In this document: piece after piece, positions 1 through 64,000 of the stretch | Position numbering within the stretch: the stretch's first letter is position 1 | Layout: every line of letters begins with the position of its first letter | Assembly: GCF_035084215.1 (NCBI RefSeq) | Contig: NW_027139217.1 | Span: 310,001-374,000, forward strand | Length of the DNA: 64,000 nucleotides | Source of the DNA: Heptranchias perlo | Taxonomy: Eukaryota | Direction: 5' to 3' | The notes under the pieces: generated by a model | Database searches by the model: none | What the model saw: only the letters and a program-made list of their open reading frames with translations | Told to the model about the DNA's origin: nothing | Position numbers and translations under genes: made by a program

Positions 1-3000
1 TGTCCCCTCCTCCATATTAAAAGTCTGAGGCCCTCCGTGGATCAACCCTCAAACCGAGGGCCGTGTGGAGAGGGTCAGTGGGACCCGCGAGTATGTTCAA
101 AAAGGCCCGGCATAAAGATGGGTCAAATCGGGATCCTTCACTGCCCCGTCTCAGGCCTGCAGTCGGGGAGGGGCCTCGGTCAGGGAGGGAGGGGCCTCGG
201 TCAGGGAGGGAGGGGCCTCGGTCGGGGAGGGAGGGGCCTCGGTCAGGGAGGGAGGGGCCTCGGTCAGGGTGGGAGGGGCCTCGGTCAGGGAGGGAGGGGC
301 CTCGGTCAGGGAGGGAGGGGCCTCGGTCAGGGAGGGAGGGGCCTCGGTCAGGGAGGGAGGGGCCTCGGTCGGGGAGGGGCCTCGGGGGAGGGAGGGGCCT
401 CGGTCGGGGAGGGAGGGGCCTCGGTCGGGGAGGGAGGGGCCTCGGTCGGGGAGGGCGGGGCCTCGGTCGGGGAGGGAGGGGCCTCGGTCGGGGAGGGAGG
501 GGCCTCGGTCGGGGAGGGGCCTCGGGGGAGGGAGGGGCCTCGGTCGGGGAGGGAGGGGCCTCGGTCGGGGAGGGAGGGGCCTCGGTCGGGGAGGGCGGGG
601 CCTCGGTCGGGGAGGGAGGGGCCTCGGTCGGGGAGGGAGGGGCTTCGGTCAGGGAGGGAGGGGCCTCGGTCGGTCGGGGAGGGCGGAGCCTCGGTCGGGG
701 AGGGAGGGGCCTCGGTCAGGGAGGGAGGGGCCTCGGTCGGTCGGGGAGGGAGGGGCCTCGGTCAGGGAGGGAGGGGCCTCGGTCGGGGAGGGAGGGGCCT
801 CGGTCGGTCGGGGAGGGAGGGGACTCGGTCGGGGAGGGAGGGGCCTCGGTCGGGGAGGGAGGGGCCTCGGGCGGGGAGGGAGGGGCCTCGGTCGGTCGGG
901 GAGGGAGGGGCCTCGGGCGGGGAGGGAGGGGCCTCGGTCGGGGAGGGAGGGGCCTCGGGCGGGGAGGGAGGGGCCTCGGGCGGGGAGGGAGGGGCCTCGG
1001 TCAGGGAGGGAGGGGCCTCGGTCGGGGAGGGAGGGGCCTCGGTCGGGGAGGGAGGGGCCTCGGTCGGGGAGGGAGGGGCCTCGGTCGGTCGGGGAGGGAG
1101 GGGCCTCGGGCGGGGAGGGAGGGGCCTCGGTCCTCCAATAATATTATTGAGCACAGAGTGAAGATGGGGCGCGGATTGAGGCGGTTCCCCCCATAGTGAG
1201 GGCTCATTTAGAGAGGGTGCAGGAAGAGCAGAGAGCCCAGTGTAAGAGAGGCTGCAGTCAGGAGGTTCCGACCAGGAGACCGAGTTACGGTCCTCGTTCC
1301 CACACCTGAAACAAGCTCTTTGCAGGGTGGCAGGGACTTTAGGAGGTTCTAGAGGCTGTGGGCCCAGTGAACTATAAGGTCAGGCAACCTCAGAGAAGGA
1401 AGCCTGACCAGAAAGACCATGTGCCCCTCCTGAAGCCATGGAGAGAGAGAGGCCCTCGCAGTGATGGAGAAAGCACTAGGGGGGCCCTGGCTCCAAGGTA
1501 CAAAGCCCAGTTCACCTCTCTAGTGAGCTGCCTGAGGATCAGTGCAGGCAGGCTCAGCACCTGGGAGATGGAACCTGCAATGTATTCACATCTGGGCCTG
1601 GGAGGACGGGGGCCATCTGCTCTCACCTGGTGACACCACCAGGAGTGACAATAAAGGTCAGACCGGACCGAATCCCAGAAGCCAAACGGAGGGAGGTTCG
1701 CCAGGAGATTCCGAGGGTGTTGATCTTCGGGGTGATTGAAGAATCACGGTGAACGGAGCAGCCCCATTGTGTTGGTTCTGAATCCCGATGGGAATTGGCG
1801 ATTCTGAAATGACTTTCGGAAACTGAATGAGGATTGAAATCCGATGCTTTCCCGATGCCCCGGGGGGATGAGTTGATTGATAGATTGGCGAAGGCCCCTT
1901 TGATCTTACCCCCTTCGATCTGACCAAGGGGTGCTGGCAGATCCCTTTAACAGAGGCTGCAAAAGGAAACCCGTGTTTCGGGGTTCCCGAGGGGCTCTCC
2001 CATTCACCGTCATGGCATTTGGATTCCATGGGGGCCCAGTCATCTTCCAAAGGCTCATGGACCAAGTGTTGAGACCCCCATACCCGGGGTGCAGCCTCAT
2101 ATCTGGATGATGCCATTATTTATAGTACAGACTGGTGATCCCATTTACCTGGAGTAGAGGCTGGATTACACAGCCTAAGAAAGATTGGGCTCACGGCAAA
2201 CCCGGCCAAGGGCCACCTGGTGTTGTCGGAGGCCGACTACCGAGGGTGGACTGTCGGAGGAGGGGTGGTGAAGTCTCAGGTAAATAGAGTTGAACCTATA
2301 AAAGCCTGGCCCCGACCGAGGAATAAGCAAGTCGGGGCTTTCTTGGGCATCGTTGGTTACTCCTGCCGCTTTATTCCTGCCTTTCTCCCCGAGCCGCGCC
2401 CCCCACTTACCGAGCGAGTAAAGCAGAGGCACTGAACCTTGTACGGTGGGACCCTGAGGCGGAGACTGCTTTCAGGGACCTGAACCAAACACTGTGAATG
2501 ATCCTGAGCTCATGGTCCCAGACTTTAGTCCAAAATTTGTCTTGCAAACCGCTGCCTCCGAGGTGGGTTTGGGGGCCGTCCTCTCTCAAATGGTGAAGGG
2601 GGAGGAAATCCTGTGCTCGACCTGAACAGAAAGCTGTTGGCCAGGGGGCAGCGACACGCTACGGCAGAGAAGGAGTGCCCACCAATTAAATGGGCGGTAG
2701 AAACCCCTAAAACACCACCTGTTGGGGTACCAGCTTCTCCTCGTGACCAATCACGTGCCCCTCAAATGGATGTGGTCCAACAGTGAGAAAAATGCCCGGG
2801 TTACCCGGTGGATTTCGTCACTCCAGCCCGATTGTTTCGAGGTGGAACACCGGGCGGGAGTGGCACACGGTCACGCCGATGCCCTCTCCCGGGGGTATTG
2901 CCTCGCGGAGCGAGCAGCTGGAGCCGAGGGGTCTATGATGGGGGGGGAGGATGTGTAAGGGAGGGCCCTGATCCCCAAATAAGGGAGTGGCCCTTTTAAG

Positions 3001-3038
3001 GAGACCTCCCCTTTAAGAGGAAGGGTGTGGTCCTTTTA
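1..3038 (+). mobile_element. Degenerate Ty3/gypsy (Gmr1-type) LTR retrotransposon: integrase, RT, RNase H, PPT and start of 3' LTR
   Basis: Frameshifted integrase motifs (IKSLRPSV.., SMFKK..KDGSNRD..LP..AVGE at 1-170; GPVNYKVRQP..HV.LLKPWRER at 1358-1450). RT remnants follow at 1730-2200 (PIVLV, DLTKG.WQIPL, FQRLMDQVLRPH, YLDD), then RNase H at 2520-2900 (FVLQT.ASEVGLGAVLSQ, EKEC..IKWAVE, NARVTRW, HADALSR). A polypurine tract at about 2940-2951 is followed by TGT. Confidence 0.8.
163..1131. repeat. 21-bp G-rich minisatellite (gggcctcggtcrgggagggag) inside the integrase
   Basis: Direct tandem periodicity; 7-aa repeats (GREGPRS) in the ORF track. Confidence 0.95.
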
Positions 3039-3295
3039 ATGGGAACACCACCACCCGCACGTTCCCCTCCAAATCACACACCATCCCGACTTGGAAATAT
3101 ATCGCCGTTCCTTCATCGTCACTGGGTCAAAATCCTGGAACTCCCTTCCTAACAGCACTGTGGGAGAATCTTCACCACACGGACTGCAGTGGTTCAAGAA
3201 GGTGGCTCACCACCACCTTCTCAAGGGGCAATTAACGATGGGCAATAAATGCCGGCCTCGCCAGCGACGCCCACATCCCATGAATGAATTTTTTT
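3039..3295 (+). mobile_element. 3' end of a CR1-like LINE (same family as 40200-41270)
   Basis: Near-identical to 41017-41270 (atgggaacaccaccacc...cccacatcccatgaa). Confidence 0.75.
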
Positions 3296-3299
3296 TAAA

Positions 3300-3600
3300 A
3301 AGCACGGAAGACCATTTGACCCTTCTGCCTCTGGAAACAGTTTCTCTTTATTTACTCTCTCAAAACCCTTCATGATTTTGAACACCTCTATTAAATCTCC
3401 CCTTAACCTTCTCTGCTCGAAGGAGAACAACCCCAGCTTCTCCAGTCTCTCCACATAACTGAAGTCCCTCATCCCTGGAACCATTCCAGTAAATCTCCTC
3501 TGCACCCTCTCTGAGGCCTTCACATCCTTCCTAAAGTGCGGTGCCCAGAATTGGACACAATACTCCAGCTGAGGTCTAACCAGTGTTTTATAAAGGTTTT
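3300..3600 (-). mobile_element. CR1 LINE RT C-terminal fragment
   Basis: LYKTLVRPQLEYCVQFWAP..RLRGDLIEVFKIMKG translation. Confidence 0.85.
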
Positions 3601-3609
3601 GGTTGAGGG

Positions 3610-3970
3610 GTTTATAATGTTCACAGGATTCGATAGGGTGAGACGGAGAAACTATTTCCTCTGGTGGGGGAGTCAAGAACGAGGGGACATCATCTTAAAA
3701 TTAGAGTGAGGTCATTTAGGAGGGAAATCAGGAATCCCATTTTCACACAAAGGGAAGTGGAAATCTGGAACTCTCTCCCCCAAAAGGCTGTGGATGTCGG
3801 GACAATTGGAGCTTTTAAGACTGCGATTGATCAGAGTTTTGTTGGGTAACGGGATCAAGGGACACGGAGCAAAGCGGGAAAATGGAGATGAGGTACAGAT
3901 CAGCCATGATCTGATTGAATGGAGGAGCAGGCTCGAGGGGCTGAATGGCCTCCTCCTGTTCCTATGTTCT
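3610..3970 (+). mobile_element. CR1 LINE 3' end
   Basis: SRTRGH.LKIR..FRREIR..FTQR..IWNSLP followed by a CR1-type 3' tail (cctcctgttcctatgttct). Confidence 0.8.
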
Positions 3971-3997
3971 TCTCTCTGTCACTTTCTGCAACAAACT

Positions 3998-4010
3998 ACT
4001 TTCAGTTCCT
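3998..4010 (-). promoter_or_regulatory. ISRE / Ets-IRF composite-like element (AGGAACTGAAAGT)
   Basis: Matches GGAAnnGAAA on the - strand, about 35 bp upstream of the X box. Confidence 0.5.
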
Positions 4011-4022
4011 TGTTTAATGATC

Positions 4023-4086
4023 AAATCCTGTTCAGTTCATTCTCCCTGGCAACTGAACATGTACCGAGCAGTATTTCTCTGATTGG
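4023..4086 (+). promoter_or_regulatory. MHC S-X-Y enhanceosome-like module
   Basis: X1/RFX-like CCTGGCAACTGAAC (4045-4058) and Y box CTGATTGG (4079-4086) are 20 bp apart, the canonical MHC X-Y spacing. A weak S-like AAATCCT sits at 4023-4029 and a second CTGATTGG at 4183-4190. Confidence 0.6.
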
Positions 4087-4234
4087 ACGGTTCAGGATAT
4101 TTGGACAGTTTATTTTTACACCGACACAAACTCTCTGGGACTACTCTGGCCGGAGTTTGCTGATTCACAGGCTGCTTTCATTCTGATTGGGCACAAACTG
4201 ACTGTCGAAGCAAACAACATGGAGGTGACTGAGT

Positions 4235-5480
4235 GAGAGGGAGAGACCAGGGGGTACAGTGTTAGCACAGGGACAGAGAGAGGGAGAGACCAGGAGGTAC
4301 AGTGTTAGCACAGGGACAGAGAGAGGGAGAGACCAGGAGGTACAGTGTTAGCACAGGGACAGAGAGAGGGAGAGACCAGGAGGTACAGTGTTAGCACAGG
4401 GACAGAGAGAGGGAGAGACCAGGAGGTACAGTGTTAGCACAGGGACAGAGAGAGGGAGAGACCAGGAGGTACAGTGTGAGCACAGGGACAGAGAGAGGGA
4501 GAGACCAGGAGGTACAGTGTTAGCACAGGGACAGAGAGAGGGAGAGACCAGGAGGTACAGTGTTAGCACAGGGACAGAGAGAGGGAGAGACCAGGAGGTA
4601 CAGTGTTAGCACAGGGACAGAGAGAGGGAGAGACCAGGAGGTACAGTGTTAGCACAGGGACAGAGAGAGGGAGAGACCAGGAGGTACAGTGTTAGCACAG
4701 GGACAGAGAGAGGGAGAGACCAGGAGGTACAGTGTTAGCACAGGGACAGAGAGAGGGAGAGACCAGGAGGTACAGTGTTAGCACAGGGACAGAGAGAGGG
4801 CGAGACCAGGAGGTACAGTGTTAGCACAGGGACAGAGAGAGGGAGAGACCAGGAGGTACAGTGTTAGCACAGGGACAGAGAGAGGGAGAGACCAGGAGGT
4901 ACAGTGTTAGCACAGGGACAGAGAGAGGGAGAGACCAGGAGGTACAGTGTTAGCACAGGGACAGAGAGAGGGAGAGACCAGGAGGTACAGTGTTAGCACA
5001 GGGACAGAGAGAGGGAGAGACCAGGAGGTACAGTGTTAGCACAGGGACAGAGAGAGGGCGAGACCAGGAGGTACAGTGTTCGCACAGGGACAGAGGGAGG
5101 GAGAGACCAGGAGGTACAGTGTGAGCACAGGGACAGAGAGAGGGAGAGACCAGGAGGTACAGTGTTAGCACAGGGACAGAGAGAGGGAGAGACCAGGAGG
5201 TACAGTGTTAGCACAGGGACAGAGAGAGGGAGAGACCAGTAGGTACAGTGTTAGCACAGGGACAGAGAGAGGGAGGGACCAGGAGGTACAGTGTTAGCAC
5301 AGGGACAGAGAGAGGGAGAGACCAGGAGGTACAGTGTTAGCACAGGGACAGAGAGAGGGAGAGACCAGGAGGTACAGTGTTAGCACAGGGACAGAGAGAG
5401 GGAGAGACCAGGAGGTACAGTGTTAGCACAGGGACAGAGAGAGGGAGAGACCAGGAGGTACAGTGTTAGCACAGGGACAG
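4235..5480. repeat. 43-bp minisatellite between the SXY module and the MHC-I leader exon
   Basis: Near-perfect tandem gagagggagagaccaggaggtacagtgttagcacagggacaga, about 29 units. Confidence 0.95.
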
Positions 5481-5500
5481 AGGAGACCGTCTCCTGGAAA

Positions 5501-5510
5501 AGGATTTCCC
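5501..5510 (-). promoter_or_regulatory. NF-kB-like site (GGGAAATCCT)
   Basis: aggatttccc lies about 40 bp upstream of the MHC-I ATG; one mismatch to GGGRNNYYCC. Confidence 0.35.
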
Positions 5511-5547
5511 ACAAACTGCTCATCCCAGCCTGTCGAGGGAAGCAGCA

Positions 5548-5596
5548 ATGATTGGACTGATAGTTCTGGTCGTTCTGTGTGGAGGGGTCTCTGCAG
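5548..5596 (+). CDS. MHC-I copy 1 exon 1 (signal peptide MIGLIVLVVLCGGVSA)
   Basis: gcaATG start, hydrophobic leader, donor G|gtgagt. Confidence 0.85.
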
Positions 5597-8500
5597 GTGA
5601 GTAATGGGGTCTGAGAGGGGCTCAGTGCCAGGCTGGGTCTGTCAGGGGGTGTGTTACCCCAGGCCCTTCTCCCTCAGTCCCTCAGTGGGTGTGTTACCCC
5701 AGGCCCATCTCCCTCAGTCTGTCAGTGGGTGTGTTACCCCAGGCCCCTCTCCCTCAGTCCCTCAGTGGGTGTGTTACCCCAGGCCCCTCTCCCTCAGTCT
5801 GTCAGTGGGTGTGTTACCCCAGGCCCCTCTCCCTCAGTCTGTCAGGGGGTGTGTTACCCCAGGCCCCTCTCGCTCAGTCTGTCAGTGGGTGTGTTACCCC
5901 AGGCCCCTCTCCCTCAGTCTGTCAGTGGGTGTGTTACCCCAGGCCCCTCTCCCTCAGTCTGTCAGTGGGTGTGTTACCCCAGGTACCACTCCCTCAGTCT
6001 GTCAGGGGGTGTGTTACCCCCGGCCCCTCTCCCTCAGTCTGTCAGGGGGTGTGTTACCCCAGGCCCCTCTCCCTCAGTCTGTCAGTGGGTGTGTTACCCC
6101 AGGTACCACTCCCTCAGTCTGTCAGGGGGTGTGTTACCCCCGGCCCCTCTCCCTCAGTCTGTCAGGGGGTGTGATACCCCAGGCCCCTCTCCCTCAGCCT
6201 GTGTTGTGTTGATGTGGAGATGCCGGTGATGGACTGGGGTTGACAATTGTAAACAATTTTACAACACCAAGTTATAGTCCAGCAATTTTATTTTAAATTC
6301 ACAAGCTTTCGGAGACTTCCTCCTTCCTCAGGTAAATGTTCAGGGACTCTGTGTTGTGTTGGGGATTATTTACAGGGAGTCTGTGTTATTTTGTTGGTTC
6401 ATGCCCTGATCTCTCTCTCTCTCTCTCTCTGGGGTTGGTGTTTTGGGGTTGGTGTTTTGGGGTTCATGCCCTGATCTCTCTCTCTCTGGGGTTGGTGTTT
6501 TGGGGTTCATGCCCTGATCTCTCTCTCTCTCTGGGGTTGGTGTTTTGGGGTTCATGCCCTGATCTCTCTCTCTCTGGGGTTGGTGTTTTGGGGTTCATGC
6601 CCTGATCTCTCTCTCTCTGGGGTTGGTGTTTTGGGGTTCATGCCCTGATCTCTCTCTGGGGTTGGTGTTTTGGGGTTCATGCCCTGATCTCTCTCTCTCT
6701 GGGGTTGGTGTTTTGGGGTTCATGCCCTGATCTCTCTCTCTCTGGGGTTGGTGTTTTGGGGTTCATGCCCTGATCTCTCTCTCTCTGGGGTTGGTGTTTT
6801 GGGGTTCATGCCCTGATCTCTCTCTCTGGGGTTGGTGTTTTGGGGTTCATGCCCTGATCTCTCTCTCTGGGGTTGGTGTTTTGGGGTTCATGCCCTGATC
6901 TCTCTCTCTCTGGGGTTGATGTTTTGGGGTTCATGCCCTGATCTCTCTCTCTCTCTGTTTCAGGCTCTCACTCTCTCCGGTATTTTCTGACCGCAATGAC
7001 CCCGATCCCTGGTCTGCCGCAGTTTGTTGCTGTCGGATATGTGGACGAGGCCCAGTTTGTGATGTACGACAGCAAGCGGAGGGAGTTGATCCCACGGCTG
7101 TGGTGGATGGAGGAGAGGGAGGGGCCCGAGAACTGGGAGCGGAAGAAACAGCTGGTGCGAGGCGAGGAACAGTGGATGAAGGATTATATTCAGATCCTCC
7201 TGACCCGGACCAACCAGTCGGTCGGTGAGTTCACTCCCTCCCAACGCACTCGGGCTCTTCCTGCGGAGTCAGGGGGCGGAGAGCGGGGTCAGGGAGCGGG
7301 GAGCGGGGAGCGGGGTCAGGGAGCGGGGTCAGGGAGCGGGGAGCGGGGTCAGGGAGCGGGGAGCGGGGTCAGGGAGCGGGGAGCGGGGTCAGGGAGCGGG
7401 GAGCGGGGTCAGGGAGCGTGTCGGGGAGCAGGGTCGGGGCGGGGAGCGGGGTCAGGGGTCGTGGTCGGGGAGCGGGGTCGGGGCGGGGTCAGGGGTCAGG
7501 GAGCTGGGGCGGGGAGATGGGTCGGGGAGTGGGGTCGGGGTGGGGAGCGGCGTCAGGGGGCGGGGAGTGGGGTCAGGGGGCATGGAGTGGGGTCAGGGAG
7601 TGAGGTCAGAGGCAGGGAGCGGGGTCAGGGAGCGGGGTCAGGGGGCGGGTAGTGGGTCAGGGAGCGAGGTCAGGGTGCAGGGAGCGAGGTCAGGGGGCAG
7701 GGAGCGGGGTCAGGGGGCGGGGAGTGGGGTCAGGGGGCATGGAGCGGGGTCAGGGAGCGAGGTCAGGGGGCAGGGAGCGGGGTCAGGGGGCAGGGAGCGG
7801 GGTCAGGGGGCGGGGCCAGGGGTTGACATGCGATATTCTGACGGTCATGGACTCGGACCAACCAGTCGGGCGGTGAGTCCTCGGCCTCAAACCGCACTCG
7901 GGCTGATCCCGGGGTCAGGAGTGGGCAGGGCTGCTCCCCCTGGAAGTGAGGAAGTTCCACCCCCTCCCCCACTGTGTGACATAAGAACATAAGAAATAGG
8001 AGCAGGAGTAGGCCATCCGGCCCCTCGAGCCTGCTCCGCCATTCATAGAATCATAGAATTATAGAATCGTAGAAAATTTATGGCACAGAAGGAGGCCATT
8101 CGACCCATCGTGTCCGTGCCGGCCAAAAATGTGCCACCCAGCCTAATCCCACTTTCCAGCACTTGGTCCGTAGCCCTGTAGGTTATGGCACTTCAGGAGC
8201 ACATCCAGGTACTTTTTAAATGAGTTGAGGGTTTCTGCCTCTCCCACCCTCTCAGGCGGTGAGTTCCAGACCCCCACCACCCTCTGGGTGAAAAAAATTC
8301 TCCTCAGCTCCCCTCTAATCCTTCTACCAATTACTTTAAATCCATGCCCCCTGGGCATTGACCTCTCTGCTAAGGGAAATAGATCCTTGCCCCTCATAAT
8401 TTTATACACCGGGGAACATAGGAACATAGGAACAGGAGTAGGCCATTCAGCCCCTCGAGCCTGCTCCACCATTTGATAAGATCATGGCTGATCTGTGATC

Positions 8501-11500
8501 TCACTCCATATACCTGCCTTTGGCCCATATCCCTTAATACCTTTGGTTGCCAAAAAGCTATCCATCTCAGATTTAAAATTAGCAATTGAGCTAGTATCAA
8601 TTGCCGTTTGCAAAAGAGAGTTCCAAACTTCTACCACCCTTTGTGTGTAGAAATGTTTTCTAATCTCACTCCTGAAAGGTCTGGCTCTAATTTTTAGACT
8701 GTGCCCCCGACTCCTAGAATCCCCAACCAGCGGAAATAGTTTCTCTCTATCCACCCTATCTGTTCCTTTTAATATCTTATAAACTTCGATCAGATCACCC
8801 CTTAACCTTCGAAACTCTAGAGAATACAACCCCAATTTGTGTAATCTCTCCTCGTAACTTAACCCTTGAAGTCCGGGTATCATTCTAGTAAACCTACGCT
8901 GCACTGCCTCCAAGGCCAATATGTCCTTCCGAAGGTGCGGTGCCCAGAACTGCTCACAGTACCTCAATTAAATCTCCCCTCAGCCTCCTTTGTTCAAAAG
9001 AAAACAACCCCAGCCCATCCAATCTTTCCTCATAGCTAAAATTCTCCAGTCCTGGCAACATCCTCGCAAATCTCCTCTGTACCCTCTCTAGTGCAATCAC
9101 ATCTTTCCTGTAATGTGGTGACCAGAACTGTACACAGTACTCAAGCTGTGGCCTAACCAATGTTTTATACAGTTCCAGCATAACCTCCCTGCACTTATAT
9201 TCGATGCCTTGGCCTAATAAAGGAAAGTATTCCATCTGCCTTCTTAACCACCTTATCTGTCCTGCTACCTCGGGGATCTGTGGACATGCACTCCAAGGTC
9301 CCTCTCTTCCTCGACACCTCTCAGTATCCTCCCATTTATTGTGTGCTCCCTTGCCTTGTTTGCCCTCCCCAAAGGCATTACCTCACACTTCTCTGGATTG
9401 AATTCCATTTGTCACTTTTCTGCCCACCTGACCAGTCCATTGATATCTTCCTGCAGTCTACAGCTTTCCTCCTCACTATCAACCGCACGGTCAATTTTTG
9501 TATCATCTGCAAACTTCTTAATCATGGCCCTACATTTAAGTCCAAATCATTAATATATATCAAAAAAAGCAAGAGACCCAGTATCGAGCCTTGTGGAACC
9601 CCACTGGAAACAGCCTTCCAGTCACAAAAACACCCGTCGACCATTTCCCTTTGCTTCCTGCCACTGAGCCAATTTTGGATACAATTTGCCACTTTCCCTT
9701 GGATCCCATGAGCTTGTACTTTTTTGACCAGTCTGCCATGTGGGACCTTGTCAAAAGCCTTGCTAAAATCCATGTATTCTACATCAAACGCACTACCCTC
9801 ATCGACCCTCCTTGTTACCTCCTCAAAAAATTCAATCAAGTTGGTCAGACATGACCTTCCCTTAACAAATCCATGCTGACTGTCCTTGATTAACCCGTGC
9901 CTTTCTAAGTGACGGTTTATCCTGTCCCTCACAATTGATACCAATAATTTGCCCACCACTGAGGTTAGACTGACTGGCCTATAATTACTCGGTCTCTCTC
10001 TTTCTCCCTTTTTAAACAACAGTAGAACGTTAGCAGTCCTCCAATCCTCCGGCATCACGCCTGTATCCAGGGAGGATTGGAAAATGATGGTCAGAGCCTC
10101 CGCTATTTCCTCTCTTGCTTCTTTCAACAACCTGGGATACATTTCATCCGGGCCTGGTGATTTGTTTACTTTCAAAGATGCGAATCCCCTTAATATTTCC
10201 TCTCTCACTGTTTATCCCATCCAATATTTCACACTCCTCCTCCTTAACTACAATCTCTGCATCGTCCCTCTCCTTTGTGAAGACAGACGCAAAGTATTCA
10301 TTAAGAACCAGACCCACATCTTCCCCCTCCACACACAGGTTACCTTTTTGGTCTCAATCAGATCATGACTGATCTTCGACCTCAACTCCACTTTGCCGCC
10401 CGATCCCAATATCCCTTGTTTCCATCCCAGCCTTGAATATATTCAATGACTGACCATCCACAGCTCTCTGGGGGAGAGAATTCCAAAGATTCACAGCCCT
10501 CTGAGTGAAGAAATTCCTCCTCATCTCAGTCTTGAATGGCCGACCCCGAATCCTGCGACAATGCCCCCAAGTTCTAGACTCTCACAGGGGAAACAATCTC
10601 TCAGCATCTACACTGTCAAACTCCCTCTACTCCCCACCCCCCCCGCAGCCCATGTCTCTCTATTCCCCCTGTGTCTCTCTATTCCCCCCCCGTGTCTCTC
10701 TATTCCCCCCCCGTGTCTCTCTATTCCCCCCCGTGTCTCTCTATTCCCCCCCGTGTCTCTCTATTCCCCCCCCGTGTCTCTCTATTCCCCCCCCGTGTCT
10801 CTCTATTCCCCCCCCCCGTGTCTCTCTATTCCCCCCCCCGTGTCTCTCTATTCCCCCCCCCGTGTCTCTCTATTCCCCCACCCCGTGAAGTTAAGAAACA
10901 CTTCGACACTCAAAGGGTGGGAGAAGTTTGGAAACTCTCCTCCGCAAATGGCAGTTGGTGCGAGCTCAATTCGTAATTTTAAATCTGAGATTGATAGATT
11001 TTTGTTCACCAAAGATATTAAGGGATGTGGGGCTAAGGCGGGGAAATGGACTGAGGTCACAGATCAACCATGATCTCATCGAATGGCGGAACAGGCTCGA
11101 GGGGCCAAATGGCCTCGTCCTGTTCCTTTGTTCCTGTAATAAAGTTTCAATACTCTACAGGGAGTGGGCTGGTTTAGTTGACAGGCAACAGCAAGGGCAC
11201 TGGCGAAGTGGCAGGGATGGGACAGGAGTGCTGTCATCCTGAGAGTGGACACTCGGTTCATGTTCCATGGAGCCACTGCCACTTGTTGTCTCCTGTTATG
11301 CACCACCTTCTCCTGCAAGAAAGCGGGACGTGTGTCGGTGAGTGTCCTGCAAGATGTTTGGGTGATGAGCCTGTCATGGTTGAATAGCTAGTGCGTGTGG
11401 CCTGTGTGTTGTGGGTGGGTGGCTTGCAGCAGTGGTAATGTGTGAGGGTGAGAGGAAGCTTCTGGTGCGAAGAGTTGAGTACTGATGGAAAGAGTTTGTT

Positions 11501-14500
11501 GGTATGTGGGTGATGGGGGTGTCGTGTGTGGGGCAGTTGGTTGGAGACACCACTTGACAGTTGACCTCACTCACCTTGACCACTCATGTCAGAGCATTGA
11601 ACTTCTTCCTGCACTGCGTCCATGTTCATGATGCTGTGGGCCTGGCATTGACTTTGTCCCCCGCTGCCTTGGGAGCATATATCTGGAGGGCCTCTTGACC
11701 CCCCGCGGATATAGGATGTCCCTCCTTCTGTCCACCTCTTGCACCAAGGCCTCTCGTGCATCATCAGAGAACCTTGGTGCTCGCAGTCTCACAGGCCTGG
11801 TACCAACTCAGATCGGCAGATTGGTGAGGTCTGACCTGCAGATTGGAGGATGTGGGATTTAGTAGTGTGCAACCTTTATTCAATGTTTTAACATAACTCA
11901 ACAGTTTGTAAACATAGGGAGGGGACCTGTATCTGTGTTTTACGTGTGCGATGTCTGATCTCCGTTCAGACTCTGTCCGAACCCGTATCTTATATTTTGC
12001 AAATATCAGAGTCCCTCAAACGTTGAGCAGCCCAGTTGTTGCTCATTAAAAATTCCACAGTTCCCATCATCATCGTGTTTCACGATATTGCAGCACAGAT
12101 TCACTTCACCATTGACTTCCTCCACTTCCTGCAGACACACTGCACCTTCCCTTTAAGAGGTGCAGGCTGCCTTTAAGTGGTGCGAGCCACTCGTGATATC
12201 TGGGCCCCTGCTGGTGAGCAGCCACTCACAGTGCAGGGAATGCTGGCTGGACGCAGCAATCAGGTAAATCACCAGGCAGCACGAATGTTACGTTCTTCCC
12301 ACATCTCACCGACCGGGCACGGGTTCATCACGACCCGTGGAAGTGGTTTTCTCGGGCGGACCGAAAACACACCTCTTACTATAAGTTCAGGAACGATCGG
12401 GACACTCGCTGGGAGCACGGGGGGTCCTTTAAATACACAGATTGTGGTCCAGGGGGTCCTTTAAATATATAGATTGAGGTTCGGGGGTCCTTTAAATACA
12501 CTGATCGGGGTCCGGGGGGTCCTTTAAATACACTGATCGGGGTCCGGTGGGGGGGGTCCTTAAATACCCAGGCCGGGGTCCGGGGGTCCTTTAAATACAC
12601 TGATCGGGGTCCGGGGGGTCCTTTAAATACACTGATCGGGGTCCGGGGGATCCTTTAAATACACTGATCGGGGTCCGGGGGGGTCCTTTAAATACACTGA
12701 TCGGGGTCCGGGGGGTCCTTTAAATACACAGATCGGGGTCCGGGGATCCTTTAAATACACTGATCGTGGTCCGGGGGGTCCTTTAAATACACAGATCGGG
12801 GTCCGGGGATCCTTTAAATACACTGATCGTGGTCCGGGGATCCTTTAAATACACAGATCGGGGTCCGGGGGTCCTTTAAATACACAGATCGGGGTCCGGG
12901 GGTCCTTTAAATACACAGATCGGGGTCCGGGGGTCCTTTAAATACACTGATCGGGGTCCGGGGATCCTTTAAATACACTGATCGGGGTCCGGTGGGGGGG
13001 GGTCCTTAAATACCCAGGCCGGGGTCCAGGGGTCCTTTAAATACACTGATCGGGCTCCAGGGATCCTTAAAATACACTGATCGGGGTCCGGGGGATCCTT
13101 TAAATACACTGATCGGGGTCCGGGGGGTCCTTTAAATACACAGATCGTGGTCCGGGGGTACTTTAAATACACTGATCGGGGTCCGGGGGGTCCTTTAAAT
13201 ACACAGATCGTGGTCCGGGGGTCCTTTAAATACACTGATCGGGGTCCGGGGGGTCCTTTAAATACACTGATCGGGGTCCGGGGGTCGTTTAAATACACTG
13301 ATCGGGGTCCGGGGGTCCTTTAAATACACTGATCGGGGTCCAGGGGTCCTTTAAATATACTGATCGGGGTCCGGGGGGTCCTTTAAATACACTGATCGGG
13401 GTCCGGGGGTCATTTAAATACACAGATCGGGGTCCGGGGGTCCTTTAAATACACTGATCGGGTTCCGGGGGTCCTTTAAATATACTGATCGTGGTCCGGG
13501 GGGTCCTTTAAATACACTGATCGGGGTCCGGAGGGTCCTTTAAATACACTGATCGGGGTCCGGGGGGTCCTTTAAATACACTGATCGGGGTCCGGGGGTC
13601 CTTTAAATACACTGATCGGGGTCCCGGGGTCCTTTAAATACACTGATCGGGGTCCGGGGGTCCTTTAAATACACTGATCGGGGTCCGGGGATCCTTTAAA
13701 TACACTGATCGGGGTCCGGGGGATCCTTTAAATACACTGATCGGGGTCCGGGGGTCCTTTAAATACACTGATCGGGGTCCGGGGGTCCTTTAAATACACT
13801 GATCGGGGTCCGGGGATCCTTTAAATACACTGATCGGGGTCCGGGGGGTCCTTTAAATACACTGATCAGGGTCCGGGGGTCCTTTAAATACACTGGTTGG
13901 GGTCCGGGGGTCCTTTAAATACACTGATTGTCTCCGTAACCCATCTGCCCACTTCCCCCCTCCCCCCACCCCCGGCTTCCCAGGTGATTTCCGACTGTGA
14001 GCTGGGTGGTGATGGGATGGTGGACGGGGTCTCGGACTGGGTCTGACTGACCCCCTGTGTTTGATTGACAGGAATCCACATGATCCAGCAGATGACCGGC
14101 TGTGATCTGGGGGATGATGGGATCACCAGTGGGTTCTTTCAGTACGCCTGGGACGGGGAGGATTTCATCAACTTCGACAGGGATCAGATGGTGTGGGTAA
14201 CACCGGTACAGTGGGGAGAGATCACCAAGAACAAGTGGGACCAGGACACGCCCCGGAACCAAGGGGTGAAGGGATACCTGGAGGGGGAGTGCATCGAGTG
14301 GCTGAGGAAATACCTGGAGTACGGAGAGAGGGAACTGAGGGCCGGTGAGTGAGGGGGGAGTGAGAGTCGGTGAGTGAGGGGGGACTGAGAGTCGGTGGGT
14401 GAGGGGGGGAGTGAGAGTCAGTGAATGAGGGGGGACTGAGAGTCGGTGAGTGAAGGGGGGGACTGAGAGTCGGTGAGTGAGGGGGGAGTGAGAGTCGGTG

Positions 14501-17500
14501 AGTGAGGGGACGAGTGAGAGTCGGTGAGTGGGGGGGGGGAGTGAGAGTCGGTGAGTGAAGGGGGGACTGAGAGTCGGTGAGTGATGGGACGAGTGAGAGT
14601 CGGTGAGTGAGGGGAGGAGTGAGAGTCGGTGAGTGAGGGGAGGAGTGAGAGTCGGGGAGTGAGGGGAGGAGTGAGAGTCGGTGAGTGAGGGGGGGAGTGA
14701 GAGTCGGTGAGTGAGGGGAGGAGTGAGAGTCGGGGAGTGAGGGGAGGAGTGAGAGTCGGTGAGTGAGGGGGGGGAGTGAGAGTCGGGGAGTGAGGGAGGG
14801 GACAGAGTCGGTGAGTGAGGGGGGAGTGAGAGTCGGTGAGTGATGGGACGAGTGAGAGTCGGGGAGTGAAGGGAGGAGTGAGAGTCGGTGAGTGAAGGGG
14901 GGGACTGAGAGTCGGTGAGTGATGGGACGAGTGAGAGTCGGTGAGTGAGGGGAGGAGTGAGAGTCGGTGAGTGAGGGGAGGAGTGAGAGTCGGGGAGTGA
15001 GGGGAGGAGTGAGAGTCGGTGAGTGAGGGGGGGAGTGAGAGTCGGTGAGTGAGGGGAGGAGTGAGAGTCGGGGAGTGAGGGGAGGAGTGAGAGTCGGTGA
15101 GTGAGGGGGGGGAGTGAGAGTCGGGGAGTGAGGGGGGAGTGAGAGTCGGTGAGTGATGGGACGAGTGAGAGTCGGTGAGTGAGGGGAGGAGTGAGAGTCG
15201 GTGAGTGAGGGGAGGAGTGAGAGTCGGGGAGTGAGGGGAGGAGTGAGAGTCGGTGAGTGAGGGGGGGAGTGAGAGTCGGTGAGTGAGGGGAGGAGTGAGA
15301 GTCGGGGAGTGAGGGGAGGAGTGAGAGTCGGTGAGTGAGGGGGGGAGTGAGAGTCGGGGAGTGAGGGAGGGGACTGAGAGTCGGTGAGTGAGGGGGGAGT
15401 GAGAGTCGGTGAGTGAGGGGGGGAATGGGGTCTAATCCCCAGTTTAAAGGGGTTTGTCCCGTTCCCTGGGGTCTAATCCCCAGTTTAAAGGAGTTTGTAC
15501 CATTCCCTGGGGTCTAATCCCCAGTTTAAAGGGGTTTGTCCCGTTCCCTGGGGTCTAATCCCCAGTTTAAAGGGGTTTGTCCCGTTCCCTGGGGTCTAAT
15601 CCCCAGTTTAAAGGGGTTTGCACCGTTCCCTGTCTCACACTGACTCGGCTCTGATCTGTTTTACTCTCAGTTACTCCCCAAGTGTTTCTTTCTGTGGACA
15701 AGGCCTCAGACACTAAACCGGCCCAACTCTCCTGCCTGGTCACGGGGTTTTACCCTCGAGATATCGAACTCACCCTCCTGAGAAATGGACGGCCGATCTC
15801 AGACACTGATTCCACTGGCATCCTGCCCAACCACGATGGCACCTACCAGATCAAGAGATGGGTTGAGATCGGGCCCGAGGACGGAGCCACCTACTCCTGT
15901 CAGGTGGATCACAGCAGCAAAGCAGGAGTGGAGACCCGAGACTGGGGTAAGAGGATCAGTGAGTGCAGGGGGAGAGTCTGAGGCTGAGGATTAAAGATGT
16001 TTCTATCGCCTCTCCTCATTCTTCCTTCGAAAATACATCACTTCACACTTCTCTGTGTTAAATTTCATCTGCCATGTGTCTGCCCATTTCACCAGTCTGT
16101 CTGTGTCCTCCTGAACTCTGTTACTATCCTCCACATTGTTTACTACATTTCCGAGTTTCGTGTCAGCTGCAAACTTTGAAATTATACCCTCTATACCTGT
16201 GACGGGGAAATTTTATTCAGAAATACAAGAGATTTCCAAACCTGCCTGTCTATAATGAGCAGCACCATATATCTGGGTTACACTGAGTTATTGACTGGCT
16301 GGGATCTGTGTGTCAGGTGAAGGAGGCCGTTCGTCCATTGAACTCCTCAACCTTCCATAGAAAGGCCGTATCACCCATCACTATACTTCCACCAGCCGAC
16401 TCTGAGACTGTGCTGGGGATTCCTCACTTGTGGAGGGGACTAGTAATGACTTTGGACTGATGGGTAATTCCAATATCTGCAGACAAGCAACAACTTGTAT
16501 TTATAAAGTGCCTTTAATGGAGAGAAACGTCCCAAAGTGCTTCCCAGGAGTGGAATCAAAGCCACGCTGAACTTTCTAACCTCCAACTTGCTCTGATCAG
16601 ACTGCCCATCACATCGCAGACTCGAATCGAACTCAGTCTCAGGCACAGCTTTGGTCTCATTACTTCCTAATCAGCAGCGACTGTCGTTATTCATTTCTCT
16701 CCTCCTTATTCCCCCCACAGATGGGACGTTCCGAGTGACTCCGGGATCTTCAGAGGGACCGAATCTGGGTTTAATTGTTGGAATTGTTCTTGCTGCCGTC
16801 GCCCTGATTGCTCTCGTCATTGGTGCCGTTGTCTGGAAGAAGAGAGGTAGGAAATGAGGACAGGATCTGTCCCACACGGGGATGAGCAGGTTCAAATGTT
16901 ACAGCACAAATGGCAGAACATTAGAGACTTCCCATCGACATGTGGGAAACTCCGACACAGTCCAGTGATGGACAGGGCCCCGTACGGGGAGTGAAGGGAC
17001 CGGGGCCCATACAGGGAGTGAAGGGACCGGGGCCCCGTACGGGGAGTGAAGGGACCGGGGCCCCGTACGGGGAGTGAAGGGACCGGGGCCCCGTACGGGG
17101 AGTGAAGGGACCGGGGCCCCGTACGGGGAGTGAAGGGACCGGGGCCCCGTACGGGGAGTGAAGGGACCGGGGCCCCGTACGGGGAGTGAAGGGACCGGGG
17201 CCCCGTACGGGGAGTGAAGGGACCGGGGCCCCGTACGGGGAGTGAAGGGACCGGGGCCCCGTACGGGGAGTGAAGGGACCGGGGCCCCGTACGGGGAGTG
17301 AAGGGACCGGGGCCCCGTACGGGGAGTGAAGGGACCGGGGCCCCGTACGGGGAGTGAAGGGACCGGGGCCCCGTACGGGGAGTGAAGGGACCGGGGCCCC
17401 GTACGGGGAGTGAAGGGACCGGGGCCCCGTACGGGGAGTGAAGGGACCGGGGCCCCGTACGGGGAGTGAAGGGACCGGGGCCCCGTACGGGGAGTGAAGG

Positions 17501-20500
17501 GACCGGGGCCCCGTACGGGGAGTGAAGGGACCGGGGCCCCGTACGGGGAGTGAAGGGACTGGGCCTGATTGGGGAGTGAAGGGACCGGGTGAAGAGAGGA
17601 TATTGTCCGATGCCTGTTTCTCAGTGAGCCTCCTGTGAGTGCCCACAGGGAAATCTGGTCATTGCCCCTGTTTCTGGAGTAAGTTTGTGTCGGCGAGGGG
17701 CTGTGCTGATCGAGGAGCTGTTTGTAACTGAAGTTCCGTCTGTTTCTGTCTCTTGTAGGAGGAGAGAAAAAATCTGGTTACAGCCCAGCAAATCGTAAGT
17801 GTGCAAATAGTGCAAGGGTGGGTGTGTCTGTGGGTGTCTCTGTCTGTCTGTGTGTGTCTCTGTCTGTGTGCGTCTCTGTGTGTGTCTCTCTGTGCATCTT
17901 TATCTATGTGTGTGTGTGTGTCCCTCTCTCTCTCTCTCTGAGTGTGTGTCTCTCTCTGTGTGTCTCTCTCTCTCTCTCTCTGAGTGTGTGTCTCTTTGTG
18001 CCTCTCGCTCTCTTTGTGCCCCTCTCTCTCTGCGTGCGCCTCTCTTTCTCTCTGTGTGCCACTCTCTCTCTCTGCGTGCGCCTCTCTTTCTCTCTGCGTG
18101 CGCCTCTCTCTCTCTCTGTGTGCGCCTCCCTTTCTCTCTGTGTGCGCCTCTCTCTCTCTGTGTCCGCCTCTCTTTCTCTCTGTGTGTGCCTCTCTTTCTC
18201 TCTGTGTGCGCCTCTCTCTCTCTCTCTGTGTCCGCCTCGCTCTCTCTCTGTGTCCGCCTCTCTTTCTCTCTGCGTGCGCCTCTCTTTCTCTCTGTGTGCC
18301 TCTCTCTCTCTCTGCGTGCGCCTCTCTTTCTCTCTGCGTGCGCCTCTCTCTCTCTCTGTGTGCGCCTCCCTTTCTCTCTGTGTGCGCCTCTCTCTCTCTG
18401 TGTCCGCCTCTCTTTCTCTCTGTGTGTGCCTCTCTTTCTCTCTGTGTGCGCCTCTCTCTCTCTCTCTGTGTCCGCCTCTCTCTCTCTCTGTGTCCGCCTC
18501 TCTTTCTCTCTGTGTGTGCCTCTCTTTCTCTCTGTGTGTGCCTCTCTCTCTCTTTGTGCCCCTCTCTCTCTGCGTGCGCCTCTCTCTCTCTCTGCGTGCC
18601 CCTCTCTCTCTGCGTGCGCCTCTCTCTCTCTCTGCGTGCGCCTCTCTCTCTCTCTGCGTGCGCCTCTCTCTCTCTCTGTGTGCGCCTCTCTCTCTGTGTG
18701 TGCGCCTATCTTTCTCTCTGTGTGCGCCTCTCTCTCTCTCTGTGTGCGCCTCTCTCTCTCTCTGTGTGCGCCTCTCTCTCTCTCTGTGTGCGCCTCTCTC
18801 TCCCTCTGCGTGCGCCTCTCTCTCTCTCTGTGCGCCTCTCTCTCTCTCTGTGTGCGCCTCTCTTTCTCTCTGTGTGCGCCTCTCTTTCTCCCTGTGTGCG
18901 CCTCTCTTTCTCTCTGTGTGCGCCTCTCTTTCTCTCTGTGTGTGCCTCTCTCTCTCTTTGTGCCCCTCTCTCTCTGCGTGCGCCTCTCTCTCTCTCTGCG
19001 TGCCCCTCTCTCTCTGCGTGCGCCTCTCTCTCTCTCTGCGTGCGCCTCTCTCTCTCTCTGCGTGCGCCTCTCTCTCTCTCTGTGTGCGCCTCTCTCTCTG
19101 TGTGCGCCTCTCTCTCTCTCTGTGTGCGCCTCTCTCTCTCTCTGCGTGCCCCTCTCTCTCTGCGTGCGCCTCTCTCTCTCTCTGCGTGCGCCTCTCTCTC
19201 TCTCTGCGTGCGCCTCTCTCTCTCTCTGCGTGCGCCTCTCTCTCTCTCTGCGTGCGCCTCTCTCTCTGTGTGTGCGCCTATCTTTCTCTCTGCGTGCGCC
19301 TCTCTCTCTCTCTGCGTGCGCCTCTCTCTCTCTGTGTGCGCCTCTCTCTCTGTGTGCGCCTCTCTCTCCCTCTGCGTGCGCCTCTCTCTCTCTCTCTGTG
19401 CGCCTCTCTCTCTCTCTGTGTGCGCCTCTCTTTCTCTCTGCGTGCGCCTCTCTCTCTGCGTGCGCCTCTCTCTGCGTGCGCATCTCTTTCTCTCTGTGTG
19501 CGCCTCTCTCTCTGTGCGCCTCTCTCTCTCTCTCTCTGCGTGCGCCTCTCTCTCTCTCTCTCTGCGTGCACCTCCCTCTCTGCGTGCGCATCTCTTTCTC
19601 TCTGCGTGCGCCTCTCTCTCTGTGCGCCTCTCTCTCTCTCTCTGCGTGCGCCTCTCTCTCTCTCTCTCTGCGTGCGCCTCTCTCTATCTCTCTGTGTGCG
19701 CCTCTCTCTCTCTCTGTGTGCGCCTCTCTCTCTCTCTGTGTGCGCCTCTCTTTCTCTCTGTGTGCGCCTCTCTTTCTCTCTGTGTGCGCCTCTCTCTCTC
19801 TGCGTGCGCCTCTCTCTCTCTCTGCGTGCACCTCTCTTTCTCTCTGCGCGCGCCTCTCTTTCTCTCTGTGTGCGCCTCTCTTTCCCTCTGTGTGCGTCTC
19901 TCTCTCTCTGTGTGCGCCTCTCTTTCCCTCTGTGTGCGCCTCTCTCTCTCTCTGCGTGCGCCTCTCTTTCCCTCTGTGTGCGCCTCTCTCTCTCTGCGTG
20001 CGCCTCTCTCTCTCTGCGTGCGCCTCTCTTTCCCTCTGTGTGCGCCTCTCTCTCTCTGTGTGCGCCTCTCTCTCTCTGTGTGCGCCTCTCTTTCTCTCTG
20101 TGTGCGCCTCTCTCTCTCTCTGTGTGCGCCTCTCTCTCTCTGTGTGCGCCTCTCTTTCTCTCTGTGTGCGCCTCTCTCTCTCTGCGTGCGCCTCTCTCTC
20201 TCTGTGTGCGCCTCTCTTTCTCTCTGTGTGCGCCTCTCTCTCTCTCTGTGTGCGCCTCTCTCTCTCTGCGTGCGCCTCTCTCTCTCTGTGTGCGCCTCTC
20301 TCTCTCTGTGTGCGCCTCTCTTTCTCTCTGTGTGCGCCTCTCTCTCTCTGCGTGCGCCTCTCTCTCTCTGTGTGCGCCTCTCTCTCTCTGTGTGCGCCTC
20401 TCTCTCTCTCTGTGTGCGCCTCTCTTTCCCTCTGTGTGCGCCTCTCTCTCTCTTTGTGCCCCTCTCTTTCCCTCTGTGTGCGCCTCTCTCTCTCTGTGTG

Positions 20501-23500
20501 CGCCTCTCTCTCTCTGTGTGCGCCTCTCTCTCTCTGTGTGCGCCTCTCTCTCTCTGCGTGCGCCTCACTTTCTCTGCGTGCGCCTCTCTCTCTCTGTGTG
20601 CGCCTCTCTCTCTCTCTGTGTGCGCCTCTCTTTCCCTCTGTGTGCGCCTCTCTCTCTCTCTGTGTGCGCCTCTCTTTCTCTCTGTGTGCGCCTCTCTCTC
20701 TCTGTGTGCGCCTCTCTCTCTCTCTGTGTGCGCCTCTCTCTCTGTGCGCCTCTCTCTCTCTCTCTGTGTCCGCCTCTCTCTCTCTCTCTGTCCGCCTCTC
20801 TTTCTCTCTGTGTGTGCCTCTCTTTCTCTCTGTGTGCGCCTCTCTCTCTCTGCGTGCGCCTCTCTCTCTCTCTCTGTGCGCCTCTCTCTCTCTCTATGTG
20901 CGCCTCTCTTTCCCTCTGTGTGCGCCTCTCTCTCTCTCTCTGCGTGCGCCTCTCTCTCTCTCTGTGTGCGCCTCTCTCTCTCTGTGTGCGCCTCTCTCTC
21001 TCTCTCTGTGTCCGCCTCTCTCTCTCTCTCTGTCCGCCTCTCTTTCTCTCTGTGTGCGCCTCTCTCTCTCTCTGTGTGCGCCTCTCTCTCTCTCTATGTG
21101 CGCCTCTCTTTCCCTCTGTGTGCGCCTCTCTCTCTCTCTGTGTGCGCCTCTCTCTCTCTGTGTGCGCCTCTCTCTCTCTCTCTGTGTCCGCCTCTCTCTC
21201 TCTCTCTGTGTCCGCCTCTCTCTCTCTCTCTGTCCGCCTCTCTCTCTCTCTGTGTGCGCCTCTCTTTCTCTCTGTGTGCGCCTCTCTCTCTCTGCGTGTG
21301 CCTCTCTTTCTCTCTGCGTGCGCCTCTCTTTCTCTCTGTGTGCGCCTCTCTTTCTCTCTGTGTGCGCCTCTCTCTCTCTGTGTGCGCCTCTCTCTCTCTG
21401 CGTGTGCCTCTCTTTCTCTCTGCGTGCGCCTCTCTTTCTCTCTGCGTGCGCCTCTCTCTCTCTGTGTGTGCGCCTCTCTTTCTCTCTGTGTGCGCCTCTC
21501 TTTCTCTCTGCGTGCGCCTCTCTTTCTCTCTGCGTGCGCCTCTCTTTCTCTCTGCGTGCGCCTCTCTTTCTCTCTGCGCGCGCCTCTCTTTCTCTCTGTG
21601 TGCGCCTCTCTTTGTCTCTGTGTGCGCCTCTCTCTCTCTGTGTGCGCCTCTCTTTCTCTCTGTGTGCGCCTCTCTCTCTCTGTGTGCGCCTCTCTTTCTC
21701 TCTGTGTGCGCCTCTCTTTCTCTCTGCGCGCGCCTCTCTCTCTCTCTGCGTGCGCCTCTCTTTCTCTCTGCGTGCGCCTCTCTTTGTCTCTGTGTGCGCC
21801 TCTCTTTGTCTCTGTGTGCGCCTCTCTCTCTCTCTGTGTGCCCCTCTCTCTCTGTGTGCGCCTCTCTTTCTCTGCGTGCGCCTCTCTCTCTCTGTGTGCG
21901 CCTCTCTCTCTCTCTCTGTGCGCCTCTCTTTCTCTCTGCGTGTGCCTCTCTCTCTCTGTGTGCGCCTCTCTCTCTGTGTGCGCCTCTCTCTCTCTGCGTG
22001 TGCCTCTCTCTCTCTCTGTGTGCGCCTCTCTCTCTCTCTGCGTGCGCCTCTCTCTCTGTGTGCGCCTCTCTCTCTCTGCGTGTGCCTCTCTCTCTCTCTG
22101 TGTGCGCCTCTCTTTCCCTCTGTGTGCGCCTCTCTTTCTCTGCGTGCGCCTCTCTCTCTCTGCGTGCGCCTCTCTCTCTCTCTGTGTGCGCCTCTCTTTC
22201 TCTCTGTGTGCGCCTCTCTCTCTCTGTGTGCGCCTCTCTCTCTCTCTGTGTGCGCCTCTCTTTCTCTCTGTGTGCGCCTCTCTCTCTCTGCGTGCGCCTC
22301 TCTCTCTCTCTGTGTGCGCCTCTCTTTCTCTCTGTGTGCGCCTCTCTTTCCCTCTGTGTGCGCCTCTCTCTCTCTCTGTGTGCGCCTCTCTTTCTCTCTG
22401 TGTGCGCCTCTCTTTCTCTGCGTGCGCCTCTCTCTCTCTGCGTGCGCCTCTCTCTCTCTCTGCCCGCGCCTCTCTCTCTCTCTGCGTGCGCCTCTCTCTC
22501 TCTCTGTGTGCGCCTCTCTTTGTCTCTGTGTGCGCCTCTCTCTCTCTGTGTGCGCCTCTCTTTCTCTCTGTGTGCGCCTCTCTCTCTCTGTGTGCGCCTC
22601 TCTTTCCCTCTGTGTGCGCCTCTCTCTCTCTCTGTGTGCGCCTCTCTTTCTCTGCGTGCGCCTCTCTCTCTCTCTGCCCGCGCCTCTCTCTCTCTCTGCG
22701 CGCGCCTCTCTCTCTCTCTGCGCGCGCCTCTCTTTGTCTCTGCGTGCGCCTCTCTCTCTCTCTCTCTGCGCGCGCCTCTCTTTGTCTCTGTGTGCCCCTC
22801 TCTCTCTGTGTGCGCCTCTCTCTCTCTCTGCGTGCGCCTCTCTTTCTCTCTGCGTGCGCCTCTCTCTCTTTCTCTCTGCGTGCGCCTCTCTTTCTCTGCG
22901 TGCGCCTCTCTCTCTCTCTGCGTGCGCCTCTCTCTCTCTCTGCGTGCGCCTCTCTCTCTCTCTGCGTGCGCCTCTCTTTCTCTCTGCGTGCGCCTCTCTT
23001 TCTCTCTGCGTGCGCCTCTCTTTCTGTCTGCGTGCGCCTCTCTTTCTCTCTGCGTGCGCCTCTCTTTCTCTCTGCGTGCGCCTCTCTGTCTCTCTGCGTG
23101 CGCCTCTCTTTCTCTCTGCGTGCGCCTCTCTTTCTCTCTGCGTGCGCCTCTCTCTTTCTCTGCGTGCGCCTCTCTCTCTCTCTGTGTGCGCCTCTCTTTC
23201 TCTCTGCGTGCGCCTCTCTTTCTCTCTGCGTGCGCCTCTCTTTCTCTCTGCGTGCGCCTCTCTTTCTGCATGCGCCTCTCTTTCTCTCTGCGTGCGCCTC
23301 TCTTTCTCTCTGCGTGCGCCTCTCTTTCTCTCTGCGTGCGCCTCTCTTTCTCTCTGCGTGCGCCTCTCTTTCTCTCTGCGTGCGCCTCTCTTTCTCTCTG
23401 CGTGCGCCTCTCTCATTCTCTCTGCGTGCGCCTCTCTTTCTCTCTGCGTGCGCCTCTCTCTTTCTCTCTGCGTGCGCCTCTCTTTCTCTCTGCGTGCGCC

Positions 23501-26500
23501 TCTCTGTCTCTCTGTGTGCGCCTCTCTTTCTTTCTGCGTGCGCCTCTCTTTCTCTCTGCGTGCGCCTCTCTTTCTCTCTGCGTGCGCCTCTCTCTTTCTC
23601 TCTGCGTGCGCCTCTCTTTCTCTCTGCGTGCGCCTCTCTCTCTCTCTGTGTGCGCCTCTCTTTCTCTCTGCGTGCGCCTCTCTTTCTCTCTGCGTTCGCC
23701 TCTCTCTTTCTCTCTGCGTGCGCCTCTCTCTCTCTGTGTGCGCCTCTCTCTCTCTCTGTGCGCCTCTCTTTCTCTCTGCGTGCGCCTCTCTCTCTCTCTG
23801 TGTGCGCCTCTCTTTCTCTCTGCGTGCGCCTCTCTCTCTCTGCGTGCGCCTCTCTCTCTCTCTCTGCATGCGCCTCTCTTTCTCTCTGCGTGCGCCTCTC
23901 TCTCTCTGCGTGCGCCTCTCTCTCTCTGCGTGCGCCTCTCTCTCTCTCTGCGTGCGCCTCTCTCTCTCTCTGCGTGCGCCTCTCTTTCTCTCTGCGTGCG
24001 CCTCTCTCTCTCTCTGCGTCTGCCTCTCTCTCTCTCTCTCCGTGCGCCTCTCTCTCTCTCTGCGTCTGCCTCTCTGTCTCTCTCTGCGTGTGCCTCTCTC
24101 TCTGCGTGCGCCTCTCTCTCTGCGTGCGCCTCTCTCTCTCTGCGTGCGCCTCTCTCTTTCTGCGTGCGCCTGTCTCTCTCTCTGCGTGCGCCTCTCTCTT
24201 TCTGCGTGCGCCTCTCTGTCTCTCTGCGTGCGCCTCTCTTTCTTTCTGCGTGCGCCTCTCTTTCTCTCTGTGTGCGCCTCTCTTTCTCTCTGTGTGCGCC
24301 TCTCTCTCTCTCTGTGTGCGCCTCTCTCTCTCTGCGTGCGCCTCTCTCTCTCTGTGTGCGCCTCTCTCTCTCTGTGTGCGCCTCTCTTTCTCTCTGTGTG
24401 CGCCTCTCTCTCTCTGCGTGCGCCTCTCTCTCTCTGTGTGCGCCTCTCTCTCTCTGTGTGCGCCTCTCTCTCTCTCTGTGTGCGCCTCTCTTTCCCTCTG
24501 TGTGCGCCTCTCTCTCTCTTTGTGCCCCTCTCTTTCCCTCTGTGTGCGCCTCTCTCTCTCTGTGTGCGCCTCTCTCTCTCTGTGTGCGCCTCTCTCTCTC
24601 TGTGTGCGCCTCTCTCTCTCTGCGTGCGCCTCACTTTCTCTGTGTGCGCCTCTCTCTCTCTGTGTGCGCCTCTCTCTCTCTCTGTGTGCGCCTCTCTTTC
24701 CCTCTGTGTGCGCCTCTCTCTCTCTCTGTGTGCGCCTCTCTTTCTCTCTGTGTGCGCCTCTCTCTCTCTGTGTGCGCCTCTCTCTCTCTCTGTGTGCGCC
24801 TCTCTCTCTCTCTGTGCGCCTCTCTCTCTCTCTCTGTGTCCGCCTCTCTCTCTCTCTCTGTCCGCCTCTCTTTCTCTCTGTGTGTGCCTCTCTTTCTCTC
24901 TGTGTGCGCCTCTCTCTCTCTGCGTGCGCCTCTCTCTCTCTCTCTGTGCGCCTCTCTCTCTCTCTATGTGCGCCTCTCTTTCCCTCTGTGTGCGCCTCTC
25001 TCTCTCTCTCTGCGTGCGCCTCTCTCTCTCTCTGTGTGCGCCTCTCTCTCTCTGTGTGCGCCTCTCTCTCTCTCTCTGTGTCCGCCTCTCTCTCTCTCTC
25101 TGTCCGCCTCTCTTTCTCTCTGTGTGCGCCTCTCTCTCTCTCTGTGTGCGCCTCTCTCTCTCTCTATGTGCGCCTCTCTTTCCCTCTGTGTGCGCCTCTC
25201 TCTCTCTCTGTGTGCGCCTCTCTCTCTCTGTGTGCGCCTCTCTCTCTCTCTCTGTGTCCGCCTCTCTCTCTCTCTCTGTGTCCGCCTCTCTCTCTCTCTC
25301 TGTCCGCCTCTCTCTCTCTCTGTGTGCGCCTCTCTTTCTCTCTGTGTGCGCCTCTCTCTCTCTGCGTGTGCCTCTCTTTCTCTCTGCGTGCGCCTCTCTT
25401 TCTCTCTGTGTGCGCCTCTCTTTCTCTCTGTGTGCGCCTCTCTCTCTCTGTGTGCGCCTCTCTCTCTCTGCGTGTGCCTCTCTTTCTCTCTGCGTGCGCC
25501 TCTCTTTCTCTCTGCGTGCGCCTCTCTCTCTCTGTGTGTGCGCCTCTCTTTCTCTCTGTGTGCGCCTCTCTTTCTCTCTGCGTGCGCCTCTCTTTCTCTC
25601 TGCGTGCGCCTCTCTTTCTCTCTGCGTGCGCCTCTCTTTCTCTCTGCGCGCGCCTCTCTTTCTCTCTGTGTGCGCCTCTCTTTGTCTCTGTGTGCGCCTC
25701 TCTCTCTCTGTGTGCGCCTCTCTTTCTCTCTGTGTGCGCCTCTCTCTCTCTCTGCGTGTGCCTCTCTTTCTCTCTGCGCGCGCCTCTCTCTCTCTCTGCG
25801 TGCGCCTCTCTTTCTCTCTGCGTGCGCCTCTCTTTGTCTCTGTGTGCGCCTCTCTTTGTCTCTGTGTGCCCCTCTCTCTCTGTGTGCGCCTCTCTTTCTC
25901 TGCGTGCGCCTCTCTCTCTCTGTGTGCGCCTCTCTCTCTCTCTCTGTGCGCCTCTCTTTCTCTCTGCGTGTGCCTCTCTCTCTCTGTGTGCGCCTCTCTC
26001 TCTGTGTGCGCCTCTCTCTCTCTGCGTGTGCCTCTCTCTCTCTCTGTGTGCGCCTCTCTTTCTCTCTGTGTGCGCCTCTCTTTCCCTCTGTGTGCGCCTC
26101 TCTTTCTCTGCGTGCGCCTCTCTCTCTCTGCGTGCGCCTCTCTCTCTCTCTGTGTGCGCCTCTCTTTCTCTCTGTGTGCGCCTCTCTCTCTCTGCGTGCG
26201 CCTCTCTCTCTCTCTGTGTGCGCCTCTCTTTCTCTCTGTGTGCGCCTCTCTTTCCCTCTGTGTGCGCCTCTCTTTCTCTGCGTGCGCCTCTCTCTCTCTC
26301 TGCCCGCGCCTCTCTCTCTCTCTGCGCGCGCCTCTCTCTCTCTCTGCGCGCGCCTCTCTTTGTCTCTGTGTGCGCCTCTCTTTGTCTCTGTGTGCCCCTC
26401 TCTCTCTGTGTGCGCCTCTCTCTCTCTCTGCGTGCGCCTCTCTTTCTCTCTGCGTGCGCCTCTCTTTCTCTGCGTGCGCCTCTCTCTCTCTCTGTGTGCG

Positions 26501-28835
26501 CCTCTCTTTCTCTCTGCGTGCGCCTCTCTCTCTCTCTGCGTGCGCCTCTCTCTCTCTCTGCGTGCGCCTCTCTTTCTCTCTGCGTGCGCCTCTCTTTCTC
26601 TCTGCGTGCGCCTCTCTTTCTGTCTGCGTGCGCCTCTCTTTCTCTCTGCGTGCGCCTCTCTTTCTCTCTGCGTGCGCCTCTCTGCCTCTCTGCGTGCGCC
26701 TCTCTTTCTCTCTGCGTGCGCCTCTCTTTCTCTCTGCGTGCGCCTCTCTCTTTCTCTCTGCGTGCGCCTCTCTTTCTCTCTGCGTGCGCCTCTCTTTCTG
26801 CATGCGCCTCTCTTTCTCTCTGCGTGCGCCTCTCTTTCTCTCTGCGTGCGCCTCTCTTTCTCTCTGCGTGCGCCTCTCTTTCTCTCTGCGTGCGCCTCTC
26901 TTTCTCTCTGCGTGCGCCTCTCTTTCTCTCTGCGTGCGCCTCTCTTTCTCTCTGCGTGCGCCTCTCTCATTCTCTCTGCGTGCGCCTCTCTTTCTCTCTG
27001 CGTGCGCCTCTCTCTTTCTCTCTGCGTGCGCCTCTCTTTCTCTCTGCGTGCGCCTCTCTGTCTCTCTGTGTGCGCCTCTCTTTCTTTCTGCGTGCGCCTC
27101 TCTTTCTCTCTGCGTGCGCCTCTCTTTCTCTCTGCGTGCGCCTCTCTTTCTCTCTGCGTTCGCCTCTCTCTTTCTCTCTGCGTGCGCCTCTCTCTCTCTG
27201 TGTGCGCCTCTCTCTCTCTCTGTGCGCCTCTCTTTCTCTCTGCGTGCGCCTCTCTCTCTCTCTGTGTGCGCCTCTCTTTCTCTCTGCGTGCGCCTCTCTC
27301 TCTCTGCGTGCGCCTCTCTCTCTCTCTCTGCATGCGCCTCTCTTTCTCTCTGCGTGCGCCTCTCTCTCTCTGCGTGCGCCTCTCTCTCTCTGCGTGCGCC
27401 TCTCTCTCTCTCTGCGTGCGCCTCTCTCTCTCTCTGCGTGCGCCTCTCTTTCTCTCTGCGTGCGCCTCTCTCTCTCTCTGCGTCTGCCTCTCTCTCTCTC
27501 TCTCCGTGCGCCTCTCTCTCTCTCTGCGTCTGCCTCTCTGTCTCTCTCTGCGTGTGCCTCTCTCTCTGCGTGCGCCTCTCTCTCTGCGTGCGCCTCTCTC
27601 TCTGCGTGTGCCTCTCTCTCTGCGTGCGCCTCTCTCTCTGCGTGCGCCTCTCTCTCTCTGCGTGCGCCTCTCTCTTTCTGCGTGCGCCTGTCTCTCTCTC
27701 TGCGTGCGCCTCTCTCTTTCTGCGTGCGCCTGTCTCTCTCTCTGCGTGCGCCTGTCTCTCTCTCTGCGTGCGCCTGTCTCTCTCTGCGTGCGCCTCTCTT
27801 TCTCTCTGCGTGCGCCTCTCTCTCTGCGTGCGCCTCTCTCTCTGCGTGCGCATCTCTTTCTCTCTGTGTGCGCCTCTCTCTCTGTGCGCCTCTCTCTCTC
27901 TCTCTCTGCGTGCGCCTCTCTCTCTCTCTCTCTGCGTGCGCCTCCCTCTCTGCGTGCGCATCTCTTTCTCTCTGCGTGCGCCTCTCTCTCTGTGCGCCTC
28001 TCTCTCTCTCTCTGCGTGCGCCTCTCTCTCTCTCTGCGTGCGCCTCTCTCTATCTCTCTGCGTGCGCCTCTCTCTCTCTGTCTGCGTGCGCCTCTCTCTC
28101 TGCGTGCGCCTCTCTCTCTCTCTGCGTGCGCCTCTCTCTCTCTCTCTGCGTCCGCCTCGCTCTCTCTGTCTGCGTGCGCCTCTCTCTCTCTCTGCGTGCG
28201 CCTCTCTCTCTCTCTCTGCGTGCGCCTCGCTCTCTCTCTCTGCGTGCGCCTCTCTCTGCGTGCGCCTCTCTCTCTCTCTGCGTGCGCCTCGCTCTCTCTC
28301 TCTGCGTGCGCCTCGCTCTCTCTCTCTGCGTGCGCCTCTCTCTCTCTCTCTCTGCATGCGCCTCTCTCTCTCTCTGTGTGCGCCTCTCTTTCTCTCTGCG
28401 TGCGCCTCTCTCTCTCTCTGCGTCTGCCTCTCTCTCTCTCTCTCCGTGCGCCTCTCTCTCTCTCTGCGTCTGCCTCTCTCTCTCTCTCTGCGTGCACCTC
28501 TCTCTGTCTCTCTCTGTGCCTCTCTTTCTCTTCCTCTNNNNNNNNNNNNNNNNNNNNNNNNNNNNNNNNNNNNNNNNNNNNNNNNNNNNNNNNNNNNNNN
28601 NNNNNNNNNNNNNNNNNNNNNNNNNNNNNNNNNNNNNNNNNNNNNNNNNNNNNNNNNNNNNNNNNNTCTTTATCTCTCTTTATCTCTCTCTCTCTCCCTC
28701 CCCCCTCTCTCTCTCGCTCTCTCTCTCTGTACAGAACATTCTCTGTGTTCTACAATGTCTGTTTGACAGAAATCTTTTCTTTTCACAGCTGCTGAAAGAG
28801 GAGAATCGTCCTCAAACTCATCAGCCCGAGCCTGA
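5548..28835 (+). CDS. MHC class I heavy chain, copy 1 (355 aa): join(5548..5596,6964..7224,14072..14344,15671..15946,16721..16846,17759..17794,28789..28835)
   Basis: Leader, alpha1, alpha2, alpha3, TM and two cytoplasmic exons. All introns are GT-AG phase 1. The 1068-nt spliced frame is open and ends in TGA. Confidence 0.92.
5636..6200. repeat. 40-bp minisatellite, intron 1
   Basis: Tandem gtcagtgggtgtgttaccccaggcccctctccctcagtct. Confidence 0.95.
6210..6340 (-). mobile_element. Penelope-like element terminal fragment with hammerhead-like core
   Basis: The reverse complement (ctgaggaaggaggaagtctccgaaagcttgtga...ggactataacttggtgttgtaa) is homologous to the PLE end at 43660-43740. Confidence 0.65.
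6395..6955. repeat. About 40-bp minisatellite abutting the exon-2 acceptor
   Basis: Tandem catgccctgat(ct)n ggggttggtgttttggggtt. Confidence 0.95.
6964..7224 (+). CDS. MHC-I copy 1 exon 2 (alpha1 domain)
   Basis: (G)[36 protein letters not shown]...WERK...TRTNQSV, with Y7, R84 and the N86 glycan site. Boundaries tttcag| and |gtgagt. Confidence 0.95.
7268..7815. repeat. G-rich GGGAGC/GGGGTCA low-complexity tandem repeat, intron 2
   Basis: Direct periodicity. Confidence 0.9.
7832..7905 (+). pseudogene. Relic 3' end of a second, divergent MHC-I alpha1 exon plus donor site
   Basis: gatattctgacggtcatg(g)actcggaccaaccagtcgggcg|gtgagt..cgcactcgggct parallels 7182-7257; it translates as DILTVM-TRTNQSG. 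Confidence 0.75.
7978..10620 (-). mobile_element. Cluster of nested CR1 LINE fragments (RT region 8961-10350; a second CR1 3' end inserted at about 8411-8960)
   Basis: KSPGPD, NYRPVSLTSVVGK, QHGF, MDFSKAFDKVPH and GVPQGS motifs. The host reading ttttatacacc/acctcaatt is split by the insert. Confidence 0.88.
10651..10880. repeat. About 21-bp minisatellite (cgtgtctctctattccccccc)
   Basis: Direct periodicity. Confidence 0.9.
10885..11135 (+). mobile_element. CR1 3' end fragment
   Basis: KHF.TQRVGEVW..; FKSEIDRFL; CR1-type 3' UTR. Confidence 0.7.
11180..12380 (-). mobile_element. Harbinger/PIF-derived fragment encoding a degenerate Myb/SANT-like protein
   Basis: RLRAPRFSDDAREALVQEVDRRRDILYP..; KKFNALT.VVK|gtgagt. 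Similar to 44718-45400. Confidence 0.7.
12418..13928. repeat. About 30-bp minisatellite upstream of the alpha2 exon
   Basis: Tandem ggggtcctttaaatacactgatcggggtccg. Confidence 0.95.
14072..14344 (+). CDS. MHC-I copy 1 exon 3 (alpha2 domain)
   Basis: (G)IHMIQQMTGCDL..FQYAWDGEDFI..ITKNKW..GYLEGECIEWLRKYLEYG, with C101/C164, T143, K146, W147, Y159, W167 and Y171. Confidence 0.96.
14345..15425. repeat. About 23-bp minisatellite built from the exon-3 donor site
   Basis: Units gagagtcg|gtgagtgaggggg mimic the true junction gagggccg|gtgagtgagggggg. Confidence 0.93.
15427..15632. repeat. 41-bp tandem repeat (5 units) before the alpha3 acceptor
   Basis: ggggtctaatccccagtttaaaggggtttgtcccgttccct. 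Confidence 0.93.
15671..15946 (+). CDS. MHC-I copy 1 exon 4 (alpha3, Ig C1-set)
   Basis: LSCLVTGFYPRDI...ILPNHDGTYQ...YSCQVDHSS; boundaries ctctcag| and |gtaaga. Confidence 0.96.
16010..16200 (-). mobile_element. Short CR1 RT fragment in intron 4
   Basis: The - strand reads ..W.DTWQMKFNTEKCEVMYF.RKNEE. Confidence 0.7.
16721..16846 (+). CDS. MHC-I copy 1 exon 5 (connecting peptide plus TM)
   Basis: (D)GTFRVTPGSSEGPNLGLIVGIVLAAVALIALVIGAVVWKKR; boundaries ccacag| and |gtagga. Confidence 0.93.
16975..17590. repeat. 28-bp GC-rich minisatellite, intron 5 (about 22 units)
   Basis: gggaccggggccccgtacggggagtgaa. Confidence 0.95.
17759..17794 (+). CDS. MHC-I copy 1 exon 6 (cytoplasmic, GGEKKSGYSPAN)
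   Basis: Boundaries tcttgtag| and |gtaagt; 36 nt; carries the YxxA-type motif of class I tails. Confidence 0.85.
17820..28730. repeat. About 11-kb compound (TC)n/TGCGTGCGCC microsatellite filling intron 6
   Basis: Direct observation; source of the spurious ORFs of more than 3500 aa. Confidence 0.97.
28538..28666. other. Assembly gap (N run)
   Basis: 129 Ns. Confidence 0.99.
28789..28835 (+). CDS. MHC-I copy 1 exon 7 (PAERGESSSNSSARA*)
   Basis: Acceptor ttttcttttcacag|; Ser-rich terminal tail in the correct phase. Confidence 0.8.
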
Positions 28836-29869
28836 GGTACGAAGCCAATCACTTGAGTTTAACAGCAGCTGAACGAGCAGCAAACCAGGTTGTGAAGAGC
28901 AGTAACTGTGGGCTCAGGGGGTCGGGAGGGAGCTGCTTATATCTGACTGGACTGAGTCTCCTCACTGGAACGCTGCTTTTTCACTTAATGTTTGTCGAGA
29001 TTTCTCACTGAGTGAAACCCTGATTCCAGAACACAGTCTGTAAAAGACACAACCCCCAGGGGTGAAGTGGAATTCCTTTGACAGTCACGGTCCACCATTG
29101 ATCAACTGGGGTTTAATACATCGCAGATCTGGCAATACGAGCTTTTTTTGTGGGAAGGAAGAGTTTTTTTGAACCCATCATCAGTGTGAATCAGGCCCAG
29201 GTGAGGTCAGGGAGAGAGTAAAGCTTCTCTCTGACCCCAGGAATCACCTGGTGACCTCTTGTTCTATTAAAGGTGCCTGAGCTGCTGCAGCATCCACTTC
29301 CCTTCAGCTAACAAACTGAAGGTCCAATCGTTCTGGGCCATCGTCAGGCCGAGGCTTTAAGTGAATATGTTGGGGGAGTGAGGAGGGAATTCCAGACGTC
29401 TGGCTGGGTTGTGGAGGTTAATATTCCTGGCAGCAGTGGAATGAATTAATTTAAACAGGGAGAACTGGAGGTTTCGAAACCAGGACTGGTGAGCAACAAA
29501 CTTCTGGGTCCCGTCAGCTGCTCAGTGAGACCCTGCAGCTGTTTAATATACTGGAGGATGGAATCTGTCACCTTGAGAGGGGGAGCTGGTTGTGCTGAGG
29601 ATTTGAGGATGGGGATTATACCTCACCTAGGACCCTGGGCCTTAGACTGACACATTGTGCAGTGTACCTTGTGACACTATGCTGGAACACTCGGTCTTCT
29701 CTGAGATCTGGTGCTCCTGGAGAGGTTTGATGGGAAGGATTGTGTCCTGGGCTGGGCTGGCCGTGTTCACTCACATTGCTGCAATCTTTACTTGTGTCTG
29801 TAGGGGGCCTGTCCCGTGGCACCTGGAACGGCCACCAATGGTGGGGTGAAGGGAGTGGGGGTGGACAAG

Positions 29870-30375
29870 AGGCCAGAATTGGAGGAACGCAGAGATCTCG
29901 GAGGGTTGTAGGGCTGGAGGAGGTTACAGAGATAGGGAGAGGGCGAGGGCCATGGAGGGATTTGAAAACAAGGATGAGAATTTTAAAATCGAGGCGTTCC
30001 CGGACCGGGAGCCAATGTAGGTCAGTGAGCACAGGGGGTGCTGGGAGAACGGGACTTGGTGAGAGTTAGGATACGGGAGCAGAGTTTTGGATGAGTTCAA
30101 GTTTATGGAGGGTGGAAGATGGGAGGCCGTCCTGGAGAACATTGGAATAGTCCAGTCTGGAGGTAACAGAGGCACGGATGAGGGTTTCAGCAGCAGATGA
30201 GCTGAGGGAGGGGTGGAGACGGGCGATGTTACGGAGGGGGAAGTAGGTGGTCTTGGTGATGGAGCAGATATGGGGTCAGAAGCTCATCTCAGGGTCAAAT
30301 AGGACCCCAAGGTTGTGAACGGTCTGGTTCAGCCTCAGACAGTGGCCAGGGAGAGGGATGGAGTCGGGGGTCTGG
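29870..30375 (-). mobile_element. L2-clade LINE fragment downstream of copy 1
   Basis: [35 protein letters not shown]. Confidence 0.8.
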
Positions 30376-32924
30376 GGAACGGAGTTTCTATATCGATCTC
30401 TCTCAGTCCCACCTCCTGTACTGGGTGTGAGCCTCCCTGTGAATCTGTCTCTGTTCCATTCCCCAGGCTGATCCTGAGTGAAGTTGATTGGATCCAGAAT
30501 CTGGATGTTCGGTGTCGCTGGGAGGATTGATTGAGAAACGATCGGGGATTGTTAATCGCAATTAGTTTTGATTGATTGTCACTGGCTGCTCTCGCTGTTT
30601 TTTTACTGTATTCTGTAATGTTTCCATCATTGAGATGATTTTTGGCTTTTTTTCTTGGTGATTTGATCGAAATCTCCAGTTGTGTGTTTTGCCATTGAAT
30701 GTTAAATGAGATGTTTTTAATTGCAGTCGTTGCCTGTGTTCCTGTCGATGGGAAATGTTCATTAAACTGATTCAGGGAGAGGTCAGCGGGCCGCTGATTA
30801 GTCCCAGATCAGTGACTCCGTCTCCAACCTCTTCCCCTCGGCAAGGGTGAAATGTTTTGATTCTCTGCTCAGTTGAAGTTTCTGTTCTTCCCGCCCGTAT
30901 TGATTGGTGTCTGAAGTGGGCCCTGTGTCTCCCTGGGACTGCGGTTTGTTAAAGGGAAGGAGCAGCTTCAGGTCTCTGAACCCAGCCAGGCTGTTACTGG
31001 CCTGCTGTGTGGGACTAGGGTGGGCAATGGAAATGTTTGGGATTGCACTCTGCACCACTCTACTTACTGGCTTCAATTTATACCTGTGGATAATAAAAGC
31101 TCTCGCTCTCCAAACTGCAGCTGTGTGTTCACTCTGTCCAGGACCAGACCCTGGAACAGAGAGTACCAGGGACACCGGGAACAACTAGATCAGGGCGTGA
31201 CTCTTAAACCATTACCCTGACCCCCCCTTGACCAGTACAATATGAGTCAGTGACTTACCAGAGCAGCCAGTAACTCAAACTGACCATCACCATCCCACCT
31301 GGATAAAAGTTACATGTCCACCCTGAACTCTGTCACTGCTTTCCCATTCCAGTGCTCCCCCTCTGCTGCCTCTGGGAGATCTTGTCTGTCCCTCCTGCTC
31401 TCGTGTCTAGAGTCGGCCAGTGGGCTGGTTACACTATCAGCTGATTGAGAAAGCACAAGGGGCAGCTTAGCCCTGCTGTCATAGGGTGCCCTCTGAATGT
31501 ATCTGCAGTGACTGGACAGTGGCCTTACTTACCCTGCCAACCTGAGACCACATATCACTGGCTCACTGTGGAACTCACCACATGTCCACTGGCTCCTGGC
31601 ACTGCCTCTGAACTCAGGGAACGCAGTTACAATAGTCCTTGAAAGATCGGGAAAGCCAGAGCCAAGAGCTCTCTCCAACCTGTCAGCAACTTAGGAACCA
31701 CCTTTGGAGACAGCCCTCTTGATTTAGTTGCCCAGGGCCTCCATGGCAGCAGTGTGGGATGCCAGGCAGCAGCCTGCTCCTGGTCGAGGGCCCTCTTCCT
31801 TGGGAGCATCCTGTGCAGGCCTGCTTGGAGTGGCCACACGGCCCATGGAGGCCTGCAGTGATTTGAAACTCTCCCTCATGGTCAGACCTGTTGTCACCCA
31901 TGGACTACAGCTGGCCTGAAAGGAGCCATGTATGGCCGGAGACTCCGACACGCCACCTGTCTGCCCTGTGAGTGGACGCTCAGCGCTCCAGGTCCAGAGT
32001 CCACTTGTTGGTGTTTTTTGTAAATCCACATTTTCTGTGGGAAAGGTGAGTCACTGGAGCTTCAGTGCTCCTGCTCATGTGTTGCATGGTTCCTCCAATG
32101 AGCAAGACAACGTCGTATCTTCATCAACATCACCTCCCTTCTCCACCTTATTTCCTTGTGATTATGTAAATGGAGTAAGTTCTCAGAGCAGAGAATGTTC
32201 ATTCATTCAAATACACATCAGATCGATTTCTTTCAGAACTGAATATTTTGGGATACAGTAAATGAGTAATTTGAGACATGACGTTCGAGTAAGAGGCTGG
32301 GGAGGAACAGGTGACTTTGGACCTCTGGTTCCCAAATCTCTCCACCACTGGGGGTTTTCCTCACCTCATGAGTGGGTCTGTTGTCGACACATTGATAGAG
32401 ATTGATTGGGGGGCAGGAATGGCAGCTCAACGTTCCTGGATACAGGGTTTTTAGACGAGATAGAGAGGGGGATAAAAAAGGAGGGGGTGGGCAATATTGG
32501 TTAAAGAAACAATTACGGCCGTGAGGAGGGATGATATGTTCAAAGGATCATCAAATGAGGTCACATGGGTTGAGCTAAGGAACAAAAAAGGGGCAGTCCC
32601 ACTGCTGGGAGTGAACGATAGACCCCCAAACAGTCAGAGGGAGAGAGAAGAGCAAATATGGAGGCAAATTTCTGAAAAGTGCAAAAACAATGGGGCAGTA
32701 ATAGTGGGGGATTTCAACGCCCCTGATATTAACTGGGATAGAATCAGTGTAAAAGGTACAGAGGGTGCAGAATTCATAAATTACATTCAGGAGAACTTTT
32801 TTATCCAGTCCGGAGCAAGCCCAACAAGAGGGGGCGGGGGGTCAGTTCTGGATTTAGTTTTAGGGAATGAAGCTGGGCAGTGGAAGGAGGATCAGTGGGA
32901 GAGCATTTTGCTGGGAGTGATCAT

Positions 32925-35900
32925 GGGGCCGATTTTCAGATGGCCGAGCGGCGGCATTGGGGGCGGGGGGTTCCTAAAATGGCGGAATCCCGGAGCGGGT
33001 TCAGAGCCTGGCTCCAACCTGCTGACTTCCGGGTTCCCCAGTGACGTGTTCGGGTGCGCGCGCAGCTCCCGCATGTGGGACTCCCACCGGCAATTAAAGC
33101 CGGCGGGATGCTGCTTTAGATAGTCAGATACTTGAGGTACTTGACAGACCTCATTGAGTGGAGATTTTGGCAGGGGTGCAATTTTGAAGGATCCTCAGCG
33201 TGTTTCCCGTGCTGTGGGAAACACTCCCTGTTGGAGCAGACGTGTTTCACTCAGCAGCCAGTGGGAGATGCAAAGGATTATTTGACAGGTGGGGGGAAAA
33301 CCTCATTTATTGCAGCAGGGCACTCTGTCACTTCAGACTAAGTTTTGGCTGCAACACCTTTGTCTTTCCACTCAAAATTATTAATTTAGATCCTAAACTC
33401 TGCTGTGCAAACACGTTTACCTAGTTTGCGGACCCCCTCAAACTCACACCGTCAGGATGGGGGGCACCATGGCTGCATTCATCACTTCATCCGAGGACGG
33501 GCACCATCACCAGCCTCGCCAGGCACGCCGTCCACCTCCGCCACATGGAGCTCCACAACACAGTGCTGCACCACAGGGACCTGCACAAAATAGTCATGGA
33601 ACTCCACGTACACCCACTGTAGGGTCACCCAATGGGTGGCATCAAGTGTGGGTGCTCATGGAGAACCTCATGAAAGGGACTTATTACACAAGCCAGTCAA
33701 AAATGGCCAAGACGTGGCAGTAGTGGTGACAATAATAATATTTAATGTGCCATTAACAAAAATGAAATATAAATACAAAACATGACAAACCGTCAAACCC
33801 CCTTGTGCATCCCCTTCGTGCTGACAAAACCTTCACCTTTCTCTTCCGACTACTCCCACGTGGTGCATCCCCTGTGGCTGCAGCAGACGTAGTGGCAGGT
33901 TGCTCTCGTTCATGCCCTGACCAATTAGATGCTTTGGGCCTTCGCCCTCTGGGTTTCGGTGCCCATGAGGGCCCCTCCAAAGACTGCTCACCTGCACCTG
34001 TGCAGGGGCAGACTCGACCACCTGGAGAGGAGGCAGCATTGTGGGTACAGGTTGAGAGGGGGGCAACGGGTGAGACGTGGGGGTGCTTTGAGTGGCTTCC
34101 CCACTTCCATGCCCCCTTTCGCCATCATCCCTCTCCTGGGCCAGGCCCACATCACTCCTACCACCCTGCTGGACGACAGTTTGGAGGACATGTGTGAAGT
34201 CTTGTCAGGCCAGTGCCAGAGTATCTGCCTGCCTGTTTAAGGCGGCAGAAAGTTGCTCACCCTGAGTCCGAAGGGCCGTTGTCAGGGCCTCAATGGAATC
34301 ATTGGTGAGCCGTGCTTGAAGCTCCATGGAAGCTAGCCTTCCCTCCATCGCAGACATTCCCGCACTTACCCGCGACACTATCTCAGAGATTCCCTCATGT
34401 CCCTGTGACAGTATCTCAGAGATTCCCTCACATCCCTGTGACAGTATCTCAGAGATTCCCTCACGTCCCTGTGACACTATCTCAGAGATTCCCTCACGTC
34501 CCTGTGACAGTATCTCAGAGATTCCCTCACGTCCCTGTGACACTATCTCAGAGATTCCCTCACGTCCCTGTGACAGTATCTCAGAGATTCCCTCACGTCC
34601 CTGTGACACTATCTCAGAGATTCCCTCACGTCCCTGTGACACTATCTCAGAGATTCCCTCACGTCCCTGTGACACTATCTCAGAGGTTCCTTCCTGTACC
34701 TGTGCCACCATTCCACTCATGCAGGAGTTGGACTCCTCCATCCTCTGCGTGATTGTGGAGAGTGCGCGTGGCACTTGTTCCAGCACCTCGTAAATGTGCT
34801 GCTGCCCCTCGATCATTCTCCTTTTCATGGTTGGCCCCCAGGGTTCAGCATCTGTGTCCTGCTGAGCAGAGCCTGGAGAGGAGTGCTCCCACCGACAGGG
34901 ACTCTCCACAGCTGCCCCTGCCACCAGTGTCTGCTGGTGCTCACATGGGTGTGGTGACTCACCGTGTGCGACCCCAATTAAGTGAGGACGGGGACCCACC
35001 AAGGTGTGAGTATCTGCGCTGGTGGATGGCTCGCTCAGATGTGACGGTGCCCCCGAAGGCCGGCAGGTCCTCTGAGGAATCGCCCTCCACTGTCATGGCG
35101 GTCGCTGAAGGCCCTGTAAGAGAACAAAAGGTAATATTAAGCATGATGACAGATGTTGAGGTGCTGAAGATGGCGAGGCATGTTAATATCGTTTGCTATT
35201 GTGAGTGCTGAATGTTAAAGTTCTGTCACCAGATGTTTGTCGGGTGGCAGCCTCGATGTCCCCGACGGACAGGCACTCGAGGGTGCGGCTCAGCTCCAGA
35301 GCCTCCTGCTCCGCGTCTGTGAGGACGACCAGATGTTGTGCCCCCCTCCGGTCTTCGCCCTCTCCCATGCATTCTGGGCTCTCTTTTATAAGGGGAGAAA
35401 GTAGAGAGGCGTGAGTGAGGGATGGTGACGTGGCCAACCGCTGAATGCATTGGTTTGGGTGCGGCTGACCGTGAAAGAGATGCATCAGAGGGTGAGTATG
35501 AGACAGAGCCATGAGATTGTATGAGGATTGGGTTGAGTGGTAGTGGTGGGGTGAGTACTGGGGAGGTGAGGAAGTGCAGGTAAGTTGAGGATGAGGTTTG
35601 AGTGGGTGTGAGGAGTGATGTGATAGAGTAGTGTTGGCAGTGCAGAAGGAGTTGTGGGGTGGGGGCGGTGATGTGGAAGATGGAGTGTAGGAGAATGAGT
35701 AAGTGTGCTCACTTTGACTGACCTGGTTAGGTCATTGAAGCGCTTCCTGCACTGGATCCATATGCGGGAGACGTTGCTGCTGCTGGTGACCTCCTCTGCC
35801 ACCTCGAGCCAGGCCTTCTTGGTGGCAGAGACAGGCCACTTCCTCCCGTCCGCCGGGTAGAAGATCTCCCTCCTCCTCACCCCATCCAGTCGGATCTGGA

Positions 35901-36211
35901 GTGAGGTATCGGTAAATCTGGGAGCAGCCTTTCCCCTGGGCTGCTCCATTCTATAATTTTGGTTGTTTGCTGCAGGAGCAGCCATTGGAGGACTGCCCCT
36001 TTAAATAGGGCTCCTCCTGCTGACAGCCTGTGATGTGGGTGCGCAGGCCGCCCGCTGCGCAGGTTGACGACGGGAAACCCGGAAGCCACGGTAAGTGGCT
36101 TCAATTTACCCGCGATCGCGTGGGGAACGGATGGATTTTACTGGGCGGGTTACCCACGCACCCAGTCGCCCCCCCCTGCTGCCAACCCACCTCCCTGGTA
36201 ATATCGGGGCC
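32925..36211 (-). mobile_element. Non-autonomous Harbinger/PIF transposon with spliced Myb/SANT gene and deleted transposase
   Basis: 3-bp TSD CAT and imperfect TIRs (GGGGCCGATTTT / rc GGCCCCGATATT). Myb exon 35713-35949 reads MEQPRGKAAPRF..W.EVA..QCRKRFNDL; only a short putative transposase N-terminus remains at 33457-33590. Confidence 0.82.
34375..34690. repeat. 33-bp in-frame tandem repeat (QGREGISEIVS) in the Harbinger Myb gene
   Basis: About 10 units of cacgtccctgtgacactatctcagagattccct. Confidence 0.9.
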
Positions 36212-38624
36212 CATAATTCAGTTAGATTTAGCATAGTTATGGAAAAGGACAAAGATAGAACAGGAGTAAAAGGTCGAAATTGGGGAAAGGGCAATTTTAC
36301 TAAGCTGAGAAGTGATTTCGCGAAAGTGGACTGGAAACAGCTACTTGAAGGTAAATCAGTGTCAGAGCAGTGGGAGACATTCAAGGGGGAGATTCAAGGG
36401 GTTCAGAGTAAACATGTTCCCACAAAGAAAAAGGGTGGGACTCCCAAATCTAGAGTCCCCTGGATGACAAGGAGCACACAGGGTAAAATAAGGCAAAAAA
36501 GGGAAGTTTATGTCAGACACCGAGAGCTCAATAGTGCAGAAAGCCTGGAGGAGTCTAGAAAGTGCAGGGGTGAAATTAAAAAGGAAATTAGGAAAACAAA
36601 GAGAGGGCATGAAAAAGTACTGGCAAGTAAAGTTAAAGAAAACCCAAAAATGTTTTCTAAATACATAAAGAGCAAGAGGATAACTAAGGAAAGAGTAGAG
36701 CCTATTAGAGACCAAAAAGGTAACCTGTGTGTGGAGGGGGAAGATGTGGGAATCGTTCTTCATGAATACTTTGCTTCTGTCTTCACAAAGGAGAGGGACG
36801 ATGCAGAGATTATAGTTAAGGAGGAGGAGTGTGAAATATTGGATGGGATAAACATAGTGAGAGAGGAAGTATTTAGGGGATTAGCATCTTTGAAAGTGCC
36901 AGGCTCGGATGAAATGAATTCCAGGCTGTTAAGAGAAGCAAGGGAGGAAATAGCGGAGGCTCTGACCATCATTTTCCAATCCTCCCTGGATACAGGCGTG
37001 GTGCCAGGGGATTGGAGGACTGCTAACGTTGTCCCATTGTTTAAAAAGGGAGAAAGAGATAAACCGAATAATTACAGGCCAGTCAGTCTAACCTCGGTGG
37101 TGGGCAAATTATTGGAATCGATTCTGAGGGACAGGATAAATCATCATTTAGAAAGGTACGGGTTAATCAAGGACAGTCAGCATGGATTTGTTAAGGAAAG
37201 GATGTGTCTGACCAACTTGATTGAATTTTTTGATGAGGTAACAAGGAGGGTCGATGAGGGTAGTGCGTTTGATGTAGTCTACATGGATTTTAGCAAGGCT
37301 TTTGACAAGGTCCCACATGGCAGACTGATCAAAAAGGTAAAAGCCCATGGGATCCAAGGGAAAGTGGCAAGTTGGATCCAAAATTGGCTCAGTGTCAGGA
37401 AGCAAAGGGTAATAGTCGACAGGTGTTTATGTGACTGGAAGGCTGTTTCCAGTGGGGTTCCACAAGGCTCAGTACTGGGTCCCTTGCTTTTTGTGGTATA
37501 TATTAATGATTTGGACTTGAATGTGGGGGCTTGATCAAGAAGTTTGCAGATGACACAAAAATTGGCAGTGTGGTTGATAGTGAGGAGGAAATAAATATTC
37601 TATTCTATGATTGAGATGATTACTGCAGGAAGATATCAATGGGCTGGTCAGGTGGGCAGAAAAGTGGCAAATGGAATTCAATCCAGAGATGTGTGAGGTA
37701 ATGCCTTTGGGGAGGGCAAACAAGGCAAGGGAATACACAATAAATGGGAGGATACTGAGAGGTGTAGAGGAACAGAGGGACCTTGGAGTGCATGTCCACA
37801 GATCCCTGAAGGTAGCAGGACAGGTAGATAAGGTGGTTAAAAAGGCATACGGGATACTTTCCTTTATTAGCTGAGGCATAGAATATAAGAGCAGGGAGGT
37901 TATGCTGGAACTGTATAAAACACTGGTTAGACCACAGCTTGAGTACTGTGTACAGTTCTGGTCACCACATTACAGGAAAGATGTAATTGCACTAGAGAGG
38001 GTACAGAGGAGATTTACGAGGATGTTGCCAGGGCTGGAGAATTTTAGCTATGAGGAAAGATTGGATAGGCTGGGGTTGTTCTCTTTGGAACAAAGGAGGC
38101 TGAGGGGAGATTTAACTGAGGCGTATAAAATTATGAGGGGCCTCGATAGGGTGGATAGGAAGGACCTATTTCCCTTAACAGGGGCGTCAGCAACCAGGGG
38201 GCATCGATTTAAAGTAATTAGTAGAAGGATTAGAGGGGAGCTGAGGAGAAATGTTTTCACCCAGAGGGTGGTGGGGGTCTGGAACTCACTGCCTGAAAGG
38301 GTGGGAGAGGCAGAAACCCTCAACTCATTTAAAAAGTACCTGGATGTGCACCTGAAGAGCCGTAACCTACAGGGCTACGTACCAAGTGCTGGAAAGTGGA
38401 ATTAAGCTGGATGGCTCTTTTTCGGCCGGCACAGACTCAATGGGCCAAATGGCTTCCTTCTGTGCCCTCACTTTCTGTGATTCTATGATTGCTATGATTG
38501 GTGAACTCTATTATCATTGTATCATGTGACCACCAGGATAACGGGAGGAGAACGAGAGGACCCTGGTCTTTTTCCGTCCAGCAATTCCTATATTTCTCTT
38601 CCTCCATCTCCATCATTATTGGAC

Positions 38625-39960
38625 ATAGGATCACGAGGAGGCCATTCAGCCCCTCGAGCCTGTTCCATCATTCAACTAGATCATGACTGATCTGTATCTT
38701 AACTCCATCTCCCGCCTTGGTTCCGTAACCCTTAATACCCGTGTCCAGCAAAAATCGATCAATCTCAGTTTTGTAATTTTCAATTGACCCCCAGTCTCAA
38801 CAGCTTTTTGGGGGAGAGAGTTCCAGATTTCCACTCCCCTTTGTGTGAAGAAATGCTTCCTGACATCACCCTGAACGGCCGAGCTCTAATTTTAAGGTTA
38901 TGCCCCCTTGTTCTGGACTCCCCCATCAGAGGAAATAGTTTCTCTCTATCTACCCTATCAAATCCTTTAATCATTTTAAACACCTCAATTAGATCACCCC
39001 TTAATCTTCTATATTCAAGGGAATACAAGCCGAGTCTGTACAACCTGTCCTCGTAATTTAACCCTTTAAACCCTGGGATCATTCTGGTGAATCTGGGCTG
39101 CACCCCCTCCAAGGCCAATCTATCCTTCCTGAGGTGCGGTGCCCAGAACTGAACACAGTCTCCAGATGTGGGCTGACCAGAGCTCTGCACAGCTGGAACA
39201 TAACTTCCTCCCCTTTGTATTCCAGCCCCCGAGATAAAGGCCAACGTTCCATTAGCCTTTCCCAATCCTTTTTGTACCTCTCCACTGGCTTTTAATGATT
39301 TCTGGACTTGGACTCCCAAATCTCTCTGTTCCTCTCCAGTTCCTAGTTTCTCACCGTGTAGAAAATACTCTGATTTATCTTTCTTAGGTCTAAAGTCGAT
39401 GACCTCACACTTCCTCACTTTGAACTCCATCTGCCTCGGTTTTACCCACTCACTTTATCGATCGATCAACTCATCTCTCAATGTCCCTTTGTTACTTCCT
39501 GATCCCACCTACACTAATTACTCTGCCACCTAACTTAGTGTCATCAGTAAACTTAGATATACAGCTCTCTATTCCTTCATCTAAATCATTTATAAATAGA
39601 GTGAAAAGCTGAGGCCCCAGTACAGATCCCTGGGGGACACCACTAGTCACATCCTGCCAATCTGAGTCCATTCCCATTATCCCCACTCTCTGTCTCCAAC
39701 CTCCTGACCAATTCCCCATCCAAGCCTCCAATTCCATCCGCTCTCATTTTTGTTAAGTCTCTTATGTGGCACCTTATCGAATACCTTCTGGAAAAGTCCA
39801 TAGAAATAATATCCACAGACACTCCCTTATCCCACGTTAGTTACTGACGCAAAAAATTCCACCAGGTTCGTTAGACATGACTTACCCGTTACAAATCCAC
39901 ACTGACTCTCTCTGATCAGATTATATTTAATGAAATGCTCAGTCACTCTGTCCCTGATAA
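38625..39960 (-). mobile_element. CR1 LINE fragment
   Basis: [37 protein letters not shown]. Confidence 0.85.
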
Positions 39961-40199
39961 CAGATTCTAGTAACATTGTTGTTTGAGATTTGAGCCCACT
40001 GAGGGATGGAGATCAGGAAGAGGGATTGGATGTGGGAGCTGGAATGTAATGTGTACAGGAGAGGCCTCAGTCTGAATCCGGTAGTGATGTTGCTTTTGGA
40101 TCATGGGAAATGATATATCAAATGTTGAGCTTCAAACCTTCAGCTGACACAGACCCTGTCAATTCTCCCTCCGCTCCTTCAGATATTGGTCTCCCAATT

Positions 40200-41270
40200 G
40201 GCTGGAGTCATACCGAGCACAAAGGAAGATGGTAGTGGTTGTTGGAGGCCAATCATCTCAGCCCCAGAGCATTGCTGCAGGAGTTCCTCAGGGCAGTGTC
40301 CTCGACCCAACCATCTTCAGCTGCTTCATCAATGACCTTCCCTCCATCATAAGGTCAGAAATGGGGATGTTCGCTGATGATTGCACAGTGTTCAGTTCCA
40401 TTCGCAACCCCTCAGATAATGAAGCAGTCCGTGCCCGCAAGCAGCAAGACCTGGACAACATCCAGGCTTGGGCTGATGTCTGGCGCGAATGTTACTTGCC
40501 AGTTAAGTGCCAGGCAATGACCATCTCCAACAAGAGAGAGTCCAACCATCTCCCTATGACATTCAACGACATTACCATCGCCGAATCCCCCACCATCAAC
40601 ATCCTGGGGGTCACCATTGACCAGAAACTTAACTGGACCAGCCACGTAAATACTGTGGCTACAAGAGCAGGTCAGGGGGTGGGTATTCTGTGGCGAGTGA
40701 CTCACCTCCTGATTCCCCAAAACCTTTCCACCATCTACAAGGCGCAAGTCAGGAGTGTGATGGAATACTCTCCACTTGCTTGGATGAGTGCAGCTCCAAC
40801 AACACTCAAGAAGCTCGACACCATCCAGGACAAAGCAGCCTACTTGATTGGCATCCCATCCACCACCCTAAACATTCACTCCCTTCACCACCGGCGCACC
40901 GTGGCTGCAGTGTGTACCATCTACAGGATGCACTGCAGCAACTCGCCAAGGCTTCTTTGACAGCACCTCCCAAACCCGCAAAATCCACCACCTAGAAGGA
41001 CAAGGGCAGCAGGCACATGGGAACAACACCACCTGCACGTTCCCCTCCAAGTCACACACCATCCCGACTTGGAAATATATCGCCGTTCCTTCATCGTCGC
41101 TGGGTCAAAATTCTGGAACCCCCTTCCTAACAGCACTGTGGGAGAACCGTCACCACACGGACTGCAGCGGTTCAAGAAGGCGGCTCACCACCACCTTCTC
41201 AAGGGCAATTAGGGATGGGCAATAAATGCCGGCCTTGCCAGCGACGCCCACATCCCATGAACAAATTTTT
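40200..41270 (+). mobile_element. CR1-like LINE RT C-terminus plus 3' end
   Basis: [24 protein letters not shown]. Confidence 0.85.
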
Positions 41271-41374
41271 AAAAAGTCCATTGCCTTCTCCTGATGGGGA
41301 ATCAGAGGCCTGGTGAAAGCTTGTTCTCCCCCCATAGCTTTCCTCTCCCTTCATTGTGGATGTTTTCTGTAAGA

Positions 41375-42135
41375 CTTCAAAAATGTTGCCAAGAAGAGTA
41401 GGATTGGGAGAGCTTTAGAAACCAACAAAGGACGACCAAAAAATTGATAAAAAGAGAGAAAATAGAATATGAAAGTAAATTAGTAAGAAATATAAAAACG
41501 GATTGTAAGAGCTTCTACAATTATGTAAAAAGGAAGAGAGTAGCAAAAGTAAACGTGGGTCCCTTAGAGGCTGAGACAGGAGAAATTATAATGGGGAATC
41601 AGGAAATGGCAGATGCGTTAAAGAAATATTTTGTATCTATCTTCACAGTAGAAGACACAAAAAGCAGACCAGAAATAGTGGAGAACCAAGGGGTAAATGA
41701 GAGCGAGGAACTTAAAACAATTAATATCACCAGCGAAAAAGTACTGGACAAACTAATGGGACCAAATGCTGATAAATCCCCTGGACTTGATGGCCGACAT
41801 CCAAGGGTTCTAAAAGAGGTGGCTGCAGAGATAGTGGATGCATTGGTTGTGATCTTCCAAAATTCTCCAGATTGTGGAACGGTTCTGGTGGATTGGAAGG
41901 TAGCAAATGTTACCCCTCTATTCAAGATGGGAAGGAGAGAGAAAACGGGGAACTACAGGCCAGTTAGCCTGACATCAGTCGTCGGGAAAATGCTGGAATC
42001 CATTATTAAGGAAGTGGTAACAGAGCACTTAGAAAATCATAAAATGATTAGGCAGAGTCAGCACGGTTTTATGAAAGGGAAATCGTCTTTGACAAATTTA
42101 TTAGAGTTTTTTTGAGGATGGAACTAGCAGGGTAA
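41375..42135 (+). mobile_element. CR1 ORF2 fragment
   Basis: KSPGLDG.HPRVLKE, NYRPVSLTSVVGK, QHGF. Confidence 0.85.
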
Positions 42136-42957
42136 ACATAGAAACAGAAAATAGGAGCAGGAGTAGGCCATTCGGCCCTTCGAGCCTGCTCCGCCATTCA
42201 ATATGATCATGGCTGATCGTCTATCTCAGACCCATATTCCCGCTCTCTCCCCATACCCCATGATACCTTCTGTGTCTAGAAATCTATCTATTTCCTTCTT
42301 AAATATATTCAGTGACTTGGCCTCCACAGCCTTCTGTGGTAGAGAATTCCACAGGTTCACCACCCTCTGAGAGAAGAAATTTCTCCTCATCTCAGTCCTA
42401 TCCCGTATCCTGAGACTGTGACCCCTCGTTCTGGAACCCCCAGCCAGGGGAAACATCCTCCCTGCATCCAGTCTCTCTAGCCCGGTCAGAATTTTATATG
42501 TTTCAATGAGATCCCCTCTCATTCTTCTAAACTCTAGTGGATACAGGCCTCGTCGACCCAATCTCTCCTCATACGACAGTCCTGCCATCCCAGGAATCAG
42601 TCTGGTGAACCTTCGCTGCACTCCCTCTATGGCAAGTATATCCTTTCTTAGGTAAGGAGACCAAAACTGCACACAATACTCCAGGCGTGGTCTCACCAAG
42701 GCCCTGTATAACTGCAGTAAGATATCTTTGCTCCTGTACTCAAATCCCCTTGCAATGAAGGCCAACACACCATTTGCCTTCCTAACTGCTTGCTGCACCT
42801 GCATGTTTGCTTTCAGTGACTGGTGTACAAGGACACCCAGGTCCCTTCGTACATCAACATTTCCCAATCTATCACCATTTAAATAATACTCTGCCTTTCT
42901 GTTTTTCCTTCCAAAGTGGATAACTTCACATTTATCCACGTTATACTGCATCTGCCA
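42136..42957 (-). mobile_element. CR1 3' fragment
   Basis: WQMQYNVDKCEV..LEYCVQFWSP..WNSLP, with an acatagaa tail. Confidence 0.88.
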
Positions 42958-43742
42958 CAGCAACCTCTGCAAGACAAGCCAGATCATCGACACAGATACC
43001 ACCATCACACGAGAGGACACCACCCACCAGGTACATGGTTCACACTCCTGTGACTCGGCCAACGTTGTCTACCTCATACGTTGCAGGAAAGGATGCCCCG
43101 GAGCATGGTACATTGACGAGACCATGCAGACACTGCGACAACGGATGAACGGACACCGCGCAACAATCGCCAGTCAGGAGGGTTCCCTCCCAGTCGGGGA
43201 ACACTTCAGCAGTCAAGGACATTCAGCCTCCGATCTTCGGGTAAGCGTTCTCCAAGGCGGCCTTCGAGACACACGACAACGCAAAATCGTCGAGCAGAAA
43301 TTGATAGCCAAGTTCCGCACCCATGAGGACGGCCTCAACCGGGATCTTGGGTTCATGTCACGCTACATGTAACCCCACCAGCAAAAAAAGTTATCTGTTT
43401 TTAATACAACTGGTCATTCTCTCTCTTTCGCTGCCTTTCGGGTGTTTCTCTCTCTCTCTCTCTCTGTCTTTGTGTTCTGACCGCTTGTGTATTCAGTGGT
43501 CGGGGATGTAATGTTTCTCTGTCTGAACACCATCCATTCCTTTGATTACTTTGATTATATCTATGCCGAGATGTGATAACGGGCAGTTAGAAAGATTATC
43601 TGTAATCACCAGGCATTGTTCTCTGACTATATATGCTGTGCATTTACGGAATCCTACACTCACCTGACGAAGGAGGAAAGCTCCGAAAGCTTGTGATTCC
43701 AAATAAAGCTGTTGGACTATAACCTGGTGTTGTAAGACTCCT
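42958..43742 (+). mobile_element. Penelope-like element: GIY-YIG endonuclease plus terminal repeat with hammerhead-like motif
   Basis: NVVYLIRC..C...YI.ET...LRQRMNGH..VGEHF..E..I...GLN; CTGACGA-GGAG/CTCC-GAAA at 43664-43688. Confidence 0.82.
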
Positions 43743-43829
43743 TCCATTTGATTGAATGGTGGAGCAGGATCGAGGGGCCGAATGGCCAATGCTGTTCCTA
43801 TTTCTTATGTTCATATAAAGGGGAAAACA

Positions 43830-44440
43830 GGAAGTGTGAAAGACACGAGAGCACAAGGAGCTGAGCATTAAAGGGAGGGAATAGTGATGTGTGCCAACTT
43901 TGAGATCAGAATTCCCGCTTTTACCTGGGAGCCGGCAGACAGAGTTGTGAGACATTGGGAGTGAGTGATTGGCTGGGGTTCCAAGGTGGTCGGGAACTTG
44001 TGGGAACAGTGAAGTCTCTTCATGTTGAACAAGGTGAACTGTGGGGAGCTGGTGAGTGGAAAACACACACAGCACAGAATCAGCTGAGCACTCTGGGAGG
44101 TCACTCTCACTTTGACCATCCTTGTGATGAACTTCCTGCACTGTCCACCTGTCGGGGGCAGTGGAAGTGACACTGATGCCCGATGCCACCTCTCTCCACC
44201 AGGCTGCCACCACTGATTGGGAAGGCCTTTCCCCAGACAGGCTCTCCCTCCTTTGCCTAACCTCCTGCAGTCGAACCTCCAGCTCCCCATCTCCAAGGGT
44301 AACTGGCACTGCCCTCCCTGTGCCCTGGCAGCCACCATTAAAGGACGATCAGACTGACCCCTTTTAGCACCCGCAGGACGTTAAATTCTTCACCTGTGTC
44401 AAAGGCCAACCCCTAGTAGGAGAGCACCCGTTCATAGATA
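43830..44440 (-). mobile_element. Degenerate Harbinger Myb/SANT fragment
   Basis: GELEVRLQEVRQRRESL..AWWREVASGIS..QCRKF. Confidence 0.5.
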
Positions 44441-45566
44441 AGTGAGCTGACCCCAGGGCCCATGTAGGATGGGAGATAGTGGGGGTTAAATTGGATCACC
44501 CCCGAATCCGGGCGTGGGGGTCGCGGTGCGCGGTTAACCCGTGCCCCGAGGTTCCGATATTGGAACACGCGTGATTCGTGCCTCCGGATCAGCTCCGTGA
44601 TTTCTGCGTTGGGCGAGCGCTACCCGTGTCGTTGAGTGGCTCCACGCACCAGCAGGGGGCCTGATATGGGGCGTGGCCAGCACTAGTTAAAGGCAGCCTG
44701 CACCTCTTAAAGGGGAGGTGCACTGTCAATTCAAGCAGTGGAGGAGGACAAGTGGAACGGCTGGACCTGCGAGAGAGCGTGCCCCGAGGTTCTCCGACAG
44801 CGCACTGGAGGCCCTGGTGGAGGAGTGGACGCATGGAGGGCCATCCTGTACCTGCAGGGTGGCAGGAGACCCTCCAGACACCAGCTACAGAGGCAGTGGG
44901 AGGAAATGGCGCTGGAAGTGAATGCCAGGAGCATTGTGTCACGCACGTGGATACAGTGCAGGAAAAAGTTCAATGATCTGACACGAGTGGTCAAGGTAAG
45001 TGAATGCAAGTGTCAAGTGGCACATCGTACCAACACTGGTCCATGCATCACACCCCCCGTCACCCACCCGCCAGCAAACGCTGCCCCTCCGTAGGCAATG
45101 CTGCACTTCGCATGCTGCATCTCACCTGCACGTAGTACCACACTTGGAATCCACACACCCACCACTCACAGGTCACACACAAGGGCAGCTATTCGACCAT
45201 GACAGGCCCATCACCCAAACACCTTGCAGGACACTCACTGACACACTTCCCTCTGTCTTGCAGGAGAAGGTGGAGCAGAACAGCCGGCAGCAGGAGAGAA
45301 CGGACGGAGGGCAGGCACGTCTCCACGTCCTCACCCCCATGGAGGAGACAGCCCTGGGGATCATTGGATGGGCCATCACTGCGGCCGTGGACACTGGCGA
45401 CCCCGATGGGGAGGGGGGTGGTCTCTGCAAACCTAATCCTCCTTCTCGTTTCCCACACCTCCCTCATCCCACAATCTTTTCTGACTCACGCACTGCTGAT
45501 GCTGTCAGCACACACGTCTTATTTGCTGCTCTCCCCGCTCCACAACTCAACCAGTCTCCCTTTGTC

Positions 45567-46035
45567 AAAAGAAAGAAAGACTTGCATTTATATAGCACCT
45601 TTCACAACCCAGGACATCCCAAAGCACTTTACAGCCAATGAAGTATTTTCAAAGTGTCGTCACTGTTGTAATGTGGGAAACGGGGCAGCCAATTATCACA
45701 CAGCAAGATCCCACAAACAGTAATATGATAATGAGCAGAGAATGTGTTTTTTAGTGATGTTGTTTGAGGGATAAACATTGGCCAGGACACCGGGGAGAAC
45801 TCCCCTGCACTTCTTCGAAATAGTGGCCATGGGATCTTTCACATCCACCTGAGAGGGCAGACGGGGCCTCAGTTTAACGTCTCATCAGAAAGACGGCACC
45901 TCTGACAATGCAGCACTCCCTCAGTACTCCACGTGTCAGCCTAGATTTAGTGCTCAAGTCTCTGGAGTGTGAATTGAACCCACGACCTTCTGACTCAGAG
46001 GTGAGAGTGCTGCCCACTGGACCACGGCTGACACT
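45567..46035 (-). mobile_element. tRNA-derived SINE inserted in the Harbinger intron
   Basis: Head gtgtcagccgtggtccagtgg..ggttcaattc (A/B box-like); tail tatataaatgcaagtctttctt. Confidence 0.75.
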
Positions 46036-46612
46036 GCTTATCATTGCAGAAACCCAAGAACTGCAGCCAGCACCGTCTGAGGAGGAGGAGGAGGAAGACA
46101 GTGACACTGAAGAGACACCATCACTCGATCTGACACTCGCAGCCACGAGCTCAGAGACTGACACTGCGCCTCCTTTCGAGGTTAGGTTAGAGGAGGGATC
46201 TGTCCGTGGTGAGACACCGAGCACAGGGGCCGGGGCGGGGGGAACGGATACCACAGGTCCCAGCTCACCGGAGGGTCAGGTCACTCACTCGTTCTGCTGC
46301 CGAGGGGTCAGATGAGGACTTCGATGGGCCAGGGACAGAAGACGGCTGATGGACGAACACCACCAAATGCTCAGGGCACTGGAAAACCTGCCAGAAAGCC
46401 TGCGCACAATGAGAAGGGGCATGGAGGAGTCCAGCTCCAACTTGGCACAGGGCTTTGCGCAGAGCTTGGAGCCCATCCTTTCCCACATGGAACGGGTGGT
46501 CACCTCCATCAGCAAACCTGTGGAACCCACCGTGATACAGGGTCTGATGACCGATGTCTCAGCTTCCATTGCAGCACAGACCGATGTGATGAAAGGTCCG
46601 CAAACTACGGAT

Positions 46613-47280
46613 ACTGCTCGGACCGCAGGATGGGAGCTCGGACCGCCGGGCGGGAGCTCGGACCGCCGGGCGGGAGCTCGGACCGCCGGGCGGGAGCTCG
46701 GACCGCAGGATGGGAGCTCGGACCGCCGGGAGGGAGCTCGGACCGCAGGGCGGGAGCTCGGACCGCAGGATGGGAGCTCGGACCGCCGGGCGGGAGCTCG
46801 GACCGCAGGATGGGAGCTCGGACCGCTGGGCGGGAGCTCGGACCGCAGGATGGAAGCTCGGACCGCCGGATGGAAGCTCGGACCGCAGGATGGAAGCTCG
46901 GACCGCCGGGCGGGAGCTCGGACCGCCGGGCGGGAGCTCGGACCGCCGGGCGGAAGCTCGGACCGCCGGGCGGACGCTCGGACCGCGGGACGGAAGCTCG
47001 GACCGCGGGACGGAAGCTCGGACCGCCGGGTGGGAGCTCGGACCGCCGGATGGAAGCTCGGACCGCCGGATGGAAGCTCGGACCGCCGGACGGAAGCTCG
47101 GACCGCCGGACGGAAGGTCGGACCGCCGGACGGACGCTCGGACTGCCGGGTGGATGCTCGGACCGCCGGACGGAAGCTCGGACCGCCGGGTGGAAGCTCG
47201 GACTGCCGGGCGGGAGCTCGTACCGCCGGGCGGGAGCTCGGACCGCCGGGCGGGAGCTCGGACCGCCGGGCGGGAGCTCA
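46613..47280. repeat. 20-bp minisatellite (gctcggaccgccgggcggga) within the Harbinger ORF
   Basis: Direct periodicity, about 33 units. Confidence 0.93.
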
Positions 47281-47600
47281 GACTGCTGCTATCGTGGCTC
47301 TGGGTTCCACTGTGGAACGGGGCTTCCAGGGAGTCACAGCACTCCAGCAATCCGTTCTCCAGCTGATCACCAGGATTTCTGAGGTGCTGCCCCGGGAGAG
47401 TGGCAGTGGCGCCATGTCAGTCGGACCTGCTGTCCCCTCTCCGGACGACAGCCTTCCTGCTCCCACCCCTGTCACTCCGCCAGTGCCCCTGTTGTTGTCT
47501 CTCGGCCAGCCAGGCCAGGCTGCTGCAGCCCAGGCTGAGATGGTGCAGTCTGAAGCCGGGCCCTCCCGGCCCAGAGCTGCTCGAGGTCGTCCTCCAAGGC

Positions 47601-48545
47601 CTCAATTTTCACCATATTTATAAATGACTTAGATGAAGGAATGGAGAGTCGTATATCCAAGTTTGCTGATGACACTAAATTAGGTGGCGCAGTAAGTAGT
47701 GTAGATGGGAGCAGGGAGTTGTAAAGAGACATTGAGAGATTCAGTGAGTGGGCAAAACTGGGGCAGATGGAGTTCAATGTGGGAAAATGTGAGGTCATCG
47801 ACTTTGGACCCAAGAAAGATAAATCAGAGTATTTTCTACACGGTGAGAAACTAGGAACTGGAGAGGAACAGAGAGATTTGGGAGTCCAAGTACAGAAATC
47901 ATTAAAAGCCAGTGGAGATACAAAAAGGATTGGGAAAGGCTAATGGAACGTTGGCCTTTATCTCGGGGGCTGGAATACAAAGGGGAGGAAGTTATGTTCC
48001 AGCTGTGCAGAGCTCTGGTCAGACCACATCTGGAGACTGTGTTCAGTTCTGGGCACCGCACCTCAGGAAGGATAGATTGGCCTTGGAGGGGGTGCAGCCC
48101 AGATTCACCAGAATGATCCCGGGGCTAAAAGGGTTAAATTACGAGGACAGGTTGTACAGACTAGGCTTGTATTCCCTCGAGTTTAGAAGATTGAGGGGTG
48201 ATCTGATCGAGGGTGTTTAAAATGTTAAAAGGATTTGATAGGGTAGATACGGAGAAACTACTTCGTCTAGTCGGGGAGACAAGAACAAGAGGACGGAATC
48301 TTCAAATTCGAGCCAGGCCGTTCAGGGGTGAAACCAGGAAGCATTTCTTCACACAAAGGGTGGTGGGAATCTGGAACTCTCTCCCCCAAAAGGCTGAGCA
48401 TTCTGGGGGTTCATTGGAGCTTTCAAAACTGAGATTGATCGATTTTTGTTGGGTCAGGACATCAAGGGATATGGAGCAAAGGGGAAAATGGAGTTGAGGT
48501 TCAGATCAGCCTTGATCTAATTGGAGGATCGAGGGGCCGAATGAA
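47601..48545 (+). mobile_element. CR1 fragment (close relative of 38625-39620, opposite orientation)
   Basis: KFADDTKLGG, GLGKANGTLAFIS, CVQFWAPH. Confidence 0.85.
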
Positions 48546-48564
48546 CACTGGGTTTCAATATCCC

Positions 48565-49140
48565 AACATGATCAAGGACATTGGAGAGGAAAGGGAGGGT
48601 GGAGATGGGGCGGGAGTTTGCAAGGACAGAGGGGTGAAGGGTGTTTTTTTTGAGGAGGGGGCTGATGACGGCAGATTTGAAGGGGAGGGGGACAGTACCT
48701 GAGGAGAGGGAACTGTTAACAATATCAGCTAACATGGTGGCCAGGAAGGGAAGTTGGGTGGTCATCAGTTTGGTGGGAATAGGGTCGAGGGAGCAGGAGG
48801 TGGGTCTCATGGTCAAGATGAGCTCGGAGAGGACATGAGGGGAGATAGGAGAGAAATTAGAGAAAGATGTGAGTTCAGGGCTAGGGCAGGGGGGAACTGG
48901 AGGGAAAGTTTGGCTCGGTGGGATCGGGGGAGGGAGGGAAGCATCAGAGGCAGCTGAACGATGGTCTCAATCTGAGTGACAAAGTCCATGAGCTCCTCAC
49001 ACCTGTTGTTTGAGGTGAGGGTGGAGGGGCAGGAGAGGGGGGTTTAAGAGGACGGTTTGTAGTGGAGAGAAGCCGGGGATTATCTTTCCATTCCAGGATG
49101 ATCCTGGAATAGTGAGCAGTTTTGTCAGAGGAGAGCAGGA
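48565..49140 (-). mobile_element. L2-clade LINE fragment
   Basis: SCSLDPIPT..IVNSSLSSG.VP..FK.A.I.PLLKK..L.P....N.RPIS.LPFLS.VL. Confidence 0.8.
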
Positions 49141-50274
49141 CAAACACTAACGACTATTTATTAACAAAGTTAAACATTGAGTTTAGGAGCAATTAATCAA
49201 TATAAATCGATGTAATCAGATTCATCAATGAGTTTGAACAGCAAACCTTAATGGACTGAGTTACTGAACCAAACGAGTAACCGAGGTTCTAAAGGTAAGT
49301 CAGTGGTGTCACCGTAATTCAGCAGGGATGTGAAATTATAGATGAGAGCGGTGCCTGGGACCTGCTCAATTGGTGAGGTTCCATTGGGGTTAAACCCCTC
49401 AGCAGCTGACAAGTTAACATCGTTAGACAGGCAGTTTAGTGAATGAATGAAAGTCTCGATGCTGGTGATGAGCAGTGTTTCCAGAGCTTACAGGACTGTG
49501 TCCTTACGAGCAGTGTGGCTCAGTCCATCTCCTTCCTTCTCTGGGACACAGACGTTGCCTGTTGGAGCCTTTAGACGACGAGCCCCTTCAGCGGTGGGAT
49601 TATGTGCTGGGATTGGATCGTCTGTTCTGTCTGAACCCACCTTTGAACGGGCGACAATATCTGCTCATGGGCTTAGTCCTCACCGGCCCTGGTCTGATAT
49701 TGTACAGTTCAGTGACACACTTCCCTCTCCCTGTAAAGGGCTAGTGTAGTCACAATGTCACTTCGAACCTCTGCTCTGTCCTTAAGGACACCTTGTACTG
49801 GGAAGGGTGTCTATTACTACCGATTACTCCAGTCTGGATTACCGAGAGAGACTTGAGGGTTTCTCAAGCACTCGTTGTTATACCTTAAACTCAGGATAAA
49901 ATCTCTCCATATAATCGGCCAATCTGAGTGAGACGTGCCAGAGGGGTTCGTCAATCACTTCGAATAAACACGGAGGGTCTTGGATTGTCTCTGAGTTCGT
50001 GACCTGCAGATCCCAAGCGATGGGATGGCTTTTATGACCCACCTCGCCCATCCATTGGATCTCGCACAAGTCTGAGGGGATGTGACATGTTCACCACTCA
50101 CTAACTGCTTCTTCCCTGGACCTGAGTCCAGTGAATGGCTGTCTGTCCCGGCAAGGAGGGCCTCGTTTGTACACTGGCCTTCATGGTGTCATTAACCGAG
50201 ACGCTTTGAAGCTGAAATTCCCTTTTAAGCCCATTTCAAACGGTTTACAGGACATTTCCCCAGTGAATCTTCAA

Positions 50275-51380
50275 TTACACAGAATTACATCGAATGTACA
50301 GCACAGAAACAGGCCATTCGGCCCAACAGGTCTATCCCGGTGTTTGTGCTCCACACGAGCCTCCTCCCTCCCTACTTCATCTCACCCTATCACCATATCC
50401 TTCTATTCCTTTCTCCCTCATGTGTTTATCGAGCTTCCCCTTAAATCCATCCACACTATTCACCTCAACTACTCCTTGTGGGAGCGAGTTCCACATTCTC
50501 ACCACTCTCTGGGTAAAGAAGTTTCTCCTGAATTCCCTATTGGATTTATTAGTGACTATCTTATATTTATGGCCCCTCGTTCTGGTCTCCCCCACAAGTG
50601 GAAACATCTTCTCTATCGAACCCTTTCATAATCTTAAAGACCTCTATCAGGTCATCCCTCAGTTTTCTGTTTTCTAAAGAAAAGATCCCCAGCCCATTCA
50701 GACTTCCCTGATTGGTATAACCTCTCAGTTCTGATATCATCCTTGTGAATCTTTTTTGCACCTTCTCCAGTGCCTCTTTATCCTTTTTATAATATAGAGA
50801 CCAGAACTGTTCACAGTACTCCAAGTGTGGTCTAACCAAGGTTCGATACAAGTTTAATATAACTTCTCTGCTTTTTAACTCTATCCCTCTGGAAATGAAC
50901 CCCAGTGTGTGGTTTGCTGTGTCGCTACTTTTAGTGATTTGTGTATCTGTCCCCCCAGATCCCTCTGCTCCTTTACCCCATTTAGACTCTTATTATCCAA
51001 TCAGTATGGGGCCTCCTTATTCTTCTGATCAAAATGTCCCACCTCACACTTATCTATATTGAAATTAATTTGCCAATTACACGCCCATTCTGCAAGTTTA
51101 TTAATGTCTTATATTTTGTCACAGTCCTCCTGGTACTAACTATATCCCCAATTTGGTGTCTGCAAATTTTGAAATTGTATTTCTGATTCCTGAGTCCAAA
51201 TCGTTGATGTAAATGGTGAACAACAGTGGTCCCAGCACCGATCCCTGGGGAACACCACTTCCCACCTTTTGCCAGTCTGAGTAACGACCTTTAACCCCTA
51301 CTCTCTGTTTTCTGTTTTGTAACCAGCTTGTTATCCATTCTGTTACCTGTCCCCTGACTCCATGCTCTGACCTTAGTCGT
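50275..51380 (-). mobile_element. CR1 3' fragment
   Basis: [37 protein letters not shown]. Confidence 0.85.
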
Positions 51381-51794
51381 CAATCACCATTCTGGCAATT
51401 AACAGGACCCTTTTCCTGCACCATTTCCTGTTCCGATGTTCTGGTGAAAGCAGCTTGTTACCAGGGTTGGACGTTCCACGGCCGACAGATGCCGGGACAT
51501 GTAATTGGCATCACGGTGAGTGGCGGTGAGTTCCTCGTCTGCCTTCAGTGTCTCTCCACTGAAAACAAGGCCGTCTCTGTGCTCCGGCCCAGACAGCATC
51601 CAACAGGAGTTTCTCAGGCACTCACACGGTGTTGTCCCATCTCTGTCCTTCCTTCATCTGGGAACAGAATTCACCCGCATTGATCACCGGCCAAAGACAC
51701 TTCCTGAGCTGCTCAACCTCCTTGGCATCTGAGCAAAGGCCCCCACCCCCTCTGTCAAACCACTCAGATAGAGAGATCCCATTGGACCAGCTCG

Positions 51795-52440
51795 CCCATC
51801 ACAGCCCGTCCCCCTGGTACATTAACCCCCCCATTACAGCCCCTCCCCCGGTACATTAACCCCCCCATCACAGCCCCTCCCTCTGGTACATTAACCCCCC
51901 ATCACAGCCCCTCCCTCTGGTACATTAACCCCCTCATCACAGCCCCTCCCTCTGGTACATTAACCCCCTCATCACAGCCCCTCCCTCTGGTACATTAACC
52001 CCCTCATCACAGCCCCTCCCTCTGGTACATTAACCCCCATCACAGCCCCTCCCTCTGGTACATTAACCGCCTCATCACAGCCCCTCCCTCTGGTACATTA
52101 ACCCCCATTACAGCCCCTCCCTCTGGTACATTAACCCCCCATCACAGCCCCTCCCTCTGGTACATTAACCCCCCATCACAGCCCCTCCCTCTGGTACATT
52201 AACCCCCTCATCACAGCTCCTCCCTCTGGTACATTAACCCCCATCACAGCCCCTCCCTCTGGTACATTAACCCCCCCATCACAGCCCCTCCCTCTGGTAC
52301 ATTAACCCCCCATCACAGCCCCTCCCTCTGGTACATTAACCCCCCATCACAGCCCCTCCCTCTGGTACATTAACCCCCCCATCACAGCCCCTCCCTCTGG
52401 TACATTAACCCCCATCACAGCCCCTCCCTCTGGTCCATTA
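51795..52440. repeat. About 34-bp minisatellite
   Basis: atcacagcccctccctctggtacattaacccc. Confidence 0.93.
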
Positions 52441-52509
52441 ACTCTCCCATTAAAGTTGCATTTTCCTCGTCCCAAGAATTTTGGGACCATCGACTTTAAA
52501 AGCAAAACA

Positions 52510-52925
52510 GGACAGTGGGGGATGGGGCAGGATTACAGTACAGTGGGGGATGGGGCAGGATTACAGGACAGTGGGAGATGGGGCAGGATTACAGTACAGT
52601 GGGGGATAAGGCAGGATTACAGTACAGTGGGGGATGGGGCAGGATTACAGTACAGTGGGGATAAGGCAGGATTACAGTACAGTGGGGGATGGGGCAGGAT
52701 TACAGTACAGTGGGGGATGGGGCAGGATTACAGTACAGTGGGGATGAGGCAGGATTACAGTACAGTGGGGGATAAGGCAGGATTACAGTACAGTGGGGGA
52801 TGGTGCAGGATTACAATAGTACAGTGGGGGATGGGGCAGGATTACAGGACAGTGGGGGATGGGGCAGGATTACAGTACAGTGGGGGATGGGGCAGGATTA
52901 CAGGACAGTGGGGGATGGGGCAGGA
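52510..52925. repeat. 28-bp minisatellite
   Basis: gatggggcaggattacagtacagtgggg. Confidence 0.93.
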
Positions 52926-52949
52926 AGAAGAGGCATCATAGCTCAGTGA

Positions 52950-54106
52950 ATGTCCATATACTAACAGAGCAGGCCCAGACTGTCCATATACGAACAGAGC
53001 AGGCCCAGACTGTCCATATACTAACAGAGCAGGCCCAGACTGTCCATATACGAACAGAGCTGGGCCAGACTGTCCATATACTAACAGATCTGGCCCAGAC
53101 TGTCCATATACTAACAGAGCAGGGCCAGACTGTCCATATACGAACAGAGCTGGGCCAGACTGTCCATATACTAACAGAGCAGGCCCAGACTGTCCATATA
53201 CGAACAGAGCTGGGCCAGACTGTCCATATACTAACAGAGCTGGGCCAGACTGTCCATGTACGAGCTGGAGAGCAGGCCCAAACTGTCCATATACTAACAG
53301 AGCTGGCCCAGACTGTCCATATACGAGCTGGAGAGTAGGCCCAGACTGTCCATGTACGAGCTGGAGAGTAGGCCCAGACTGTCCATATACGAGCTGGAGA
53401 GTAGGCCCAGACTGTCCATGTACGAGCTGGAGAGCAGGCCCAGACTGTCCATGTACGAGCTGGAGAGCAGGCCCAGACTGTCCAGAGACGAGCTGGAGAG
53501 CAGGCCCAGACTGTCCATGTACGAGCTGGAGAGCAGGCCCAGACTGTCCATATACGAGCTGGAGAGTAGGCCCAGACTGTCCATATACGAGCTGGAGAGT
53601 AGGCCCAGACTGTCCATGTACGAGCTGGAGAGTAGGCCCAGACTGTCCATGTACGAGCTGGAGAGCAGGCCCAGACTGTCCAGAGACGAGCTGGAGAGCA
53701 GGCCCAGACTGTCCATGTACGAGCTGGAGAGCAGGCCCAGACTGTCCAGAGACGAGCTGGAGAGCAGGCCCAGACTGTCCAGAGACGAGCTGGAGAGCAG
53801 GCCCAGACTGTCCATGTACGAGCTGGAGAGCAGGCCCAGACTGTCCATATACGAACAGGAGAGCAGGCCCAGACTGTCCATATACTAACAGGAGAGCAGG
53901 CCCAGACTGTCCATATACTAACAGGAGAGCAGGCCCAGACTGTCCATATACGAGCTGGAGAGCAGGCCCAGACTGTCCAGAGACGAGCTGGAGAGCTGGC
54001 CCAGACTGTCCATATACTAACAGGAGAGCTGGCCCAGACTGTCCATATACTAACAGGAGAGCTGGCCCAGACTGTCCATATACTAACAGGAGAGCAGGCC
54101 CAGACT
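52950..54106. repeat. 30-bp to 33-bp minisatellite
   Basis: cccagactgtccata.. units change from 30 to 33 bp at about 53260. Confidence 0.93.
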
Positions 54107-54121
54107 GGGGTCTTTACTCAC

Positions 54122-54333
54122 AGAGGTTGAGAGAATCCTCAATCCCGGGGGCCTTTCTCTGCCACTCAATGACCAGTGTCCCACCATAGATATTCCATTG
54201 AGATTGGAGCGTAGAGAACAGCACCCACTCACCGACAGGAAGGGGGAGCAACAGGAAGGAGTGTTTGAACAATTAGTTCCTTGTCCTGGATTTGGTGTTT
54301 ATATTTATGGTGAAGAGGGGAAGGCAAATGAAT
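54122..54333 (-). pseudogene. Candidate degenerate Ig V-set exon (CD2/SLAM/HEPACAM-like)
   Basis: Acceptor ttcttgcttcactccag| and donor |gtgagt. One frame reads FTININTKSR..*..PVGEWVLFST..LVIEWQRKAPG. The resemblance is by eye only. Confidence 0.25.
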
Positions 54334-54357
54334 CTGGAGTGAAGCAAGAATCAGATA

Positions 54358-56254
54358 GTGGGAGTAAGGAGGGTGGTGAGGATTGAGGGAGTGTGGGTGG
54401 AGTAAGGAGGGTGGTGAGGATTGAGGGAGTGTGGGTGGAGTAAGGAGGGTGGTGAGGATTGAGGGAGTGTGGGTGGAGGAAGGAGGGTGGTGAGGATTGA
54501 GGGAGTGTGGGTGGGAGTAAGGAGGGTGGTGAGGATTGAGGGAGTATGGGTGGAGTAAGGAGGGTGGTGAGGATTGAGGGAGTGTGGGTGGGAGTAAGGA
54601 GGATGGTGGGGATTGAGGGAGTGTGGGTGGAGTAAGGAGGGTGGTGAGGATTGAGGGAGTGTGTGTGGAGTAAGTAGGGTGGTGAGGATTGAGGGAGTGT
54701 GGGTGGGAGTAAGGAGGGTGGTGAGGATTGAGGGAGTGTGGGTGGGAGTAAGGAGGGTGGTGAGGATTGAGGGAGTGTGGGTGGGAGTAAGGAGGGTGGT
54801 GAGGATTGAGGGAGTGTGGGTGGGAGTGAGGAGGGTGGTGTGGATTGAGGGAGTGTGGGTGGGAGTGAGGAGGGTGGTGTGGATTGAGGGAGTGTGGGTG
54901 GAGTAAGGAGGGTGGTGAGGATTGAGGGAGTGTGTGTGGAGTAAGGAGGGTGGTGAGGATTGAGGGAGTGTGGGTGGGAGTAAGGAGGGTGGTGAGGATT
55001 GAGGGAGTGTGTGTGGAGTAAGGAGGGTGGTGAGGATTGAGGGAGTGTGGGTGGAGTAAGGAGGGTGGTGAGGATTGAGGGAGTGTGGGTGGAGTAAGGA
55101 GGATGGAGAGGATTGAGGGAGTGTGGGTGGGAGTAAGGAGGGTGGTGAGGATTGAGGGAGTGTGGGTGGAGTAAGGAAGGTGGTGAGGATTGAGGGAGTG
55201 TGGGTGGGAGTAAGGAGGGTGGTGAGGATTGAGGGAGTGTGGGTGGAGTAAGGAAGGTGGTGAGGATTGAGGGAGTGTGTGTGGAGTGAGGAGGGTGGTG
55301 AGGATTGAGGGAGTGTGGGTGGAGTAAGGAGGGTGGTGAGGATTGAGGGAGTGTGGGTGGGAGTAAGGAGGGTGGTGAGGATTGAGGGAGTGTGGGTGGG
55401 AGTAAGGAGGGTGGTGAGGATTGAGGGAGTGTGGGTGGAGTAAGGAGGGTGGTGAGGATTGAGGGAGTGTGGGTGGGAGTAAGGAGGGTGGTGAGGATTG
55501 AGGGAGTGTGTGTGGAGTAAGGAGGGTGGTGAGGATTGAGGGAGTGTGGGTGGAGTAAGGAGGGTGGTGAGGATTGAGGGAGTGTGGGTGGGAGTAAGGA
55601 GGGTGGTGAGGATTGAGGGAGTGTGGGTGGGAGTAAGGAGGGTGGTGAGGATTGAGGGAGTGTGGGTGGAGTAAGGAGGGTGGTGAGGATTGAGGGAGTG
55701 TGGGTGGGAGTAAGGAGGGTGGTGAGGATTGAGGGAGTGTGTGTGGAGTAAGGAGGGTGGTGAGGATTGAGGGAGTGTGGGTGGGAGTAAGGAGGGTGGT
55801 GAGGATTGAGGGAGTGTGGGTGGAGTAAGGAGGGTGGTGAGGATTGAGGGAGTGTGTGTGGAGTGAGGAGGGTGGTGAGGATTGAGGGAGTGTGGGTGGG
55901 AGTAAGGAGGGTGGTGAGGATTGAGGGAGTGTGTGTGGAGTAAGGAGGATGGTGAGGATTGAGGGAGTGTGGGTGGGAGTAAGGAGGGTGGTGAGGATTG
56001 AGGGAGTGTGGGTGGAGTAAGGAAGGTGGTGAGGATTGAGGGAGTGTGGGTGGAGTAAGGAGGGTGGTGAGGATTGAGGGAGTGTGAGTGGGAGTAAGGA
56101 GGGTGGTGAGGATTGAGGGAGTGTGGGTGGGAGTAAGGAGGGTGGTGAGGATTGAGGGAGTGTGGGTGGGAGTAAGGAGGATGGTGAGGATTGAGGGAGT
56201 GTGGGTGGAGTAAGGAGGGTGGTGAGGATTGAGGGAGTGTGTGTGGAGTGAGGA
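54358..56254. repeat. 38/39-bp purine-rich minisatellite
   Basis: ggagtaaggagggtggtgaggattgagggagtgtgggt. Confidence 0.95.
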
Positions 56255-57529
56255 GGGAACCCGACGTCCCTGACGTCGGGTTCCCACTTCCACGATGGTC
56301 AGTCTCCGGAGTCTCCCTCACAAACAAACACATTCTCTCTCTCTGGCACAAAGTCTGCAATGCTTCAGTTTTAACTCCAAGTCTGTCTTTTCGAATGATG
56401 CTGTCTTCTCAAAGTTGCTGGAGTGGTTGGTTTCATCCCCTGATTGGCTCTGTTCCAAGGGGTGAGGTAGCATCACTCATACCCCTTTTCTAAATAAGGC
56501 CTGGTGTCTCATCACCGTTCCTTTGTCCCTCGAAGAAGCGGAACGAATTCAAACCGGTTCTGGCCAGTTCAGACCAGTGACTGAACTCCAGGTCACCTCA
56601 GTTCAAAAGGTCAGTGTCTTTGTCAGCAATTCGAATTAAACTCAATCGGTTTCTGCAGCCTCTGGCCAACAAGGGGGGGTCAGGGTAATGGTTTAAGAGT
56701 CACCCCCTGATCTAGTTGTTCCCGGTGTCCCTGGTACTCTCTGTTCCAGGGTCTGGTCCTGGACAGAGTGAACACACAGCTGCAGTTTGGAGAGCGAGAG
56801 CTTTTATTATTCCACAGGTATAAATTGAAGCCAGTAAGTAGAGTGGTGCAGAGTGCAATCCCAAACATTTCCATTGCCCACCCTAGTCCCACACAGCAGG
56901 CCAGTAACAGCCTGGCTGGGTTCAGAGACCTGAAGCTGCTCCTTCCCTTTAACAAACCGCAGTCCCAGGGAGACACAGGGCCCACTTCAGACACCAATCA
57001 ATACGGGCGGGAAGAACAGAAACTTCAACTGAGCAGAGAATCAAAACATTTCACCCTTGCCGAGGGGAAGAGGTTGGAGACGGAGTCACTGATCTGGGAC
57101 TAATCAGCGGCCCGCTGACCTCTCCCTGAATCAGTTTAATGAACATTTCCCATCGACAGGAACACAGGCAACGACTGCAATTAAAAACATCTCATTTAAC
57201 ATTCAATGGCAAAACACACAACTGGAGATTTCGATCAAATCACCAAGAAAAAAAGCCAAAAATCATCTCAATGATGGAAACATTACAGAATACAGTAAAA
57301 AAAAACAGCGAGAGCAGCCAGTGACAATCAATCAAAACTAATTGCGATTAACAATCCCCGATCGTTTCTCAATCAATCCTCCCAGCGACACCGAACATCC
57401 AGATTCTGGATCCAATCAACTTCACTCAGGATCAGCCTGGGGAATGGAACAGAGACAGATTCACAGGGAGGCTCACACCCAGTACAGGAGGTGGGACTGA
57501 GAGAGATTGATATAGAAACTCCGTTCCCC

Positions 57530-58035
57530 AGACCCCCGACTCCATCCCTCTCCCTGGCCACTGTCTGAGGCTGAACCAGACCGTTCACAACCTTGGGGTC
57601 CTATTTGACCCTGAGATGAGCTTCTGACCCCATATCCGCTCCATCACCAAGACCGCCTACTTCCCCCTCCGTAACATCGCCCGTCTCCGCCCCTCCCTCA
57701 GCTCATCTGCTGCTGAAACCCTCATCCGTGCCTCTGTTACCTCCAGACTGGACTATTCCAATGCTCTCCTGGCCGGCCTCCCATCTTCCACCCTCCATAA
57801 ACTTGAACTCATCCAAAACTCTGCTCCCGTATCCCAACTCTCACCAAGTCCCGTTCTCCCAGCACCCCCTGTGCTCGCTGACCTGCACTGGCTCCCGGTC
57901 CGGGAACGCCTCGATTTTAAAATTCTCATCCTTGTTTTCAAATCCCTCCATGGCCCTCGCCCCCTCCCTATCTCTGTAACCTCCTCCAGCCCTACAACCC
58001 TCCGAGATCTCTGCGTTCCTCCAATTCTGGCCTCT
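57530..58035 (+). mobile_element. L2 fragment (duplicate of 29870-30375)
   Basis: [27 protein letters not shown]. Confidence 0.8.
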
Positions 58036-58855
58036 TGTCCACCCCCACTCCCTTCACCCCACCATTGGTGGCCGTTCCAGGTGCCACGGGACAGGCCCCC
58101 TACAGACACAAGTAAAGATTGCAGCAATGTGAGTGAACACGGCCAGCCCAGCCCAGGACACAATCCTTCCCATCAAACCTCTCCAGGAGCACCAGATCTC
58201 AGAGAAGACCGAGTGTTCCAGCATAGTGTCACAAGGTACACTGCACAATGGGTCAGTCTAAGGCCCAGGGTCCGAGGTGAGGTATAATCCCCATCCTCAA
58301 ATCCTCAGCACAACCAGCTCCCCCTCTCAAGGTGACAGATTCCATCCTCCAGTATATTAAACAGCTGCAGGGTCTCACTGAGCAGCTGACGGGACCCAGA
58401 AGTTTGTTGCTCACCAGTCCTGGTTTCGAAACCTCCAGTTCTCCCTGTTTAAATTAATTCATTCCACTGCTGCCAGGAATATTAACCTCCACAACCCAGC
58501 CAGACGTCTGGAATTCCCTCCTCACTCCCCCAACATATTCACTTAAAGCCTCGGCCTGACGATGGCCCAGAACGATTGGACCTTCAGTTTGTTAGCTGAA
58601 GGGAAGTGGATGCTGCAGCAGCTCAGGCACCTTTAATAGAACAAGAGGTCACCAGGTGATTCCTGGGGTCAGAGAGAAGCTTTACTCTCTCCCTGACCTC
58701 ACCTGGGCCTGATTCACACTGATGATGGGTTCAAAAAAACTCTTCCTTCCCACAAAAAAAGCTCGTATTGCCAGATCTGCGATGTATTAAACCCCAGTTG
58801 ATCAATGGTGGACCGTGACTGTCAAAGGAATTCCACTTCACCCCTGGGGGTTGTG

Positions 58856-59160
58856 GGCTGGAAATTGGGCCGTGTCGCGCACGTTGTTTCAGCGTGACAC
58901 GGCCTCCTGAAGTGACAAGATGGCGCCTTGGCTGCGCACGCACGTTTCCAGCGTGACGTGTGCCGGACGCCACCTTGGTATAGGTATTAGCGCAGGCGCA
59001 AATATCGAACGCCGGCAGCATTTAAAGTAAGGAGAAAATGGATCCAATCAGCGTGGGATTTAGTAGTGCGCAACCTTAATTCAATCTGTTAACGTAACTC
59101 AGCAGTTTTTAAACATAGGGACGGGACCTGCATCTGTGTTTTACGTGTGTGAAGTCTGAG
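58856..59160. mobile_element. Harbinger-like terminal fragment replacing the exon-7 region of copy 2
   Basis: Starts with TIR-like GGCTGGAAATTGG. Segment 59053-59160 matches the Harbinger-associated sequence at 11852-11960. Confidence 0.6.
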
Positions 59161-59990
59161 AGAGGCAGAGAGAGATGCACGCAGAGAGAGAGAGAGGCGC
59201 ACGCAGAGAGAGAGGCGCACGCAGAGAGAGAGAGAGAGAGGGAGAGATGCACGCAGAGAGAGAGGCGCACGCAGAGAGAGAGAGAGAGGGAGAGATGCAC
59301 GCAGCGAGAGGGGCACGCAGAGAGAGAGGGGCACGCAGAGAGAGAGACACGCAGAGAGAGAGGCACGCAGAGAGAGAGGGGCACGCAGAGAGAGAGACAC
59401 GCAGAGAGAGAGGCACGCAGAGAGAGAGGGGCACGCAGAGAGAGAGGGGCACGCAGAGAGAGAGACACGCAGAGAGAGAGACACGCAGAGAGAGAGGGGC
59501 ACGCAGAGAGAGAGAGACACGCAGAGAGAGAGGGGCACGCAGAGAGAGAGGGGCACGCAGAGAGAGAGGCACGCAGAGAGAGAGACACGCAGAGAGAGAG
59601 GGGCACGCAGAGAGAGAGGGGCACGCAGAGAGAGAGACACGCAGAGAGAGAGGGGCACGCAGAGAGAGAGGCGCACGCAGAGAGAGAGACACGCAGAGAG
59701 AGAGGGGCACGCAGAGAGAGAGGCGCACGCAGAGAGAGAGGCAGACAGAGAGAGAGAGAGAGAGGCCTGCAGAGAGAGAGAGAGAGAGGCCCACAGAGAG
59801 AGAGAGAGAGAGGCCCACAGAGAGAGAGCGAGTGCCACGCAGTGGGGGGGGGGGGGGAGAGAGAGAGAGAGACAGAGAGAGAGAGGGACACACACACACA
59901 CATAGATAAAGATGCACAGAGAGACACACACAGAGACGCACACAGACAGAGACACACACAGACAGACAGAGACACCCACAGACACACCCA
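59161..59990. repeat. Short version of the intron-6 compound microsatellite (copy 2)
   Basis: (GA)n/GCACGC units. Confidence 0.93.
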
Positions 59991-60014
59991 CCCTTGCACT
60001 ATTTGCACACTTAC

Positions 60015-60050
60015 GATTTGCTGGGCTGTAACCAGATTTTTTCTCTCCTC
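60015..60050 (-). pseudogene. MHC-I copy 2 exon 6 with destroyed acceptor (tcttgtCG)
   Basis: The + strand reads ctccGacaaga where copy 1 predicts ctccTacaaga. Confidence 0.8.
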
Positions 60051-63000
60051 CGACAAGAGACAGAAACAGACGGAACTTCAGTTACAAACAGCTCCTCGAT
60101 CAGCACAGCCCCTCGCCGACACAAACTTACTCCAGAAACAGGGGCAATGACCAGATTTCCCTGTGGGCACTCACAGGAGGCTCACTGAGAAACAGGCATC
60201 GGACAATATCCTCTCTTCACCCGGTCCCTTCACTCCCCAATCAGGCCCAGTCCCTTCACTCCCTGTACGGGGCCCCGGTCCCTTCACTCCCCGTACGGGG
60301 CCCCGGTCCCTTCACTCCCTGTACGGGGCCCCGGTCCCTTCACTCCCCGTACGGGGCCCCGGTCCCTTCACTCCCCGTACGGGGCCCCGGTCCCTTCACT
60401 CCCTGTACGGGGCCCCGGTCCCTTCACTCCCCAATCAGGCCCAGTCCCTTCACTCCCCGTACGGGGCCCCGGTCCCTTCACTCCCTGTACGGGGCCCCGG
60501 TCCCTTCACTCCCTGTACGGGGCCCCGGTCCCTTCACTCCCCGTACGGGGCCCCGGTCCCTTCACTCCCCGTACGGGGCCCCGGTCCCTTCACTCCCTGT
60601 ACGGGGCCCCGGTCCCTTCACTCCCCGTACGGGGCCCCGGTCCCCTTCACTCCCTGTATGGGCCCCGGTCCCTTCACTCCCGGTACGGGGCCCCGGTCCC
60701 TTCACTCCCTGTACGGGGCCCCGGTCCCTTCACTCCCCGTACGGGGCCCCGGTCCCTTCACTCCCTGTACGGGGCCCCGGTCCCTTCACTCCCTGTACGG
60801 GGCCCCGGTCCCTTCACTCCCCGTACGGGGCCCCGGTCCCTTCACTCCCCGTACGGGGCCCCGGTCCCTTCACTCCCCGTACGGGGCCCCGGTCCCTTCA
60901 CTCCCCAATCAGGCCCAGTCCCTTCACTCCCCGTACGGGGCCCCGGTCCCTTCACTCCCCGTACGGGGCCCCGGTCCCTTCACTCCCCGTACGGGGCCCC
61001 GGTCCCTTCACTCCCCGTACGGGGCCCCGGTCCCTTCACTCCCCGTACGGGGCCCCGGTCCCTTCACTCCCCGTACGGGGCCCCGGTCCCTTCACTCCCC
61101 GTACGGGCCCCGGTCCCTTCACTCCCCGTACGGGGCCCCGGTCCCTTCACTCCCCGTACGGGGCCCCGGTCCCTTCACTCCCCGTACGGGGCCCCGGTCC
61201 CTTCACTCCCCCGTACGGGGCCCCGGTCCCTTCACTCCCCGTACGGGGCCCCGGTCCCTTCACTCCCGGTACGGGGCCCCGGTCCCTTCACTCCCCGTAC
61301 GGGGCCCCGGTCCCTTCACTCCCCGTACGGGGCCCCGGTCCCTTCACTCCATGTACGGGGCCCCGGTCCCTTCACTCCCCGTACGGGGCCCCGGTCCCTT
61401 CACTCCCCGTACGGGGCCCCGGTCCCTTCACTCCCCGTACGGGGCCCCGGTCCCTTCACTCCCCGTACGGGGCCCCGGTCCCTTCACTCCCGGTACGGGG
61501 CCCCGGTCCCTTCACTCCCCGTACGGGGCCCCGGTCCCTTCACTCCCGGTACGGGGCCCCGGTCCCTTCACTCCCCGTACGGGGCCCCGGTCCCTTCACT
61601 CCCCGTACGGGGCCCCGGTCCCTTCACTCCCTGTACGGGGCCCCGGTCCCTTCACTCCCTGTACGGGGCCCCGGTCCCTTCACTCCCCGTACGGGGCCCC
61701 GGTCCCTTCACTCCCCGTACGGGGCCCCGGTCCCTTCACTCCCCGTACGGGGCCCCGGTCCCTTCACTCCCCGTACGGGGCCCCGGTCCCTTCACTCCCT
61801 GTACGGGTCCCTGTCCATCACTGGACTGTGTCGGAGTTTCCCACATGTCTATGGGAAGTCTCTAATGTTCTGCCATTTGTGCTGTAACATTTGAACCTGC
61901 TCATCCCCGTGTGGGACAGATCCTGTCCTCATTTCCTACCTCTCTTCTTCCAGACAACGGCACCAATGACGAGAGCAATCAGGACGACGGCAGCAAGAAC
62001 AATTCCAACAATTAAACCCAGATTCGGTCCCTCTGAAGATCCCGGAGTCACTCGGAACGTCCCATCTGTGGGGGGAATAAGGAGGAGGAGAGAAATGAAT
62101 AACGACAGTCGCTGCTGATTAGGAAGTAATGAGACCAAAGCTGTGCCTGAGACTGAGTTCGATTCGAGTCTGCGATGTGATGGGCAGTCTGATCAGAGCA
62201 AGTTGGAGGTTAGAAAGTTCAGCGTGGCTTTGATTCCACTCCTGGGAAGCACTTTGGGACGTTTCTCTCCATTAAAGGCACTTTATAAATACAAGTTGTT
62301 GCTTGTCTGCAGATATTGGAATTACCCATCAGTCCAAAGTCATTACGAGTCCCCTCCACAAGTGAGGAATCCCCAGCACAGTCTCAGAGTCGGCTGGTGG
62401 AAGTATAGTGATGGGTGATACGGTCTTTCTATGGAAGGTTGAGGAGTTCAATGGACTAACGGCCTCCTTCACCTGACACACAGATCCCAGCCAGTCAATA
62501 ACTCAGTGTAACCCAGATATATGGTGCTGCTCATTATAGACAGGCAGGTTTGGAAATCTCTTGTATTTCTGAATAAAATTTCCCCGTCACAGGTATAGAG
62601 GGTATAATTTCAAAGTTTGCAGCTGACATGAAACTTGGAAATGTAGTAAACAATGTGGAGGATAGTAACAGAGTTCAGGAGGACACAGACAGACTGGTGA
62701 AATGGGCAGACACATGGCAGATGGAATTTAACACAGAGAAGTGTGAAGTGATGTATTTTGGAAGGAAGAATGAGGAGAGGCGATAGAAACATCTTTAATC
62801 CTCAGCCTCAGACTCTCCCCCTGCACTCACTGATCCTCTTACCCCAGTCTCGGGTCTCCACTCCTGCTTTGCTGCTGTGATCCACCTGACAGGAGTAGGT
62901 GGCTCCGTCCTCGGGCCCGATCTCAACCCATCTCTTGATCTGGTAGGTGCCATCGTGGTTGGGCAGGATGCCAGTGGAATCAGTGTCTGAGATCGGCCGT

Positions 63001-64000
63001 CCATTTCTCAGGAGGGTGAGTTCGATATCTCGAGGGTAAAACCCCGTGACCAGGCAGGAGAGTTGGGCCGGTTTAGTGTCTGAGGCCTTGTCCACAGAAA
63101 GAAACACTTGGGGAGTAACTGAGAGTAAAACAGATCAGAGCCGAGTCAGTGTGAGACAGGGAACGGGACAAACCCCTTTAAACTGGGGATTAGACCCCAG
63201 GGAACGGTACAAACCCCTTTAAACTGGGGATTAGACCCCAGGGAACGGGACAAACCCCTTTAAACTGGGGATTAGACCCCAGGGAACGGGACAAACCCCT
63301 TTAAACTGGGGATTAGACCCCAGGGAACGGGACAAACCCCTTTAAACTGGGGATTAGACCCCATTCCCCCCCTCACTCACCGACTCTCACTCCCCCCTTC
63401 ACTCACCGACTCTCAGTCCCCCCCTCACTCACCGACTCTCACTCCCCCCTCACTCACCGACTCTCACTCCCCCCCTCACTCACCGACTCTCACTCCCCCC
63501 CTCACTCACTGACTCTCACTCCCCCCCTCACTCACCGACTCTCAGTTCCCCCCCTCACTCACCGACTCTCACTCCCCCCCTCACTCACCGACTCTCACTC
63601 CCCCCTCACTCACCGACTCTCACTCCCCCCCTCACTCACCGACTCTCACTCCTCCCCTCACTCACCGACTCTCACTCCCCCCTCACTCACCGACTCTCAC
63701 TCCCCCCCTCACTCACCGACTCTCACTCCCCCCCTCACTCACTGACTCTCACTCCCCCCCTCACTCACCGACTCTCAGTTCCCCCCCTCACTCACCGACT
63801 CTCACTCCCCCCCTCACTCACCGACTCTCAGTTCCCCCCCTCACTCACCGACTCTCACTCCCCCCTCACTCACCGACTCTCAGTTCCCCCCCTCACTCAC
63901 CGACTCTCACTCCCCCCCTCACTCACCGTCTCTCACTCCCCCCTCACTCATCGACTCTCACTCCCCCCCTCACTCACCGGCCCTCAGTTCCCTCTTTCCG
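60015..64000 (-). CDS. MHC class I heavy chain, copy 2 (5'-partial; alpha2 end, alpha3, TM, defective exon 6, no exon 7)
   Basis: Exons 63978..>64000, 62843..63118, 61940..62065 and 60015..60050. Confidence 0.85.
60222..61810. repeat. 28-bp minisatellite, intron 5 of copy 2 (about 57 units)
   Basis: Reverse complement of the 16975-17590 unit. Confidence 0.95.
61940..62065 (-). CDS. MHC-I copy 2 TM exon
   Basis: ..NLGLIVGIVLAAVVLIALVIGAVVWKKR (A->V versus copy 1); intact splice sites. Confidence 0.92.
62843..63118 (-). CDS. MHC-I copy 2 alpha3 exon
   Basis: Protein identical to copy 1 alpha3; intact splice sites. Confidence 0.95.
63157..63977. repeat. Intron-3 minisatellites of copy 2 (41-bp and donor-derived 23-bp)
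   Basis: Reverse complements of the 14345-15632 units. Confidence 0.93.
63978..64000 (-). CDS. MHC-I copy 2 alpha2 exon, 3' end (GKRELRA)
   Basis: c gga aag agg gaa ctg agg gcc g|gtgagt; E->K versus copy 1. Confidence 0.85.

Follow-up and report, generated by a model that had tools for sequence, protein, structure and literature searches.

A 64,000-nucleotide stretch of the genome of the deep-sea shark Heptranchias perlo (the window) contains an MHC class I heavy-chain gene, intact and spliced, whose front part carries marks of an old and likely non-classical shark lineage, UBA, and whose remainder is of the species' classical type, UAA. From the residue counts and the domain-wise trees, we consider it likely that the gene arose by recombination between the two. 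The fuller reading that we favor seems to us moderately probable: a UBA/UAA recombinant, copied in tandem, that acts as a non-classical presenter with the C-terminal end of the ligand held classically and the N-terminal pocket likely narrowed.

A spliced class I gene and its copies

The gene has seven exons and encodes 355 amino acids, and its spliced product matches the public Heptranchias perlo protein P0126 at 100%. It matches PF00129 (E 8e-53) and PF07654, and the leader, alpha1, alpha2, C1-set alpha3, transmembrane (TM) and tail regions each lie in separate exons. The features of the window are as follows.

5548..5596, + strand: leader exon, coding part from the ATG, with a GT donor; its translation is the leader of P0126, P0002 and P0014
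6964..7224, + strand: alpha1 exon, AG/GT ends
7817..7926, + strand: degenerate second alpha1 3' end and donor site in intron 2, from a local alignment
14072..14344, + strand: alpha2 exon, AG/GT ends
15671..15946, + strand: alpha3 exon; four of the five local UAA-type genes encode the same protein here
16721..16846, + strand: connecting peptide and transmembrane exon
17759..17794, + strand: first cytoplasmic exon, carrying the tyrosine
28789..28835, + strand: last cytoplasmic exon and stop codon, within the P0126 identity
59159..64000, − strand: inverted sister gene, tail to tail, with its alpha2 end near 63978
63118-62843, − strand: sister alpha3, identical to that of the window gene
from 62065, − strand: sister TM exon, one base different

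The last cytoplasmic exon gave no tblastn match; it was spotted by eye and then confirmed by the identity with P0126, and the intron before it is 11 kb long with a microsatellite and a 129-N gap inside. Intron 2 spans 6.8 kb, and the core of the alpha1 remnant within it is identical at 62 of 79 aligned bases. Upstream, a regex scan for promoter elements picked out ATTGG boxes at 4082 and 4186 and no ISRE, CRE or kB match.

Contigs of the sequencing runs X5 and X8 break at the end of the alpha1 exon (7225) and resume with 30/30 bases of 14073-14102, and the leader-alpha1 junction is present in contigs of X8. Both of the two same-species RNA-like runs thus hold spliced contigs; their RNA status rests on the exon joins, as no run is recorded as RNA, and levels and tissues are not readable from contigs. 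Spliced transcripts exist, which speaks against the gene being unexpressed. The DNA run X1 crosses the alpha1 exon-intron border in one piece. At least half of the sequence words were found in eight runs, all from one sample. Run X9 (organism B, share 0.07) contained short pieces only, with UAA-like loose ends. A chimera made by the assembly is rejected, because the spliced contigs contain the alpha1-alpha2 join.

Five related genes lie on a single scaffold; they and one UAA-type gene are assigned to contigs of the same length, 612,036 bases. Where alpha1 was compared, four of the copies agree at 96% or more (three computed, the fourth by eye), suggesting a recent spread. Among the public models, the full tail is present in the window copy alone; three of the other four stop at or just past the TM exon and one comprises alpha1-alpha2 only. 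The first cytoplasmic exon of the inverted sister, which by elimination is the gene of P0002, has a CG acceptor in place of AG, and its last exon is absent. The truncated models, the defective sister and the recent spread would all suit a decaying by-product of birth-and-death evolution, in which neighbors undergo concerted exchange and no special ligand is involved. We regard this as quite improbable: the reading frame of the window copy is open, its splice sites are canonical and it has spliced contigs, and P0126 and P0002, only 80% alike in alpha1, nevertheless have L9, A24, L45, K63, L66, V67 and T99 in common.

Groove residues of two lineages

Positions are given in what we take to be HLA numbering, anchored on N86, C101, W147 and Y159. 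The groove residues listed in the earlier note were all confirmed by codon, both in alpha1 (Y7 at 6981, N59 at 7131, K63 at 7143, W73 at 7173, Y77 at 7185 and R84 at 7206) and in alpha2 (T99 at 14095, T143 at 14224, K146 at 14233, W147 at 14236, Y159 at 14275, W167 at 14299 and Y171 at 14311). No gap is needed to align the alpha1 helix with nurse shark 6LUP or mouse H2-Ld. W73, one of the features listed earlier, turned out to be ordinary, being shared with 6LUP, H2-Ld, 6/49 UAA-side rows of the alignment, 3/30 Triakis alleles and the Heptranchias UAA-type P0131.

N59 and K63 fall outside classical variation. Y59 is found in 30/30 Triakis alleles and 46/49 UAA-side rows. K63 occurs in 35 of the 37 rows of a shark and ray clade that we take to be UBA (with nurse shark AAC60347, Gici-11, and horn shark AAC60348, Hefr-20, as its references), and in 0/49 UAA-side rows. 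N59, K63, L66, Y77 and T99 are each absent from the 30 Triakis alleles, and neither N59 nor K63 appears in the five UAA-type sequences of the species, contrary to the possibility that they are common in its classical alleles. N59 is rare among UBA-type rows as well (1/37). K63 occurs together with E163 in 31/37 UBA-type rows, and the window gene also has E163. Where classical class Ia chains carry Y59, D/E/Q/N63 and D/N/S77 as anchors, the window gene carries N59, K63 and Y77. According to PMC8236899, the hydrogen-bond network at P1 includes (D/E/Q)63 and Y59, residue 77, usually D/N/S, makes a hydrogen bond to the peptide backbone, and W167 blocks the P1 end of the groove.

The UBA-type residues are unevenly placed. 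The alpha1 exon has L9, M35, L45, K63, L66, Y77 and a non-Y59 residue in a frame that is otherwise partly local UAA; the first ~20 codons of the alpha2 exon have T99, D102 and S110, and the rest of that exon is UAA-type. Shark UBA shares with the window gene K63, L66, L45, T99, D102, E163, the lack of Y59, the alpha1 tree position and the multicopy cluster, which in UBA is flanked by c4 and rxrb (PMC10751288). Bartl 1997 is cited for UBA in PMC12562908. UBA rows differ from the window gene in having mostly I143 (30/37), never T143-K146-W147 (0/37, against 40/49 UAA-side rows), and a short type of alpha3 that is 46-60% identical over 36 rows; in the window gene, alpha2 is mostly UAA-type, and alpha3, TM and tail are entirely so. 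With classical UAA (Gici-UAA*01 6LUP, Triakis, P0014, P0128, P0129 and P0131) the gene shares Y7, R84, T143, K146, W147, Y159, W167, Y171 and the fold, and its alpha3 protein is identical to those of the four local genes. However, the classical class Ia gene is described in PMC10751288 as a single gene in tight linkage with TAP1/2 and PSMB8/9, whereas the window type exists as several near-identical copies.

The groove is thus a hybrid, as had been proposed, with UBA-type front residues and a UAA-type alpha2 bulk. The accompanying idea that the A pocket was remodeled within the classical lineage did not hold up: K63, the loss of Y59, L66, L45, Y77 and T99 appear, from their distribution among sequences, to be inherited marks of an old multicopy shark/ray clade. 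What is new is the mix of a UBA front and a UAA back and not the A-pocket residues themselves.

Trees and residue counts

A domain-wise phylogeny, as suggested earlier, separated the two parts of the gene, with no AU test significant, these tests being short of power. In the alpha1 tree (100/107 rows), P0126 and P0002 stand as sister to the 37-row UBA-type clade, outside its crown, with support of 99/94; a 38-row set gives 99/97 for this placement. In the alpha2 tree (75/110 rows), a 100/97 split puts P0126 on the UAA side, where its grouping with the local UAA-type P0014/P0129 has 95/91. A UBA grouping of alpha2 and alpha3 is therefore not found by trees or identity, the alpha2 AU test alone leaving it unrejected (chimeras and UBA as one alpha2 clade, p=0.362). 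A single clade of all Heptranchias alpha1 (p=0.121) and a placement of the window alpha1 with squalomorph UAA-type sequences (p=0.061) were likewise unrejected; the alpha3 AU test (p=0.065) is void because identical rows stood on both sides.

Residue counts showed the same division, with the cut at position 107 picked after the data were seen. At positions 1-107, the window gene has 11 of 22 UBA-private residues, compared with 2-3 in local UAA-type genes, 0-5 in the 49 other UAA-side rows and 5-20 in UBA rows. At positions 108-178 it has 2/13, the same as local UAA-type genes, the UBA median being 8. Differences from all five local UAA-type genes are denser before this post hoc cut (26/107 vs 5/71, Fisher p=0.0025), and the UBA-type share among them is 11/26 vs 0/5 (p=0.13). 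Whole-alpha1 identity cannot tell the parents apart (64-69% with the local UAA-type genes and 47-68% with UBA), and the UBA-like F32, E55, R169, E173 and Y174 are also present in local UAA-type genes.

These data bear on whether a classical duplicate could have remodeled its own A pocket, with no other lineage involved, so that an open and basic site would accept N-extended or acidic ligands. The classical-type alpha2, alpha3, TM and tail, the alpha1 identity to local UAA-type genes with local motifs in common (alignment positions 29, 30 and 50), the surviving Heptranchias alpha1 clade, the rarity of N59 in UBA and the basic R62 and K63 are in its favor. Yet 11 of the 31 positions that differ from all local UAA-type genes carry the commonest UBA residue (four carry the commonest UAA residue); M35, K63, K64 and T99 are among these 11, and each is seen in 0/49 UAA-side rows. 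Convergence is unlikely because several of the shared residues (35, 44, 64 and 102) are presumably not groove-facing, and W167, retained here, does not fit an open site. We think such independent remodeling improbable.

We favor instead a recombination or gene conversion that would have joined UBA-lineage alpha1 and the first alpha2 strand to the rest of alpha2, alpha3, TM and tail of UAA. Tandem copying of the mosaic gene likely followed, and the alpha1 frame was probably also partly homogenized with local UAA while the groove-facing UBA residues 9, 45, 59, 63, 66, 77 and 99 were retained. Protein searches found no pure UBA parent from Heptranchias perlo. Part of the residue mix exists elsewhere: two Mustelus UBA-type proteins have K63, T143 and K146, but L147. 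The identity of alpha2/alpha3 to local UAA-type genes (75-100%, with P0018 alpha3 at 55%) argues against membership in UCA, UDA, UEA, UFA or UGA. The teleost U lineage (trout, zebrafish and medaka) likewise has recombined alpha1-alpha2 combinations and a long intron 2 (PMC6523485); however, teleosts shuffle classical alleles across intron 2, whereas the window gene mixes non-classical and classical-type lineages and appears to change from one to the other within the alpha2 exon.

The ligand pocket and its meaning

The heavy chain modeled alone takes the usual class I fold (mean pLDDT 83); its best match is 6LUP (TM 0.94 by target), and a search with a UBA-type query found no solved chain nearer than this classical one. 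R84, T143, K146 and W147 would hold the carboxyl end of the ligand. The C-terminal anchoring, earlier called intact, is so in these four residues, but not wholly classical, because position 77, normally D/N/S, is Y. Similarly, the N-terminal pocket is basic (R62 and K63), as was stated, while its openness is doubtful because W167 is retained and K63 co-occurs with E163 in most UBA-type rows.

K63 may stand in place of the acidic P1/P2 backbone contact and pair with E163 across the groove beneath W167, and L9, A24, L45, L66, V67 and T99 could form a roomier aliphatic B pocket. Together, these features would favor peptides that are short or blocked at the N-terminus by acylation; macaque Mamu-B*098, a presenter of N-myristoylated lipopeptides, is a precedent. 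In that molecule the A pocket is closed by small residues at 9, 97 and 99, a bulky 63 and a salt bridge between 66 and 163 (PMC4735555). The window gene shares with it a small 99, aliphatic 45/67, a bulky 63, an acidic 163 and the classical C-terminal network, but has L66, L9 and Q97 where Mamu-B*098 has the R66-E163 bridge, S9 and T97. The likeness is one of analogy only, and this joint picture of clamp, K63-E163 pair, B pocket and ligand is tentative.

It is also conceivable, though rather unlikely in our view, that the mosaic binds ordinary free-N-terminus peptides via Y7, Y159, W167 and Y171, with K63 setting a side-chain preference (acidic P1/P2), as a narrow presenter like HLA-E/Qa-1 or an NK ligand. 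Eight of nine usual anchor positions are classical, the sister P0002 has Y59 alongside K63, and the full tail including the tyrosine is kept. On the other hand, the P1 network members (D/E/Q)63 and Y59 are both lost, position 77 is Y, and K63 is maintained in UBA rows despite decayed F-pocket residues, which indicates a role beyond side-chain choice.

We therefore return to the UBA/UAA recombinant, predicted to function as a non-classical presenter. The earlier view of a non-classical derivative of a classical-like lineage is probably right as to non-classical, but the marks of the front half belong to another, UBA-type clade. No UBA/UAA mosaic was reported in the open literature searched, the main shark class I papers lying outside that scope, so the residue pattern of UBA may have been published already. 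The finding suggests sequence exchange between classical and non-classical shark lineages, an exchange proposed to be held back around the classical gene in PMC10751288, which also describes shark non-classical class I lineages as of unknown function. A natural mosaic of this kind would set the UBA N-terminal pocket apart, on a C-terminal clamp of classical type, and so be a ready-made construct for probing the role of K63. More speculatively, and with small probability, hexanchiforms may have swapped their UBA genes for a selected mosaic that combines a K63(-E163) gate, ancient and retained across sharks and rays, with the classical clamp, tail and alpha3 and presents N-blocked peptides or lipopeptides, or a carbonyl ligand bound to K63 in the manner of MR1. 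If true, a non-classical pocket would have been grafted onto a classical peptide-loading chassis, and this replacement would give a first handle on the ligands of shark UBA molecules.

Gene structure, copies and transcript evidence

The MHC class I gene in the window has seven exons on the + strand, whose joined frame of 1068 bases encodes 355 amino acids. Its features and those nearby are:

5548-5596, + strand: leader exon
6964-7224, + strand: alpha1 exon
7817-7926, in intron 2: decayed 3' end of an alpha1 exon with donor site (62/79 bases identical)
14072-14344, + strand: alpha2 exon
15671-15946, + strand: alpha3 exon
16721-16846, + strand: TM exon
17759-17794 and 28789-28835, + strand: tail exons
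59159-64000, - strand: inverted sister gene, alpha3 identical to the window copy

The spliced product is identical to P0126 (XP_067834114.1) of Heptranchias perlo, a hexanchiform shark, and Pfam reports MHC_I and C1-set. An AlphaFold2 model from an 83-row alignment has the usual class I chain fold, with a mean pLDDT of 83, and its best PDB match is the nurse shark structure 6LUP (TM 0.94 by target). The alpha1 remnant in intron 2 could be an exchange scar or a partial duplication. The intron at 17795-28788 spans 11 kb of nearly pure CT/GT microsatellite with a 129-N gap (28538-28666); in the inverted sister it measures ~1 kb up to the divergence point. Two ATTGG boxes (4082, 4186) lie ~1.4 kb 5' of the leader exon, and a ~40-base tandem repeat stands between them and that exon (region 3990-5547).

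Five genes of the window type (six proteins) and one UAA-type gene are apparently on the same contig. All five window-type genes encode K63 and four encode N59, while the sister protein P0002 has Y59 and Q84. Among the public models of these five, only the window copy has a full tail and three are tail-less. The inverted sister is 97% identical to the window gene over 14809-17589, and the 3' flanks of the two copies agree at 99.2% over 2.2 kb (29048-31230 vs 58855-56670). Judged by its alpha2 end and TM sequence, it is the P0002 gene. With CG in place of the acceptor of its first tail exon, and with its last exon missing, it ends by TM read-through. The Heptranchias UAA-type proteins P0014, P0128, P0129, P0131 and P0018 are five different sequences on five contigs, by their number more than one diploid locus if the assembly represents one animal. 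Public models P0001, P0025 and P0026 (Mustelus, Pristis, Hypanus) each hold two class I units and are probably fused annotations of tandem genes.

No run is catalogued as RNA; of the four examined, X5 and X8 are presumed to be RNA and share with the DNA run X1 a sample that may be the assembly source. In contigs of both, cover is lost at the end of the alpha1 exon and the sequence runs on with the opening 30 bases of alpha2; in X8 contigs the leader is joined as well. An X5 contig spanning 6967-7225 differs at one base only, silently and just as X1 does, and it therefore encodes the alpha1 of the window copy.

A front with UBA-type residues and a UAA-type back

Comparison sequences came from protein searches, and all counts are among the matches listed. 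Of 107 rows, 100 went into the alpha1 tree, the others being five near-duplicates and two short sequences; the alpha2 tree used 75 of 110. Residues were counted in 37 UBA-type and 49 other elasmobranch (UAA-side) rows, apart from 7 rows that were very divergent or not from sharks, 4 near-duplicates, proteins P0066 and P0093, and the Heptranchias rows. One clade of the alpha1 tree (37 rows, 100/94) consists of multicopy genes from sharks and rays, among them AAC60347 of nurse shark and AAC60348 of horn shark; we call it UBA. These two accessions are presumably Gici-11 and Hefr-20. A review citing Bartl 1997 describes UBA as an expanded family derived from UAA (PMC12562908), and another paper ties Gici-11 to Bartl 1997 (PMC1513397).

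The window protein and P0002 join this clade at 99/94, and five other Heptranchias genes form a separate clade on the classical side. Several residues of the window protein are commoner in UBA than on the UAA side: K63 (35/37 vs 0/49), L66 (34/37 vs 1/49), L45 (35/37 vs 5/49), T99 (22/37 vs 0/49) and Y77 (13/37 vs 1/49). Y59, present in 46/49 UAA-side rows, is not among the six commonest states in UBA, where A or S is usual and N59 is rare (1/37).

In the alpha2 tree, the window protein groups with local UAA-type P0014 and P0129 (95/91), opposite UBA across a 100/97 split, and its alpha3 is shared without a difference by all but one of the five UAA-type genes of the species. The T143-K146-W147 triad occurs in 40/49 other rows vs 0/37 UBA rows, and in none of 13 further K63 proteins. 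Two of these 13, UBA-type Mustelus P0209 and P0214, combine K63 with T143-K146-L147, a partial parallel. Among 35 UBA-private sites, divided post hoc at alignment position 107, the window protein has 11 of the 22 in positions 1-107, compared with 2-3 for local UAA-type genes, 5-20 for UBA rows (not scored leave-one-out) and 0-5 for the 49 other rows (leave-one-out); past position 107 it has 2 of 13, equal to local UAA-type genes. Because T99, D102 and S110 are its last UBA-type residues, the change of type appears to fall within alpha2 rather than between exons.

AU tests on 87-92 columns did not reject a single Heptranchias alpha1 clade (p=0.121), mosaics with UBA in alpha2 (0.362) or the window alpha1 with squalomorph UAA-type genes (0.061); a fourth, on alpha3 (0.065), is void. 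The window alpha1 is similarly identical to both putative parents. Since its alpha1 frame is partly common to local UAA-type genes, which themselves carry a few UBA-like residues, UBA/UAA exchange probably ran in both directions and in patches, not as a single crossover. No pure UBA protein from Heptranchias perlo was among the annotated proteins listed as matches, at most 120 per search.

Stegostoma P0093, with a UAA-side alpha1, a UBA-side alpha2, a long-type alpha3 and long branches, is possibly another mosaic. Two alpha3 types occur in sharks (covering window 15671-15946 and proteins P0029, P0011, P0028, P0017, P0022, P0023, P0031, P0033 and P0093). The type longer by four residues, a 99/95 clade, is found in Squalus, Pristiophorus, Heptranchias UAA-type and some galeomorph genes; galeomorph and ray UAA, and UBA, have the short one. 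Heptranchias has both, P0018 being short.

Groove residues and predicted ligands

In HLA numbering, every residue named in an earlier note is confirmed in the alpha1 and alpha2 codons. The 30 Triakis class I proteins, which we take to be classical alleles, do not vary at Y59 or at the eight anchors that the window gene keeps, and none of them (0/30) has N59, K63, L66, Y77 or T99. The "bulky" W73 and Y77 are both present, but W73 is ordinary, being found in 6LUP, mouse H2-Ld, 3/30 Triakis proteins and 6/49 UAA-side rows.

According to PMC8236899, the P1 network comprises Y7, Y59, (D/E/Q)63, Y159 and Y171, with W167 blocking that end, and the C-terminal peptide end is held by (D/N/S)77, 84, 143, 146 and 147. 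The claim of intact C-terminal anchoring thus holds for the classical clamp at 84/143/146/147 but not for position 77, which is Y. The N-terminal pocket, described as open, has lost two network members (Y59 and 63) but keeps W167.

A K63-E163 ion pair across the groove is plausible, since the two co-occur in 31/37 UBA rows and E163 is present in the window protein. In Mamu-B*098, the A pocket is closed, and a myristoyl chain accommodated, by a bulky residue 63, a bridge between 66 and 163 and a floor of small residues (PMC4735555, PMC9243169); L9, A24, L45, L66, V67 and T99 of the window protein, with K63/E163, are reminiscent of that pocket. Because of this likeness the groove would take short or N-blocked ligands in preference to N-extended ones, a doubtful preference to which ordinary peptides with acidic P1/P2 are a close rival. 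The protein is predicted to work like a class Ib presenter of peptides or lipopeptides.

The window protein lacks the full set of UAA anchors and differs from UBA in alpha2/alpha3, and the gene is therefore filed under neither lineage. PMC10751288 reports multicopy UBA and unpublished Ia-like genes; we found no comparable mosaic in the sections consulted, nor a UBA/UAA one in the open literature searched. UBA pocket residues may already be tabulated in Almeida 2020 and 2021. Shuffling of alpha1 and alpha2 was already known in teleosts (PMC6523485); what is new, as far as we found, is a likely UBA/UAA mosaic in a shark class I gene.

Follow-up and report, generated by a model that had tools for sequence, protein, structure and literature searches.

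A mutated exon-6 acceptor and a deleted exon 7 in a Heptranchias perlo MHC class I gene

An inverted pair of MHC class I genes

The window, a 64,000-nt stretch of Heptranchias perlo DNA, contains two MHC class I genes arranged as an inverted pair, with copy 1 on the plus strand (5548 to ~31115) and copy 2 on the minus strand, leaving the window at 64000 with its 5' part beyond. Both genes match named H. perlo class I models. The plus-strand exons of copy 1 comprise the leader (exon 1, 5548–5596), alpha1 (6964–7224), alpha2 (14072–14344), alpha3 (15671–15946), the transmembrane (TM) exon (16721–16846), exon 6 (17759–17794), the 48-nt, Ser-rich exon 7 that carries the stop (28789–28836), and the last exon 8 (30467–31115, AATAAA at 31092, 3' end approximate). 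The spliced product equals the H. perlo class I model P0091 (XP_067834114) and keeps a tail with the exon-6 Tyr and the exon-7 Ser motif, which matches the tails of Pristiophorus and Squalus relatives. An assembly gap of 129 N (28538–28666) lies in intron 6 of copy 1, separating exons 6 and 7. Additionally, a broken relic of an alpha1 end is located at 7850–7904.

On the minus strand, the window holds the final 23 nt of the copy 2 alpha2 exon (63978–64000), the remaining alpha2, the alpha1 and the leader lying outside. Further downstream are the alpha3 exon (62843–63118), the TM exon (61940–62065), the 36-nt exon 6 (60015–60050), which carries the tail Tyr and has an intact donor, and the last exon 8 (56790–57436), with an intact acceptor, AATAAA at 56808 and an approximate 3' end. 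A first-pass annotation of this DNA had described the copy 2 ectodomain as intact; this holds for alpha3, which is identical to that of copy 1, but with 23 nt of alpha2 in view the full claim is not readable from the window alone. Both the alpha3 and the TM exon are intact, as are the four AG/GT splice sites that bound them, in agreement with that annotation, and its two residue differences between the copies, one A>V change in the TM exon and one E>K change at the alpha2 end, were likewise confirmed. Alignment within the window gave 99.1, 99.6, and 99.2% identity for the non-repeat blocks and 25 substitutions over 3763 aligned columns, with a 3' block divergence of 0.66%; the single coding change in 438 nt between the copies gives no power for dN/dS or for dating or ordering the lesions.

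The models P0001 and P0091 consist of PF00129 alpha1/alpha2, PF07654 C1-set alpha3 and TM regions, which places them among the MHC class I heavy chains, and among solved structures the closest relative is that of nurse shark Gici-UAA*01 (6LUP, E 6e-98), a molecule named in the accessible text of PMC8236899. P0001 (XP_067834108), a complete model of 331 aa that carries MHC_I and C1-set domains and is not labelled 'low quality', is the sole fetched protein containing the visible 144 residues of copy 2, from which we infer that copy 2 encodes it. P0001 differs from copy 1 at 34 of 178 alpha1/alpha2 residues (17 in alpha1 and 17 in alpha2). Since the visible residues fit only this divergent model, copy 2 is probably not the twin of copy 1. 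The earlier suggestion of a full-length and a tail-less version of one molecule therefore probably fails for this pair; the short-tailed near-twins of copy 1 are other paralogs, XP_067834112 and XP_067834109, with 4 and 3 differences, respectively. A false haplotype duplicate was rejected because the copies differ in orientation, flanks and alpha1/alpha2.

Two lesions in the tail region of copy 2

The first lesion lies at the exon-6 acceptor (60051–60052, minus strand), which reads ...tcttgtcg in copy 2 versus ...tcttgtag in copy 1. As the first-pass annotation had recognized, AG is changed to CG; the changed base, A>C at 60052, is read from the assembly letters and is the sole difference from copy 1 in a 232-bp block around exon 6. 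The probability that at least one of 25 substitutions strikes any of 14 essential splice bases is P = 0.089, so the acceptor change is not beyond neutral expectation and gives no evidence of selection. In-frame GAG acceptors exist within exon 6, including the one previously noted 3 nt downstream; their use would move the exon start to 60047 or 60044.

The second lesion removes exon 7. Homology between the two copies picks up again at 29048/58855, and the 3' part of copy 2 intron 7 (57437–58855) is 99% like copy 1 29048–30466. Upstream of it, exon 7 plus 381 unique bases are replaced by one end, ~300 bp long, of a Harbinger-like repeat with many copies (58856–59157), followed by a pyrimidine-rich remnant of the intron-6 repeat (59158–59987, minus strand). 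Alignment and blastn thus bear out the exon-7 loss, the homology jump and the Harbinger-like end reported before, to which can be added the 129-N gap, the last exon, which starts at 57436 (30467 in copy 1), and the size of the intron-6 repeat, which spans 10.7 kb in copy 1 and is cut to 0.83 kb in copy 2. Neither the exon-6 Tyr plus exon-7 Ser motif tail of classical class Ia molecules nor, within the window, a second copy of exon 7 was found for copy 2 (word-size-7 blastn with 28789–28836; best other hit E 0.69), and relocation of the exon within the window was rejected on that search. The start of the deletion inside the copy 1 repeat gave no unique match (83–91% at scattered places).

The junction fragment is 90% like 11852–11958, which adjoins a stretch 74% like 44766–45283; the ORF of the latter matches PF13873 above the cut-off, and related elements thereby show the PIF/Harbinger Myb/SANT feature. 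PIF/Harbinger elements have terminal inverted repeats and a 3-bp target duplication; a similar-ended element at 32925–36207 has a 3-bp duplication, and the junction fragment keeps one end only. No DDE transposase match was found among 13 ORFs scanned, and the junction fragment is too short to encode one. The joint between repeat and element creates a new acceptor-like site at 59155 (minus strand), a CAG after an 88% pyrimidine tract, which ranks second among the minus-strand AGs of 57300–60014 when acceptors are ordered by pyrimidine content only. The element copy at 11.9 kb does not have this tract.

Predicted products and short-tailed paralogs

All tail exons share one phase, and exon 8 of copy 2 provides an in-frame stop after two bases. 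This exon is corroborated by P0098 (XP_067834144 isoform X2), which ends exactly as a splice from exon 6 to exon 8 predicts, and by a contig joint at 57435 in the RNA-like run X5, whose short side has 27 letters and comes from another paralog. Because the intact last exon supplies the stop, splicing of the TM exon straight to exon 8 would give a clean 4-residue tail, three basic residues and Gly, and a transcript that should escape nonsense-mediated decay, its stop lying in the final exon. Read-through from the TM exon into intron 5, the form modelled in XP_067834108, would give nearly the same protein with a 6-residue tail and a stop 1.9 kb ahead of the last junction; as no poly(A) signal was found in introns 5/6 between 62100 and 58637, this form is not supported as a clean transcript. 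No acceptor in the window would yield the 'DC' ending of isoform XP_067834111. Of the possible coding outcomes for copy 2, a tail-less product is the most likely. At the genomic level, the heritable tail truncation of HLA-G-like class Ib genes is present, and the corresponding protein is predicted.

Copy 2 does not stand alone, as three of nine gene-level RefSeq models of the H. perlo family (XP_067834108, XP_067834109, and XP_067834112) terminate in an identical 6-residue tail. These three share one long-stem derived clade (support 100/99) together with copy 1, which keeps its tail, and the copy 2 lineage falls inside the H. perlo expansion (support 98/99; tree without mammals). Short tails occur in 2 of 74 other elasmobranch class I models with a TM region. 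Another H. perlo model, P0134, has an alpha3/TM unlike those of this family and closer to the usual UAA type. The eight peptide-terminus anchors, which we take to be Y7, Y59, R84, T143, K146, W147, Y159, and Y171, were mapped by alignment. P0002, P0096, P0004, and P0011 keep 8/8, P0001 keeps 7/8 (R84Q), copy 1 keeps 7/8 (Y59N), and P0090 and P0092 keep 6/8; each short-tailed model has lost one or two, and so departs from the complete anchor set of classical class Ia (UAA) molecules. Classical class Ia genes are further marked by high allelic polymorphism, broad expression and tight linkage to TAP/PSMB genes.

The alpha3/TM regions are near-identical across the family while alpha1/alpha2 differ, which suggests that the 3' block was copied among paralogs. 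The two lesions, previously called independent, are mechanically separate, one being a substitution and the other a deletion 0.9 kb away, yet judging from the paralog protein models they were more likely inherited together with a 3' block common to several copies. Something other than shared lesions could also account for the early ends of the other short-tailed paralog models. We propose that intron 7 received a Harbinger-like element, that a deletion reaching from within the intron-6 repeat into the element took out exon 7, and that, before or after this, the exon-6 acceptor was inactivated by a point change; the block would then have spread through duplication or conversion. With one lesion already present, the second needs no selection. 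Without the Tyr and Ser motifs, the product would be expected to internalise slowly and to lack endosomal cross-presentation, by analogy with mammalian tail mutants and HLA-G, and its role may be ligand-like rather than classical presenting.

Competing explanations and known systems

Contigs from 4 of 13 sequencing runs were compared over 56670–59175, a stretch outside which the exon-6 acceptor and TM exon lie. X1, X4, and X5 derive from one sample, possibly the assembled one, and four same-sample runs are guessed to be RNA. In X1, a DNA run, the shared contig stops at 58855, and the junction is crossed by a contig of 120 nt (58826–58945), which supports the junction at the level of reads, a kind of check that the first-pass annotation had proposed. 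This contig covers the intron/element joint, the repeat-side joint (59157/59158) being outside its span, and its depth of 96.8, compared with 263 in the shared flank (ratio 0.37), together with its 2 differences from the window, is a weak hint of several copies. The RNA-like runs continue from 58855 into copy-1-type sequence, and no copy-2 splice form was seen in their contigs over the compared stretch, which does not include the TM exon. Run X9, with another organism code, gave a contig over 58012–58808 that has 12 differences in 797 and ends short of the junction.

It is possible, although we hold it to be on the unlikely side, that birth-and-death evolution has left copy 2 and its short-tailed sisters behind as decaying duplicates, whose lesions built up by drift and whose transcripts are mostly scarce or degraded. 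One module has been struck two or three separate times, by an insertion, a deletion and a splice mutation, the splice hit is within neutral chance, the sister model XP_067834113 ends after alpha2, and the alpha1 relic noted above fits the same picture. Most alternative routes (intron-5 retention, an upstream cryptic acceptor, and the element exon) place the stop >50 nt ahead of the last junction. RNA-like contigs reach depths of 106 and 208 across the element end, far below the 581 and ~2900 of the shared intron, which would fit low copy-2 output, although the depth of contigs measures this poorly and the RNA status is guessed. On the other hand, P0001, P0090, and P0092 retain full open alpha1–TM frames, which weigh little because the low 3' block divergence leaves little time for stops, and the block is apparently carried by three copies with a decay-proof splice route available.

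An altered rather than lost tail appears improbable. Joining a GAG-spliced exon 6 to exon 8 would give a 15-residue tail that keeps the Tyr, as in the mammalian exon-7-less variant, and the 59155 acceptor would append a basic tail, 18 or 29 residues long, encoded by the element. The GAG route is in frame with its stop in the last exon, the exon-6 donor is intact, a paralog has the annotated exon-7-skipped isoform P0098, and the 59155 site ranks high in pyrimidine content. However, GAG is the least used and a rarely functional acceptor according to the moss data and the work cited with them in the accessible part of PMC3095350, exon 6 is used by 0/3 short-tailed RefSeq models, the stop of the element exon lies 404 nt before the last junction, and no joint from this exon is among the 15 joints listed. 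Least probable, at a small chance, is an assembly artefact, a consensus error at CG plus a false join spanning the long simple repeat that contains the breakpoint and gapped copy 1: the CG base rests on assembly letters and the bridging contig has a short side of 30 letters (bar 31) and 2 differences from the window, but a misjoin is unlikely because X1 contigs branch exactly at 58855, with words over the intron/element joint at depth ~97, three separate models end alike, and the copies are distinct in flanks, orientation and alpha1/alpha2.

We regard copy 2 as a real tail-truncated class Ib-like duplicate, a type familiar from mammals, whose function, if any, is putative, and give about an even chance that it belongs to a small, recently amplified, non-classical tail-less subfamily with a predicted surface product. 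HLA-G, whose stop lies within exon 6, shares with Mamu-AG, and by prediction with copy 2, the very short class I tail, whereas in copy 2 an acceptor mutation and a genomic deletion at a transposon are responsible. HLA-G is further characterized by placental, tissue-restricted expression, stability at the surface, low polymorphism, and receptor binding. The likeness drawn in the first-pass annotation is fair as an analogy but does not extend to orthology with HLA-G/MHC-AG, copy 2 belonging to a species-specific shark clade (tree without mammals). The consulted portions of the literature describe Mamu-AG as having arisen by duplication of a gene of classical type (PMC8984097) and endocytosis as lowered by the short tail of HLA-G (PMC4026753). 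In HLA-F and exon-7-less variants of mouse, cow and chicken, exon 7 is missing from the message, the tail is shorter and internalisation slower, as far as the available text of PMC7725694 and PMC3157908 goes; in copy 2 exon 7 is gone from the DNA, and the exon-6 Tyr that those molecules keep would be kept only with a GAG acceptor.

Elasmobranchs have extra MHC-Ia-like genes in species-dependent number (PMC10751288, available sections), and the accessible parts of PMC8236899 and PMC10751288 describe no tail-less members among UAA/'MHC-Ia-like' genes, from which copy 2 differs by altered anchors and a lost tail. The lesions behind the short tails were not found described in the literature searched, which covered few subscription papers; RefSeq already lists the short proteins, as models made automatically. 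Two ray class I models of Hemitrygon akajei (XP_072891916 and XP_072891929) also have 4-residue tails and altered anchors, with a different alpha3 type; they are known from annotation alone, and their short tails are likely convergent or annotation truncations. If copy 2 is not expressed, it represents routine birth-and-death decay within an MHC array. If expressed, it would extend class Ib tail truncation from mammals to cartilaginous fish and offer a natural same-ectodomain pair, tailed and tail-less, for testing whether tail-driven trafficking is as old as jawed vertebrates. Tentatively, H. perlo may have an expressed, fixed tail-less class Ib subfamily, derived from classical-type genes through a transposon-broken tail block swapped among paralogs, so that near-identical ectodomains occur with a tail (copy 1) and without one (XP_067834109/112); such a subfamily would be convergent with HLA-G/Mamu-AG across ~450 million years and may have a match in a ray.

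Inverted gene pair and the lesions of copy 2

The window contains two MHC class I genes in inverted, tail-to-tail orientation, copy 1 on the (+) strand and copy 2 on the (-) strand; with tandem repeats masked, they share three aligned blocks, at 99.1, 99.6 and 99.2%. The spliced product of copy 1 comprises 355 residues from seven coding exons with canonical splice sites throughout, and is identical to RefSeq XP_067834114 (P0091) of Heptranchias perlo. Its exon 7 is linked to exon 6 by scaffolding only, because a 129-N gap (28538–28666) lies within the 11-kb intron 6. A short relic duplicate (84%) of the alpha1 exon end and donor is located in copy 1 intron 2 (7850–7904), and a degenerate retroelement-like stretch was seen by eye upstream of the leader (about 1600–2900).

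The exon-6 block of copy 2 differs from that of copy 1 solely by A>C at 60052, which turns the acceptor AG into CG, as the first-pass annotation had claimed. Its second claim, deletion of exon 7 with a roughly 300-bp element at the junction, also holds: the exon-6 donor is followed by about 150 unique bases, 0.83 kb of repeat and about 300 bp of another element, homology to copy 1 resumes at 29048 (copy-1 coordinate), and no second copy of exon 7 was found elsewhere in the window. The junction fragment, high-copy in DNA contigs, is 90% like 11852–11958 over 107 bp, which adjoins a stretch related to the Myb/SANT ORF at 44.7–45.1 kb. The label "Harbinger-like" is reasonable, but membership is unproven because the fragment retains just one end and none of the 13 ORFs scanned gave a transposase hit. 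A similar-ended 3.3-kb Myb/SANT-bearing element (32925–36207) shows a 3-bp target duplication and splits a LINE endonuclease region; its relatives lie at about 11.2–12.3 kb and 44.5–47.6 kb, and in the latter an open frame contains a 20-bp tandem repeat.

The last exon and predicted tails

An exon absent from the first-pass annotation begins with a strong acceptor, located at 30467 in copy 1 and at 57436 in copy 2. Bases 3–5 of this last exon (exon 8) are a stop, and it also holds an AATAAA signal. Two external lines of evidence back this exon: the C-terminus of P0098, a paralog isoform X2, matches exactly the predicted exon-6-to-exon-8 splice, and in RNA-like run X5 one contig connects 57435 with 58750 (27 letters on the short side), using a donor created by a paralog variant at 58749. 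This GT-donor variant (58749–58750, (-) strand) is present in X5 and in X9, a run under another organism code, and in neither window copy; its joint to exon 8 represents alternative splicing of the 3' UTR in a different paralog. Since exon 8 exists, the element occupies intron 7 instead of the 3' UTR, and copy 2 retains a working 3' end.

The tail exons all share one phase. For copy 2, splicing from the TM to exon 8 would give 4 residues, and a GAG acceptor followed by exon 8 would give 15 residues including a Tyr, both with the stop in the last exon. Read-through of intron 5 would add 6 residues and place the stop 1914 nt upstream of the final junction; a new acceptor at 59155 would add 18 or 29 and place it 404 nt upstream of that junction. 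As is well established, transcripts with a stop far upstream of the last junction are degraded. At 59155 (-), the deletion put a transposon AG behind a pyrimidine repeat, generating a strong-looking acceptor that could yield a basic, element-derived tail. Because GAG is the acceptor used least, according to PMC3095350, we favour the TM-to-exon-8 route.

Short-tailed family members

An alpha3 search gave two H. perlo clusters with 13 member proteins, which we grouped by accession and isoform label into 9 gene-level models; those on unplaced scaffolds may include haplotype duplicates. The 6-residue read-through tail ends three of the nine (XP_067834108, 109/111 and 112; short numbers are last digits of XP_067834xxx), all located, like copy 1, on one 612-kb scaffold. 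For these three the automatic annotator left out exon 6, which suggests that they have a broken acceptor in common. Four of the remaining models are full-tailed, one (XP_067834659–661; P0094/95/97) has three odd, unrelated tails, and one (XP_067834113, P0089) ends after alpha2; the ends of the last two are either real truncations or assembly gaps.

Among the proteins fetched by then, the 144 visible copy-2 residues match only XP_067834108 (P0001), whose open frame spans 331 residues and includes both MHC_I and C1-set domains. Of 178 alpha1/alpha2 positions, 34 separate it from copy 1, against 3 for 109 and 4 for 112. In an alpha1/alpha2 tree of 19 proteins, 108, 113, 114, 112 and 109 form a long-stem clade (support 100/99) nested in an H. 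perlo expansion (98/99). At eight positions that we take to be the peptide anchors, 108 carries R84Q, copy 1 Y59N, and 109 and 112 both Y59N and K146R; full-tailed 115 and 651 keep 8/8, and 143 has W147L. Alpha3 and TM are nearly identical family-wide, so the 3' halves appear homogenised and the lesions young; 3'-block divergence is 0.66%. H. perlo P0134 closely resembles P0002/P0093/P0096 in alpha1/alpha2 with two different alpha3/TM/tail types between them, which suggests exchange of peptide-binding exons between the usual UAA-type gene and this family.

Function, decay and known relatives

We give an even chance to an expressed tail-less class I subfamily. The three open frames of the short-tailed models, a predicted decay-proof splice route of copy 2, and the restriction of tail loss to the clade with altered anchors argue for function. 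So does the rarity of short tails elsewhere (2/74), taken from 82 elasmobranch cluster representatives, including one other H. perlo protein and leaving out non-elasmobranchs, three long fused models, partial or ectodomain-only entries, P0006, P0047 and two query-family rows; a TM was present in 74 of the 82, and among these 74 a tail Tyr occurs in 62, while just 2 have tails no longer than 10 residues. The tail-less copies may instead, with clearly lower probability, be decaying duplicates: chance alone would produce a splice-site hit with P 0.089, the duplication is too recent for open frames to carry much weight, copy 1 of the same clade is still tailed, the runs compared with 56670–59175 showed no transcript of copy 2, and, as a weak pointer, RNA-like depth is low over the element end. 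The same open frames and predicted splice route speak against decay. That copy 2 acquired a changed tail, such as the longer predicted ones, and did not lose it, is improbable.

Four of 13 listed runs were compared with 56670–59175. In DNA run X1, the shared-sequence contig breaks off at precisely 58855. The junction itself is crossed by a contig of 120 nt (58826–58945, 2 letters differing, depth 96.8), which has 30 letters on its short side, one below the tool's bar. A loose end of X5 at 58855 is copy-1-type sequence, and an X4 contig continues past 58855, off the stretch compared. This fork matches the expectation for two real alleles of the junction. Against the shared-flank depth of 263, the ratio of 0.37 would fit 3 of 8 or 9 copies, contig depth not being copy number. 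X1, X4 and X5 represent one sample, possibly the assembled one, and therefore guard against a misjoin, not a private variant; what they bear on is the intron/element joint at 58855. An assembly artefact is a very unlikely source of the lesions.

The literature searched contained nothing on class I of H. perlo or on tail-less shark class I; the supplements of PMC10751288 list gene coordinates that may bear on naming. The best solved relative is nurse shark UAA (6LUP). The gene of copy 2, probably 108 (R84Q), does not pass the anchor test for classical class Ia. Two Hemitrygon akajei class I models (P0169, P0179) have 4-residue tails and altered anchors, possibly a convergent case. The lesions of copy 2 are real, and their outcome is of a known type that is new for the lineage as far as searched; the predicted product falls outside the HLA-G family, but by analogy would act like a tail-truncated class Ib molecule.
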